The position numbers and the translations under genes were made by a program. Below the pieces are notes generated by a model that saw only the letters and a program-made list of their open reading frames with translations, did no database searches and was not told the DNA's origin. A DNA stretch of 24,668 nucleotides from a virus. Taxonomy: Duplodnaviria; Heunggongvirae; Uroviricota; Caudoviricetes. Positions 1 to 24,668 of the stretch are shown here, in pieces (positions within the stretch are counted from its first letter, which is position 1; every line of letters starts with the position of its first letter). Location of the stretch: positions 1 to 24,668 of the IMG/VR virus record IMGVR_UViG_2563366840_000014. One strand, written 5' to 3'.

Positions 1-708
1 ATGTGGGTCAATAAGTATATTGACGATTGCACTGATGAGGATTTAAACGATCGTGACTTTATTGCATCAGTTGTTGACCGGGCTATTTTTCATTTCGCGA
101 TTAATAGTATATGTAATCTTGGGGATAATAAAGATGCAATGCCCATTGAACAATGTACTTTTGATGTAGAAACTAAGAATGACCTTCCCTCCACGGTTCA
201 GCTATTTTATGAGGAATCTAAGGATAATGAACCTTTAGCGAATATACATTTTCAAGCAATAGGTTCTGGTTTTTTAACGTTTGTTAATGCCTGCCAGGAA
301 CATGATGACAACAGCTTAAAATTATTTGCTTCGCTGTTAATTTCACTTTCATATTCTAGTGCCTACGCAGATTTATCAGAAACAGTGTATATTAATGAAA
401 ATAATGAGAGCTACCTGAAAGCTCAGTTTGAAAAATTATCTCAACGTGATATGAAGAAGTACCTGGGAGAGATGAAGCGTCTGGCTGATGGGGGAGAAAT
501 GAATTTTGATGGCTATCTGGATAAGATGTCACATCTGGTGAATGAAGGAACGCTCGATCCTGATATTTTAAGCAAAATGCGAGATGCTGCACCACAATTA
601 ATTAGCTTCGCGAAGTCGTTTGACCCAACCTCAAAGGAAGAGATTAAAATACTTACAGACACTTCTAAATTAATTTATGATTTGTTCGGGGTTAAATCGG
701 AGAAATAA
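1..708 (+). CDS. yjbM: Hypothetical protein, host flank (235 aa); matches the length and position of the E. coli gene immediately upstream of dusA
   Basis: Full ORF with ATG at 1 and stop at 706-708; AT-rich; followed by a hairpin terminator; lies upstream of a dusA promoter/5' fragment as yjbM does in E. coli K-12 (synteny and length recalled, sequence identity not verified). Confidence 0.55.
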   Translation: MWVNKYIDDCTDEDLNDRDFIASVVDRAIFHFAINSICNLGDNKDAMPIEQCTFDVETKNDLPSTVQLFYEESKDNEPLANIHFQAIGSGFLTFVNACQEHDDNSLKLFASLLISLSYSSAYADLSETVYINENNESYLKAQFEKLSQRDMKKYLGEMKRLADGGEMNFDGYLDKMSHLVNEGTLDPDILSKMRDAAPQLISFAKSFDPTSKEEIKILTDTSKLIYDLFGVKSEK

Positions 709-749
709 TATGTGAAGTTCTTCGATAGTATGGAAGGCATTATATAAAA

Positions 750-778
750 GGACCCAATATTTATTGGGTTCTTTTTTC
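750..778 (+). terminator. Rho-independent terminator after the 1-708 ORF
   Basis: Stem ACCCAAT / ATTGGGT with a TTT loop, followed by a run of six T. Confidence 0.6.
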
Positions 779-1070
779 TCTATCAATGCTATTAGCAGGG
801 AGATATATCACCAGAGTTTAATGTGTGATTTTTTATTTATCGTCGAACCTGGATTGTTTATCATTGGCCTTAACAAAGTTAACGGCTAATAAGATTATTT
901 CCATCACTTCGTGAGAGCTTCATGCCTTGAGAGGATCTCAATTTTCTTTTGCAATGAGACAGGCGCTTCCTGTTGTTATGGTATAGTACCCCGCTATTGA
1001 GCCTCCTGAACAGTGATGCTGAATAACATAACCCCATGATATATCGATAAAATAATCTCTACATTTGAAA

Positions 1071-1193
1071 ATGCACGGTAATTCTGAAATGCAAAAAATC
1101 AACCAAACCAGCGCAATGCCTGAAAAAACTGACGTTCACTGGAGTGGTCGGTTTAGCGTTGCACCAATGCTCGATAGGATGTACCGTTTTTGA
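1071..1193 (+). pseudogene. dusA: Displaced native 5' end of dusA (tRNA-dihydrouridine synthase A): first 35 codons, then an out-of-context tail and stop
   Basis: Translation MHGNSEMQKINQTSAMPEKTDVHWSGRFSVAPMLD matches the DusA N-terminus as I recall it, then reads RMYRF-stop instead of the conserved WTDRHCRYF; the break is at about 1173-1178. Confidence 0.75.
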
Positions 1194-1283
1194 AAAACAA
1201 ATAGTTATATACTTTGTGGGAGCCTATTGGGAACCCGGCGTTTTCATTTCAAGGTGTAATCCATACGCGGCTTAAGAATGAGA

Positions 1284-1289
1284 TATAAT
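1284..1289 (+). promoter_or_regulatory. Candidate -10 hexamer (TATAAT) for the 1319-1855 cargo gene
   Basis: Perfect TATAAT about 30 nt upstream of the ATG; the -35 element at 17-nt spacing is poor, so this is weak. Confidence 0.3.
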
Positions 1290-1318
1290 GCGACTTTTAG
1301 TGTTCCGCTTGAGAGGCC

Positions 1319-1855
1319 ATGATGCTTACCCTGGACGAGATAGGTCAATCAGTACGTAACAATATCCAGTTGATTATTGATCATGTCGGCTTACCTCTTG
1401 CTGTTGGTCCGCTCAGTGATGATGATTACAAGATTCTGTGTGGTGGCTATGGTGAGCTTGAATGGGACTATGCGTTAAGTACCTATGGCAACTCCAGAGA
1501 AAAGTATGAGTTCTGCATAAAACTTGTTCAGCAAGGTCGGGTTCAGGGAATACCATCAGGAGCAGCAATTTGTGTTTATGGGGTTGAAGAAAACATCTTT
1601 CGTATCCATATGATCGAAAGGTTTTCTAGAGAAGATGAATCTCACCCATTGAAAGGGCGCATGGTTTTACTCACTCTTATGAGTGCTTTTATATTTTGTA
1701 AAGCTGTTGAATGTAAAGTTGTCCACATTGTAGAGCCAGTACCAGAACTGGTGCAGTATTACGAGTCTTTTGGTTTCCGCATGGAACAGTGCGGTTATGT
1801 GATGTCGGCAGTCATTGATGAGCTGCAGGATATCTTTCTTAAATTTGCTCAGTAG
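1319..1855 (+). CDS. Hypothetical cargo protein (178 aa), AT-rich; weak GNAT-like C-terminal motif (YYESFGF)
   Basis: ORF with RBS GAGAGG before the ATG; lower GC than the phage backbone; sits between the att junction and xis; no family recognised with confidence. Confidence 0.6.
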   Translation: MMLTLDEIGQSVRNNIQLIIDHVGLPLAVGPLSDDDYKILCGGYGELEWDYALSTYGNSREKYEFCIKLVQQGRVQGIPSGAAICVYGVEENIFRIHMIERFSREDESHPLKGRMVLLTLMSAFIFCKAVECKVVHIVEPVPELVQYYESFGFRMEQCGYVMSAVIDELQDIFLKFAQ

Positions 1856-2051
1856 GTATAGACGAGAAGGGTCTACAAATTGTAGGATACCCGTCCAGAT
1901 TACCTTAAAGGTACATCTATGGCAGTCGTTTTGTGCTTAAACTACTAAGAAACGATGTCACCAATCGACATGATCGATTGGCATAAGTTAGCGAAACAAG
2001 CTAGCTTTAAAGAAAGGGTTAGAGACGCCTTTACTGTCTCGGGAGTTTTCT

Positions 2052-2225
2052 ATGAAAGATCAAAAAGCAACCAAGCCACAGGTTAAGTTCGACACAATGA
2101 AAGCATTCGCAGGTATGGGTGCTGCTGTTGAAGTTCTGATGAAGGCTGCTCCTAATGCGTTCACTCACGCTACTGTCTCTGGTAAAGAGCAGCAGGGTAA
2201 GCTTCGTCGTCGCAAAGCAGCATGA
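2052..2225 (+). CDS. Small hypothetical protein (57 aa), Lys/Ala-rich
   Basis: ATG at 2052 preceded by GGGAG; TGA at 2223-2225; immediately followed by a hairpin terminator; below the ORF-track length cutoff. Confidence 0.4.
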   Translation: MKDQKATKPQVKFDTMKAFAGMGAAVEVLMKAAPNAFTHATVSGKEQQGKLRRRKAA

Positions 2226-2244
2226 TCATAGCTGGTGCTTTTTG

Positions 2245-2272
2245 AAAACCCGCCTTCAGGCGGGTTTTTTCT
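2245..2272. terminator. Bidirectional rho-independent terminator between the convergent small ORF and xis
   Basis: AAAA, then stem CCCGCC / GGCGGG with loop TTCA, then TTTTTT; A-run on one side and T-run on the other. Confidence 0.7.
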
Positions 2273-2554
2273 TTAGTGATGTTCTTTGTCCTTCTGTTTG
2301 ACTGTTCTGACCTGTTCCCACTCGATACGTCCTTCTTCTCGCCTTTTGTCTATGTATTCCGCAAGATCCTGAATATTGATGCAACGTTTTGCTTTTTGTG
2401 ATGTGCCGATGCGATATGTTGGAACGGGCAACTTACAAGCGTTTGCTTTTGCTTCTGCCGTGGCTGGACTCATACCAAAGTACTTTTGGCTAACTGCTGA
2501 GAGTTCAATGTTTGGGGTATTGAATTCAGCCATCAGTAAAAACAAGGTGTTCAT
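2273..2554 (-). CDS. Excisionase-like DNA-binding protein (PrtN/pyocin-activator family, 93 aa)
   Basis: Start at internal Met (MNTLFLLMAEF...) with GGAGA RBS; small basic protein with ...IQDLAEYIDKRR... typical of this family; placement near the prophage end mirrors torI in KplE1. Confidence 0.7.
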   Translation of the reverse strand: MNTLFLLMAEFNTPNIELSAVSQKYFGMSPATAEAKANACKLPVPTYRIGTSQKAKRCINIQDLAEYIDKRREEGRIEWEQVRTVKQKDKEHH

Positions 2555-2590
2555 AATTTTCTCCATCAAAACCGGCTGCACCCGGGAAAA

Positions 2591-3166
2591 TTATAATTCT
2601 GTGCTGGTGGCAGGAATTAATTTCTGCCAGATAGCGGAAACATATTTTGCCTGATGACGGGCATCGGCCAGGGCGTTGTGCCGTTCGCCATCGAAAGGCA
2701 TGTCCATTTTGGGGTCGAATCCGATGGAACGCCCAAGCGTAACGATCGTGCGTACATCGTGGTCATTCCAGTATGCCCACGGGCAGATTTGTCCTGCTCG
2801 CTCATAAGCTCCACGTAAAATTACGTTGTCGAAGGTGGCTCCGTTACCCCAGACTTTTAAATATTTCGTATTGTCTGCGTGCCGGTTAATGAAATGATTT
2901 AGTTCTGAGAGAGCATCGCTGATCGACAAAGTATCATCAATACAGATTGCAGCTCGTGCTTCAGAGCTTTGTTTCAACCACCACAGGATGGTATCGCCGT
3001 CAGGTGTAGCTCCTTGCCCCATAGCACTTCCCAGGCTAACAACCGTATAGAATTCTTGTCCGATGTCTCCGGTTTCTGGAGTGAAGAACACCGCGCCAAT
3101 GGAAACGATCGGTGCATCCTTATTTTTCCCCATCGTCTCAAGGTCGATCATTAAGTTGTTCATCAC
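2591..3166 (-). CDS. DnaQ-like (DEDD) 3'-5' exonuclease
   Basis: N-terminal MIDLETMG... motif and conserved acidic residues; ATGA overlap with the upstream gene. Confidence 0.75.
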   Translation of the reverse strand: MMNNLMIDLETMGKNKDAPIVSIGAVFFTPETGDIGQEFYTVVSLGSAMGQGATPDGDTILWWLKQSSEARAAICIDDTLSISDALSELNHFINRHADNTKYLKVWGNGATFDNVILRGAYERAGQICPWAYWNDHDVRTIVTLGRSIGFDPKMDMPFDGERHNALADARHQAKYVSAIWQKLIPATSTEL

Positions 3167-4122
3167 TTCACCTCCTGCGGCGGTTCCGGTAGCGGCATCC
3201 AGTGGGTTACATTGCGGCTCTGTGTTTCGAAGAGCTCCTCACCATTGCGGACGACATCAAAAAACTCACCGTCCCGATATTGCGCATAAAGAACGAATGC
3301 GCCATCACATAAAATAATTACGTGCTGACCATCATCTGGCATTCGCTCACTACAGCTTATCCAACCATCCGGAGTTACCGGAGAGTTGCCGGGTTCTTTA
3401 ATGTGCAAGCGAGGCTCACCATCTTTTGGCTCAGGCCACTGGCGCTCCATGTTGATCTTCAATTTATCTTCCATAGCAGCGGTAATTTCAGCATCGCTGA
3501 TGCCAGCACGGCGCTGTGCATCCCACAACAGAAACTGCATATCAGCCCACTCGCTAAGATCGTCTGGTTCGGCTGCGGCTTCCAGTGCCTCTTTTGAGAG
3601 ATGTTTCAGCGGGCCAACTGGACCAACACAGCCAAACGTCTTATCTGACCATTCAGCATGGCGCTGCCGGATTAAATTGCGCAATTGAAGCGATGATCCG
3701 TTCTCCTCTGACAACTCTTCATGATTACTTGCAGGTTCGACACCATGAAGCATGGCGGCGCGGCAGGCATTCCAGCCTCTCACCTCTGCAATAGCGGCAA
3801 CAGCATCGACCGCGTACATTTTAAGAGGGTTGGGCATTGGTTTTTCTTCAGGTACTACTGGCACTGGAGGGGCGGCGTATACTTCAATTGTCCCATTATC
3901 AATAGGCCATTCCCCATCCTTGATGTAGTCACTTGTGCCATCGACCTGCTGTTCTGCAATGTGGAAAGCACCTATTGGTTTTGCTTCCAGTGATGCCAGT
4001 GCAATTTTTAATGCGGTAAGCATGTTGTTTTGATCTTCATCGAGTCCGAACGGTATTTCATCCCGTGCTGACTCAATGATGGTAATCGTGTTCTGTAACC
4101 ATTCTTTGGTAAGAGTATTCAT
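3163..4122 (-). CDS. DUF550 (MazG-like dNTP pyrophosphohydrolase) plus DUF551 domain protein
   Basis: 319-aa ORF tightly packed in the operon; domain assignment from recalled phage homologues. Confidence 0.6.
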   Translation of the reverse strand: MNTLTKEWLQNTITIIESARDEIPFGLDEDQNNMLTALKIALASLEAKPIGAFHIAEQQVDGTSDYIKDGEWPIDNGTIEVYAAPPVPVVPEEKPMPNPLKMYAVDAVAAIAEVRGWNACRAAMLHGVEPASNHEELSEENGSSLQLRNLIRQRHAEWSDKTFGCVGPVGPLKHLSKEALEAAAEPDDLSEWADMQFLLWDAQRRAGISDAEITAAMEDKLKINMERQWPEPKDGEPRLHIKEPGNSPVTPDGWISCSERMPDDGQHVIILCDGAFVLYAQYRDGEFFDVVRNGEELFETQSRNVTHWMPLPEPPQEVK

Positions 4123-4124
4123 AA

Positions 4125-4316
4125 CTATTTCACTTTAATCTCAATATTTCGCAGCTTTATGTCTACTGGTAGGTCTGACTTTCCTGTTAACGCTAATGCG
4201 AGATTTTCAGGAGTAATGAGAGCAGTTATTGTTTTCCCTATTGCCAGACGAATAATCATTCGTATCTCGCGATCGTCACATGCTCCCGGTCGAACAATTG
4301 ATATTTGTCCGATCAT
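4125..4316 (-). CDS. Small hypothetical protein (63 aa)
   Basis: Start at internal Met (MIGQISIVRPG...) one nt after the upstream stop; stop 3 nt before the next gene. Confidence 0.4.
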   Translation of the reverse strand: MIGQISIVRPGACDDREIRMIIRLAIGKTITALITPENLALALTGKSDLPVDIKLRNIEIKVK

Positions 4317-4317
4317 C

Positions 4318-4629
4318 TCACTCTCCTTTAGTGCGCAAATGGTTTTTCCAGCGGTTTTGCGCCGCGCTGCCCTTATCTCGGACTCCCTCTCTGGCAATTC
4401 CAGAAAATGAAAACAACACCACACGACGATTGCTAACTCTCAACCACTGGCTGGGATAGCAAAGTCTGTATACACGGGAAATAAGCATCTTTGCTTTACG
4501 GTTTTTCATCTTACTGCGTACCCTTTCTCTCGTCTGTTTTGCGCCACGGTGTGGTTTATATGAGTCCCAGTCTCCCCACGTTGCTTTCTCTGCCGCCTCA
4601 CGCAGTGCCTGATGGTCAATTTTGCTCAC
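4318..4629 (-). CDS. Hypothetical protein (103 aa), occupies the position of yfdT in KplE1
   Basis: GTG start with strong AAGGAGG RBS; GTGA overlap with the upstream gene stop; C-terminal half is low-complexity so the 3' part is uncertain. Confidence 0.5.
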   Translation of the reverse strand: MSKIDHQALREAAEKATWGDWDSYKPHRGAKQTRERVRSKMKNRKAKMLISRVYRLCYPSQWLRVSNRRVVLFSFSGIAREGVRDKGSAAQNRWKNHLRTKGE

Positions 4630-5156
4630 TGGTTGCCTCCTTTTCGAAGCTGGGCGGCGAACAAACGTACACCAGACGCTTCACTGCGTAGAAACTTAAC
4701 GGCATAATCAAAACCACCTCGTTCTGCGTCGTCTGCTCCGTTGTCGAGGTTATCTGCGTACATCTCTACCCCCTGCGCCCGTACTTCAGCCAGGAAAGCA
4801 TCGGTGGTTGGGGTTTCGCTGTGGTGTAGGGCATCGTTGATAATCATTGCAGCAACTCCGGCCTGCCCTGCATCCGTTACCGACACATGCTCAAGAGTTA
4901 CAGCCATTGCATGTTTCAGCCCCGCATTCTCCGCCGCCAGCGCCGAAAACTTCTCGTGTGCCAACTTAACAGCCGCATCAGCCTGCTTAATTGACTCAAT
5001 CGCTTTCTGTTGGTCTTCGGCCAGCGCCGCGCACTTGGCCTCAGCTTCAGCAAATTTACGCACCAGGTACTCAGCGTTTGTTTCGTTCACTTTCAGATCT
5101 CGCGGTACACATTTCCCGCGAAGAAACCCTTCCATTTCGAAAACATTCATGCGCAT
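4626..5156 (-). CDS. Ead/Ea22-like protein
   Basis: 176-aa ORF with an Ala/Glu-rich coiled-coil-like middle and a C-terminus resembling lambda Ea22-like proteins (recalled). Confidence 0.55.
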   Translation of the reverse strand: MRMNVFEMEGFLRGKCVPRDLKVNETNAEYLVRKFAEAEAKCAALAEDQQKAIESIKQADAAVKLAHEKFSALAAENAGLKHAMAVTLEHVSVTDAGQAGVAAMIINDALHHSETPTTDAFLAEVRAQGVEMYADNLDNGADDAERGGFDYAVKFLRSEASGVRLFAAQLRKGGNQ

Positions 5157-5683
5157 TTGCGTAACCCCGATAACTCGTTAAAACGTTCCATAAACATCCC
5201 GTAGGCATGGCCTGGTGACAGTGGAATAACTTTGAACATCTCTGTCGCCGGGATACCTTCCAGTACAGGCCAGAAAGAACCATCATCAAGCCCGAGATCG
5301 CGGCGTTCGGTTGCCAGCATAATGAGATCGGCATATTTCACTGGCGTGCTCATAACAGGAGGTAACCCGTATTTCTCACGGATTACGGCGTCTATTTTTT
5401 CTTCCATCCGTTTATAGTCAGGAAGAAGGCGTTTCAGTGGTGCGGGGATGTCCTGACAATATGCTTCTGTTGCATCATGCATTAACGCTTCAAAAGCAAA
5501 TTCCTGCGGTACCAGCTGGCTGCAAAGCACCGCATGTTGGGCGACGCTGTAGAAGTGTGAAAGATGTCCTGCAAAGCGACAGATATTTGAAAGGGAAACC
5601 GCGATATCGTTAATAACGATGTCGTCTTTATTTATCTTGTCATAATAAAAATGCTTCCCGGAAAAAGTTTTAATAAATGACAT
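5147..5683 (-). CDS. yfdR: HD-domain 5'-deoxynucleotidase (YfdR family, 178 aa)
   Basis: Start at internal Met with GGAG RBS; ...LMHDATEAY... HD-type motifs; length equals E. coli YfdR. Confidence 0.75.
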   Translation of the reverse strand: MSFIKTFSGKHFYYDKINKDDIVINDIAVSLSNICRFAGHLSHFYSVAQHAVLCSQLVPQEFAFEALMHDATEAYCQDIPAPLKRLLPDYKRMEEKIDAVIREKYGLPPVMSTPVKYADLIMLATERRDLGLDDGSFWPVLEGIPATEMFKVIPLSPGHAYGMFMERFNELSGLRKCA

Positions 5684-5776
5684 TTTGTTCTCCACGTATA
5701 TGCACTGCACCGCGCTGAATTCTGGTAAAAGGAAGCCCTCACCATTCGGTGATTATTGAGTTAATTACGTTTCCAT

Positions 5777-5798
5777 AAATGCCCCCGCAGGGGCATTT
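5777..5798. other. Perfect 9-bp hairpin in the yfdQ-yfdR intergenic region
   Basis: AAATGCCCC / GGGGCATTT with loop CGCA; no adjacent T-run on either strand. Confidence 0.5.
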
Positions 5799-5810
5799 GC
5801 AGTAATGAAA

Positions 5811-6635
5811 TCAGGCGGTGAAAGTACCAATAAAGGTTTCTACTTTGCTGTCTTTGAATTTCTCAACAAGCAGATCACGAAATTCGTTAGCCATTTCTTC
5901 CTGCACCGCTTCCAGCTGAATAATGCGCAGAACCAGTACAGGACGATCGCCAGTGATAATGCTGAGGCGTAATTTAAACGGACGTTCTTTCAGACCTTCA
6001 AACGGAACGCATTTAAATTCAAATGCCACTGGCATAATGTCTTTGGTCTTCGCTTCGACAGACTCCATCAGGGAGCGTTTTCCGCTGAAGTCATTGTCTT
6101 CAAAATCAGCGGTCTGGTTCGCTTCAATTGTGATTTTACGGATCGCCGCAGCCGCTTTGGTTGCCTGAATGGCGTCACCATTAGCATCAAAGCCCACAAG
6201 GTAGTCGGCCCAGTCTTCAATCCATTCTGCCAGTGACTTCTGGGAGTTACGCTCGCCATTAACAGACAACAGAGCAGAGAACGGTGCTGTCTTTTTCAGT
6301 TTGAGAGTGGCGGTGTTATCTGCGTGACCTGGTTCATCAATAGTACCCAGGTTAAGCACACTGACGGCTCGCATATTATCGGCATCGATAAAGCAGCGGG
6401 TGCCTTCATCTGCAAGATCTTTAGAATAACGGGTAAAGTCATCGATGCTGGCAGTGGAAAGTGCACCACGGAAACGGAAACGATTTAAATTAAATTTTTC
6501 CAGATCATGAATGCGGAAATTCTCAGGCAATGCCACAGCATCGGCACCAATCTTACTGATAATTTCATTAACACCCTGAGCAGAAATAAGGGCATGGATT
6601 TGATTAATTGCGGTTGAGTCTAAGTTCTGAGACAT
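5811..6635 (-). CDS. yfdQ: YfdQ family protein (DUF2303, 274 aa)
   Basis: Full ORF with GAGGA RBS; length and gene order match KplE1 yfdQ. Confidence 0.75.
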
Positions 6636-6700
6636 AATAAGTCCTCACTATATTAAGATATTCAGTGATGAGATAAATAATCAGTTAATTAAGAACGATA

Positions 6701-7063
6701 TTAATGACCTGCTGCGCGGAGTTTTCCGTCAGGTTCACCGGCAAGAGTCAGTAATTGTCCCTGGTCTTCCTGCAGAATAGTCAGGCGACCACCGCGATTG
6801 ACATACATCGGCGTTTCGGTGGTGTCTTCTTCGGAAATTTTCCCGCGGTTAGTCGGGCGAACATATGAGAGTTTGTGTTTGATTTTCACACGGTTCTCAT
6901 CAAATGGTTCGATTTCCAGGTTGAGTGAGACCTTACCTTTGGTTTTCGTGTTCATCACACCGGAAGCGACTTCACTGAGAACTGCGCCGATTTTGGTTTC
7001 AAATACGCCGCCGTCCAGCTCCCCGATAAATTCCTGCACGTTGGTACTGCGTTCGCTAGCCAT
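6701..7063 (-). CDS. yfdP: YfdP-like protein (120 aa)
   Basis: Start at internal Met (MASERSTNVQ...) with GAGGAG RBS; the upstream 106 codons of the listed ORF are GC-rich and Arg/Cys-rich with no RBS. Confidence 0.65.
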   Translation of the reverse strand: MASERSTNVQEFIGELDGGVFETKIGAVLSEVASGVMNTKTKGKVSLNLEIEPFDENRVKIKHKLSYVRPTNRGKISEEDTTETPMYVNRGGRLTILQEDQGQLLTLAGEPDGKLRAAGH

Positions 7064-7111
7064 TTTGCTGCTCCTCATCATATCGACCCTGCAAGGTCGG
7101 TTGGTTTCTCC

Positions 7112-7320
7112 ACAAAACAGAGAAGAACACCTGCGGTGGTAGCCGCCCGGATGGATTGGGTTATGAGCCCGTCGTCCGGTGATGCTCTTCTCTGTTTTGT
7201 AAAAAGAGCGGTACCAGCCGGAAGCAAGTGTACAAACTGGTACCGCGAGGACTACACACAGCATAAAGTTGTGGTGCCGGGTGCCTCCCGGTGCCTGGCG
7301 AAGGTTGCACACCAGGCGGG
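7112..7320. ncRNA. GC-rich cluster of stable hairpins upstream of yfdP (candidate structured RNA or leader)
   Basis: 15-bp perfect stem 7112-7126 / 7186-7200; 10-bp stem 7208-7217 / 7237-7246; shorter stems at 7278-7290 and 7293-7317; overlapping ORFs on both strands look non-coding. Confidence 0.35.
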
Positions 7321-7500
7321 TGGGTATCCACAGAAGGTCGACTGTCAGCCTCAACCTTAACCCGCGTGCGCTGAGCCGCATTCACCACAACGCTAAGGAT
7401 TCTCTCTGGTTGAAAATACTTAGCTGTTATGTGCCTGTCTTTTCACCACTTCAGGCTCGGTGGTATCCTTTTAAGCCCGTATACATAAAAGGAAAATAAA

Positions 7501-7746
7501 ATGACTTTTGATGAAAAAGAACTTGATAATGCAATTAATAAAATCATCGTAACGTCGCTCTTTTCCTGTCTCAGCGACACTCAGCAGAAACAGTTCTACG
7601 AATCGGCTTTCAACATGATCGAGCGTTGTTGTTTCTGCGATGCCGACGAGTTACCTGAAAAAATCAGGAAACAGTTGGCTGATGCTCTTCGAGTGCGACT
7701 TTCTGACCAATTTTCTGAAATGTGCTCTCCGAATTTGGACAAATAG
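7501..7746 (+). CDS. Hypothetical small protein (81 aa), AT-rich, opposite in direction to the early-left operon
   Basis: AGGA RBS 9 nt before the ATG; imperfect hairpin downstream at about 7755-7785; 3' end overlaps the convergent 7664-7939 ORF. Confidence 0.45.
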   Translation: MTFDEKELDNAINKIIVTSLFSCLSDTQQKQFYESAFNMIERCCFCDADELPEKIRKQLADALRVRLSDQFSEMCSPNLDK

Positions 7747-15572: not shown

Positions 15573-15600
15573 CCTCGCTTCGGCGGGGTTTTTGCTTTTC
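15573..15600 (+). terminator. Rho-independent terminator (tR'-like)
   Basis: Imperfect GC stem CCTCGC / GCGGGG around TTCG loop, followed by TTTTTGCTTTTC. Confidence 0.6.
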
Positions 15601-15612
15601 TGGAGGTCAATA

Positions 15613-15870
15613 ATGCAGGGCGAAAAGCAGCAGCCATATTTTTTTAACCCTGGTATGACTGTTGAACAGCTTGAAGACTGGCTGGAGCAGCAAAAGCTTC
15701 ATCTAAGCCGCTATAACCGTCTGGTAAAAGAAAAAGCAGAGCTTGAAGAACGGCTCAGTGATATTTCTGTGGAAATTGAACGAATGTCTGCTGGTGGTTT
15801 TAACGGAAAGTTGAGTTTCCCTTGGGAGTCAAGTTCGCTTCTGAGAAATCATCAACAGGGTAGTGTTTGA
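15613..15870 (+). CDS. Hypothetical protein (85 aa) between tR' and the lysis genes
   Basis: Start at internal Met just after the terminator with GGAGG RBS at 6-nt spacing; charged, helical-looking sequence. Confidence 0.5.
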   Translation: MQGEKQQPYFFNPGMTVEQLEDWLEQQKLHLSRYNRLVKEKAELEERLSDISVEIERMSAGGFNGKLSFPWESSSLLRNHQQGSV

Positions 15871-15949
15871 CTGAAATAATAAACAGAATGTCATTAAGAT
15901 CCCTTCCCCTCATATCTGAGAGGACCAACAGCAATTAAGAGGGGGCTAA

Positions 15950-16336
15950 ATGTCCGATCCGATTTCCGGTACTGGGCTGGCTGGTGGTGCCCTGACGGGG
16001 GCCAGTGTTTATGGACTGCTGACCGGAACTGATTACGGCGTTGTATTTGGCGCATTTGCAGGGGCTGTATTCTACATAGCAACAGCAGCAGATCTGAGTG
16101 CATCGCGCCGACTGGCATATTTTATCGTGTCATATATTGCCGGGATTCTTTGCTCTGGGTTGGTTGGCTCCAAGCTGGCGAACTTGACCGGATACAGTGA
16201 TAAACCTCTGGATGCTATTGGTGCCGTAATCGTCTCTGCTTTAGCCGTTAAAATCCTGACGTTCCTGAATAATCAGGATATCGGCTCGCTGGTGGCGCTC
16301 ATAACGCGCCGGGGAGGTTCAGGTGGAGCTAAATGA
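15950..16336 (+). CDS. Putative holin / lysis membrane protein (128 aa)
   Basis: Gly/Ala-rich hydrophobic segments; first gene of the lysis cassette; AGAGGGGG RBS. Confidence 0.5.
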   Translation: MSDPISGTGLAGGALTGASVYGLLTGTDYGVVFGAFAGAVFYIATAADLSASRRLAYFIVSYIAGILCSGLVGSKLANLTGYSDKPLDAIGAVIVSALAVKILTFLNNQDIGSLVALITRRGGSGGAK

Positions 16337-16604
16337 CCCGACAGCAACTATAAATGCGCTGTTATGTGCTTGTGTTGTTATTACTCTGATGTTTTATCGT
16401 CGTGGTGATTCGCGGCATCGTCCTTGGGTTTCACGTTTAGCCTGGCTGATTACTGTTACATACAGTGCTGTTCCGTTGGCCTATCTCTGTGGGATTTATC
16501 CCCATTCCTCATGGCCCATTATCGTGGCGAACACTATTTTTCTTTCCGTGCTGGTGGCCGTAAGAGGCAACGTTGCACGTCTGGTTGATCATCTGAGGCA
16601 CTAA
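16323..16604 (+). CDS. Second small membrane protein of the lysis cassette (holin or antiholin-like)
   Basis: Hydrophobic 93-aa ORF overlapping the upstream gene end and abutting the endolysin start. Confidence 0.4.
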   Translation: MELNDPTATINALLCACVVITLMFYRRGDSRHRPWVSRLAWLITVTYSAVPLAYLCGIYPHSSWPIIVANTIFLSVLVAVRGNVARLVDHLRH

Positions 16605-17218
16605 TGAACCAACAATTATTTCAAAAGGCGGCTGGTATTAGCGCCGGGCTGGCTGCGCGCTGGTTTCCGCACATTGATGCGGCGATGAAGGAATTCGGCA
16701 TTACAGCACCAGCGGATCAGGCAATGTTTATTGCTCAGGTAGGCCATGAGTCGATGGGGTTTAGCGCCGTAGTTGAAAATTTTAACTACACACCATCTGC
16801 GCTTGTGGCGACGTTCGGAAAGAGGATCACACAGCAGCAGGCTGATGCCCTTGGCAGAACATCCGGACATGCAGCTCGTCAGGATGCTATTGCCAATCTT
16901 GTGTATAGCAACCGGCTGGGTAACAAAGCACCCGGTGATGGCTGGAAATATCGCGGTAGAGGATTAATTCAAATCACTGGCCTCCATAATTATCGCATCT
17001 GTGGCGCGGCGCTGAAGTTAGATCTGGTGACTTCACCTGAACAACTGGAGCAGGATCTACAGGCCGCGCGCTCAGCTGCATGGTTCTACACATCTAAAGG
17101 CTGCATGGTCTACGGTGCCGATATTAATCGTGTTACGCGCATCATTAACGGCGGTCTGAACGGTATTGAGGATCGTAAGATTCGATACAACAAGGCGCGG
17201 GCGGCGCTGCTGGTATGA
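16604..17218 (+). CDS. Endolysin, glycoside hydrolase family 19 (chitinase-like)
   Basis: ...VGHESMGF... and ...YRGRGLIQITG..NY... motifs typical of GH19 phage endolysins. Confidence 0.8.
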   Translation: MNQQLFQKAAGISAGLAARWFPHIDAAMKEFGITAPADQAMFIAQVGHESMGFSAVVENFNYTPSALVATFGKRITQQQADALGRTSGHAARQDAIANLVYSNRLGNKAPGDGWKYRGRGLIQITGLHNYRICGAALKLDLVTSPEQLEQDLQAARSAAWFYTSKGCMVYGADINRVTRIINGGLNGIEDRKIRYNKARAALLV

Positions 17219-17676
17219 AGACGAGTTATTGGGCGCTCATTTTAACGTTTATTGCTTGTATTGCTGGTGGTCTTGTCTGGTCAGCTAATCATTACCACAA
17301 TAAAGCCATTGAATACAAAAAACAGCGCGATGAAAACGCTATGGCATTAGATTCGGCTATGGCGACGATCTCTGATATGCAGAAGCGTCAACGTGACGTA
17401 GCAGAACTCGATGCCAGATATACAAAGGAGCTTGCTGATGCTAACGCCACTATCGAAAGTCTCCGTGCTGATGTTTCTGCTGGTCGTAAGCGCCTGCAAG
17501 TCTCCGCCACCTGTGCAAAGTCAACGACCGGAGCCAGCAGCATGGGCGATGGAGAAAGCCCAAGACTTACAGCAGATGCTGAACTCAATTATTACCGTCT
17601 CCGAAGTGGAATAGACAGGATAACCGCGCAGGTTAACTACCTGCAGGAGTACATCAGGGCTCAGTGCCTGAAATAA
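17215..17676 (+). CDS. Rz-like i-spanin
   Basis: N-terminal transmembrane segment followed by coiled-coil-like sequence; contains an embedded lipoprotein ORF in the +1 frame. Confidence 0.75.
   Translation: MKTSYWALILTFIACIAGGLVWSANHYHNKAIEYKKQRDENAMALDSAMATISDMQKRQRDVAELDARYTKELADANATIESLRADVSAGRKRLQVSATCAKSTTGASSMGDGESPRLTADAELNYYRLRSGIDRITAQVNYLQEYIRAQCLK
17438..17614 (+). CDS. Rz1-like o-spanin lipoprotein embedded in Rz
   Basis: Signal peptide with lipobox LVVSAC and Pro-rich mature region; AAGGAG RBS 7 nt before the ATG at 17438. Confidence 0.65.
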   Translation: MLTPLSKVSVLMFLLVVSACKSPPPVQSQRPEPAAWAMEKAQDLQQMLNSIITVSEVE

Positions 17677-17707
17677 TTTTTTTGCAAATCACAAAGTCCA
17701 TTTAATG

Positions 17708-17731
17708 AGCCTCGCGATGCGGGGCTTTTTT
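17708..17731 (+). terminator. Rho-independent terminator after the lysis cassette
   Basis: Stem AGCCTCGC / GCGGGGCT with loop GAT, followed by TTTTTT. Confidence 0.6.
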
Positions 17732-17878
17732 ATGTCCGCAGTAAACGCGCTTCACACGCGCGACTTATGAACACAGAACCTTTCAGGATGACCCTTGAGG
17801 ATGCCGGTTTGGTGATCGGTACCTTTCTGTGGGCCGGAATCCTGTGTGACAAGGTTCATCACTAAAAGGTAATTACTG

Positions 17879-18409
17879 ATGAAGTACCCAACAGTTATTG
17901 TCAATGGTGTGTCCGTTCGTGTTGATGAGGATGGACGCTACAACTTAAACGATCTCCATGCAGCAGCAGTTGCAAATGGAGAGGCTACAGAGCAACAGCG
18001 CCCAAGCCAGTTTTTGCGTAGCGCGCAGATAAAACGCTTCATAAAAGCACTGGAGGCCAAAGTGCAAAAAAGCACTTTGGAACAAATTCAGCCACTTAAA
18101 ATAATCAAAGGTGGTGCAGAACCAGGTGTGTGGGGTGTTGAACTTCTGGCAATCAGATATGCAGCATGGATTAAGCCGGAATTTGAAATCGAAGTTTATG
18201 AAGTTTTCAAAACGGTTGTCCGTCTCGGCGTTGGCGCAATGTCCCGTCTGAATAGAATCGATCACATCATCAATACTGAAACCAAAGCGATAAGCCAGTG
18301 CGCAAGCCAAATGGCTAAGTGGGGCGTTGGTGGGCGAAAAAGATTGCTTCATGTTGCACGTGAGAGAGCGGCAAATGAAGTGCAAATGTATTTGCCCGGA
18401 ATGGTGTGA
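17879..18409 (+). CDS. KilA-N domain protein (second paralog)
   Basis: N-terminus (VIVNGVSVRVDEDGRYNLNDLHAAAVA...) is clearly paralogous to the 12890-13699 protein. Confidence 0.65.
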   Translation: MKYPTVIVNGVSVRVDEDGRYNLNDLHAAAVANGEATEQQRPSQFLRSAQIKRFIKALEAKVQKSTLEQIQPLKIIKGGAEPGVWGVELLAIRYAAWIKPEFEIEVYEVFKTVVRLGVGAMSRLNRIDHIINTETKAISQCASQMAKWGVGGRKRLLHVARERAANEVQMYLPGMV

Positions 18410-18724
18410 TTTCGCAGGTTAATCCAGTTTTTGCATTACGGCAGTACAGCGAAACAACCCAAGCCAGTAAGTGGGGAAATAACACTGGCAGCCACTGAAA
18501 GATGAACCTCCAGCCTTATGGCAAAAAAGATTCTTTGTGGTGGCGGACTGATGGAAAGACATCGGTTATTGCAGAGGCCATTCAATGAGTGGTCTCGACA
18601 ATGGCTTATACCCTGCACGGGATAACTTAACTGATATCCCTTTTAACGGATAAACGGAGCCAATAATGGCAGAGAATGTCGGCATTATGGCAGTGAAATT
18701 TGGATAAATCGGAGATTAGTACAT

Positions 18725-19075
18725 ATGCCGCCACGAATCCCAAAAGCCTGCCGTGTTCGCGGTTGCCGCCATACCACCACAGATCCGTCAGGCTATTGTG
18801 AAAGCCACAAAAGCGAAGGCTGGAAGCAATACAAACCTGGACAATCCCGTCATCAGCGCGGCTACGGTTCGAAGTGGGACAGTATCCGCGTGCGCATATT
18901 GAAGCGTGACAAAGGCCTGTGTCAGTTATGTCTGCGTGCTGGTGTGGTGCGTGAGGCGAAAACCGTTGACCACATCATTCCTAAAGCGCATGGCGGCACT
19001 GATGCCGACAGTAATCTGCAGAGTCTGTGCTGGCCCTGCCATAAGGCGAAGACGGCCCGTGAACGGTTAAAGTGA
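18725..19075 (+). CDS. HNH endonuclease (terminase-associated)
   Basis: Cys-rich N-terminus and ...VDHIIPKAHGGTDADSNLQSLCWPCH... HNH motif; sits directly upstream of terS. Confidence 0.8.
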   Translation: MPPRIPKACRVRGCRHTTTDPSGYCESHKSEGWKQYKPGQSRHQRGYGSKWDSIRVRILKRDKGLCQLCLRAGVVREAKTVDHIIPKAHGGTDADSNLQSLCWPCHKAKTARERLK

Positions 19076-19101
19076 TAATAATTCTCAACTGTCTGAGGGG
19101 A

Positions 19102-19161
19102 GGGGCGGGTCAAATCCCTGTGACCTGACGTCTTCCGGACTGCCCGCCCCATCGTTTTTTT
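19102..19161 (+). other. GC-rich compound hairpin with T-run (terminator and/or cos-region candidate)
   Basis: GGGGCGGG (19102-19109) pairs with CCCGCCCC (19143-19150); inner palindromes GGTCA...TGACC and GACGTC; followed by seven T. Confidence 0.4.
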
Positions 19162-19200
19162 ATACCCGCGAAAAATGAAATTTAACCAGGAGTGCCGCAT

Positions 19201-19686
19201 ATGGCTGGAACGGCGGGGCGTTCCGGGCGTCGCCCCAAGCCAACGGCGCGCAAGGCGCTGGCCGGAAACCCCGGCAAGCGAGCCCTGAACAAAGATGAAC
19301 CTGTTTTTACGCCCATCAAAGGCGTTGAGCCACCGGAGTGGTTCGCAGAAGAAAATCTCCCTCTCGCCACGATCATGTGGCAACTGACAACTAAAGAACT
19401 CTGCGGTCAGGGCCTGCTGTGCGTGACTGACCTCGCGGTGCTTGAGCGGTGGTGCGTGGCCTATGAGTTCTGGCGACGTGCCGTGAAAAATATTGCCAGC
19501 CAGGGCAACACCATTACCGGTGCAATGGGCGGTATGGTCAAAAACCCGGAGCTGACCGCCAAGAAAGAACAGGAGTCCGAGATGAGCAGCACGGGGGCAA
19601 TGCTCGGACTCGACCCCAGCAGCCGCCAGCGTCTGATTGGCCTGGCGGGGAAGAAGAAAGCCACTAACCCGTTTCTGACAATCTGA
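19201..19686 (+). CDS. Terminase small subunit (P27 family)
   Basis: [14 protein letters not shown]... N-terminus typical of P27-family TerS; AGGAG RBS. Confidence 0.75.
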
Positions 19687-19699
19687 AAATCATCGAATC

Positions 19700-21433
19700 A
19701 TGAGCCGGAAATCTTACCCCAACGTAAATGCTGCCAATCAGTATGCCCGGGATGTCGTGCGCGGAAAGATTGTGGCCTGCCAGTTTGTGATTCAGGCCTG
19801 CCAGCGCCATCTTGATGACCTGATGGCGGAAAAAAGTAAGTCGTTTCGTTACCGCTTCGACAAGGATCTGGCTGAACGGGCCGCCAAATTTATTCAGCTG
19901 TTGCCGCACACCAAGGGTGAGTGGGCATTTAAACGGATGCCCATCACGCTGGAGCCGTGGCAGCTCTTTGTGATCTGCTGCGCGTTTGGCTGGGTCAATA
20001 AAGGCTCCCGGCTGCGCCGCTTCCGTGAGGTGTATACCGAAATCCCCCGTAAGAACGGCAAATCGGCAATCTCTGCCGGTGTCGCCCTGTATTGTTTTGC
20101 CTGTGATAACGAGTTCGGCGCGGAAGTGTATTCCGGTGCCACGACGGAGAAACAGGCATGGGAAGTCTTTCGTCCGGCGCGACTGATGTGTAAACGCACA
20201 CCCATGCTGACGGAAGCGTTCGGGATTGAGGTTAACGCCTCAAACATGAACCGTCCGGAGGATGGTGCGCGTTTTGAACCGCTGATCGGTAACCCCGGTG
20301 ATGGTTCATCACCCCACTGTGCGGTGGTGGATGAATATCACGAGCACGCCACAGATGCGCTTTACACCACAATGCTTACCGGGATGGGGGCGCGACGTCA
20401 GCCACTGATGTGGGCTATCACTACCGCCGGGTACAACATTGAGGGGCCGTGCTACGACAAACGGCGGGAAGTCATCGAGATGCTCAACGGTTCGGTACCC
20501 AACGATGAACTGTTCGGGATCATCTATACCGTTGACGAAGGTGACGACTGGACCGACCCGCAGGTGCTGGAAAAAGCCAATCCAAATATTGGCGTGTCGG
20601 TTTATCGCGAATTTTTGTTAAGTCAGCAGCAGCGTGCGAAAAATAACGCCCGTCTGGCAAACGTCTTTAAAACAAAACACCTCAATATCTGGGTGTCGGC
20701 GCGTTCGGCGTATTTCAACCTGGTGAGCTGGCAGAGCTGCGAGGATAAATCACTGACTCTTGAGCAATTCGAGGGGCAGCCGTGCATTCTGGCCTTTGAC
20801 CTGGCGCGTAAACTGGATATGAACAGCATGGCGCGACTTTATACCCGCGAGATTGACGGTAAAACGCATTACTACAGTGTGGCCCCGCGTTTCTGGGTAC
20901 CGTATGACACGGTGTACAGCGTCGAGAAAAATGAAGATCGACGGACAGCCGAACGCTTTCAGAAATGGGTGGAAATGGGCGTTCTGACCGTTACCGATGG
21001 TGCGGAGGTGGATTATCGCTACATCCTCGAGGAGGCCAAAGCGGCGAACAAAATCAGCCCGGTCAGTGAGTCACCCATCGACCCCTTCGGGGCGACCGGG
21101 TTGTCACATGACCTTGCTGATGAAGACCTGAACCCCATCACTATCATTCAGAACTACACCAACATGTCCGACCCGATGAAAGAGCTGGAAGCGGCAATTG
21201 AATCGGGGCGCTTTCATCATGATGGCAATCCCATCATGACCTGGTGTATCGGTAACGTGGTCGGCAAAACCATTCCGGGTAACGATGATGTGGTGAAGCC
21301 CGTCAAAGAGCAGGCGGAAAACAAAATCGATGGTGCAGTTGCGCTGATTATGGCGGTTGGCAGAGCCATGCTGTACGAGAAAGAAGACACGCTGTCTGAC
21401 CACATTGAGTCCTATGGGATCCGCTCGCTTTAA
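19700..21433 (+). CDS. Terminase large subunit
   Basis: 577-aa ORF directly after terS with ATPase and nuclease-type layout typical of HK97-like TerL. Confidence 0.85.
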
Positions 21434-21444
21434 CTGAGGTAATT

Positions 21445-21627
21445 ATGATCATGCTGATTCTCGCGCCTCTGGTGGGCGTGCTGGGGGCGCTTTTGCTGGC
21501 GTATGGTGCCTGGCTGATTTATCCCCCGGCGGGGTTTGTTGTTGCCGGGGCGTTGTGCCTGTTCTGGTCGTGGCTGGTGGCGCGATATCTCGACCGTACA
21601 CAGTCGTCTGTCGGCGGAGGTAAATAG
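21445..21627 (+). CDS. Small hydrophobic protein (60 aa) between terL and portal
   Basis: GAGG RBS; two predicted hydrophobic helices; stop overlaps the portal GTG start. Confidence 0.4.
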
Positions 21628-22868
21628 TGTTCTTTTCGGGATTATTTCAACGAAAAAGTGACGCACCGGTGACCACGCCAGCAGAGCTGGCGGATGCTAT
21701 AGGGTTGTCCTACGACACCTATACCGGAAAGCAGATCAGCAGCCAGCGGGCCATGCGACTGACGGCGGTTTTTTCCTGTGTCAGGGTGCTGGCGGAGTCG
21801 GTCGGGATGTTGCCCTGCAACCTGTATCACCTGAACGGCAGCCTGAAGCAGAGAGCCACTGGCGAACGTCTGCATAAGCTGATCTCCACGCATCCCAATG
21901 GCTATATGACGCCGCAGGAGTTCTGGGAGCTGGTGGTCACCTGTCTGTGCCTGCGGGGAAACTTTTACGCCTACAAAGTGAAAGCATTTGGCGAAGTGGC
22001 TGAACTGCTGCCCGTCGATCCCGGCAGTGTGGTACCGAAGCTTAACAGTAGCTGGGAGCCGGTCTATCAGGTCACATTCCCGGATGGCTCCACGGATGTA
22101 CTGAGCCAGGAGGATATCTGGCATGTGCGCACGCTGACGCTGGACGGACTGGTGGGGCTGAATCCCATCGCCTATGCCCGCGAGGCAATATCGCTGGCGG
22201 CAGCGACCGAAGAGCACGGGGCCAGACTGTTCAGCAATGGCGCGGTGACGTCGGGTGTGTTGCGTACAGAGCAGACGCTGTCAGATCAGGCTTATGAGCG
22301 CCTGAAGAAAGATTTTGAGGAGCGTCACACCGGGCTTGGCAATGCTCACCGCCCGATGATCCTTGAGATGGGGCTGGACTGGAAGTCGATGGCGCTGAAC
22401 GCCGAGGACAGCCAGTTCCTGGAAACCCGCAAGTTTCAGCTTGAAGAAATCTGTCGTCTGTTCCGGGTGCCGTTGCACATGGTGCAGAACACCGATCGCG
22501 CCACCTTCAACAATATCGAAGAGCTGGGGCTGGGATTTATCAACTATTCACTGGTGCCGTATCTGACCCGCATCGAACAGCGGATCAACACCGGACTGGT
22601 ACGAAAAAGTAAGCAGGGCGTTTATTACGCCAAATTTAACGCCGGGGCGTTACTGCGCGGGGATATGAAGTCCCGTTTTGAAGCCTACGCCACCGGGATC
22701 AACTGGGGAATTTACTCTCCCAATGACTGCCGCGACCTGGAAGATATGAATCCGCGTCCCGGTGGTGATGTCTATCTCACACCGATGAACATGACCACGA
22801 AACCCTCCGATGGTAGTAAAGCCGGTAAGCAGAAGGATAACGCCAATGCAGACGAAACAACGTCTTGA
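21627..22868 (+). CDS. Portal protein (HK97 family)
   Basis: GTG start after GGAGG; 413 aa; position and composition typical of HK97-type portals. Confidence 0.85.
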   Translation: MFFSGLFQRKSDAPVTTPAELADAIGLSYDTYTGKQISSQRAMRLTAVFSCVRVLAESVGMLPCNLYHLNGSLKQRATGERLHKLISTHPNGYMTPQEFWELVVTCLCLRGNFYAYKVKAFGEVAELLPVDPGSVVPKLNSSWEPVYQVTFPDGSTDVLSQEDIWHVRTLTLDGLVGLNPIAYAREAISLAAATEEHGARLFSNGAVTSGVLRTEQTLSDQAYERLKKDFEERHTGLGNAHRPMILEMGLDWKSMALNAEDSQFLETRKFQLEEICRLFRVPLHMVQNTDRATFNNIEELGLGFINYSLVPYLTRIEQRINTGLVRKSKQGVYYAKFNAGALLRGDMKSRFEAYATGINWGIYSPNDCRDLEDMNPRPGGDVYLTPMNMTTKPSDGSKAGKQKDNANADETTS

Positions 22869-23496
22869 TGTACCGCTGAGTCTGAAATCTGTCAGTGACT
22901 CCGGTGAGTTTGAAGGGTATGGCTCCGTCTTTGGTGTAAAGGACAGCCACGATGATGTGGTGATGTCCGGGGCATTTGCTGCTTCCCTGCGGGCGTGGAG
23001 TGACAGAAAAGCGTTACCTGCGCTGCTCTGGCAGCACCGCATGGATGAACCCATCGGTGTTTACACCGAAATGAAGGAAGACGATGTCGGGCTTTACGTC
23101 AGGGGACGGTTGCTTATTGATGATGATCCCCTCGCAAAACGCGCACATGCACACATGAAGGCCGGTTCGTTAACCGGCCTTTCTATTGGGTATGTCCTGA
23201 AAGACTGGGAATACGACCGGAGCAAAGAAGCCTTTCTGCTGAAAGAAATCGACCTCTGGGAAGTCAGCCTGGTGACGTTCCCGTCTAACGACGAGGCGCG
23301 GATCAGCGACGTCAAGAACGCACTGGCCCGCGGGGAAATCCCCGAACAGAAAAAAATCGAAAGAGTCCTGCGTGATGTCGGACTCTCCCGTACCCAGGCC
23401 AAAGCATTCATGGCCGGGGGCTATGGCGCACTGTCCCTGCGCGACGCTGAGGATGTGGGCTCTGCACTGAATGCACTGAAAAATCTGAACTTCTAA
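22846..23496 (+). CDS. Prohead maturation protease (HK97 / S78 family)
   Basis: Start at internal Met with AAGGA RBS; follows the portal; ...GYGSVFGVKDSHDDVV... N-terminal region. Confidence 0.8.
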   Translation: MQTKQRLDVPLSLKSVSDSGEFEGYGSVFGVKDSHDDVVMSGAFAASLRAWSDRKALPALLWQHRMDEPIGVYTEMKEDDVGLYVRGRLLIDDDPLAKRAHAHMKAGSLTGLSIGYVLKDWEYDRSKEAFLLKEIDLWEVSLVTFPSNDEARISDVKNALARGEIPEQKKIERVLRDVGLSRTQAKAFMAGGYGALSLRDAEDVGSALNALKNLNF

Positions 23497-23510
23497 TCAG
23501 GAGAAATACG

Positions 23511-24668
23511 ATGGCGGTTGATATTAAAGATGTCGAACAGGTCGCGCAGGAGCTGCAGCAGAAGTTTGACGACTTCAAAGCAAAGAACGACAAGCGCGTG
23601 GATGCGATTGAGCAGGAAAAAGGCAAACTTGCCGGGCAGGTGGAAACCCTGAACGGGAAACTCAGCGAGCTGGAAAACCTCAAAAGCGATCTTGAAAAAG
23701 AGCTGCTTGAGCTGAAACGTCCGGCAGGTGGTGCGCAAAATAAACTGGCCACCGAGCATAAAGAAGCGTTTGTGGGCTTCCTGCGTAAAGGCCGTGAAGA
23801 TGGTCTGCGCGATCTGGAGCGCAAGGCATTACAGGTGGGCACCGATGAAGACGGCGGCTATGCCGTGCCGGAAGCACTGGATCGCAACATTCTTACCCTG
23901 CTGAAAGATGAAGTGGTGATGCGCCAGGAAGCCACGGTGATCACCGTTGGCGGTTCCGACTACAAAAAACTGGTGAATCTGGGCGGCACGGCTTCCGGAT
24001 GGGTTGGCGAGACTGACGCGCGCTCCCAGACTGCCACCTCAAAACTGGGACTGATTGAACCTTTCATGGGGGAAATCTACGGTAACCCGCAGGCTACCCA
24101 GAAAATGCTGGATGATGCCTTTTTCAACGTGGAAGCATGGATCAACAGCGAGCTGGCAACCGAATTTGCCGAACAGGAAGAAATTGCCTTTACCACCGGC
24201 GATGGTACCAAGAAGCCGAAAGGGTTCCTGGCGTATGAATCCACGGATGAAACCGATAAGGTCCGGGCGTTCGGCAAACTTCAGCATATTGTATCCGGCG
24301 AAGCGACGGCGGTGACCGCAGACGCCATTATCAAACTGATTTACACGCTGCGTAAGGCACACCGCACCGGCGCGAAGTTCATGATGAACAACAACAGCCT
24401 GTTTGCCATCCGTCTGCTGAAAGACACCGAGGGTAACTATCTGTGGCGTCCGGGGCTGGAACTGGGGCAGCCGTCCTCTCTGGCGGGTTACGGTATCGCT
24501 GAAAACGAACAGATGCCGGATATCGCCGCTGATGCGAAAGCCATTGCATTTGGTAACTTCAAACGGGGTTACACCATCGTTGACCGTATCGGCACCCGCA
24601 TTCTGCGTGACCCGTACACCAATAAACCGTTTGTCGGTTTTTATACCACCAAGCGCACCGGCGGGATG
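23511..24668 (+). CDS. Major capsid protein (HK97 family), 3' end outside the window
   Basis: ATG at 23511 after GGAGAA; open to the window end (386 codons); N-terminal coiled-coil delta-like region then capsid-like sequence; absent from the ORF track because no stop is reached. Confidence 0.8.
   Translation, partial: MAVDIKDVEQVAQELQQKFDDFKAKNDKRVDAIEQEKGKLAGQVETLNGKLSELENLKSDLEKELLELKRPAGGAQNKLATEHKEAFVGFLRKGREDGLRDLERKALQVGTDEDGGYAVPEALDRNILTLLKDEVVMRQEATVITVGGSDYKKLVNLGGTASGWVGETDARSQTATSKLGLIEPFMGEIYGNPQATQKMLDDAFFNVEAWINSELATEFAEQEEIAFTTGDGTKKPKGFLAYESTDETDKVRAFGKLQHIVSGEATAVTADAIIKLIYTLRKAHRTGAKFMMNNNSLFAIRLLKDTEGNYLWRPGLELGQPSSLAGYGIAENEQMPDIAADAKAIAFGNFKRGYTIVDRIGTRILRDPYTNKPFVGFYTTKRTGGM

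Follow-up and report, generated by a model that had tools for sequence, protein, structure and literature searches.

The integrase-distal junction of an Escherichia coli prophage in the 5' end of dusA, and a possible earlier replacement of the same gene end

The closest described relatives of the element studied here are the islands with a dusA-associated integrase (DAI) reported by Farrugia et al. 2015 (NAR, PMC4482086), who found the integrase of phage mEp460 among the phage matches to this family. DAI islands insert into the 5' end of dusA, leave the original 5' end of the gene orphaned, and carry a replacement 5' end coding for a substitute of the beta-1 strand in the TIM barrel (PMC4482086). 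Their att repeats are 21 bp long and semi-conserved, and a prtN homolog is present in 60 of 94 dusA islands, which amounts to 64% and is not universal (PMC4482086). For one such phage, the Stx phage 1720a-02, Balasubramanian et al. 2019 (PMC6328086) showed by experiment that it integrates 100 bp into dusA of Citrobacter rodentium, and the 7-bp core, the regeneration of attP and the rebuilding of dusA were likewise all established experimentally.

Here we analyse a stretch of 24,668 nucleotides, positions 1 to 24,668 of IMG/VR virus record IMGVR_UViG_2563366840_000014 (hereafter the window). Its positions 1071-1193 are almost certainly the integrase-distal junction of a temperate prophage that was placed in the 5' end of dusA, a tRNA-modification gene of E. 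coli, by site-specific recombination with a tyrosine recombinase. [quoted passage not shown]

The junction in the 5' end of dusA and its att sites

The open reading frame at the junction extends from the ATG at 1071 to the TGA at 1191-1193 and its product is MHGNSEMQKINQTSAMPEKTDVHWSGRFSVAPMLDRMYRF; in its longest mechanical form it starts at the TTG at 1065. The initial annotation had described this frame with its RMYRF-stop ending, had equated its first 35 residues with the DusA N-terminus, had given WTDRHCRYF as the continuation of DusA, and had taken everything to the right as phage DNA and the gene to the left as yjbM. All of this was borne out: the frame is present as described, 35 of 35 residues are identical to K-12 DusA, whose continuation is the one given, the DNA right of 1174 aligns to prophages and to phage mEp460, and the left-hand gene belongs to the DUF2713 family, the name under which yjbM is annotated in E. 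coli genomes. At the nucleotide level the window follows K-12 dusA without mismatch from nt 1 to nt 104, and the first differences are nt 105 and 106, which correspond to window positions 1175 and 1176. The phage's own dusA-like ORF in the mEp460 attP closes with the identical RMYRF-stop. Annotation pipelines list the dusA 5' fragment of occupied genomes as a pseudogene, a partial tRNA-dihydrouridine synthase, and the junction explains this entry. The promoter region of host dusA presumably still lies upstream of the orphaned fragment.

A megablast search with window positions 700-1400 matched 4,372 of 5,426 complete E. coli genomes and left 1,054 without a match. Alignments to unoccupied loci, which have an annotated dusA and a DUF2713 gene, end at window position 1174, and in 337 of the 5,426 genomes the match crosses the junction into the same phage DNA. 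The comparison with unoccupied dusA loci that had been suggested as a check therefore came out as anticipated, the segment aligning to dusA and breaking at the reported place. As in DAI islands, the insertion lies in the 5' end of dusA at a conserved att site and leaves a remnant 5' end.

The position of strand exchange can be narrowed by means of the far junctions of related prophages (see below). Phage-specific differences in far-junction dusA end at nt 96, and those in the window begin at nt 105; because all 19 substitutions of the far-junction gene fall in nt 1-96, the crossover is confined to dusA nt 97-104, i.e. window 1167-1174. The initial annotation had put the att junction at about 1173-1178, a range that holds for the onset of divergence from attB, at 1175, but not for the crossover interval, which lies further to the left. 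The eight bases of this core, ATGCTCGA, encode the M-L-D of the conserved APMLDWTD motif, and they are shared by all four sequences in an alignment of the window junction, the K-12 attB, the far junction of the E. coli YD786 prophage and the mEp460 attP, in which both junctions combine attB with attP sequence, as integration of the Campbell type predicts. The published 7-bp core of 1720a-02 lies within GCTCCCATGCTCGACTGGA (PMC6328086); this is the C. rodentium attB on the dusA strand, and the K-12 attB reads GCACCAATGCTCGACTGGA. The core region recurs as an imperfect direct repeat at both junctions, when the window is taken together with the far junctions of its relatives: the window holds only one repeat, GCACCAATGCTCGATAGGATG at 1161-1181, and its partner in the relatives, GCTCCTATGCTCGACTGGACG, has the same 8-bp core.

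A predicted attP was assembled from the left half of the YD786 far junction and the window from 1175 onward, and we searched for it in 50,697 phage records. It is contiguous in the free phage mEp460, where 383 of 383 nt are covered at 97.9% identity, and it sits there between the mEp460 integrase and the same 178-aa gene that follows the junction in the window. Excision as a circle that regenerates attP and attB, a property of DAI elements, is thus indicated indirectly for the present element, by analogy with the mEp460 attP and with 1720a-02, whose excision was demonstrated in experiment (PMC6328086).

The phage side of the junction begins with a 63-bp arm: the window, mEp460 and two prophages that carry a Panacea-domain gene as cargo are nearly identical up to about 1237 and unrelated beyond, and two of the megablast matches to window 700-1400 end at 1235-1244. 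Within this arm lie two tandem heptamers of the form GGGARCC (Table 1). All five copies of this heptamer in the 6.4-kb mEp460 locus are found in the 233-bp attP region, with 0.98 expected and five or more reached in 0 of 200 shuffles; three are on the integrase side, one of them inverted, and two stand in tandem on the window side (3026-3060 and 3241-3258 of the fetched locus). From this clustering we infer that the heptamers may be arm-type binding sites of the integrase.

Table 1. Features of the window on both sides of the dusA junction
Feature	Position	Strand	Evidence or remark
yjbM (DUF2713), host gene left of dusA	1-708	+	Pfam PF10897, E=4e-166, 1-235 of 235
Terminator-like hairpin after yjbM	746-775	+	Consensus scan only
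Possible trace of ancient integrase start region	977-992	-	TATGGTATAGTACCCC vs TATGTTATAGTACGCC in living elements, 14/16 match
Orphaned host dusA 5' fragment, nt 1-104, codons 1-35	1071-1174	+	104/104 identical to K-12 dusA
40-codon stub ORF	1071-1193	+	35 DusA codons, then RMYRF and stop
Core, crossover interval ATGCTCGA	1167-1174		Common to both junctions, attB and attP
Integrase-distal part of mosaic temperate prophage	1175-24668		Runs past the right edge of the window
Conserved phage attP arm, 63 bp	1175-1237		Kept even in dusA prophages with different cargo
Tandem heptamers GGGAGCC (1218-1224) and GGGAACC (1229-1235)	1218-1235	+	Candidate arm-type integrase-binding sites
First phage cargo gene, 178-aa GNAT-fold protein, phrog_4350	1319-1855	+	phrog_4350, E=2e-103
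57-aa partner ORF of GNAT gene, phrog_2741	2052-2225	+	Downstream of GNAT homologs in Photorhabdus and Edwardsiella, 59-69% identity
Strong intrinsic-terminator-like hairpin closing the cargo cassette	2244-2269	+	11-bp stem, 6 GC pairs, then T run
PrtN-family protein, likely excisionase	2273-2581	-	phrog_1300 excisionase, E=8e-40

The far end, the cargo slot and alternative readings of the junction

Four relatives that share the junction were inspected (E2863, YD786, CM2010-0578/1 and MEI148-20EC). Each has 37-43 kb of prophage after the dusA 5' fragment, and at the far end of this prophage a tyrosine integrase gene lies divergent, and about 88 nt distant, from a full-length dusA of 1,038 nt. 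Compared to K-12, the rebuilt dusA of YD786 and E2863 has 19 substitutions in nt 1-96, none in nt 97-212 and the next at nt 213, and the limitation of the substitutions to nt 1-96 indicates that the element supplies a diverged replacement of the dusA 5' end; the rebuilt DusA has about 10 amino-acid changes in its first 30 residues. The integrase of the relatives, 365 aa in length, is 99% identical to that of mEp460, for which the phage annotation cites an INT_Rci domain, and in YD786 it matches the Pfam family Phage_integrase (E=8e-21). The DAI family consists of tyrosine recombinases that adjoin dusA and possess an RHRH tetrad and a nucleophilic tyrosine, with Rci as the closest characterised relative; in the integrase of the relatives MRIGE, HDLRR, GHRS and a C-terminal Y, picked by eye only, are candidates for the catalytic residues. 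In E2863 the integrase gene is frameshifted, which illustrates that individual far ends can decay. Among all 5,426 complete E. coli genomes the far junction, composed of integrase, phage-type 5' end and dusA, occurs in 730 (13%), and dusA is therewith a heavily used integration site of E. coli. No complete E. coli genome matches the window from end to end, the best being YD786 with 90% of the window aligned at 98.3% identity. From the relatives we infer that the far end in the source genome is of the same kind, with the integrase and the rebuilt dusA expected beyond the right edge of the window, as the initial annotation had predicted.

Beyond the cargo genes the window contains a PrtN-family gene, and thus the prtN homolog known from many dusA islands; it carries the RefSeq name 'pyocin activator PrtN family', its counterpart in mEp460 is annotated as excisionase, and an excisionase is likely its product, as judged from these matches. 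The prophage genes further to the right comprise an exonuclease, a cI/cro-like repressor pair, replication, antiterminator and lysis genes, followed by terminase, portal, protease and the start of the capsid gene. The module of integrase, att site, cargo and excisionase is found on quite different phage bodies, namely a lambda-like siphovirus in mEp460, a prophage with the T3SS effector genes espW and espM2 in E2863, and a contractile-tail mosaic in YD786 and the window, and the presence of the same module on different bodies points to modular exchange of the integration module.

The slot between the attP arm and the PrtN-family gene is occupied differently in different prophages. The 178-aa and 57-aa proteins found there in the window have no match in Pfam, NCBIfam or PADLOC. 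The predicted structure of the 178-aa protein (AlphaFold, pLDDT 89.9) has a confident GNAT fold: Foldseek returned 258 PDB matches at E<=1e-3, and all 50 of those listed are GNAT acetyltransferases. The top structural matches include the GNAT toxins KacT, AtaT and TacT, but Gcn5 and RimI reach the same TM-score (about 0.55), and we therefore assign the fold only and no toxin role. The cassette of GNAT gene and 57-aa ORF lies inside a tail-gene cluster in Photorhabdus and upstream of a holin in Edwardsiella, which characterises it as a mobile moron that is not specific to dusA. In CM2010-0578/1 and MEI148-20EC the slot holds a gene for a Panacea-domain protein and one for a small hypothetical protein. 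The Panacea-type slots at 2641-3842 of retrieved locus L005 and at 45598-46646 of L006 are the same slot as window 1240-2270, and CM2010-0578/1 keeps the 57-aa ORF at 98% identity despite having a Panacea-domain gene in place of the GNAT gene. To judge from these sequences, this slot, which adjoins the integrase-distal junction on the inside, acts as a hotspot of cargo exchange.

In this integration strand exchange took place within ATGCTCGA (1167-1174). Host dusA nt 1-104, presumably along with the host promoter upstream, stayed behind as the 40-codon stub, which now reads into the conserved 63-bp attP arm and from there into the phage cargo. The opposite end of the prophage, about 20 kb past the window, is expected to hold the 365-aa dusA-associated integrase; divergent from it would lie a promoter and a copy of dusA nt 1-96, both phage-borne. 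This copy would fuse in frame to the dusA body, and by virtue of that fusion DusA would remain intact, with the same number of changes near its N-terminus as in the relatives.

The junction could, on the face of it, have come about in other ways. The stub might be a pseudogene fragment of non-specific origin, left for instance by a deletion, by IS activity or by the illegitimate insertion of a phage, and indeed only one junction is visible in the window. However, one and the same 8-bp core marks the break in the window and in four other prophages, and also in the mEp460 attP and the published att sites; beside the core, 63 bp of phage DNA are conserved across prophages with unrelated cargo, and the four-way att alignment contradicts such an origin, so that we consider its probability negligible. 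Somewhat less remote, but still quite improbable, is a genuine junction whose far end in this particular genome was rearranged or degraded, by loss of the integrase or by recombination between prophages, with dusA not rebuilt beside the integrase. The mosaic nature of the prophage and the lack of an end-to-end match would fit this, as would the decay seen elsewhere: besides its frameshifted integrase, E2863 has a fragment of an IS3-family (IS1203-like) transposase in its prophage and many genes annotated as partial or frameshifted, and fossil junctions devoid of an integrase occur in other species. Against it stand the four of four inspected relatives that retain the integrase beside a full-length dusA, and the number of genomes with the far junction, 730, as compared to 337 with the near-junction DNA of the window.

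A further proposal is an addition to site-specific integration rather than a true rival to it, and concerns an exchange of promoters, in which the orphaned host dusA promoter and the 40-codon leader would drive the cargo while a phage promoter drives dusA. Cargo and stub are on the same strand, and since no terminator-like site is found from 775 to the start of the cargo at 1319, the first strong one on this strand being that at 2244-2269, read-through from the host dusA promoter is possible. Moreover, the phage's own dusA-type leader precedes the same cargo in attP, and the position is that of the variable slot, with the GNAT gene here and the Panacea-domain gene elsewhere. On the other hand, a promoter scan remained at background (3 found versus 3.9 expected), and the cassette of GNAT gene and 57-aa ORF is placed differently in the phages of Photorhabdus and Edwardsiella, which suggests a self-contained mobile unit, probably with a promoter of its own. 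The idea that the cargo is tied specifically to the dusA promoter is weakened by this same cassette, and we regard an exchange of promoters as rather doubtful.

Origin of the K-12-type dusA 5' end

The 5' end of dusA differs among E. coli strains also where no prophage is present. A K-12 probe with 250 nt on each side of the core, searched against the 5,426 complete genomes, sorted them into three classes. In 3,638 genomes the K-12-type 5' region is uninterrupted and accompanied by yjbLM. In a second class (about 730) the probe matches only from the dusA ATG onward, and these genomes carry the phage-supplied ends. In the third, which includes Nissle 1917, the probe matches only from just before the core, and no K-12-type stub is present in the genome; by subtraction (5,426 - 3,638 - about 730) this class has about 1,050 members, in agreement with the 1,054 genomes unmatched by window 700-1400. 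At least one genome, NZ_OZ038590.1, has a phage-type dusA 5' end with one matching place only and no K-12-type stub, and may represent either a further fossil or a lysogen whose background is of the short type.

Nissle lacks yjbLM and has zur as the immediate neighbour of a shorter, 996-nt dusA (11800-12020 of the retrieved locus, corresponding to window 709-1174), and 133 nt are replaced in K-12 by 1,686 nt that comprise yjbL, yjbM and the dusA 5' end. Immediately upstream of the core K-12 and Nissle agree in 19 of 45 positions, immediately downstream in 293 of 300; the identity between the K-12 and the short type thus switches from 42% to 98%, exactly at the integrase core. In four other Escherichia representatives zur is 209-210 nt from the core, as in Nissle.

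The short form is widespread. Scanning species-representative genomes for a conserved 29-mer of the dusA body yielded 83 stretches, of which 80 were examined. Most Enterobacteriaceae among them possess a short N-terminus of the form M..E.Q..[F/Y]PA[H/Y]RFSIAPMLD, including Citrobacter, Enterobacter, Kluyvera, Trabulsiella, Yokenella, Escherichia whittamii and three other Escherichia representatives, and a few, such as Superficieibacter and Enterobacter sp. BIGb0383, have unrelated N-terminal extensions before the same FPAHRFSIAPMLD motif. The long type, MH[G/D/Q]N...HW.GRFS, is sporadic in the 80 loci. A DAI integrase (70% identity) is 185 nt away from it in Pluralibacter; beside it stand an integrase remnant of 30 aa (E=2e-8) in Salmonella diarizonae and one of 22 aa (E=1e-3) in Citrobacter koseri, and in a Kosakonia group no integrase was found nearby. 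S. diarizonae and S. Infantis agree in 14 of 45 positions upstream of the core and in 294 of 300 downstream; S. diarizonae has kept the ancestral upstream region through the old start codon, after which about 1.9 kb of DNA are inserted. For Kosakonia sacchari (long) versus K. cowanii (short) the corresponding values are 17 of 45 and 258 of 300. A comparison for C. koseri was discarded, being out of register with about 150 of 300 identical positions downstream. The fossil far junctions of S. diarizonae (at about 2861-4780 of the retrieved locus), C. koseri and Kosakonia are set among relatives with the short ancestral end.

The K-12 dusA 5' end itself resembles the phage-borne copies in 36-37 of 45 positions (80-84%) and is similarly close to the S. 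diarizonae copy with the 30-aa integrase remnant. We are inclined to think that the K-12-type 5' end is the fossil far junction of an earlier element with the same core, that dusA has accordingly undergone two successive replacements at this site, and that the N-terminus of K-12 DusA derives from a mobile element; under this interpretation the short 5' end would be the ancestral one. The 1.7-kb yjbL-yjbM segment may be part of the same fossil. Two gaps remain in this account, namely the origin of yjbLM, for which no homolog was found in the phage collection, and the ancestral stub, which is missing in K-12: a simple intact fossil predicts a short-type (B2-type) dusA stub beside zur, which was not found in K-12, and the scenario consequently needs an extra deletion.

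Further traces of an earlier element were looked for in the host DNA of the window. The segment 977-992 (Table 1) may be all that is left of an ancient integrase gene, given its resemblance to the integrase start region of living elements. Its distance from the syntenic position, ahead of the 'host' dusA start, is 12 nt, and within +-30 nt its match was reached in 0 of 5,000 shuffles and by 0 of 600 other window segments. An unrestricted local alignment of the region upstream of dusA in the window against living far junctions gave a background-level score, so that significance was reached only in the test confined to the syntenic position, and tblastn of the integrase against window 1-1174 yielded E=8.6 only. 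yjbM was absent from all 80 dusA loci examined, and a search for YjbM homologs in the phage and plasmid collections, meant to show yjbLM as mobile cargo, gave no phage matches. Of the 7 "plasmid" matches, 6 are records of 0.66-4.9 Mb that are evidently chromosomal; the seventh is a 17-kb Klebsiella oxytoca record. The first base of the window is that of the yjbM ATG. In YD786 (683-1699 of the retrieved locus) and MEI148-20EC the DUF2713 gene is one intact ORF of 338 aa across yjbL and yjbM, and it is annotated as frameshifted in K-12, E2863 and CM2010-0578/1.

Alternatively, the phages might simply have copied their 5' end from a K-12-type host. This would leave unexplained that the break between K-12 and Nissle falls exactly at the integrase core, and it would likewise leave unexplained the fossils with integrase remnants in other genera. 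In our literature search no paper was found that describes the K-12 dusA 5' end or yjbLM as element-derived, which, the search being incomplete, is weak evidence of novelty. If the K-12-type end is indeed a fossil, the N-terminus of the 345-aa K-12 DusA, including an extension of 14 residues over the ancestral form, was left by a mobile element, with consequences for the annotation of its start codon, for structure-function work on DusA, and for our understanding of how integrative elements permanently reshape their target genes. Serial replacement of this kind is a modest and testable addition to the known mechanism.

Comparison with described dusA elements

The analysis fixes one prophage boundary to the base, which is useful mainly for annotation, and it predicts a functional dusA in this lysogen. 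The gene is occupied in 13% of the complete E. coli genomes, and the elements that target dusA overwrite about its first 100 bp each time. The junction in the window is an instance of what is already known: its mechanism is published and its configuration is common.

Compared to the DAI elements (PMC4482086), the window element is alike in its insertion into the 5' end of dusA at a semi-conserved att site, in the orphaned 5' end and in the prtN homolog, and, by way of its relatives, in the replacement 5' end and the divergent integrase at the other junction; nothing of substance differs. Because the integrase lies outside the window, the membership of the element in this family rests on the relatives. 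Phage mEp460 (NC_019716.1) shares the attP region, the GNAT and 57-aa cargo, the excisionase and the exonuclease, which match window 1068-3215 at 98.5% identity, whereas the rest differs, about 2.4 kb of the fetched 6.4-kb locus being alignable to the window. The window element is a mosaic lambdoid prophage with a contractile-tail module, in contrast to mEp460 and the E2863 prophage with their lambda-like tails, and it follows from the differing tails that the same module of integrase, att site and excisionase moves among different phage bodies. The Stx2 phage 1720a-02 (KF030445.1) has an integrase side that is 99.5% identical to that of YD786 over the 197 nt up to the core, but it is Stx-converting and was studied in Citrobacter rodentium, and no stx genes were noted in the window. 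The 1720a-02 paper names its junctions in reverse, with int beside attL (PMC6328086).

Follow-up and report, generated by a model that had tools for sequence, protein, structure and literature searches.

A two-gene cassette of a divergent GNAT-fold protein and a small basic partner: probable mobile prophage cargo and candidate toxin-antitoxin or defence module in Enterobacterales

The window analysed here, 24,668 nucleotides of a Caudoviricetes record (IMGVR_UViG_2563366840_000014), contains at its host junction what is very probably a mobile two-gene cassette carried as cargo, which codes for a divergent enzyme with GNAT fold and for a small basic protein as its obligate partner. The main new result is the pairing: the large gene and the gene for a 57-aa protein are an obligate pair. 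The preliminary description of this DNA had listed two ORFs in a cargo segment; rather than two neighbouring morons, these are a conserved pair and travel together as a single unit of 950 bp, which starts with the large gene's ribosome-binding site and ends with the terminator. A homologue of the 57-aa gene was present 90-200 nt downstream and on the same strand in 39 of 39 loci of the GNAT gene, about 20 of them distinct. Pairs were recovered with as little as 40% identity in the large protein and 38% in the small one; phage Eeyore (42% identity) has as partner an ORF of 53 aa that lacks an annotation. Remote relatives of the large protein (E 1e-43 to 5e-5, ~20-30% identity) were followed directly by a short ORF (50-92 aa) in all seven cases, with genes overlapping by 4 nt in one pair. 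The nearer ones of these small ORFs were alignable to the 57-aa protein, the farthest were not. The co-occurrence is one-sided: the 57-aa gene was present without the GNAT gene in ~208 E. coli genomes and an intact GNAT gene without a small ORF downstream was never seen, a count that comprises few independent events. [quoted passage not shown] The two proteins carry opposite charges. In 18 of 18 pairs the GNAT protein had a pI of 4.3-4.9 and a net charge of -8 to -15, the partner a pI of 9.6-10.8 and a net charge of +6 to +9. This complementarity fits a direct electrostatic interaction of the two proteins, and the predicted acidity of the enzyme argues against a tRNA substrate. Conservation within the Enterobacteriaceae is higher in the small protein (96% identity) than in the enzyme (69%).

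Positions 1-1174 of the window are E. coli chromosome, with the 3' portion of a DUF2713 (yjbM-like) gene and 86 bases from the start of dusA. K-12 and other genomes in which dusA is intact matched the window only to position 1174, while the match of other dusA prophages extended to 1235; the boundary between host and prophage is therefore at 1174/1175, and the segment start at 1176 in the preliminary description was correct. The truncated 5' end of dusA (1089-1193, + strand) is annotated in RefSeq as a partial tRNA-dihydrouridine synthase, and its frame runs out in phage DNA. Positions 1175-1235 are the prophage arm at the att junction and the left edge of a variable slot, common to dusA prophages whatever their cargo. 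From ~1068 onward the window is 98.5% identical to phage mEp460, with gp23 and gp24 as large and 57-aa gene. The gene order in the free phage is int (- strand), attP with a mimic of the dusA 5' end, gp23, gp24 and a convergent xis; therefore in the prophage the integrase lies at the far end and this junction has gp23, gp24 and xis. The excisionase of the PrtN family (2273-2581, - strand; Pfam PF11112 at 4e-23, phrog_1300 'excisionase', mEp460 annotation), for which RefSeq has a shorter call at 2273-2554, is context and lies outside the cassette. All features described earlier between the att junction and the excisionase gene were present, with small corrections. Among them was a GC content below that of the phage backbone: the region has 42.8% (large gene 41.9%, spacer 41.3%, 57-aa gene 47.7%) compared to 50.8% in the remaining prophage of the window and 37.0% in the host flank.

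The large gene (mEp460 gp23, phrog_4350, WP_000956557) is located on the + strand at 1322-1855 and encodes an acidic protein of 177 aa with a pI of 4.8 and a divergent GNAT fold. The ORF of 178 aa reported before at 1319-1855 exists, but the start is better placed at the second ATG, position 1322 (MLTL...), with 1319 as the alternative. The start at 1322 is used by RefSeq and by the family alignment, and the Shine-Dalgarno sequence GAGAGG at 1310-1315 suits it better than 1319. The 57-aa gene (mEp460 gp24, phrog_2741, WP_000654815) was present on the + strand at 2052-2225 as predicted, annotated in RefSeq and in mEp460, and preceded by GGGAG. Both ORFs are real genes because the dN/dS values against relatives were 0.03-0.33 and the proteins had clear PHROG matches (2e-103 for the large, 8e-36 for the 57-aa protein). 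These PHROG families are of unknown function, both genes are named 'hypothetical protein' in RefSeq and in the mEp460 record, and both protein families exist only as unnamed PHROGs. A literature search on the RefSeq accessions, the functions of mEp460 genes, defence at the dusA hot spot and systems of a GNAT with a small protein yielded nothing specific and no phenotype.

Profile searches placed the proteins in no curated family of Pfam, NCBIfam or PADLOC, which agrees with the earlier statement that no family was recognised. Neither the large nor the 57-aa protein had a match in Pfam or NCBIfam at E ≤ 1, and ten relatives of the large protein scanned against Pfam had no GNAT match at E ≤ 0.01. 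The suggestion of an undescribed system gained support from PADLOC-DB 2.0, where no defence-system family was found for either protein at E ≤ 1; a remote relative and its partner had no match in this database as well. For the large protein, a word-indexed search of 5.8 billion proteins retrieved 48 clusters, all of ~178 aa and all from Enterobacterales, and only 83 clusters came from an exhaustive search with a profile over 1.84 billion representatives.

The preliminary description had suspected a GNAT from the C-terminal motif YYESFGF and had proposed structure prediction; at the level of the fold the suspicion was borne out. An AlphaFold2 model of the large protein from a 36-sequence alignment (pLDDT 89.6, pTM 0.88) had the strand and helix order of GNATs, b1-a1-a2-b2-b3-b4-a3-b5-a4-b6(-b7), with one additional helix at each end. 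Foldseek against the PDB gave 317 matches at E ≤ 0.001, and the top ones were all GNATs (RimI, Gcn5, AtaT, KacT, TacT3). The TM-scores were only 0.5-0.6, the highest being 0.59-0.60 for the toxins AtaT, KacT and TacT3, and a fold search in BFVD yielded only generic viral GNATs with a TM of ~0.5. A wide family profile of 60 sequences ranked GNATs at the top of the PDB sequences with non-significant values (E 0.025-1.6), whereas a narrow family profile matched only spurious HIV gp41 constructs. The alignment to E. coli RimI by hhalign was confined to the YYESFGF motif and had a probability of 1%; in it, LVQYYESFGF of the large protein is aligned with AIALYESLGF of RimI, placing Y147 on the motif tyrosine of RimI. 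Y147 is conserved in ≥90% of 60 divergent relatives, and W48 is invariant in these sequences. The conservation of Tyr147 and of E/D138 would fit catalytic positions. The putative CoA loop between b4 and a3 reads H108-P-L-K-G112-R-M114, compared to Q/R-x-x-G-x-G/A in motif A. Its H, P, L, G and M are invariant over 36 sequences, with a single glycine, and HPL-x-G-R occupies the CoA loop position in the wider family of 60 sequences. The model thus describes a structurally outlying GNAT, for which the use of acetyl-CoA is plausible.

The 57-aa protein has a pI of 10.5 and ends in ...RRRKAA. AlphaFold gave a poor model (pLDDT 61) with one helix at residues 15-32 and disordered tails. No match was found among PDB sequences, and domain searches and the structure model revealed neither a helix-turn-helix nor a DNA-binding domain. 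Conserved in the family are F-D-T, M-G-A-A-V-E/D-x-L-x-K-A-A-P, E-x-Q-G-K and a basic residue followed by A-A at the C-terminus. The terminal ...RRRKAA bears some resemblance to the recognition tags of ClpX (ssrA ...LAA, MuA ...RRKKAI). An affiliation of the 57-aa gene to the phage backbone, e.g., as an excision cofactor, was considered and rejected, as the gene travels with the GNAT gene to sites without xis.

The att/xis slot of dusA prophages holds either of two modules in E. coli. In 5426 complete genomes, the 57-aa gene was present in 562, the GNAT gene in 358 and a Panacea-domain gene together with a gene of 128/139 aa in 208. The GNAT cassette thus occurs in ~6.6% of the complete E. coli genomes, including the O157:H7 and O111 STEC lineages. 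Prophages with Panacea cargo match the window to 1235 and diverge thereafter; the Panacea pair substitutes exactly for window positions 1236-2038, while the 57-aa gene, the terminator and xis are retained. Experimental validation exists for Panacea antitoxins paired with diverse toxins (PMC8832971). The comparison with dusA prophages lacking the segment, proposed in the preliminary description, revealed that the large gene is replaceable by this pair. The view that it is cargo and not backbone is supported by closely related dusA prophages and phages (Lys8385Vzw, SKA5 and many in E. coli) with the Panacea TA pair in its place. The same view had counted the 57-aa gene as variable cargo, but this gene was kept in every relative examined, whichever cargo was located upstream.

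The small gene appears to depend on the large one. Where linked to the GNAT gene, it had a dN/dS of 0.03-0.3. Orphan copies, represented by five sequences in the selection test, were intact and carried 8 nonsynonymous to 2 synonymous changes, including V26A, A57V and R54L/C, compared to 16 nonsynonymous to 32 synonymous changes in GNAT-linked copies. This difference (Fisher p = 0.011) indicates a relaxed constraint on the orphans and suggests that the 57-aa gene loses constraint once the enzyme is gone. Three independent inactivations of the GNAT gene with an intact small gene were observed: O111:H8 strains carried an IS1203 insertion in two cases, and Photorhabdus temperata had a pseudogene. 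That all three affected the larger gene has a chance of ~0.4 and is not significant, because the enzyme gene is three times longer.

The limits of the cassette were derived from copies at other phage sites. The DNA common to these copies corresponds to ~1302/1320 to 2270 of the window; homology stops at 2270, and the right edge is the terminator. The perfect TATAAT noted before is present upstream of the large gene (1284-1289, + strand, read from the sequence as a -10-like hexamer), but it lacks an acceptable -35 element and the promoter scan was silent. It lies outside the mobile part, since homology to cassettes at other sites starts only at ~1302-1320, and a promoter at TATAAT would be local to this insertion site and no part of the mobile unit. 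A spacer of 196 nt (1856-2051, + strand) separates the genes. It contains a conserved palindrome CCAATCGA-N5-TCGATTGG at 1961-1981, a second hairpin at ~1985-2007 and GAGAC-N9-GTCTC at 2022-2040, immediately 5' of the ribosome-binding site GGGAG. The z-score of its minimum free energy was -3.4 on the + strand. The hairpins were kept in nine Enterobacteriaceae versions only via G-U changes, RNAalifold detected zero compensatory pairs, and the spacer had no match in Rfam. A conserved RNA element is not claimed, as the fold is stable but lacks compensatory pairs and an Rfam match. A search for a sigma-70 promoter of the 57-aa gene inside the spacer revealed only a weak TTGGCA-N18-TAGCTT below the scan threshold. 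The intrinsic terminator hairpin (2244-2269, + strand) was identified by a terminator scan between the convergent 57-aa and excisionase genes, three bases from the stop codon of the latter. The terminator had been described as bidirectional; it was called only on the + strand, while on the - strand the T-tract TTTTC makes termination plausible but weaker.

Copies of the cassette were located in several contexts. In E. coli and Salmonella it occupies the att/xis slot of dusA prophages; in Citrobacter, Enterobacter, Edwardsiella, Franconibacter and phage Eeyore it lies between the gene for the Q antiterminator and those for lysis. In Stx phages, this slot between Q and lysis holds stx. Further copies lie within a myovirus tail operon in Photorhabdus and adjoining the integrases of other elements. 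On the remote branches and on Photorhabdus and Xenorhabdus chromosomes, neighbouring genes code for an OLD/AriA-like ATPase-nuclease, HEPN-AbiU2, a DpnII-type enzyme, GmrSD and Cas3; these defence-gene neighbours are anecdotal. With its own terminator, an atypical GC content, variable presence and at least four kinds of cargo site, the cassette has the characteristics of a phage moron. Like the classical lambdoid morons (bor, lom, stx position), it is an autonomous unit with its own terminator and a GC content below the backbone, it varies among close relatives and it recurs in the Q-to-lysis slot. Its content differs from these morons: an enzyme and an obligate micro-protein partner.

Known systems resemble the cassette in part. 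It is not a GNAT-RHH system because it lacks an RHH/DUF1778 protein, has the reversed gene order and an acidic enzyme, and is not matched by any Pfam acetyltransferase model. The type II TA systems of this class (TacAT, AtaRT, KacAT, ItaRT) have the RHH/DUF1778 antitoxin upstream, whereas here a domain-less 57-aa partner follows downstream after a spacer of ~180 nt. GNAT-RHH toxins acetylate aminoacyl-tRNA and need a basic surface; with a predicted pI of 4.8, the cassette enzyme is unlikely to have a tRNA substrate. To the protein N-terminal acetyltransferases NatD/Naa40, Ard1/Naa10 and RimI the identity was 9-14%, with a degenerate CoA-loop motif in the cassette enzyme, which is phage-carried with a dedicated small partner and not a housekeeping protein. 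The Panacea (PanA-PanT) pairs share the slot (1236-2038) in sister dusA prophages and phages and are small cargo modules, too. Their proteins are unrelated to those of the cassette, and the antitoxin gene lies first, with an overlapping toxin gene. The function of the Panacea family was validated by experiment (PMC8832971), whereas the cassette is a candidate module.

We tentatively prefer to read the pair as a TA-like module or defence moron, with a basic micro-protein that would neutralise an acidic acetyltransferase, and give this reading somewhat less than an even chance. Its role would probably be the stabilisation of the prophage or the exclusion of phages. Five observations are behind this reading: the co-occurrence goes one way, orphans lose constraint, remote relatives have interchangeable small ORFs, a TA pair is the alternative occupant of the slot, and defence genes are among the neighbours. 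It is the context, i.e., the hot-spot position, the TA alternative at the slot and the defence genes beside remote relatives, that suggests a possible role in lysogenic conversion or against phages. Within this reading we infer the interaction, the direction of regulation, the use of acetyl-CoA, the target, the protease lability and the defence phenotype as follows. The pair, a moron cassette (~1302/1320-2270) that an mEp460-like lambdoid prophage carries between its dusA att junction and xis, would be kept silent in the lysogen by the micro-protein, which may bind to the acidic substrate groove of the enzyme as inhibitor or pseudo-substrate. A loss of the micro-protein, whose conserved basic ...K/R-A-A C-terminus resembles a protease tag, would free the enzyme. 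The freed enzyme might acetylate a basic cellular or phage protein, not tRNA, and the acetylation could cause an arrest of growth or of the infecting phage. In its full extent the proposal is doubtful: an undescribed TA or abortive-infection family with this pair as founding example, in which an aberrant acidic GNAT acetylates basic proteins instead of tRNA, is checked by a protease-labile pseudo-substrate micro-protein of 50-60 aa, and spreads as a 950-bp cassette via prophage cargo slots and defence islands of Enterobacterales. Against the TA-like reading stand the enzyme-first order with a spacer of ~180 nt, unlike known GNAT toxin systems, and a small protein without DNA-binding domain. 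Furthermore, the partner is conserved more than the enzyme, the opposite of the usual fast-evolving antitoxin, and the acetyl-CoA loop is degenerate, HPLKGRM instead of Q/R-x-x-G-x-G/A.

The stronger conservation of the partner within the Enterobacteriaceae favours the main rival, which we consider unlikely: the GNAT may acetylate the 57-aa protein itself, at its N-terminus or at the invariant Lys50 in E-x-Q-G-K, and the modified micro-protein would be the effector, e.g., as a regulator or an exclusion protein with a conserved host machine as its target. The NAT-like fold of the large protein is in line with such an enzyme and its substrate. This explanation does not account for an enzyme that is never alone while the gene of its substrate often is, nor for the non-homologous downstream ORFs of remote relatives, a pattern typical of interchangeable neutralisers.

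Counter-defence is a very unlikely reading. AcrVA5 is an anti-CRISPR protein of the GNAT type that acts by acetylation and serves as model for a phage anti-immunity enzyme acetylating a host defence protein, with the small gene as associated regulator. The enzyme is indeed phage-borne, small and divergent, and copies often follow Q directly in the late operon, where expression would occur in lytic growth. Here, however, the cassette is transcribed alone beside att and convergent with the early-left operon, the usual place of genes expressed in the prophage; the small protein has no helix-turn-helix, and relatives reside outside phages, in chromosomal islands with GmrSD, Cas3 and OLD-like genes as neighbours. 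Equally improbable are two unrelated morons travelling together, a metabolite or antibiotic acetyltransferase for lysogenic conversion and an independent 57-aa gene: the best PDB matches of the family profile were nourseothricin and aminoglycoside acetyltransferases (non-significant E 0.025, 0.094), SpeG polyamine acetyltransferases were among the Foldseek matches and the 57-aa gene persists under different upstream cargo, but the linkage in every locus examined, to ~40% enzyme identity and in at least five unrelated insertion contexts, and the relaxed selection on the small gene after loss of the enzyme speak against independence.

The cassette is a well-defined and widespread candidate, with a real chance that its architecture is new among TA or defence modules. 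If the pair conferred neither toxicity nor phage resistance, it would be one more conserved moron. As a TA or defence module, it would represent a new architecture of GNAT toxins, with the enzyme first, a domain-less micro-protein as partner and a target that is probably protein rather than tRNA. This would also explain a pair that resides in hundreds of prophages of pathogenic E. coli and Salmonella and is a blank in curated databases. The slot in dusA prophages is a clean cargo site with two alleles, the GNAT pair or the Panacea TA pair, and thus presents a natural experiment on the exchange of modules.

Between the gene of the divergent GNAT-fold enzyme and the gene of the basic 57-aa protein lies a spacer (1856-2051) that is unusually structured, with a minimum free energy of -57 kcal/mol and a z-score of -3.4; none of 200 shuffled sequences was equally stable. 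Three elements in it were conserved across genera: the palindrome CCAATCG...CGATTGG (1961-1981), a second hairpin (~1985-2007) and the palindrome GAGAC...GTCTC (2022-2040). Across the genera, only G-U changes and no compensatory pairs were found in the palindromes, and Rfam gave no match for the spacer. The spacer may act as an operator, serve as a site of processing or control translation. For the same locus pairs, the synonymous divergence (dS) was far lower in the small gene (2052-2225) than in the enzyme gene (1322-1855), for example 0.08 versus 1.5 for Salmonella and 0.65 versus saturation for Citrobacter. Such a difference means either that a recombination breakpoint lies in the spacer or that the small gene is under an additional constraint at the DNA or RNA level.

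Two independent IS1203 insertions, differing in position and orientation, disrupted the GNAT gene in the E. coli O111:H8 strains 7-16 37A and 08-4455 (loci L056 and L057), and the 57-aa gene was unchanged in both. Phage Eeyore (PP925821.1; L055 4795-4956) has an unannotated 53-aa ORF homologous to the 57-aa protein; for this interval the deposited annotation lists several 30-38-aa ORFs instead.

In sister dusA prophages and in the phages Lys8385Vzw and SKA5, the GNAT gene is replaced by a gene pair encoding a Panacea-domain protein (Pfam, 2e-19) and a 128/139-aa protein (L003 2986-3974; L041, L042, L053, L054). The putative toxin of this pair lacked hydrophobic segments and matched no family. 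At the terminator, some of the Panacea-carrying loci also contain an inserted CoiA-like gene.

The two-gene cassette was also encountered in other surroundings. The 205-kb APEC plasmid pEND_Eco 18005 (NZ_CP126947.1, 154960-159524; L043) carries a fragment of this prophage with the intact cassette, xis and the exonuclease gene, adjoining psiA and hok. Downstream of cassettes located between the Q antiterminator and the lysis genes come first a gene for a 63-aa protein with a DprA_WH-like winged helix (E 9e-5; L010 7020-7211, L021 5301-5492) and then, still ahead of the lysis genes, one for an N6/N4 DNA methyltransferase. On a metagenomic island (L049 616-5884), the enzyme has a remote relative whose gene overlaps that of its 58-aa partner by 4 nt; on one side of the pair is an OLD/AriA-like ATPase-TOPRIM protein (PADLOC AriA, 4e-37), on the other HEPN-AbiU2 and a DpnII/MboI-type enzyme.

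Further into the prophage, a 319-aa ORF (3163-4122, minus strand) has as its counterpart in mEp460 a shorter DUF551 gene, and in strain O111:H- 11128 the same place holds two DUF551 pseudogene fragments; among these prophages, the early-left region is a mosaic. In phage mEp460 (L002 4710-7406; window 1068-1235), a phage-borne copy of the dusA 5' end adjoins attP, which is flanked by int on one side and xis on the other; because of these positions on opposite sides of attP, int and xis come to lie at opposite ends of the prophage.

What the first reader, a model, noticed from the sequence alone, without database searches (positions are those of the whole stretch)
2591..5683. Early-left operon enriched in nucleotide- and DNA-end-processing enzymes
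A single minus-strand operon encodes a DEDD 3'-5' exonuclease, a DUF550 (MazG-like NTP pyrophosphohydrolase) plus DUF551 protein, and an HD-domain 5'-deoxynucleotidase (YfdR-like), interspersed with small unknown ORFs joined by overlapping start and stop codons. Together they could remodel the nucleotide pool or destroy nucleotide second messengers, which would be an anti-defence role; this is hypothesis only.
Basis: inference. Interest (0 to 1): 0.55.

Follow-up and report, generated by a model that had tools for sequence, protein, structure and literature searches.

The report
Mosaic accessory early-left prophage operon
The three enzyme genes are real, but this is the ordinary, already-annotated accessory end of the early-left operon of a common E. 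coli lambdoid prophage, assembled from independently shuffling gene cassettes, with no evidence that they act together against bacterial defences.

Summary
Observation confirmed. On the minus strand, 2591-5683 encodes a DEDDh 3'-5' exonuclease (PF16473, 32% identical to T4 DexA), a DUF550+DUF551 fusion (DUF550 is now Pfam 'dATP/dGTP pyrophosphohydrolase', the MazZ family) and an HD protein 98% identical to E. coli K-12 YfdR. Three small ORFs lie between them, joined by overlapping or nearly abutting stop and start codons.

The region is the distal part of a pL-type operon: pL-like promoter, orf91, yfdP, yfdQ, yfdR, ea-like genes, exonuclease, xis, terminator. The prophage is of CPS-53/mEp460/LLS type and lies beside host yjbM-zur. 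An identical 6-kb stretch is in a public E. coli-type assembly.

The enzymes do not travel together. Of 78 viral contigs with this DUF550, 4 carry YfdR and 9 the exonuclease. Of 64 YfdR contigs, 2 carry DUF550; 40 carry the exonuclease, always with this xis type. The region is a mosaic of three cassettes.

Published work gives other roles: YfdR binds DnaA, and yfdQ+yfdR+(yfdS or yfdT) blocks oriC initiation; DUF550/MazZ hydrolyses dGTP/dATP; DexA homologues scavenge DNA or defend against hmC phage.

The anti-defence reading is untested and only weakly supported by analogy. Low interest; already known.

The parts
8057..8086 (-). pL-like sigma-70 promoter (TTGACA-18-TACATT), just downstream of the cI-like repressor gene (8173-8826, minus strand); presumed start of the early-left operon
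   Evidence: 10/12 match. The same hexamers occur in the pR-like site at 8861-8890 on the plus strand. Repressor and Cro identified. Consensus match only; function is inferred.
7664..7939 (-). First early-left ORF (91 aa, phrog_3195, unknown function)
7199..7421 (-). STnc100-family sRNA match in the long leader upstream of yfdP
   Evidence: RF02076, 49.1 bits against a gathering score of 47, E 5.8e-08.
6701..7063 (-). yfdP homologue (120 aa)
   Evidence: 97.5% identical to K-12 YfdP; phrog_204; PF27127 on the identical contig.
5811..6635 (-). yfdQ homologue (DUF2303, 274 aa)
   Evidence: PF10065 E 6.5e-93; 272/274 identical to K-12 YfdQ; related solved structure 9o7m.
5147..5683 (-). yfdR homologue: HD-domain 5'-deoxynucleotidase and DnaA-binding protein (178 aa)
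   Evidence: 174/178 identical to K-12 YfdR; phrog_318 E 4e-111; PDB 2gz4 E 2.6e-13 with H...HD...D aligned; 24% identical to SH-Ab 15497 DatZ.
4626..5150 (-). Chimeric ORF (174 aa from the ATGA-overlapping start; 176 aa from the upstream ATG): aa 1-45 match the YfdS N-terminus (93%), the remainder is alanine-rich and P22 EaE-like
   Evidence: YfdS 93% over 45 aa; EaE 33% over 138 aa; mosaic breakpoint at 5021; gene call in L164.
4318..4629 (-). 103-aa ORF: Ead/Ea22 N-terminal ~25-35 aa fused to a basic phrog_1380-type peptide (aa 41-103)
   Evidence: PF13935 E 6.3e-07; phrog_1380 E 1.3e-33 and phrog_368/250 for the N-terminus; GTGA overlap with the upstream ORF.
4125..4316 (-). 63-aa ORF (phrog_1222), homologue of mEp460 gp28; occupies the same position as P22 eaI but is not similar to it
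   Evidence: 90% identical to mEp460 gp28; no alignment to EaI.
3163..4122 (-). EaA-like fusion protein (319 aa): variable helical N-terminal region, MazZ-type DUF550 domain, DUF551 domain
   Evidence: 78% identical to P22 EaA over the DUF550 domain; same N-terminus/DUF550/DUF551 architecture; exact protein is P0001, E. coli KTE119.
3385..3672 (-). DUF550 / MazZ-type all-alpha NTP pyrophosphohydrolase domain (aa 151-246), with E178-x-x-E181 and E191-x-x-D194 motifs
   Evidence: PF04447 E 5.6e-43; residues invariant across 7 diverse members including SH-Ab 15497 MazZ; profile hit to PDB 7ody S-2L MazZ E 4.9e-15.
3175..3366 (-). DUF551 domain (aa 253-316)
   Evidence: PF04448 E 1.4e-21; this is the only well-predicted part of the AF2 model, an all-beta region with pLDDT about 66-83; weak similarity to K-12 YfdS.
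2591..3163 (-). DEDDh (DnaQ-like) 3'-5' exonuclease, Rv2179c-like/DexA family (190 aa)
   Evidence: PF16473 E 8e-75; PDB 8kel (sequence aligns to T4 DexA) E 6.6e-10; 32% identical to T4 DexA over the full length with D7, E9, D112, H162, D167 conserved; always found with this xis type in related contigs.
2273..2554 (-). PrtN-type excisionase (93 aa from the ATG with a GGAG ribosome-binding site)
   Evidence: PF11112 E 4.2e-23; phrog_1300; 99% identical to mEp460 gp25.
2244..2269 (.). G+C-rich hairpin flanked by an A-run and a T-run between the convergent xis and plus-strand genes; likely bidirectional terminator ending the operon
   Evidence: 11-bp stem, called on the plus strand; sequence. Activity on the minus strand is inferred.

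Best explanation
This is the xis-proximal, accessory part of the early-left (pL) operon of a CPS-53/mEp460/LLS-type lambdoid prophage of E. coli. It is equivalent in position to the lambda exo-xis region and the P22 ea region.

It is a mosaic of three cassettes that assort independently:
1. yfdP-yfdQ-yfdR plus the first 45 codons of yfdS.
2. An ea-type cassette: an EaE-like ORF, an Ead/Ea22 fragment, a 63-aa ORF, and an EaA-like protein carrying a MazZ-type DUF550 domain and a DUF551 domain.
3. A DexA-like DEDDh exonuclease locked to a PrtN-type xis.

Proposed mechanism. Repressor loss, or infection, lets pL transcription read through all of these genes, and translation is coupled through overlapping or abutting stop/start codons. 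YfdR binds DnaA domain I. Together with YfdQ and a DUF551-type partner it damps host oriC initiation, and it also has weak dNMP phosphatase activity. The EaA-like enzyme converts purine dNTPs to dNMP + PPi. The exonuclease trims 3' ends or oligonucleotides to dNMPs. The likely net effect is a transient brake on host chromosome replication and a reshaping of deoxynucleotide flux during early lytic development or the lysis-lysogeny decision. The genes behave as separately selected accessory functions, not as one machine.

Shown here: gene identities, catalytic residues, operon layout, mosaicism and lack of co-occurrence.
From the literature on near-identical or homologous proteins: DnaA binding and initiation inhibition, MazZ chemistry, DexA chemistry.
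Inferred: pL-driven co-expression, activity of these particular proteins, and the physiological outcome.
For: Layout:
- cI-like repressor, Cro and CII-like genes lie at 8173-9731, and a pL-like promoter lies at 8086-8057.
- Minus-strand genes run uninterrupted to xis and a terminator hairpin.

Identity with studied genes:
- YfdR 98%, YfdQ 99% and YfdP 97.5% identical to K-12 CPS-53.
- In K-12, yfdQ + yfdR + (yfdS or yfdT) on a multicopy plasmid inhibits oriC initiation, and purified YfdR binds DnaA through Phe46 (PMC4776307).

DUF550:
- 81% identical to the P22 EaA core.
- Profile hit to S-2L MazZ (7ody) at E 4.9e-15, with conserved E178/E181/E191/D194/D201/K220/N224/W229.
- MazZ chemistry is described in PMC8342488 and PMC12884076.

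Exonuclease: DexA homology and an intact DEDDh set.

Mosaicism:
- Blocks at 2202-3208, 3982-4322 and 5021-7246 match mEp460 (99%, 84% and 97% identity); the segments between them, apart from an 81-bp match at 4580-4660, do not.
- No phage record and no complete E. coli genome covers 80% or more of the region.

Analogy: the lambda exo-xis region is pL-driven, dispensable, and linked to inhibition of host DNA replication (PMC10834534).
Against: - No experiment on this prophage. The K-12 phenotype needs overexpression, and deleting yfdQRST had no phenotype.
- K-12 YfdS/YfdT are not conserved here. Only the YfdS N-terminal 45 aa and an unrelated DUF551 domain (23% identity) are present, so the minimal inhibitory gene set may be incomplete.
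- YfdR's nucleotide affinities are reported as low.
- Substrate specificity of this DUF550 is unknown. The guanine-O6-contacting N20 of S-2L MazZ does not appear to be conserved (my reading).
- Promoter and terminator assignments are consensus matches only; the promoter count in the region is not above the shuffled expectation.
- A hairpin in the 127-bp yfdQ-yfdR gap could attenuate transcription.
Confidence: 0.55

Rival explanations
1. Anti-defence module. The MazZ-like enzyme and the YfdR 5'-dNMPase, fed by the exonuclease, would remove deoxynucleotide-derived alarm signals or their precursors (dAMP to dITP in Kongming; m6-dAMP for PUA-Cal-HAD), or other nucleotide messengers, and so protect the phage from abortive-infection systems.
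For: - T5 Dmp, which has the same chemistry as YfdR (dNMP to dN), is a proven anti-Kongming factor that works by depleting dAMP (bioRxiv 10.1101/2024.12.20.629578).
- m6-dAMP from degraded host DNA triggers PUA-Cal-HAD (bioRxiv 10.64898/2026.01.15.699771).
- The genes sit in an early, dispensable, highly mosaic region, which is typical of counter-defence loci.
- The catalytic residues of all three enzymes are intact.
Against: - The three enzymes do not co-occur beyond chance juxtaposition.
- YfdR is not homologous to T5 Dmp.
- Kongming is triggered mainly by phage dNMP kinases, and PUA-Cal-HAD by phage-driven host DNA degradation. No dNMP kinase or host-DNA-degrading nuclease was found among the 30 window ORFs scanned.
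- No member of these families is known to cleave cyclic oligonucleotides.
- YfdR has low nucleotide affinity and a documented protein target, DnaA.
Confidence: 0.12
2. DNA-end and nucleotide housekeeping for a recombination-module-less, Chi-rich phage. The DnaQ-like exonuclease would process 3' ends of phage replication or recombination intermediates, or of excision products given its tight linkage to xis. The MazZ-like and HD enzymes would sanitise or balance the dNTP pool for phage DNA synthesis.
For: - The window has 15 Chi sites against 0.9 expected, 13 of them on one strand, and no recognisable Rec genes in the early-left operon. This matches the 'LLS functional type' (PMC12315714).
- The same paper notes DnaQ-like 3'-5' nucleases inside lambdoid Rec modules.
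- The exonuclease co-occurs 40/40 with this xis type.
- MazG-family enzymes are classic house-cleaning NTPases (established knowledge).
Against: - 3'-5' exonucleases generally inhibit rather than promote homologous recombination.
- The exonuclease-xis linkage may be only physical adjacency within one 1-kb mosaic block.
- The authors of PMC12315714 judged that yfdPQR are unlikely to be hidden recombination genes.
- No functional data exist.
Confidence: 0.15
3. Prophage-encoded defence or superinfection exclusion. The DexA-like exonuclease would act like E. coli EcD ('HREX') and digest incoming modified (5hmC) phage DNA. MazZ-like plus HD would form a two-step dNTP-depleting effector (dNTP to dNMP to dN), as in defence systems that pair a MazG-like or calcineurin-like phosphoesterase with a HAD phosphatase.
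For: - An E. coli DexA homologue protects against T4 by degrading 5hmC DNA (PMC12153337).
- The window enzyme keeps the catalytic residues and the W152 equivalent (W132).
- MazG-like phosphoesterases replace the calcineurin effector in some PUA-HAD defence systems.
- There is a weak PADLOC hit to a Cas-associated DEDDh model.
Against: - By the paper's own criteria the window enzyme is not EcD-like. It keeps the DexA S87/D90 'tetramer' residues (S80/D83) and has Ser at the 5hmC-recognising D169 position.
- The genes lie in a repressor-controlled lytic operon, so they should be silent in the lysogen (inference).
- No PADLOC hit for the HD or DUF550 proteins.
Confidence: 0.08

Closest known systems
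E. coli K-12 cryptic prophage CPS-53 (KplE1) yfdP-yfdQ-yfdR-yfdS-yfdT-torI cluster
   Same: - YfdP, YfdQ and YfdR are 97.5-99% identical, and gene order and intergenic regions match (96.8% DNA identity over window 5021-7082).
- The gene after yfdR starts with the same 45 residues as YfdS.
- xis lies at the prophage end with no adjacent int. I recall from memory that KplE1 has the same arrangement (torI/intS).
   Different: - K-12 has YfdS (DUF551) and YfdT, then TorI.
- The window replaces them with EaE-like and Ead fragments, a 63-aa ORF, a DUF550-DUF551 protein, a DexA-like exonuclease and a PrtN-type xis.
Phage mEp460 early-left region (gp25-gp35), and the LLS/ST64B-type lambdoid phages without a Rec module
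   Same: - The xis+exonuclease block is 98.8% identical, and the yfdPQR block 96.8%.
- No Red/Erf/Gam-type genes; O-like-only replication module; many Chi sites.
   Different: - In mEp460 the middle segment carries a DUF551-only protein (gp27) and four other small genes. It has no DUF550 domain.
Salmonella phage P22 ea region (eaE-eaF-eaD-eaI-eaA-eaG-eaC-xis)
   Same: - Same position, between the early-left functions and xis.
- EaA (317 aa) has the same helical N-terminus / DUF550 / DUF551 architecture, with 78-81% identity in the DUF550 domain.
- EaE-like and Ead-like pieces are present.
   Different: - P22 has erf/abc recombination genes upstream, and no yfdPQR or exonuclease.
- The small ORF upstream of eaA (EaI) is unrelated to the window's 63-aa ORF.
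- The domain spacing in EaA differs.
MazZ of Z-genome phages (S-2L MazZ, PDB 7ODY; SH-Ab 15497 DUF5664-DUF550) together with DatZ
   Same: - Same family for the DUF550 domain: profile E 4.9e-15 to 7ODY, and 40% identity to the SH-Ab MazZ core with the ExxE/ExxD acidic residues conserved.
- YfdR is a distant HD relative of DatZ (24% identity). The window therefore carries a 'MazZ-like + DatZ-like' pair.
   Different: - No PurZ, DpoZ or DUF5664 was found among the window ORFs scanned.
- YfdR is a monophosphatase and DnaA binder, not a dATP triphosphohydrolase.
- The pair is not syntenically conserved.
- Z-phage DUF550 proteins form their own monophyletic group (PMC12884076).
T4 DexA and E. coli EcD (HREX)
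   Same: DEDDh fold family, 32% identity to DexA over the full length, with the catalytic residues and W152 conserved.
   Different: - Shorter than DexA (190 vs 227 aa; loops missing).
- Lacks the D169 equivalent.
- Unlike EcD, it keeps the D90 equivalent.
- Encoded next to xis in a temperate phage rather than in a lytic-phage early region.
Phage T5 Dmp (anti-Kongming 5'-deoxynucleotidase)
   Same: Same nominal reaction as YfdR (dNMP to deoxynucleoside + Pi), and early expression.
   Different: No sequence similarity (best E 3.3) and no shared Pfam family. It is an analogue, not a homologue.

Membership tests
DEDDh (DnaQ-like) 3'-5' exonuclease, Rv2179c-like/DexA family (PF16473) | Full-length match to the family model above the curated cut-off | tested here: met
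   250.8 bits against a cut-off of 27; aa 3-180 on model positions 1-177 of 177.
DEDDh (DnaQ-like) 3'-5' exonuclease, Rv2179c-like/DexA family (PF16473) | Exo I/II/III catalytic residues D-E-D-H-D | tested here: met
   D7, E9, D112, H162, D167 are invariant in alignments with T4 DexA and nine prophage homologues. The paper lists DexA D7, E12, D119, H186, D191; four of these align with window D7, D112, H162 and D167, while the conserved glutamate of the DxE motif sits at position 9 in both T4 DexA and the window protein.
DEDDh (DnaQ-like) 3'-5' exonuclease, Rv2179c-like/DexA family (PF16473) | 3'-5' exonuclease activity and substrate (DNA or RNA) | not testable with these tools
   Needs a biochemical assay.
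HREX / EcD-type defensive DexA homologue (PMC12153337) | Loss of the tetramer-forming Asp (DexA D90 changed to Ala) | tested here: not met
   The window protein has D83 (and S80, equivalent to S87) at these positions.
HREX / EcD-type defensive DexA homologue (PMC12153337) | 5hmC-recognition pair: Trp (W152) plus an acidic residue (D169) | tested here: not met
   W132 is conserved, but the D169 equivalent is S146.
MazZ / DUF550 dATP-dGTP pyrophosphohydrolase (PF04447; MazG-HisE-like all-alpha NTP-PPase) | Full-length domain match above the curated cut-off | tested here: met
   145.6 bits against a cut-off of 23; model positions 1-96 of 97.
MazZ / DUF550 dATP-dGTP pyrophosphohydrolase (PF04447; MazG-HisE-like all-alpha NTP-PPase) | Metal-binding acidic motifs (ExxE ... 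ExxD) and the Lys/Asn/Trp of the nucleotide pocket | tested here: met
   E178, E181, E191, D194, D201, K220, N224, R227, W229 are invariant in 7 diverse members including SH-Ab 15497 MazZ. They line up with S-2L MazZ E35, D53, D60, K76, N80, W85.
MazZ / DUF550 dATP-dGTP pyrophosphohydrolase (PF04447; MazG-HisE-like all-alpha NTP-PPase) | Relationship to a solved MazZ structure | tested here: met
   Profile of alignment A3 against the PDB: 7ody_A 'MazG-like pyrophosphohydrolase (MazZ)', E 4.9e-15, whole domain. My own AF2 model was too poor to use (pLDDT 50).
Z-genome cluster (PurZ + DatZ + MazZ) | Presence of PurZ (adenylosuccinate-synthetase homologue) next to MazZ and DatZ | tested here: not met
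   No such ORF among the 30 window ORFs scanned. YfdR is only 24% identical to DatZ.
YfdR (CPS-53 HD-domain 5'-deoxynucleotidase / DnaA-binding protein) | Orthology to K-12 YfdR, with yfdP-yfdQ upstream | tested here: met
   174/178 identical, with the same flanking genes.
YfdR (CPS-53 HD-domain 5'-deoxynucleotidase / DnaA-binding protein) | HD-superfamily metal ligands H...HD...D | tested here: met
   H49, H69-D70 and D119 align with the corresponding residues of Atu1052 (2gz4). The Pfam YfbR-like score is slightly below the cut-off (24.1 vs 25.9).
YfdR (CPS-53 HD-domain 5'-deoxynucleotidase / DnaA-binding protein) | Binding to DnaA domain I, and inhibition of oriC initiation together with YfdQ and YfdS or YfdT | not testable with these tools
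   Known for the K-12 proteins (PMC4776307). Here YfdS/YfdT are replaced, so the minimal gene set may be incomplete.
T5 Dmp-type anti-Kongming 5'-deoxynucleotidase | Homology to T5 Dmp | tested here: not met
   BLASTP best E 3.3; Dmp has no Pfam family in common.
Lambdoid accessory early-left region (lambda exo-xis / P22 ea) | Position between the immunity/early-left functions and xis, on the pL strand, with Ea-family genes | tested here: met
   Gene map; Ead/Ea22 N-terminus; EaA and EaE homology.
Lambdoid accessory early-left region (lambda exo-xis / P22 ea) | Dispensable for growth, and highly mosaic between relatives | tested here: inconclusive
   Mosaicism is shown. Dispensability cannot be tested computationally.
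'LLS functional type' lambdoid phage (no Rec module, Chi-rich; PMC12315714) | No SSAP, Exo or anti-RecBCD genes in the early-left operon, and an over-abundance of oriented Chi sites | tested here: met
   No such family hits. 15 Chi sites against 0.9 expected, 13 of them on the plus strand. Only part of the prophage lies within the window.

The most novel reading that the evidence does not exclude
The MazZ-like DUF550 enzyme and the DatZ-related YfdR phosphatase, fed by the DexA-like exonuclease, could form a 'signal-scrubbing' counter-defence. It would strip the infected cell of purine deoxynucleotide alarm molecules and their precursors (dITP/dIMP/dAMP for Kongming-type systems, m6-dAMP for PUA-Cal-HAD-type systems). 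The idea would extend the T5 Dmp principle to temperate coliphages, using unrelated enzyme folds acting at two successive steps.
Probability: 0.06. Interest if true: 0.6.

Novelty: already known. Interest (0 to 1): 0.18.

Why it matters
As it stands, little. It is a correctly read but ordinary accessory region, and its gene families are already named in RefSeq annotation (5'-deoxynucleotidase YfdR, dATP/dGTP pyrophosphohydrolase domain protein, 3'-5' exonuclease). Matching sequence is present in 4117 of 5426 complete E. coli genomes.

Three points are useful:
1. P22 EaA-type proteins are MazZ-family enzymes living in ordinary A-containing temperate phages. Their substrate and purpose there remain unmeasured.
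2. The yfdQ/yfdR cassette, shown in K-12 to inhibit DnaA-dependent initiation only when overexpressed, sits here in an apparently intact, inducible prophage. That would be a better system for asking what it does for a phage.
3. If any of these enzymes removed dNMP- or dNTP-derived immune signals, the list of nucleotide-based counter-defences would grow. Nothing found here favours that.

Tried and rejected
1. Homology between YfdR and the anti-Kongming enzyme T5 Dmp: none. The link is by chemistry only.
2. PADLOC scan of ten operon proteins: only a weak Cas-associated DEDDh hit for the exonuclease.
3. NCBIfam: no hits except a sub-threshold 5'-deoxynucleotidase match.
4. AlphaFold2 of the 319-aa fusion with a 26-sequence alignment. 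The model was poor (mean pLDDT 50.3, pTM 0.26; only the DUF551 part exceeded 70), so I ran no fold search. A sequence-profile search of the PDB answered the fold question instead.
5. Single-sequence PDB search with the fusion protein: no hit.
6. Conserved functional triad (HD + DUF550 + exonuclease): rejected by co-occurrence counts in 158 related viral contigs.
7. The window exonuclease as the published defensive EcD type: rejected on the paper's own residue criteria.
8. Hidden Z-genome (2-aminoadenine) pathway: rejected, because there is no PurZ and YfdR is not DatZ.
9. The Gifsy-1 'eaa homologue' paper (PMC9879122): irrelevant to function.
10. Zimmerman et al. 2008 (the primary source for YfdR nucleotidase activity) could not be read. 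The statement about low affinity is taken second-hand from PMC4776307.
11. No tRNA gene in the window.

Full report
**1. What is in the sequence**

The six-frame ORF list and the minus-strand sequence show an uninterrupted run of minus-strand genes from about 7939 down to 2273. Within the reported interval the genes, in transcription order, are:
- 5147-5683: HD-domain protein of 178 aa, starting at an ATG preceded by GGAG.
- 4626-5150: 174-aa ORF.
- 4318-4629: 103-aa ORF.
- 4125-4316: 63-aa ORF.
- 3163-4122: 319-aa protein.
- 2591-3163: 190-aa protein.
- 2273-2554: excisionase, which follows the interval.

The junctions are ATGA, GTGA, TGAgATG, TAGttATG and TGATG. That means 4-nt overlaps, 1-2-nt gaps and a 1-nt overlap, the usual signature of translational coupling. 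Gene calls on an identical public contig give the same boundaries (L164).

**2. Family assignments**

*Exonuclease.* It matches PF16473 (Rv2179c-like 3'-5' exoribonuclease domain) over its whole length at E 8e-75 and phrog_255 'exonuclease'.
- Its only relatives with solved structures are 8kel and 8ken, labelled 'Exodeoxyribonuclease'.
- Aligned with T4 DexA taken from NC_000866, it is 32% identical end to end. The DEDDh residues are D7, E9, D112, H162 and D167, and they are also invariant in nine other prophage homologues.

*The 319-aa protein.* It carries PF04447 at aa 151-246 (E 5.6e-43) and PF04448/DUF551 at aa 253-316 (E 1.4e-21). Its variable N-terminal ~135 aa has no Pfam hit.
- PF04447 is the former DUF550, now named 'dATP/dGTP pyrophosphohydrolase'.
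- An alignment of seven diverse DUF550 domains includes the biochemically characterised MazZ of Acinetobacter phage SH-Ab 15497. It shows invariant E178, E181, D188, E191, D194, D201, K220, N224, R227 and W229.
- A profile of that alignment hits PDB 7ODY, cyanophage S-2L 'MazG-like pyrophosphohydrolase (MazZ)', at E 4.9e-15 over the whole domain.
- My AlphaFold model of the fusion was too poor to use (pLDDT 50).

*HD protein.* It is 174/178 identical to E. coli K-12 YfdR. Its upstream neighbours are 99% and 97.5% identical to YfdQ and YfdP. The HD ligands align with Atu1052, PDB 2gz4. The Pfam YfbR-like hit is marginally sub-threshold.

**3. Genomic setting**

The window is part of a lambdoid prophage.
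- It has a cI-like S24 repressor (8173-8826, minus strand), Cro, a CII-like protein, an O-like initiator, RusA, a Q-like antiterminator, holin, endolysin and terminase.
- A TTGACA-18-TACATT promoter-like site lies on the minus strand at 8086-8057, just past the repressor gene. An identical pair of hexamers lies on the plus strand at 8861-8890. These look like pL and pR, but they are consensus matches only.
- A G+C-rich hairpin flanked by A- and T-runs (2244-2269) closes the operon after xis.
- An identical 6-kb stretch occurs in a public assembly. The 319-aa protein is 'hypothetical protein A1Y7_04718' of E. coli KTE119.
- On that contig, beyond xis come two small plus-strand genes and then the host genes: a DUF2713 protein (which I identify as yjbM), an 84-aa ORF, a Fur-family gene (zur), a CsbD-family gene and a MatE-family gene (dinF). 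Window ORF 1-708 is therefore host DNA, and the prophage ends between 709 and 1318.
- No integrase lies next to xis. From memory, CPS-53/KplE1 has the same arrangement.

**4. It is a mosaic, not a conserved enzyme set**

Neither the phage collection nor 5426 complete E. coli genomes hold a place covering 80% or more of the region, although 4117 genomes match parts of it.

Blastn against mEp460, K-12 and a second contig resolves blocks:
- 2202-3208 (xis + exonuclease): 98.8% identical to mEp460.
- 3982-4322: 84% identical to mEp460.
- 5021-7246 (first 45 codons of the ORF after yfdR, then yfdR, yfdQ, yfdP and the leader): 96.8% identical to mEp460. K-12 CPS-53 matches 5021-7082 at the same identity.
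- The DUF550-DUF551 body and the two ORFs at 4323-5020 are different in mEp460.

Breakpoints fall inside genes. The 174-aa ORF has the YfdS N-terminus (93% over 45 aa) and then an EaE-like remainder. The 103-aa ORF has an Ead/Ea22 N-terminus and then a phrog_1380 peptide.

I quantified linkage in viral contigs.
- Among 78 contigs carrying a close DUF550 (76-100% identity), YfdR is present in 4, the exonuclease in 9 and a DUF551 domain in 44.
- Among 64 YfdR contigs with enough downstream sequence, YfdQ is present in 60, YfdP in 55, the downstream ORF in 58 and DUF551 in 48. The exonuclease is present in 40 and this xis type in the same 40. DUF550 is present in only 2, neither with the exonuclease.

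The real linkage groups are therefore yfdPQR(+S N-terminus), exonuclease+xis, and a freely exchanging ea-type middle. The triad seen in the window recurs only in a handful of near-identical E. coli-type contigs.

**5. What each cassette is known to do**

(a) *yfdQRST.* A plasmid carrying yfdQ, yfdR and either yfdS (DUF551) or yfdT suppresses over-initiation mutants and inhibits oriC initiation in wild-type cells. [quoted passage not shown] Deletion has no phenotype. [quoted passage not shown]

(b) *DUF550/MazZ.* S-2L MazZ converts (d)GTP to (d)GMP. The SH-Ab 15497 DUF5664-DUF550 protein hydrolyses dGTP and dATP. In Z-genome phages these enzymes feed PurZ and clear dATP (PMC8342488, PMC12884076). 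The window has no PurZ.
- Its DUF550 is 81% identical to the core of P22 EaA, and the whole protein has EaA's architecture.
- The domain occurs in 523 phage records, mostly Klebsiella phages (the listed examples being ~50-kb genomes such as Webervirus), plus Mycobacterium phages and others.
- YfdR is a distant relative of DatZ (24% identity). That is an amusing parallel, but not a conserved pairing.

(c) *DexA family.* T4 DexA scavenges host DNA and acts in intron homing. An E. coli homologue, EcD, was reported in 2025 to protect against T4 by digesting 5hmC DNA (PMC12153337). By that paper's criteria the window enzyme is not EcD-like. It keeps the S87/D90 equivalents (S80/D83), keeps W152 (W132), and has Ser at the D169 position. 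The family is present in 1410 phage records.

(d) *Region as a whole.* It corresponds in position to the lambda exo-xis region and the P22 ea region. Both are pL-driven and dispensable, and in lambda the region is linked to inhibition of host DNA replication and to the lysis-lysogeny balance (PMC10834534).
- A 2025 survey describes lambdoid phages that lack a Rec module, are rich in Chi sites, and often carry yfdR-yfdQ-yfdP in the early-left operon. It also notes DnaQ-like nucleases in Rec-module positions (PMC12315714).
- The window fits that description: 15 Chi sites against 0.9 expected, 13 of them on the plus strand.

**6. Interpretation**

The best-supported reading is that 2591-5683 is an accessory stretch of an early-left operon. 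Its genes were assembled by recombination and are selected individually. The plausible common theme is manipulation of host replication and deoxynucleotide flux early after induction or infection. This includes a DnaA brake by YfdR/YfdQ, possibly helped by a DUF551 protein. It also includes purine dNTP to dNMP conversion by the EaA-like enzyme, weak dNMP to deoxynucleoside conversion by YfdR, and 3'-end or oligonucleotide trimming by the exonuclease.

I give this about 0.55. Gene identities, active sites, layout and mosaicism are shown here. The activities come from homologues. Co-expression from pL and the physiological outcome are inferred.

Defences that use dNMP-derived signals exist, and T5 Dmp defeats one of them with YfdR-like chemistry. 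Against it:
- Dmp is unrelated to YfdR.
- The known triggers of those systems (a phage dNMP kinase; massive host DNA degradation) have no counterpart among the 30 window ORFs scanned.
- The enzymes do not co-occur.
- None of these families is known to attack cyclic nucleotide messengers.

I put it at about 0.12. Two further rivals are DNA-end and nucleotide housekeeping for a Rec-less, Chi-rich phage (0.15) and a lysogen-protective defence role (0.08).

**7. Novelty and score**

Every component is a named family. The YfdP/Q/R proteins are near-identical to studied K-12 genes, an identical 6-kb stretch is in a public assembly, and the type of region is textbook lambdoid biology. The particular three-enzyme combination is rare, but that rarity is itself the evidence that it is incidental.

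Novelty: already known. Interest: 0.18.

The most novel reading not excluded is a two-step 'alarm-nucleotide scrubbing' counter-defence, with a probability of about 0.06.

Noticed in passing
window 2603-21936 (15 sites; e.g. 2603, 9191, 9434, 12783, 13932, 14203, 15790, 15980, 16288, 16550, 17263, 21573, 21929 on the plus strand; 11887 and 14332 on the minus strand): Chi (GCTGGTGG) is about 17-fold over-represented: 15 sites against 0.9 expected, with at most 3 in any of 100 shuffles. It is also strongly oriented (13 of 15 on the plus strand). No Red/Erf/Gam/Abc genes are recognisable in the early-left operon. This matches the recently described 'LLS functional type' of Chi-rich, Rec-module-less lambdoid phages (PMC12315714).
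   Followed up: partly
window 1-1318: ORF 1-708 (plus strand) is a DUF2713 protein, which I identify as the host gene yjbM. On identical contigs it is followed by an 84-aa ORF and by Fur-family (zur), CsbD-family and MatE-family (dinF) genes. The prophage boundary (att site) must therefore lie within 709-1318. No integrase lies next to xis at this end; from memory, KplE1/CPS-53 likewise has int and xis at opposite prophage ends.
   Followed up: partly
window 7199-7421 (-): Rfam match to the sRNA family STnc100 (RF02076; 49.1 bits against a gathering score of 47; full model). It lies inside the long untranslated leader between the first early-left ORF and yfdP. The 226-aa ORF listed at 6701-7381 is probably an artefactual extension of yfdP across this element.
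   Followed up: no
window 5811-6635 (-): The PDB holds an entry named 'YfdQ Protein' (9o7m) with 36 chains of a 274-aa relative (E 7.9e-45). This suggests that DUF2303/YfdQ forms a very large homo-oligomer. I found no paper describing it in the library.
   Followed up: partly
window 7501-7746 (+) and 7664-7939 (-): Two conserved small ORFs (phrog_3311 and phrog_3195) converge and overlap by 83 bp at the start of the early-left operon. A plus-strand gene embedded antisense to pL transcription could be a lysogen-expressed moron.
   Followed up: no
window 8057-8086 (-) and 8861-8890 (+): The pL-like and pR-like promoters flanking the repressor gene have identical hexamers and spacing (TTGACA-18-TACATT).
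   Followed up: no
window 3208, 3982, 4322-4329, 5021: Mosaic breakpoints relative to mEp460, K-12 and a sister contig fall inside coding sequences. Examples are after codon 45 of the YfdS-like ORF and after the ~25-residue Ead/Ea22 N-terminus. The results are chimeric proteins with conserved N-termini, which may preserve translational coupling to the upstream gene.
   Followed up: partly
window 11475-12161 (+): A 228-aa ORF matches PAPS-reductase-like / DNA-methyltransferase phrogs (phrog_33262 E 2.2e-96; phrog_111 E 1.6e-90) in the early-right region. It is a possible DNA-modification gene.
   Followed up: no
window 12890-13699 (+) and 17879-18409 (+): Two ORFs match the same phrog_129 family ('transcriptional regulator'). 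One lies in the nin-like region and one lies after the lysis genes.
   Followed up: no
window 5684-5810 (-): The 127-bp yfdQ-yfdR spacer holds a perfect 9-bp hairpin (AAATGCCCC-TGC-GGGGCATTT) with no U-tract. The spacer has the same length in K-12 and lies within the 96.8%-identical DNA block. It could be an attenuator or a processing site within the operon.
   Followed up: no

Follow-up and report, generated by a model that had tools for sequence, protein, structure and literature searches.

Upstream of yfdP in a tailed-phage genome, long inverted repeats are crowded into about 210 bp of GC-rich DNA. Do they specify a structured RNA and, if so, to which family does it belong and what might it do in phage transcription? 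We addressed this within the whole stretch of DNA at hand (IMG/VR record IMGVR_UViG_2563366840_000014, 24,668 nt; hereafter the window), which is an SfV-like lambdoid prophage. The original prediction treated positions 7112-7320 as a single cluster of hairpins. The region is indeed structured, but it is not one unit: the cluster is the 3' part of an STnc100 domain, followed by an intrinsic terminator (T1) and by a separate long hairpin (LH). The predicted span takes in the 3' strand of helix P3, P4, P5, the 3' strand of P1, a linker, T1 and LH, and the structured stretch is larger still, comprising about 340 nt of non-coding sequence from about 7424 to about 7084 (Table 1).

The element within the early-left operon

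On the minus strand, the order of features is cI, the cI terminator, the early-left promoter PL, orf33, the structured region and yfdP. The operators at PL match those between cI and cro (OR). The element had been placed in the leader of the early-left operon. It does lie upstream of yfdP in a leftward transcript, but it is not in the immediate PL leader, being about 630-940 nt downstream of PL and past orf33. A scan of the minus strand from 7400 to PL revealed no sigma-70-like promoter between PL and the element. In phage ST64B, the P0 hairpin that abuts the domain has a different sequence and the same hairpin. The lack of a promoter between PL and the element, together with the retention of P0 through sequence change, suggests that the element is transcribed by read-through from PL.

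Between 7064 and 7500 (437 nt), the window is 97.5% identical to Shigella phage SfV. At least 80% of this stretch is present in 1,814 of 5,426 complete E. coli genomes, and identity over all matching records is mostly 95-99%. No N-like arginine-rich protein is encoded after PL, and orf33 carries no such motif; a lambda-type nut site acting with N was rejected on this basis.

Repeats, fold and strand

Both long stems of the original prediction were recovered, a 15-bp perfect inverted repeat (7112-7126 with 7186-7200) and a 10-bp perfect repeat (7208-7217 with 7237-7246), and its two shorter GC stems correspond to helices P4 and P5. The expected elevation in GC content is also real, at 0.55-0.58 over 7100-7400 versus 0.37-0.50 in the flanks. 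Chance baselines came from 200 dinucleotide-preserving shuffles. A 15-mer inverted repeat with a loop of up to 100 nt occurs once in the window, compared with a mean count of 0.005 in the shuffles. For 10-mer repeats with loops of up to 30 nt, the window has six and the expectation is 0.8; the others include at least one terminator, that of cI.

The minus strand of 7105-7425 folds at -141.7 kcal/mol (z = -6.35) and the plus strand at -129.8 kcal/mol (z = -4.19). The 15-bp stem extends to 25 nt, of which 84% are Watson-Crick paired; minus-strand G-U pairs fill the rest, so that 15 consecutive pairs become 25 on that strand only. This one-sided extension fixes the strand as minus; a plus-strand RNA was rejected on the same grounds and for its weaker fold.

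Table 1. Features of the early-left region in window coordinates
Feature	Position	Strand	Description
cI	8826-8173	minus	
cI terminator	8130-8152		10-mer inverted repeat
PL, early-left promoter	8086-8057	minus	TTGACA-N18-TACATT; operator repeats on flanks
Truncated type B copy, 86 nt	8046-7961	minus	then runs into orf33
orf33	7939-7664	minus	
ORF of 81 aa	7501-7746	opposite to orf33	overlaps the end of orf33
P0 hairpin	7424-7392	minus	GCUAAGUAUUUUC / GAGAAUCCUUAGC; abuts the domain
STnc100-family core domain, 124 nt	7391-7268	minus	Rfam match, exact core, helices
P1 closing helix	7391-7383 / 7276-7268	minus	GUUGUGGUG / CACCACAAC
AAU joint	7382-7380	minus	
P2	7380-7377 / 7370-7367	minus	
P3	7365-7360 / 7321-7316	minus	
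Pseudoknot (predicted)	7358-7352 / 7307-7301	minus	AAGGUUG with P4 loop CAACCUU
P4	7317-7310 / 7300-7293	minus	
P5	7291-7287 / 7281-7277	minus	CCGGG-AGGCA-CCCGG
Linker	7267-7247	minus	conserved GCUGUGUGUAGUC
T1, intrinsic terminator (predicted)	7246-7199	minus	10-bp stem GCGGUACCAG / CUGGUACCGC, 19-nt loop, tail UCUUUUUAC
LH, long hairpin	7200-7112	minus	25-bp base stem (15 bp perfect), branched tip
Conserved joint after LH	7111-7100	minus	GGAGAAACCAAC; downstream modules vary by phage there
Small hairpin	7099-7084	minus	just 5' of the yfdP ribosome-binding site
Shine-Dalgarno ahead of yfdP	7076-7071	minus	GAGGAG
yfdP	6704-7063	minus	ATG at 7063
YmfH-like ORF	7388-7161	minus	
phrog_3651-like ORF	7136-7360	plus	

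An STnc100-type domain

Where the original prediction could name no known RNA family, the covariance-model search that it proposed supplies one. Scanning the whole window with Rfam 15 returned a single match at the gathering level, RF02076 (STnc100), on the minus strand at 7421-7199. The match spans the full model (1-206) at 49.1 bits (E = 5.8e-08), 2 bits above the curated gathering score of 47 bits. Close relatives score below this threshold (SfV 39.5, ST64B 35.1 and e14 29.2 bits). The 22-nt family core CACCGGGAGGCACCCGGCACCA is present exactly at 7293-7272, its only occurrence in the window. The 124-nt domain, of STnc100/PasD type, consists of five helices and the pseudoknot described below.

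STnc100, PasD1, PasD2 and EcOnc27 are prophage small RNAs of Salmonella, EHEC and EPEC. With them the window copy shares the 5' sequence UGGUGAAU, the 3' core and, between the two, the closing helix; like them, it has a Rho-independent terminator about 30 nt downstream, here T1 at the end of the RNA. It differs from the classical members in context, as these have their own promoter and lie in the late region near Q (PF03589), stx2 or lysis genes, whereas the window copy is in the early-left operon and no promoter of its own was detected. It also differs in P2, which is UGCG/CGCA instead of CCCC/GGGG, and in having an extra helix, P3.

The genome of EDL933 contains 11 STnc100 copies that are transcribed in lysogens, one of them detected on a Northern blot, and discrete RNAs of about 160-210 nt arise from copies that have their own promoters (PMC5331693), which indicates that such copies stop at their own terminators. 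PasD, encoded near Q, ranks with the most abundant RNAs bound by Hfq in EPEC, and EcOnc27 is likewise bound by Hfq. EcOnc27 overlaps the STnc100 copy located downstream of stx2, variants of which predict HUS in a machine-learning study. STnc100 is reportedly among the most frequently annotated bacterial 'small RNAs', and the literature on STnc100 and PasD establishes no function for the family.

Covariation and a predicted pseudoknot

To compare copies of the domain, we scanned IMG/VR for the exact core and reduced at least 120 contigs to about 55 distinct representatives, termed type A. MAFFT and RNAalifold did not align the variable middle of the domain, which contains P4 and the pseudoknot, and an anchor-based search was used instead. 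This search anchored on P5, located the P4 hairpin and compared its loop with the stretch following P2, using shuffled loops as the control. Pairing was found in 38 of 53 type A representatives (p<=0.05 versus loop shuffles), at a constant position, and it involves at least 13 unrelated covarying sequence pairs. Examples are AAGGUUG/CAACCUU in the window, CCAGUC/GACUGG, CUGGUG/CACCGG and AGACUGACAAA/UUUGUCAGUCU. The consensus line of RF02076 has no pseudoknot; judged from these comparisons, the predicted pseudoknot is a covarying element additional to the Rfam consensus structure.

Other helices vary in the same way. P4 covaries among the 53 representatives. In a 30-sequence alignment, the outer P1 pairs are GC in 16 sequences, AU in 11, GU in three and broken in none, and P2 alternates among CCCC/GGGG, CCUUUC/GAAAGG and UGCG/CGCA. 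The comparison among relatives that had been suggested as a check on the prediction thus finds compensatory changes in P1, P2, P4 and the pseudoknot, and also in T1 and LH.

Predicted terminator and long hairpin

The T1 stem with its U-tract and LH are conserved in e14, ST64B and two further relatives (L242 and L256), with compensatory changes that preserve T1 and LH pairing in L242 and ST64B. In L256, unrelated sequence builds the same long hairpin and is followed by the same UGGAGAAC joint. RNAalifold pairs the T1 U-tract with a conserved GUGGAGA, which lengthens LH to 7207-7105, or about 32 bp. The T1 loop is large, and termination may be poor. Across the family, a terminator lies within 120 nt of the domain in 93 of 112 non-redundant type A copies.

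T1, LH and the yfdP leader together behave as one mosaic module with its junction at 7246. The module recurs at 98-99% identity in mEp460, cdtI and Stx2c phages, where the upstream domain is another one (type B). Past the GGAGAAAC(U/C)AA joint come yfdP, xis or other genes, depending on the phage. The small hairpin next to the yfdP ribosome-binding site differs in stem sequence in ST64B, L242 and L256 and retains its pairing, as judged by eye and unscored.

With 25 consecutive pairs, or up to 32 with the U-tract extension, LH has the near-continuous duplex of about 20 bp or more and the conserved structure expected of an RNase III site; from its sequence it looks like an RNase III cutting site, at which cleavage would be expected. 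The long stem of the lambda N leader is reported to be an RNase III site (Steege et al. 1987; Kameyama et al. 1991). LH can be compared with that stem and with the T7 RNase III sites as a duplex of at least 25 bp, placed just upstream of a ribosome-binding site in the PL operon; it differs in following a terminator.

Long hairpins of unrelated sequence adjoin the domain family-wide: in many copies, the 21 nt leading up to GUUGUGG form a duplex with sequence 30-120 nt upstream, often through 19-21 consecutive pairs. In many copies this long hairpin overlaps the 5' strand of P1, creating alternative pairings. By eye, the 3' arm of LH together with GUGGAGAA resembles CAGUGCUCUUUCCGUUGUGGUGAAU. 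LH is best read, on this resemblance, as the putative 5' hairpin of an additional unit truncated at the mosaic joint after GUGGAGAA. This reading bears on a boxA-like GUGCUCUUUCC that precedes the domain in many relatives, since it explains that sequence as part of the long hairpin, its 3' arm, and not as a Nus-factor site. The same position is occupied by unrelated sequences in other copies, and the idea of a boxA/Nus-factor site is weakened.

Coding potential

Because open reading frames overlap the element on both strands, we considered whether the locus could instead encode a protein, either the YmfH-like product of the minus strand or the phrog_3651-like product of the plus strand. There is some basis for this: the annotation of K-12 places ymfH over the e14 homologue of the region (91% identity to the window), two of the ORFs match PHROG families, and a phenotype, that of a retron trigger, has been reported on overexpressing a ymfH clone. 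We nevertheless regard a coding function as very improbable. The ymfH frame is shifted by a 1-nt indel, giving 75 aa in the window versus 103 aa in e14, with C-terminal halves that differ; in the core, e14 lacks 1 nt and carries A in place of G. For the plus-strand ORF, the match to a PHROG profile of 162 aa covers its second half only, and the profile is split over two frames in the window. Differences in terminator loop length among relatives are not multiples of three, and sequence variation tracks RNA pairing, not codon structure. No ribosome-binding sites were found at the overlapping ORFs. We therefore reject the PHROG matches as genuine genes; they look like spurious ORF families, with frames that are not conserved. 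These sequence patterns indicate that what is annotated as ymfH in K-12, along with at least two PHROG families, probably represents reading frames called on top of an RNA. The non-coding character proposed for the region is borne out by these broken frames.

A sister form of the domain

A related form, type B, has in mEp460 the layout GUUGUGGUG-AAU-GCGCAGGCUGAUGCGC, a variable insert and then GCCGGAGAUCAGCACCGG-(U/C)CACCACAA. The window itself contains a truncated copy, which begins about 4 nt past the predicted PL start and matches the mEp460 element over its first 86 nt with a single mismatch. The P2 loop of type B, GCUGA, is complementary to its last loop, UCAGC, in 41 of 50 unique copies, with one clear double change (ACUGA/UCAGU). 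Rfam gave no match over type B.

Scans returned many type B copies, in varied settings. Where a PL leader lacks N, the domain is followed by the same linker and a terminator. In lambda-like phages, it sits inside the long stem of N leaders (GCUUUGGGGUGUGGUG...CCACCACACCACCAAAGCUAACUGACAGGAG-AUG), the stem that corresponds to the lambda N-leader stem, and the extended P1 stem lies directly ahead of the N ribosome-binding site; the protein downstream in one such leader begins MDAQARRRERRAEKQAEWKAANPLL. In lambda itself, the outer stem is homologous, but the interior is different and holds no conserved domain. Other copies adjoin tRNA genes. The 5' half of type B was found in 209 phage records, including virulent phages (Klebsiella siphoviruses and the Ackermannviridae phage Magnus). 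BUCT610 has two tandem type B units after a promoter, and Magnus also has an STnc100 match (52.9 bits). Copies in N leaders, beside tRNA genes and in virulent phages are without a terminator, which indicates that the core function of the domain is not that of a 'small RNA with a terminator'.

Comparison with characterized phage leaders

The position of the element invites comparison with the putL and putR sites of HK022, which are also structured RNAs between an early promoter and the first terminators of a phage without an N gene. The put RNAs are about 70 nt with two stems, whereas the window element is about 124 nt with five helices and the pseudoknot. The STnc100 covariance model gave no match in the PL/PR region of HK022, and blastn searches with putL returned HK022-like phages only and none of the SfV group. 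With neither link found, we reject homology to HK022 put and retain the analogy.

A second comparison is with the lambda PR'-tR' late leader (6S RNA) and StxS, which are early-terminated leader RNAs before a phage operon that may persist as small RNAs. These are made from a constitutive late promoter and extended by Q read-through, whereas the window element is served by repressor-controlled PL, with no known antiterminator. A role for the domain in Q loading is excluded. Downstream of its own Q, the window has a short PR' leader only, without an STnc100-type domain. Another genome (L066) has a Q gene (PF03589) followed by a normal PR' with a lambda-type AACGATGGG pause signal and a short tR', and about 1 kb further, just upstream of the holin gene, a separate STnc100 unit with a promoter (TTGACG-N18-TAAATT), the domain from about +1 and a terminator.

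Of 19 promoter-proximal copies, 17 have a -10 box whose end lies exactly 6 nt upstream of the domain. By the criteria that we set, a nearby promoter or long hairpin accompanies 54 of 163 non-redundant copies, and a rule that the domain is always 5'-terminal gains partial support only.

Possible roles

We consider the most likely mechanism to be a terminate-and-process checkpoint placed before the early-left genes, to which we would give about an even chance. Polymerases halting at T1 would release an STnc100-type RNA that carries the structured domain at its 5' side, then the linker, and ends in the terminator hairpin and its U tail, an architecture typical of small RNAs bound by Hfq; such an RNA may bind Hfq and act on targets in trans. 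Any transcript extended past T1 would be cut by RNase III within LH, separating the structured leader from the yfdP...xis-int message. Consistent with this proposal are the match above the gathering score, the invariant core and the covariation of P1, P2, the pseudoknot and P4, as well as the conservation of T1 and LH with compensatory changes and their movement as one module. The transcription of STnc100 in EDL933 lysogens (PMC5331693) and the binding of PasD and EcOnc27 by Hfq point in the same direction. Counter to this, the K-12 e14 genes ymfJ, ymfH, xisE and intE, which flank T1 and LH, are listed in one co-regulated set, which points to considerable read-through. Strong conservation of a domain with a pseudoknot is also unusual for an Hfq-dependent base-pairing RNA and is left unexplained by the model. 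The sister copies without a terminator and a score barely over the threshold weigh against it as well.

The main alternative is that the domain is a cis-acting processive antiterminator, put-like but unrelated to put, that stays with RNA polymerase through T1 and LH and on into the early-left genes. The lack of an N-like protein after PL fits this idea, as does the presence of T1 and a second strong hairpin ahead of all the early-left genes, and so does the listing of the e14 genes on either side of T1 in one co-regulated set. Further points in its favour are the domain copy that starts about 4 nt past the PL start, the fixed 6-nt spacing from the -10 box, and the occurrence of a complex conserved fold in many unrelated phages, which suggests that its target is a host machine. 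We think it unlikely, however, because sequence and model comparisons reveal no similarity to putL or putR, and because STnc100 copies with their own promoters yield short RNAs that end at their own terminators (PMC5331693). Moreover, some units directly precede lysis genes, a position in which antitermination of their own transcripts would be lethal, the same domain is present in phages with both N and nutL, and the PL-proximal copy in the window is truncated. The constant distance between promoter and domain could also reflect a 5'-end cap or a refolding element coupled to processing. In that case the domain, brought to the very 5' end of an RNA by initiation at the domain itself or by RNase III cutting of the neighbouring long helix, would protect the downstream message or tune its stability or translation and would not act in trans. 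The alternative pairings between the long hairpin and the 5' strand of P1, the extended P1 stem directly before the N ribosome-binding site and Shine-Dalgarno-like GGAGG motifs in the P5 loop are in keeping with such a device. Yet only about a third of the non-redundant copies (54/163) have the promoter or long hairpin by our criteria, and in the window the terminator stands between the domain and yfdP while LH is downstream of the domain, not upstream; we judge this option improbable here.

Finally, the locus might be a decaying relic, a set of recombination leftovers from phage leaders with no present function in the prophage. The truncated type B copy, the damaged core of e14 and the likeness of LH to the 5' hairpin of a third unit cut after GUGGAGAA are in line with this view. 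A relic is nonetheless quite unlikely, given that the 22-nt core, P1 and the pseudoknot are intact in the window, that the stretch is so widespread and so little changed in complete E. coli genomes, and that compensatory changes keep the stems paired.

A common fold and its possible target

The spread of the domain across unrelated phages suggests a host target. It is possible, though we lean against it, that STnc100 and type B form one widespread phage RNA fold that acts on a conserved host machine, namely RNA polymerase, the ribosome or an RNase. The shared parts may be the GGUGAAU joint, the closing helix, a pseudoknot or kissing loops, and an adjoining RNase III-type hairpin. Its users may range from temperate lambdoid and P1-like phages to fully virulent ones, and the fold may be an RNA-only device for antitermination or RNA protection, unrelated to put. 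Were this so, a prophage PL leader in which the domain is followed by a terminator and then by genes would be a natural test bed.

The Rfam family was already known; its early-operon context is new, and the pseudoknot and the sister form appear to be uncatalogued. The additions made by the locus move the question from the mRNA partners of a small RNA to the conserved host factor that the fold binds during phage transcription. To STnc100 as known, the locus adds a domain in early-operon leaders, a covarying pseudoknot as predicted above and a regular pairing with an RNase III-type hairpin. It also adds a sister form that is not in Rfam and that extends to the N leaders of lambda-like and Stx-type phages and to virulent Klebsiella phages. 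A vestige is present in lambda, where the late leader has a long hairpin and a vestigial unit (GUUGUGCUGAAU...UCACCAA) directly after tR'.

Type B domains in the window and in other phages

The sister form of the STnc100 domain, type B, has the layout GUUGUGGUGAAU-GCGCAGGCUGAUGCGC...GCCGGAGAUCAGCACCGGCCACCACA, with loops that are mutually complementary, and a search of Rfam over the domain returned no match. Its 5' half occurs in 209 phage records, virulent Klebsiella phages among them. The window holds a partial copy near the early-left promoter PL, near-identical to the type B domain of mEp460 (one mismatch), that ends abruptly and runs into orf33. The break has the look of a scar left by recombination.

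L345 and L346, virulent Klebsiella phages that are unrelated to each other, also have in common a conserved stretch 5' of their type B units. Within it are reading frames that resemble tmRNA tags (ANEEMYLAVA* and ANDDVVLMAA*). The match of the stretch to alpha_tmRNA was weak (E = 0.0014), and ARAGORN found nothing there.

Coordinates of the features discussed
Feature	Location	Strand	Remark
Partial type B copy, first 86 nt	window 7961-8046	-	starts ~4 nt past predicted PL start
Type B domain loci	L125 2853-2990; L228-L343; L345 2003-2140; L346 2012-2245		
Conserved stretch	L345 ~1740-1830; L346 ~1720-1810		upstream of type B units
ymfH ORF, annotated	L124 3579-3890		E. coli K-12 e14
ORFs on the RNA, PHROG matches	window 7139-7357; 7081-7227	+; -	
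81-aa ORF	window 7501-7746	+	good ribosome-binding site
orf33	window 7664-7939	-	
Second conserved leader	L124 2790-2850; L126 2665-2725		directly after PL promoters
Long hairpin and vestigial unit	L344 484-610 (lambda 44783-44909)		late leader
Late promoter PR' region	window 15487-15600	+	TTGCAT-N17-TAGGAT
GTGGAGAAAC(C/T)AAC	window 7100-7113; 9712-9725	-; +	

Reading frames over and beside the RNA

In e14 of E. coli K-12, the ymfH ORF overlies a decayed copy of the STnc100-type RNA, with the terminator T1 and the long hairpin LH. A phenotype of ymfH as a retron toxin trigger has already been published; the RNA, and not a protein, might be its cause. The window ORFs that overlie the RNA match phrog_3651 and phrog_33599, families that were probably made from spurious ORF calls.

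The 81-aa ORF and orf33 each belong to a separate PHROG family, and both are annotated in K-12, as ymfI and ymfJ. In the window the two converge, with an overlap of 83 nt.

Other leaders and joints

A second leader, ACAGGCAGGACGCCCACGAAGUAGCC...GGGAUGAUUCG, is common to e14 and ST64B and is absent from the window. Immediately past tR', with gene S downstream, the late leader of lambda contains the long hairpin (CACAACAGGUAAGAGCAUUG...CAGUGCUCUUUCCGUUGUG) along with a vestigial unit. The late promoter PR' of the window carries a lambda-like pause signal, TAACGATGGG, and has a short leader with a terminator at its end. Directly upstream lies the Q gene, in which a DnaJ-type zinc finger is also present. 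The motif GTGGAGAAAC(C/T)AAC occurs at two sites in the window, one past LH and the other where the cII-like gene has its 3' end; it may mark a joint that is used repeatedly when modules are exchanged.

Follow-up and report, generated by a model that had tools for sequence, protein, structure and literature searches.

The segment at positions 19095-19185 of the window, meaning the whole 24,668-nucleotide stretch of viral DNA analysed here, is very probably the cos site of an SfV/SfI-type packaging module, HK97-style and HNH-dependent, in an E. coli lambdoid prophage. An earlier note on this DNA had drawn attention to a GC-rich compound hairpin between the HNH gene and terS, and had read it as part of the cos region, as a terminator, or as both. 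The cos proposal has been borne out, as the right arm of the hairpin lies in the 10-nt cohesive end mapped in phage SfI (PMC3636060). Moreover, the mapped ends of phiE125, phi1026b and phi644-2 (PMC2920897) and the HK97 record junction fall into the same alignment columns. A cos site of the SfI/SfV type is in itself already known. The fixed multi-block cos architecture shared across families may be new.

The element and its genomic setting

The inverted repeat is present in the sequence as had been claimed, with its arms, spacer, inner palindromes, T-run and position between the HNH gene and terS all confirmed. The left arm, GGGGCGGG (19102-19109), and the right arm, CCCGCCCC (19143-19150), are separated by a spacer of 33 nt (19110-19142). 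The inner palindromes are formed by GGTCA (19108-19112) with TGACC (19121-19125), and by GACGTC (19127-19132). The right arm is followed by ATCG and then by seven T at 19155-19161. The whole element lies within a gap of 125 nt between the HNH open reading frame (18725-19075) and terS, whose ATG is located at 19201.

The window represents an E. coli lambdoid prophage with the gene order HNH - cos - terS - terL - portal. Q and the lysis cassette precede this module, with genes for a Q-like antiterminator, two holins, an endolysin and Rz upstream of cos. The HNH endonuclease gene, on the plus strand, matches Pfam HNH (PF01844, E = 2e-16) as well as PHROG HNH families, and is annotated as a terminase accessory nuclease. 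In its product of 116 aa, a zinc ribbon (CxxxxC...CxxH) at the N-terminus is followed by an HNH domain at the C-terminus. This product shares 38% identity over 65 aa with HK97 gp74. Almost its entire length is homologous to HNH genes located beside the terminase in cos phages of Gram-positive bacteria, the phi3626 gp50 region among them. The small terminase gene terS (19201-19686, plus strand) belongs to the Terminase_4/P27 family (Pfam PF05119, E = 4e-21) and is 98% identical to SfV orf1. It is followed on the same strand by an HK97-like large terminase gene, terL (19700-21433), with the Pfam domains TerL_ATPase and TerL_nuclease and 26% identity to HK97 gp2 (E = 2e-29). Additionally, the Q-like antiterminator gene (14668-15462) is closely preceded by two further genes, namely a second KilA-N-type regulator (phrog_129, 12890-13699) and a 331-aa HNH endonuclease (phrog_96, 13701-14696).

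Mapped ends and the 10-nt cohesive end

The region from the HNH gene to terS is 94-97% identical to that of the Shigella serotype-converting phages SfV, SfI, SfII and SfIV (Megablast, phage records). Several of the linear records of these phages start inside or directly after the element, those of SfV and SfIV inside it. Run-off sequencing of the ends of SfI virion DNA, compared with the prophage, has revealed a gap of 10 nt, 5'-TGCCCGCCCC-3' (PMC3636060). The right arm is identified with the cohesive end because this 10-mer equals positions 19141-19150 (plus strand) of the window, i.e., the right arm and two further bases. The SfI record ends with ...GGACTGCCCGCCCC and restarts with GTCGTTTTTTT (also given as GTCGTTTTTTTATACCCGCG), exactly at this cut. 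Between 19095 and 19215 the window and SfI differ at 19116 and 19151 only, and position +1 is A in the window and in SfV and G in SfI. According to the SfIV paper, cos is identical across SfI, SfII, SfIV and SfV. These phages share with the window the same 10-nt end, the order HNH-cos-terS-terL and a 98% identical TerS, whereas the early, lysis and KilA-N region of the window prophage is different.

A run-off gap in place of an overlap implies recessed 5' ends and therefore 3' overhangs, and we infer a 10-nt 3' overhang for the SfI group and for the window prophage alike. The ends of the latter would be those of its about 98% identical relatives. Overhangs of this kind are documented for HK97, with 10-nt 3' ends (PMC9410871, PMC11331095), and for the phiE125/phi1026b/phi644-2 group, with 10-nt 3' overhangs published as 5'-CGCCCGCTTC-3' (PMC2920897). 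A lambda-type cos with Nu1/gpA and a 12-nt 5' overhang was also considered, and was rejected in view of the Terminase_4 TerS, the recessed 5' ends implied by the SfI gap and the presence of an HNH gene.

Conserved architecture of the cos region

Regions upstream of terS were collected from annotated phages, from 80 bacterial genomes and from HK97 relatives. The bacterial genomes were found with a TerS alignment (5-sequence seed), their TerS identities ranging from 98% down to 49%. Anchored on the motif CCGCG[AT]AA (CCGCGAAA in the window), the collected regions gave an essentially ungapped alignment of 86 unique sequences, reduced to 85 or 83 when one to three outliers were left out. The 83 related cos regions cover TerS identities from 98% down to about 33%, and the taxa aligned are Enterobacterales, Pseudomonas, Burkholderia, Comamonas and Moraxella. 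Because the alignment was built around the anchor motif, it accounts in part for the conservation of that motif; this does not apply to the other blocks. Five blocks at fixed spacing were recognized: a G-rich box (G-box) with TCAAAWC, a spacer, the cut region GAC^N10^(G/A)TC (^ marks a cut boundary), a T-run, and AYACCCGCGAAA followed by A/T-rich sequence.

The G-box, on the last-packaged side of cos, is a conserved subsite that holds the left arm. It reads GAGGGGAGGGGCGGG plus TCAAATCCC in the window (19095-19118, plus strand) and has the consensus GGGGAGGGGSGGG followed by TCAAAWC (also given as TCAAATC). Its GGG core (19103-19105) is G in 82-83 of the 83 relatives, with AAA/T following at a fixed distance. 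The adjoining spacer (19119-19137, plus strand) is constant in length and variable in sequence, with low column information. It holds the TGACC and GACGTC of the window, and these inner palindromes are not conserved; some clades carry other palindromes of their own. The cosN-like cleavage dyad GAC^TGCCCGCCCC^ATC occupies 19138-19153. Of its conserved triplets, the GAC upstream of the C-rich 10-mer is kept as G in 57, A in 81 and C in 77 of 83 sequences, and the downstream triplet shows G in 49/83 (A in 22), T in 59/83 and C in 62/83. The phi1026b record junction and the phiE125/phi644-2 overhang fall into the same 10 columns as the SfI gap. The record of Pantoea phage AH07, whose TerS aligns at 34% identity, likewise has its start at this boundary. 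Record junctions are placed at the right-hand boundary of the dyad in SfI, phi1026b, HK97 and AH07.

The T-run at 19155-19161 (plus strand) corresponds to +5..+11 of the left genome end. Its TTTT core (19157-19160) is T in 80-83 of the 83 relatives and is kept even where no stem precedes it. Only one of the relatives examined lacks the anchor motif CCGCG[AT]AA. The top-strand cut consistently lies 15 nt upstream of the first base of the motif, as mapped in SfI and phi1026b and as given by the AH07 record start. In the window, TACCCGCGAAAAATG is located at +13..+27, and ACCCGCGAAA(A/T) is near-invariant at +14..+25. The segment ACCCGCGAAAAATGAAATTTAA (19164-19185, plus strand; +14..+35) is, by conservation and position, a candidate cosB-like recognition site of the small terminase. 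On the same two grounds, the T-run together with ACCCGCGAAA may be read as the TerS-side part of cos. The T-run and CCGCGAAA were also considered as a 5'-UTR or translational element of terS. This was rejected, as these motifs lie about 760 nt from terS in three viral contigs (L263, L270 and L288), where a terminator and a KilA-N gene are inserted between the motifs and terS and the motifs still adjoin HNH and the cut site. A displaced start of terS is likewise seen in Xenorhabdus and Morganella loci.

A near-identical cassette of terminator and KilA-N gene is found upstream of HNH in the window, where the KilA-N gene (17879-18409) follows a terminator at 17707-17727 (GAGCCTCGCGATGCGGGGCTT plus T-run). 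Its occurrence both upstream and downstream of cos points to a mobile moron cassette able to land on either side. Satellite or orphan copies of cos were not evident, since all 54 motif-bearing viral contigs have HNH and/or terS nearby or reach a contig end. One 5.6-kb contig labelled MAG: Bacillota bacterium (L099, JAEWTL010000102.1) carries a 98% identical enterobacterial phage terS with cos, and is probably mis-binned or a contaminant.

The G-box, the nick dyad and the HNH protein

The distance from the G-box (GGGGAGGGGCGGG with TCAAAWC) to the cut downstream of it is fixed. The box is common to phages with small terminases unrelated in sequence (HK97 gp1 vs Terminase_4) but homologous TerL and HNH proteins, and is considered as a candidate cosQ-like site or a candidate site for TerL/HNH. 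The cut site itself is two-fold symmetric, GAC^N10^GTC, with an RTC triplet on the 3' side of the nick in each strand. The left nick boundary is GAC^CG in most relatives and GAC^TG in the window. Terminase-adjacent zinc-ribbon HNH nickases are known to nick CG^GT (AC^CG), RAC^CR, S^RT and related sites, with the shared cores listed as ACCG, ACYG and RTCG (Xu and Gupta, PMC3592412). The HNH protein of the window has the same zinc ribbon and HNH layout as these nickases, and the dyad GAC^(C/T)G-N-(A/C)^(G/A)TC, of the general form AC^(C/T)G ... N^RT, matches their published preferences AC^CG, ACYG and S^RT. From protein layout and site, the HNH protein may set or make one or both of the cos nicks, and the G-box may serve as a cosQ-like termination or cleavage signal read by TerL/HNH. 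This combined proposal is tentative, and its chances are put slightly below even. No description of a role for the G-box or the nick dyad was found in the literature searched.

Just upstream of the G-box, a further dyad-like sequence, TGATAATAATTCTCA (19073-19087), overlaps the HNH stop codon. The pattern [AG]TGA[GT]A occurs in this stretch in 38/85 relatives and the full dyad pattern in 18/85, its position shifting by a few nt, and HK97 carries AATGAGAATGAATCGCATCA at the corresponding place. The dyad may be an additional protein site associated with cos, for a host factor or for the terminase. It matches 13 of 15 positions of the Fur-box core TGATAATCATTATCA. Two loci (L108 and L119) have the exact core AATGATAATCATTATC here, and other relatives, including HK97-like and Pseudomonas loci, have ATGAGA-N5-TCTCAT. 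Among the HK97 relatives L182-L257, cos regions that otherwise hardly differ have a poly-G of 7 to 12 G, situated about 55-35 nt upstream of the cut. Such variation suggests homopolymer slippage or a tolerance of length change on the 5' side.

Hairpin, terminator or chance

The compound hairpin as a conserved structural unit did not hold up in the comparison. Only the SfV/ST64B clade has the perfect 8-bp repeat. Pairs in the register of the window are Watson-Crick in only 31-87% of the aligned sequences, and the central C-G pair is kept in 38%. With 81 unique sequences the RNAalifold consensus was empty, and with the enteric subset it comprised only 4 bp at -2 kcal/mol; covariation between the arms is absent across the alignment. 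It could nevertheless be argued that a DNA hairpin or cruciform, or two inverted sites for one protein, is needed by the terminase or the HNH protein to recognise or cut cos. In its favour, 52/81 relatives fold with at least 5 bp between the G-box and cohesive-end regions, and some complementarity, with a mean duplex energy of -18.7 kcal/mol, is present in most of them. However, arms taken from different phages are equally complementary (-18.52 kcal/mol, vs -18.69 for own arms), 25% of permutations do at least as well as the true pairing, and the pairing register is not conserved. Furthermore, the G-box of the window recurs in L108 together with another cohesive end, CGCCGCCTCA, and the poly-G box of HK97 is unable to pair with CCGCCGCC. 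A spacer of 33 nt also makes cruciform extrusion unfavourable. A required hairpin or cruciform is thus judged highly improbable, and a conserved RNA or DNA hairpin was rejected on the empty consensus and on a permutation test without self-preference. Since G-boxes and C-rich cohesive ends pair about equally well in whatever combination, the 8-bp complementarity looks like a by-product of composition, with a G-rich box facing a C-rich cut site, and not like a selected hairpin.

The terminator reading fared somewhat better, although not as the main function. In the SfV/SfI-type clade, the element might also act as a Rho-independent terminator that halts read-through from the HNH side by RNA polymerase not modified by Q, e.g., in the prophage. 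The minimum-energy fold extends the stem through an A.A mismatch and a G-U pair (GG.GGGGCGGG / CCCGCCCC.UC) at about -25 kcal/mol, so that the GC-rich stem ends 1 nt before the U-run of seven. Moreover, 24/83 relatives satisfy a relaxed terminator rule, and a Xenorhabdus clade has a canonical hairpin with a 9-bp stem, an 8-nt loop and U7 around its cohesive end (L130). On the other hand, the stem closes an interior of 33 nt and not a compact short loop, and the fold of the 91-nt RNA is unremarkable (-29 kcal/mol, z = -0.81 vs dinucleotide shuffles). A consensus terminator scan with loops of 3-8 nt did not call the element because its loop exceeds 8 nt. The T-run is kept in the 59/83 relatives without terminator geometry, and neither covariation nor a consensus fold was obtained. 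A canonical terminator is also already present upstream, at 17707-17727. Late genes of lambdoid phages are transcribed from the Q-dependent promoter, and RNA polymerase has to pass through cos before it arrives at the terminase and head genes. With the Q-like antiterminator and lysis genes upstream, the same would apply in the window, where late transcription would have to read through the site to reach terS. A stem followed by T7 does exist, and an additional termination role is regarded as unlikely but conceivable; termination is not the main function because terminator-like geometry occurs in only 24/83 relatives while the T-run is nearly universal. The T-run is, on comparative grounds, best read as the conserved A/T-tract of cos and not primarily as a terminator tail.

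Several other structures were observed alongside. In the Xenorhabdus loci L121-L141, e.g., L130, the canonical terminator hairpin, GACCCAAGG-N8-CCTTGGGTC plus T7, contains the predicted cohesive end (GAC^CGCCACCTTG^GGTC) within its loop and 3' arm, and the start of terS is shifted downstream by about 100 nt relative to the window. A palindrome at 2245-2268 of the window, AAAACCCGCC-N4-GGCGGGTTTT, is flanked by A and T runs and looks like a bidirectional intrinsic terminator. Rfam returned nothing at the element. Its sole match in the window is sub-threshold, at 18422-18493 (plus strand) in the gap between the KilA-N and HNH genes, where Proteo-phage-1 sRNA scores 23 bits vs a gathering score of 42 (E = 0.13).

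A further reading would have the inverted repeat and the T-run arise by chance and serve no function. Perfect 8-bp inverted repeats with spacers of 3-40 nt are indeed common, with 52 overlapping matches in the window vs 16 +/- 6 in first-order Markov simulations. An all-G/C repeat of this length is rare (1 seen in the window vs 0.12 expected), as is one followed by a T-run (0.24 expected in the window). Pure chance is contradicted by the fixed spacing of all blocks across Enterobacterales, Pseudomonas, Burkholderia, Comamonas and Moraxella and by the coincidence of the right arm with a mapped cohesive end, and can practically be dismissed.

Relation to known packaging systems

HK97 resembles the window in several respects. 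HK97 and its relatives have a G-box (poly-G(7-12)+ATCAAATC) upstream of the cut, and HK97 shares the nick layout GAC^N10^GT(C/T), in the form GAC^CGCCGCCAAA^GTT. An A/T-tract and a CCCG motif follow about 15-30 bp downstream, terS starts about 50 nt past the cut, and TerL and HNH are homologous. In HK97, the binding site of TerS has been mapped to CTAACCCGATTTTTT at +15..+29, and recognition of the A-tract relies on DNA shape (PMC11331095). This site overlaps in position with the near-invariant motif of the window group. The left half of the HK97 cos is thus laid out as in the window, but its right half differs, with CTAACCCGATTTTTT in place of TTTTTTTATACCCGCGAAAAA as the downstream motif, and its G-box is unable to pair with its own cohesive end. 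HK97 TerS (gp1) shows no detectable sequence similarity to the Terminase_4 TerS of the window. A direct transfer of the HK97 TerS-DNA structure is therefore unjustified at the protein level, and only the positional analogy was kept.

The phiE125/phi1026b/phi644-2 group of Burkholderia phages has a homologous TerS with about 51% identity, and the G-box, T-run and CCGCGAAA at the same distances. Its 10-base 3' extension, CGCCCGCTTC, occupies the same alignment columns. It differs from the window in having another cohesive end, a run of four T and its own spacer palindrome, GAAGGC-GCT-GCCTTC. Phage lambda has a cos of three parts (cosQ-cosN-cosB), with an element upstream on the end-of-packaging side, a nick site of dyad symmetry, and a region bound by TerS downstream (PMC4669245). 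The window shares this three-part logic and the location beside the terminase genes, the cosQ-like role of the G-box being a positional analogy only. Lambda differs by its 12-nt 5' overhangs, a Nu1-type TerS, R sites and IHF, and by having no HNH protein and no sequence similarity. Rho-independent terminators resemble the element in the GC-rich stem followed by a U-run, but the element has a 33-nt interior in place of a short loop, its structure is unconserved and late transcription would have to pass through the site.

Proposed working and significance of cos

During lytic growth, TerS and TerL, together with the HNH protein, would cut concatemeric DNA at the 19095-19185 cos. The bottom strand would be nicked after GAC (19140^19141) and the top strand 10 nt downstream (19150^19151). 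These staggered nicks would leave the 10-nt 3' cohesive end TGCCCGCCCC, and packaging would then run rightward into terS. The left arm would represent the core of the conserved G-rich box on the end-of-genome side, and the T-run with the following ACCCGCGAAAAA the candidate TerS-side recognition region. Within this scheme, the allotment of each nick to a nuclease, TerS binding at ACCCGCGAAA and any role of the G-box are what we infer from the comparison.

The annotation of this stretch is thereby settled, with 19095-19185 as the packaging site and 19141-19150 as the predicted sticky end. The cos marks the true ends of the phage genome and the starting point of packaging, and of any cos-dependent transduction of adjacent DNA. 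For Terminase_4/HNH prophages of Proteobacteria, the succession of G-box, about 20-25 nt, GAC^N10^GTC, T-run and CCGCGAAA provides a rule that locates cos and predicts its 10-nt end. Furthermore, the G-box and the nick dyad offer two candidate subsites in the HK97 model as well, where only the TerS site has been dissected.
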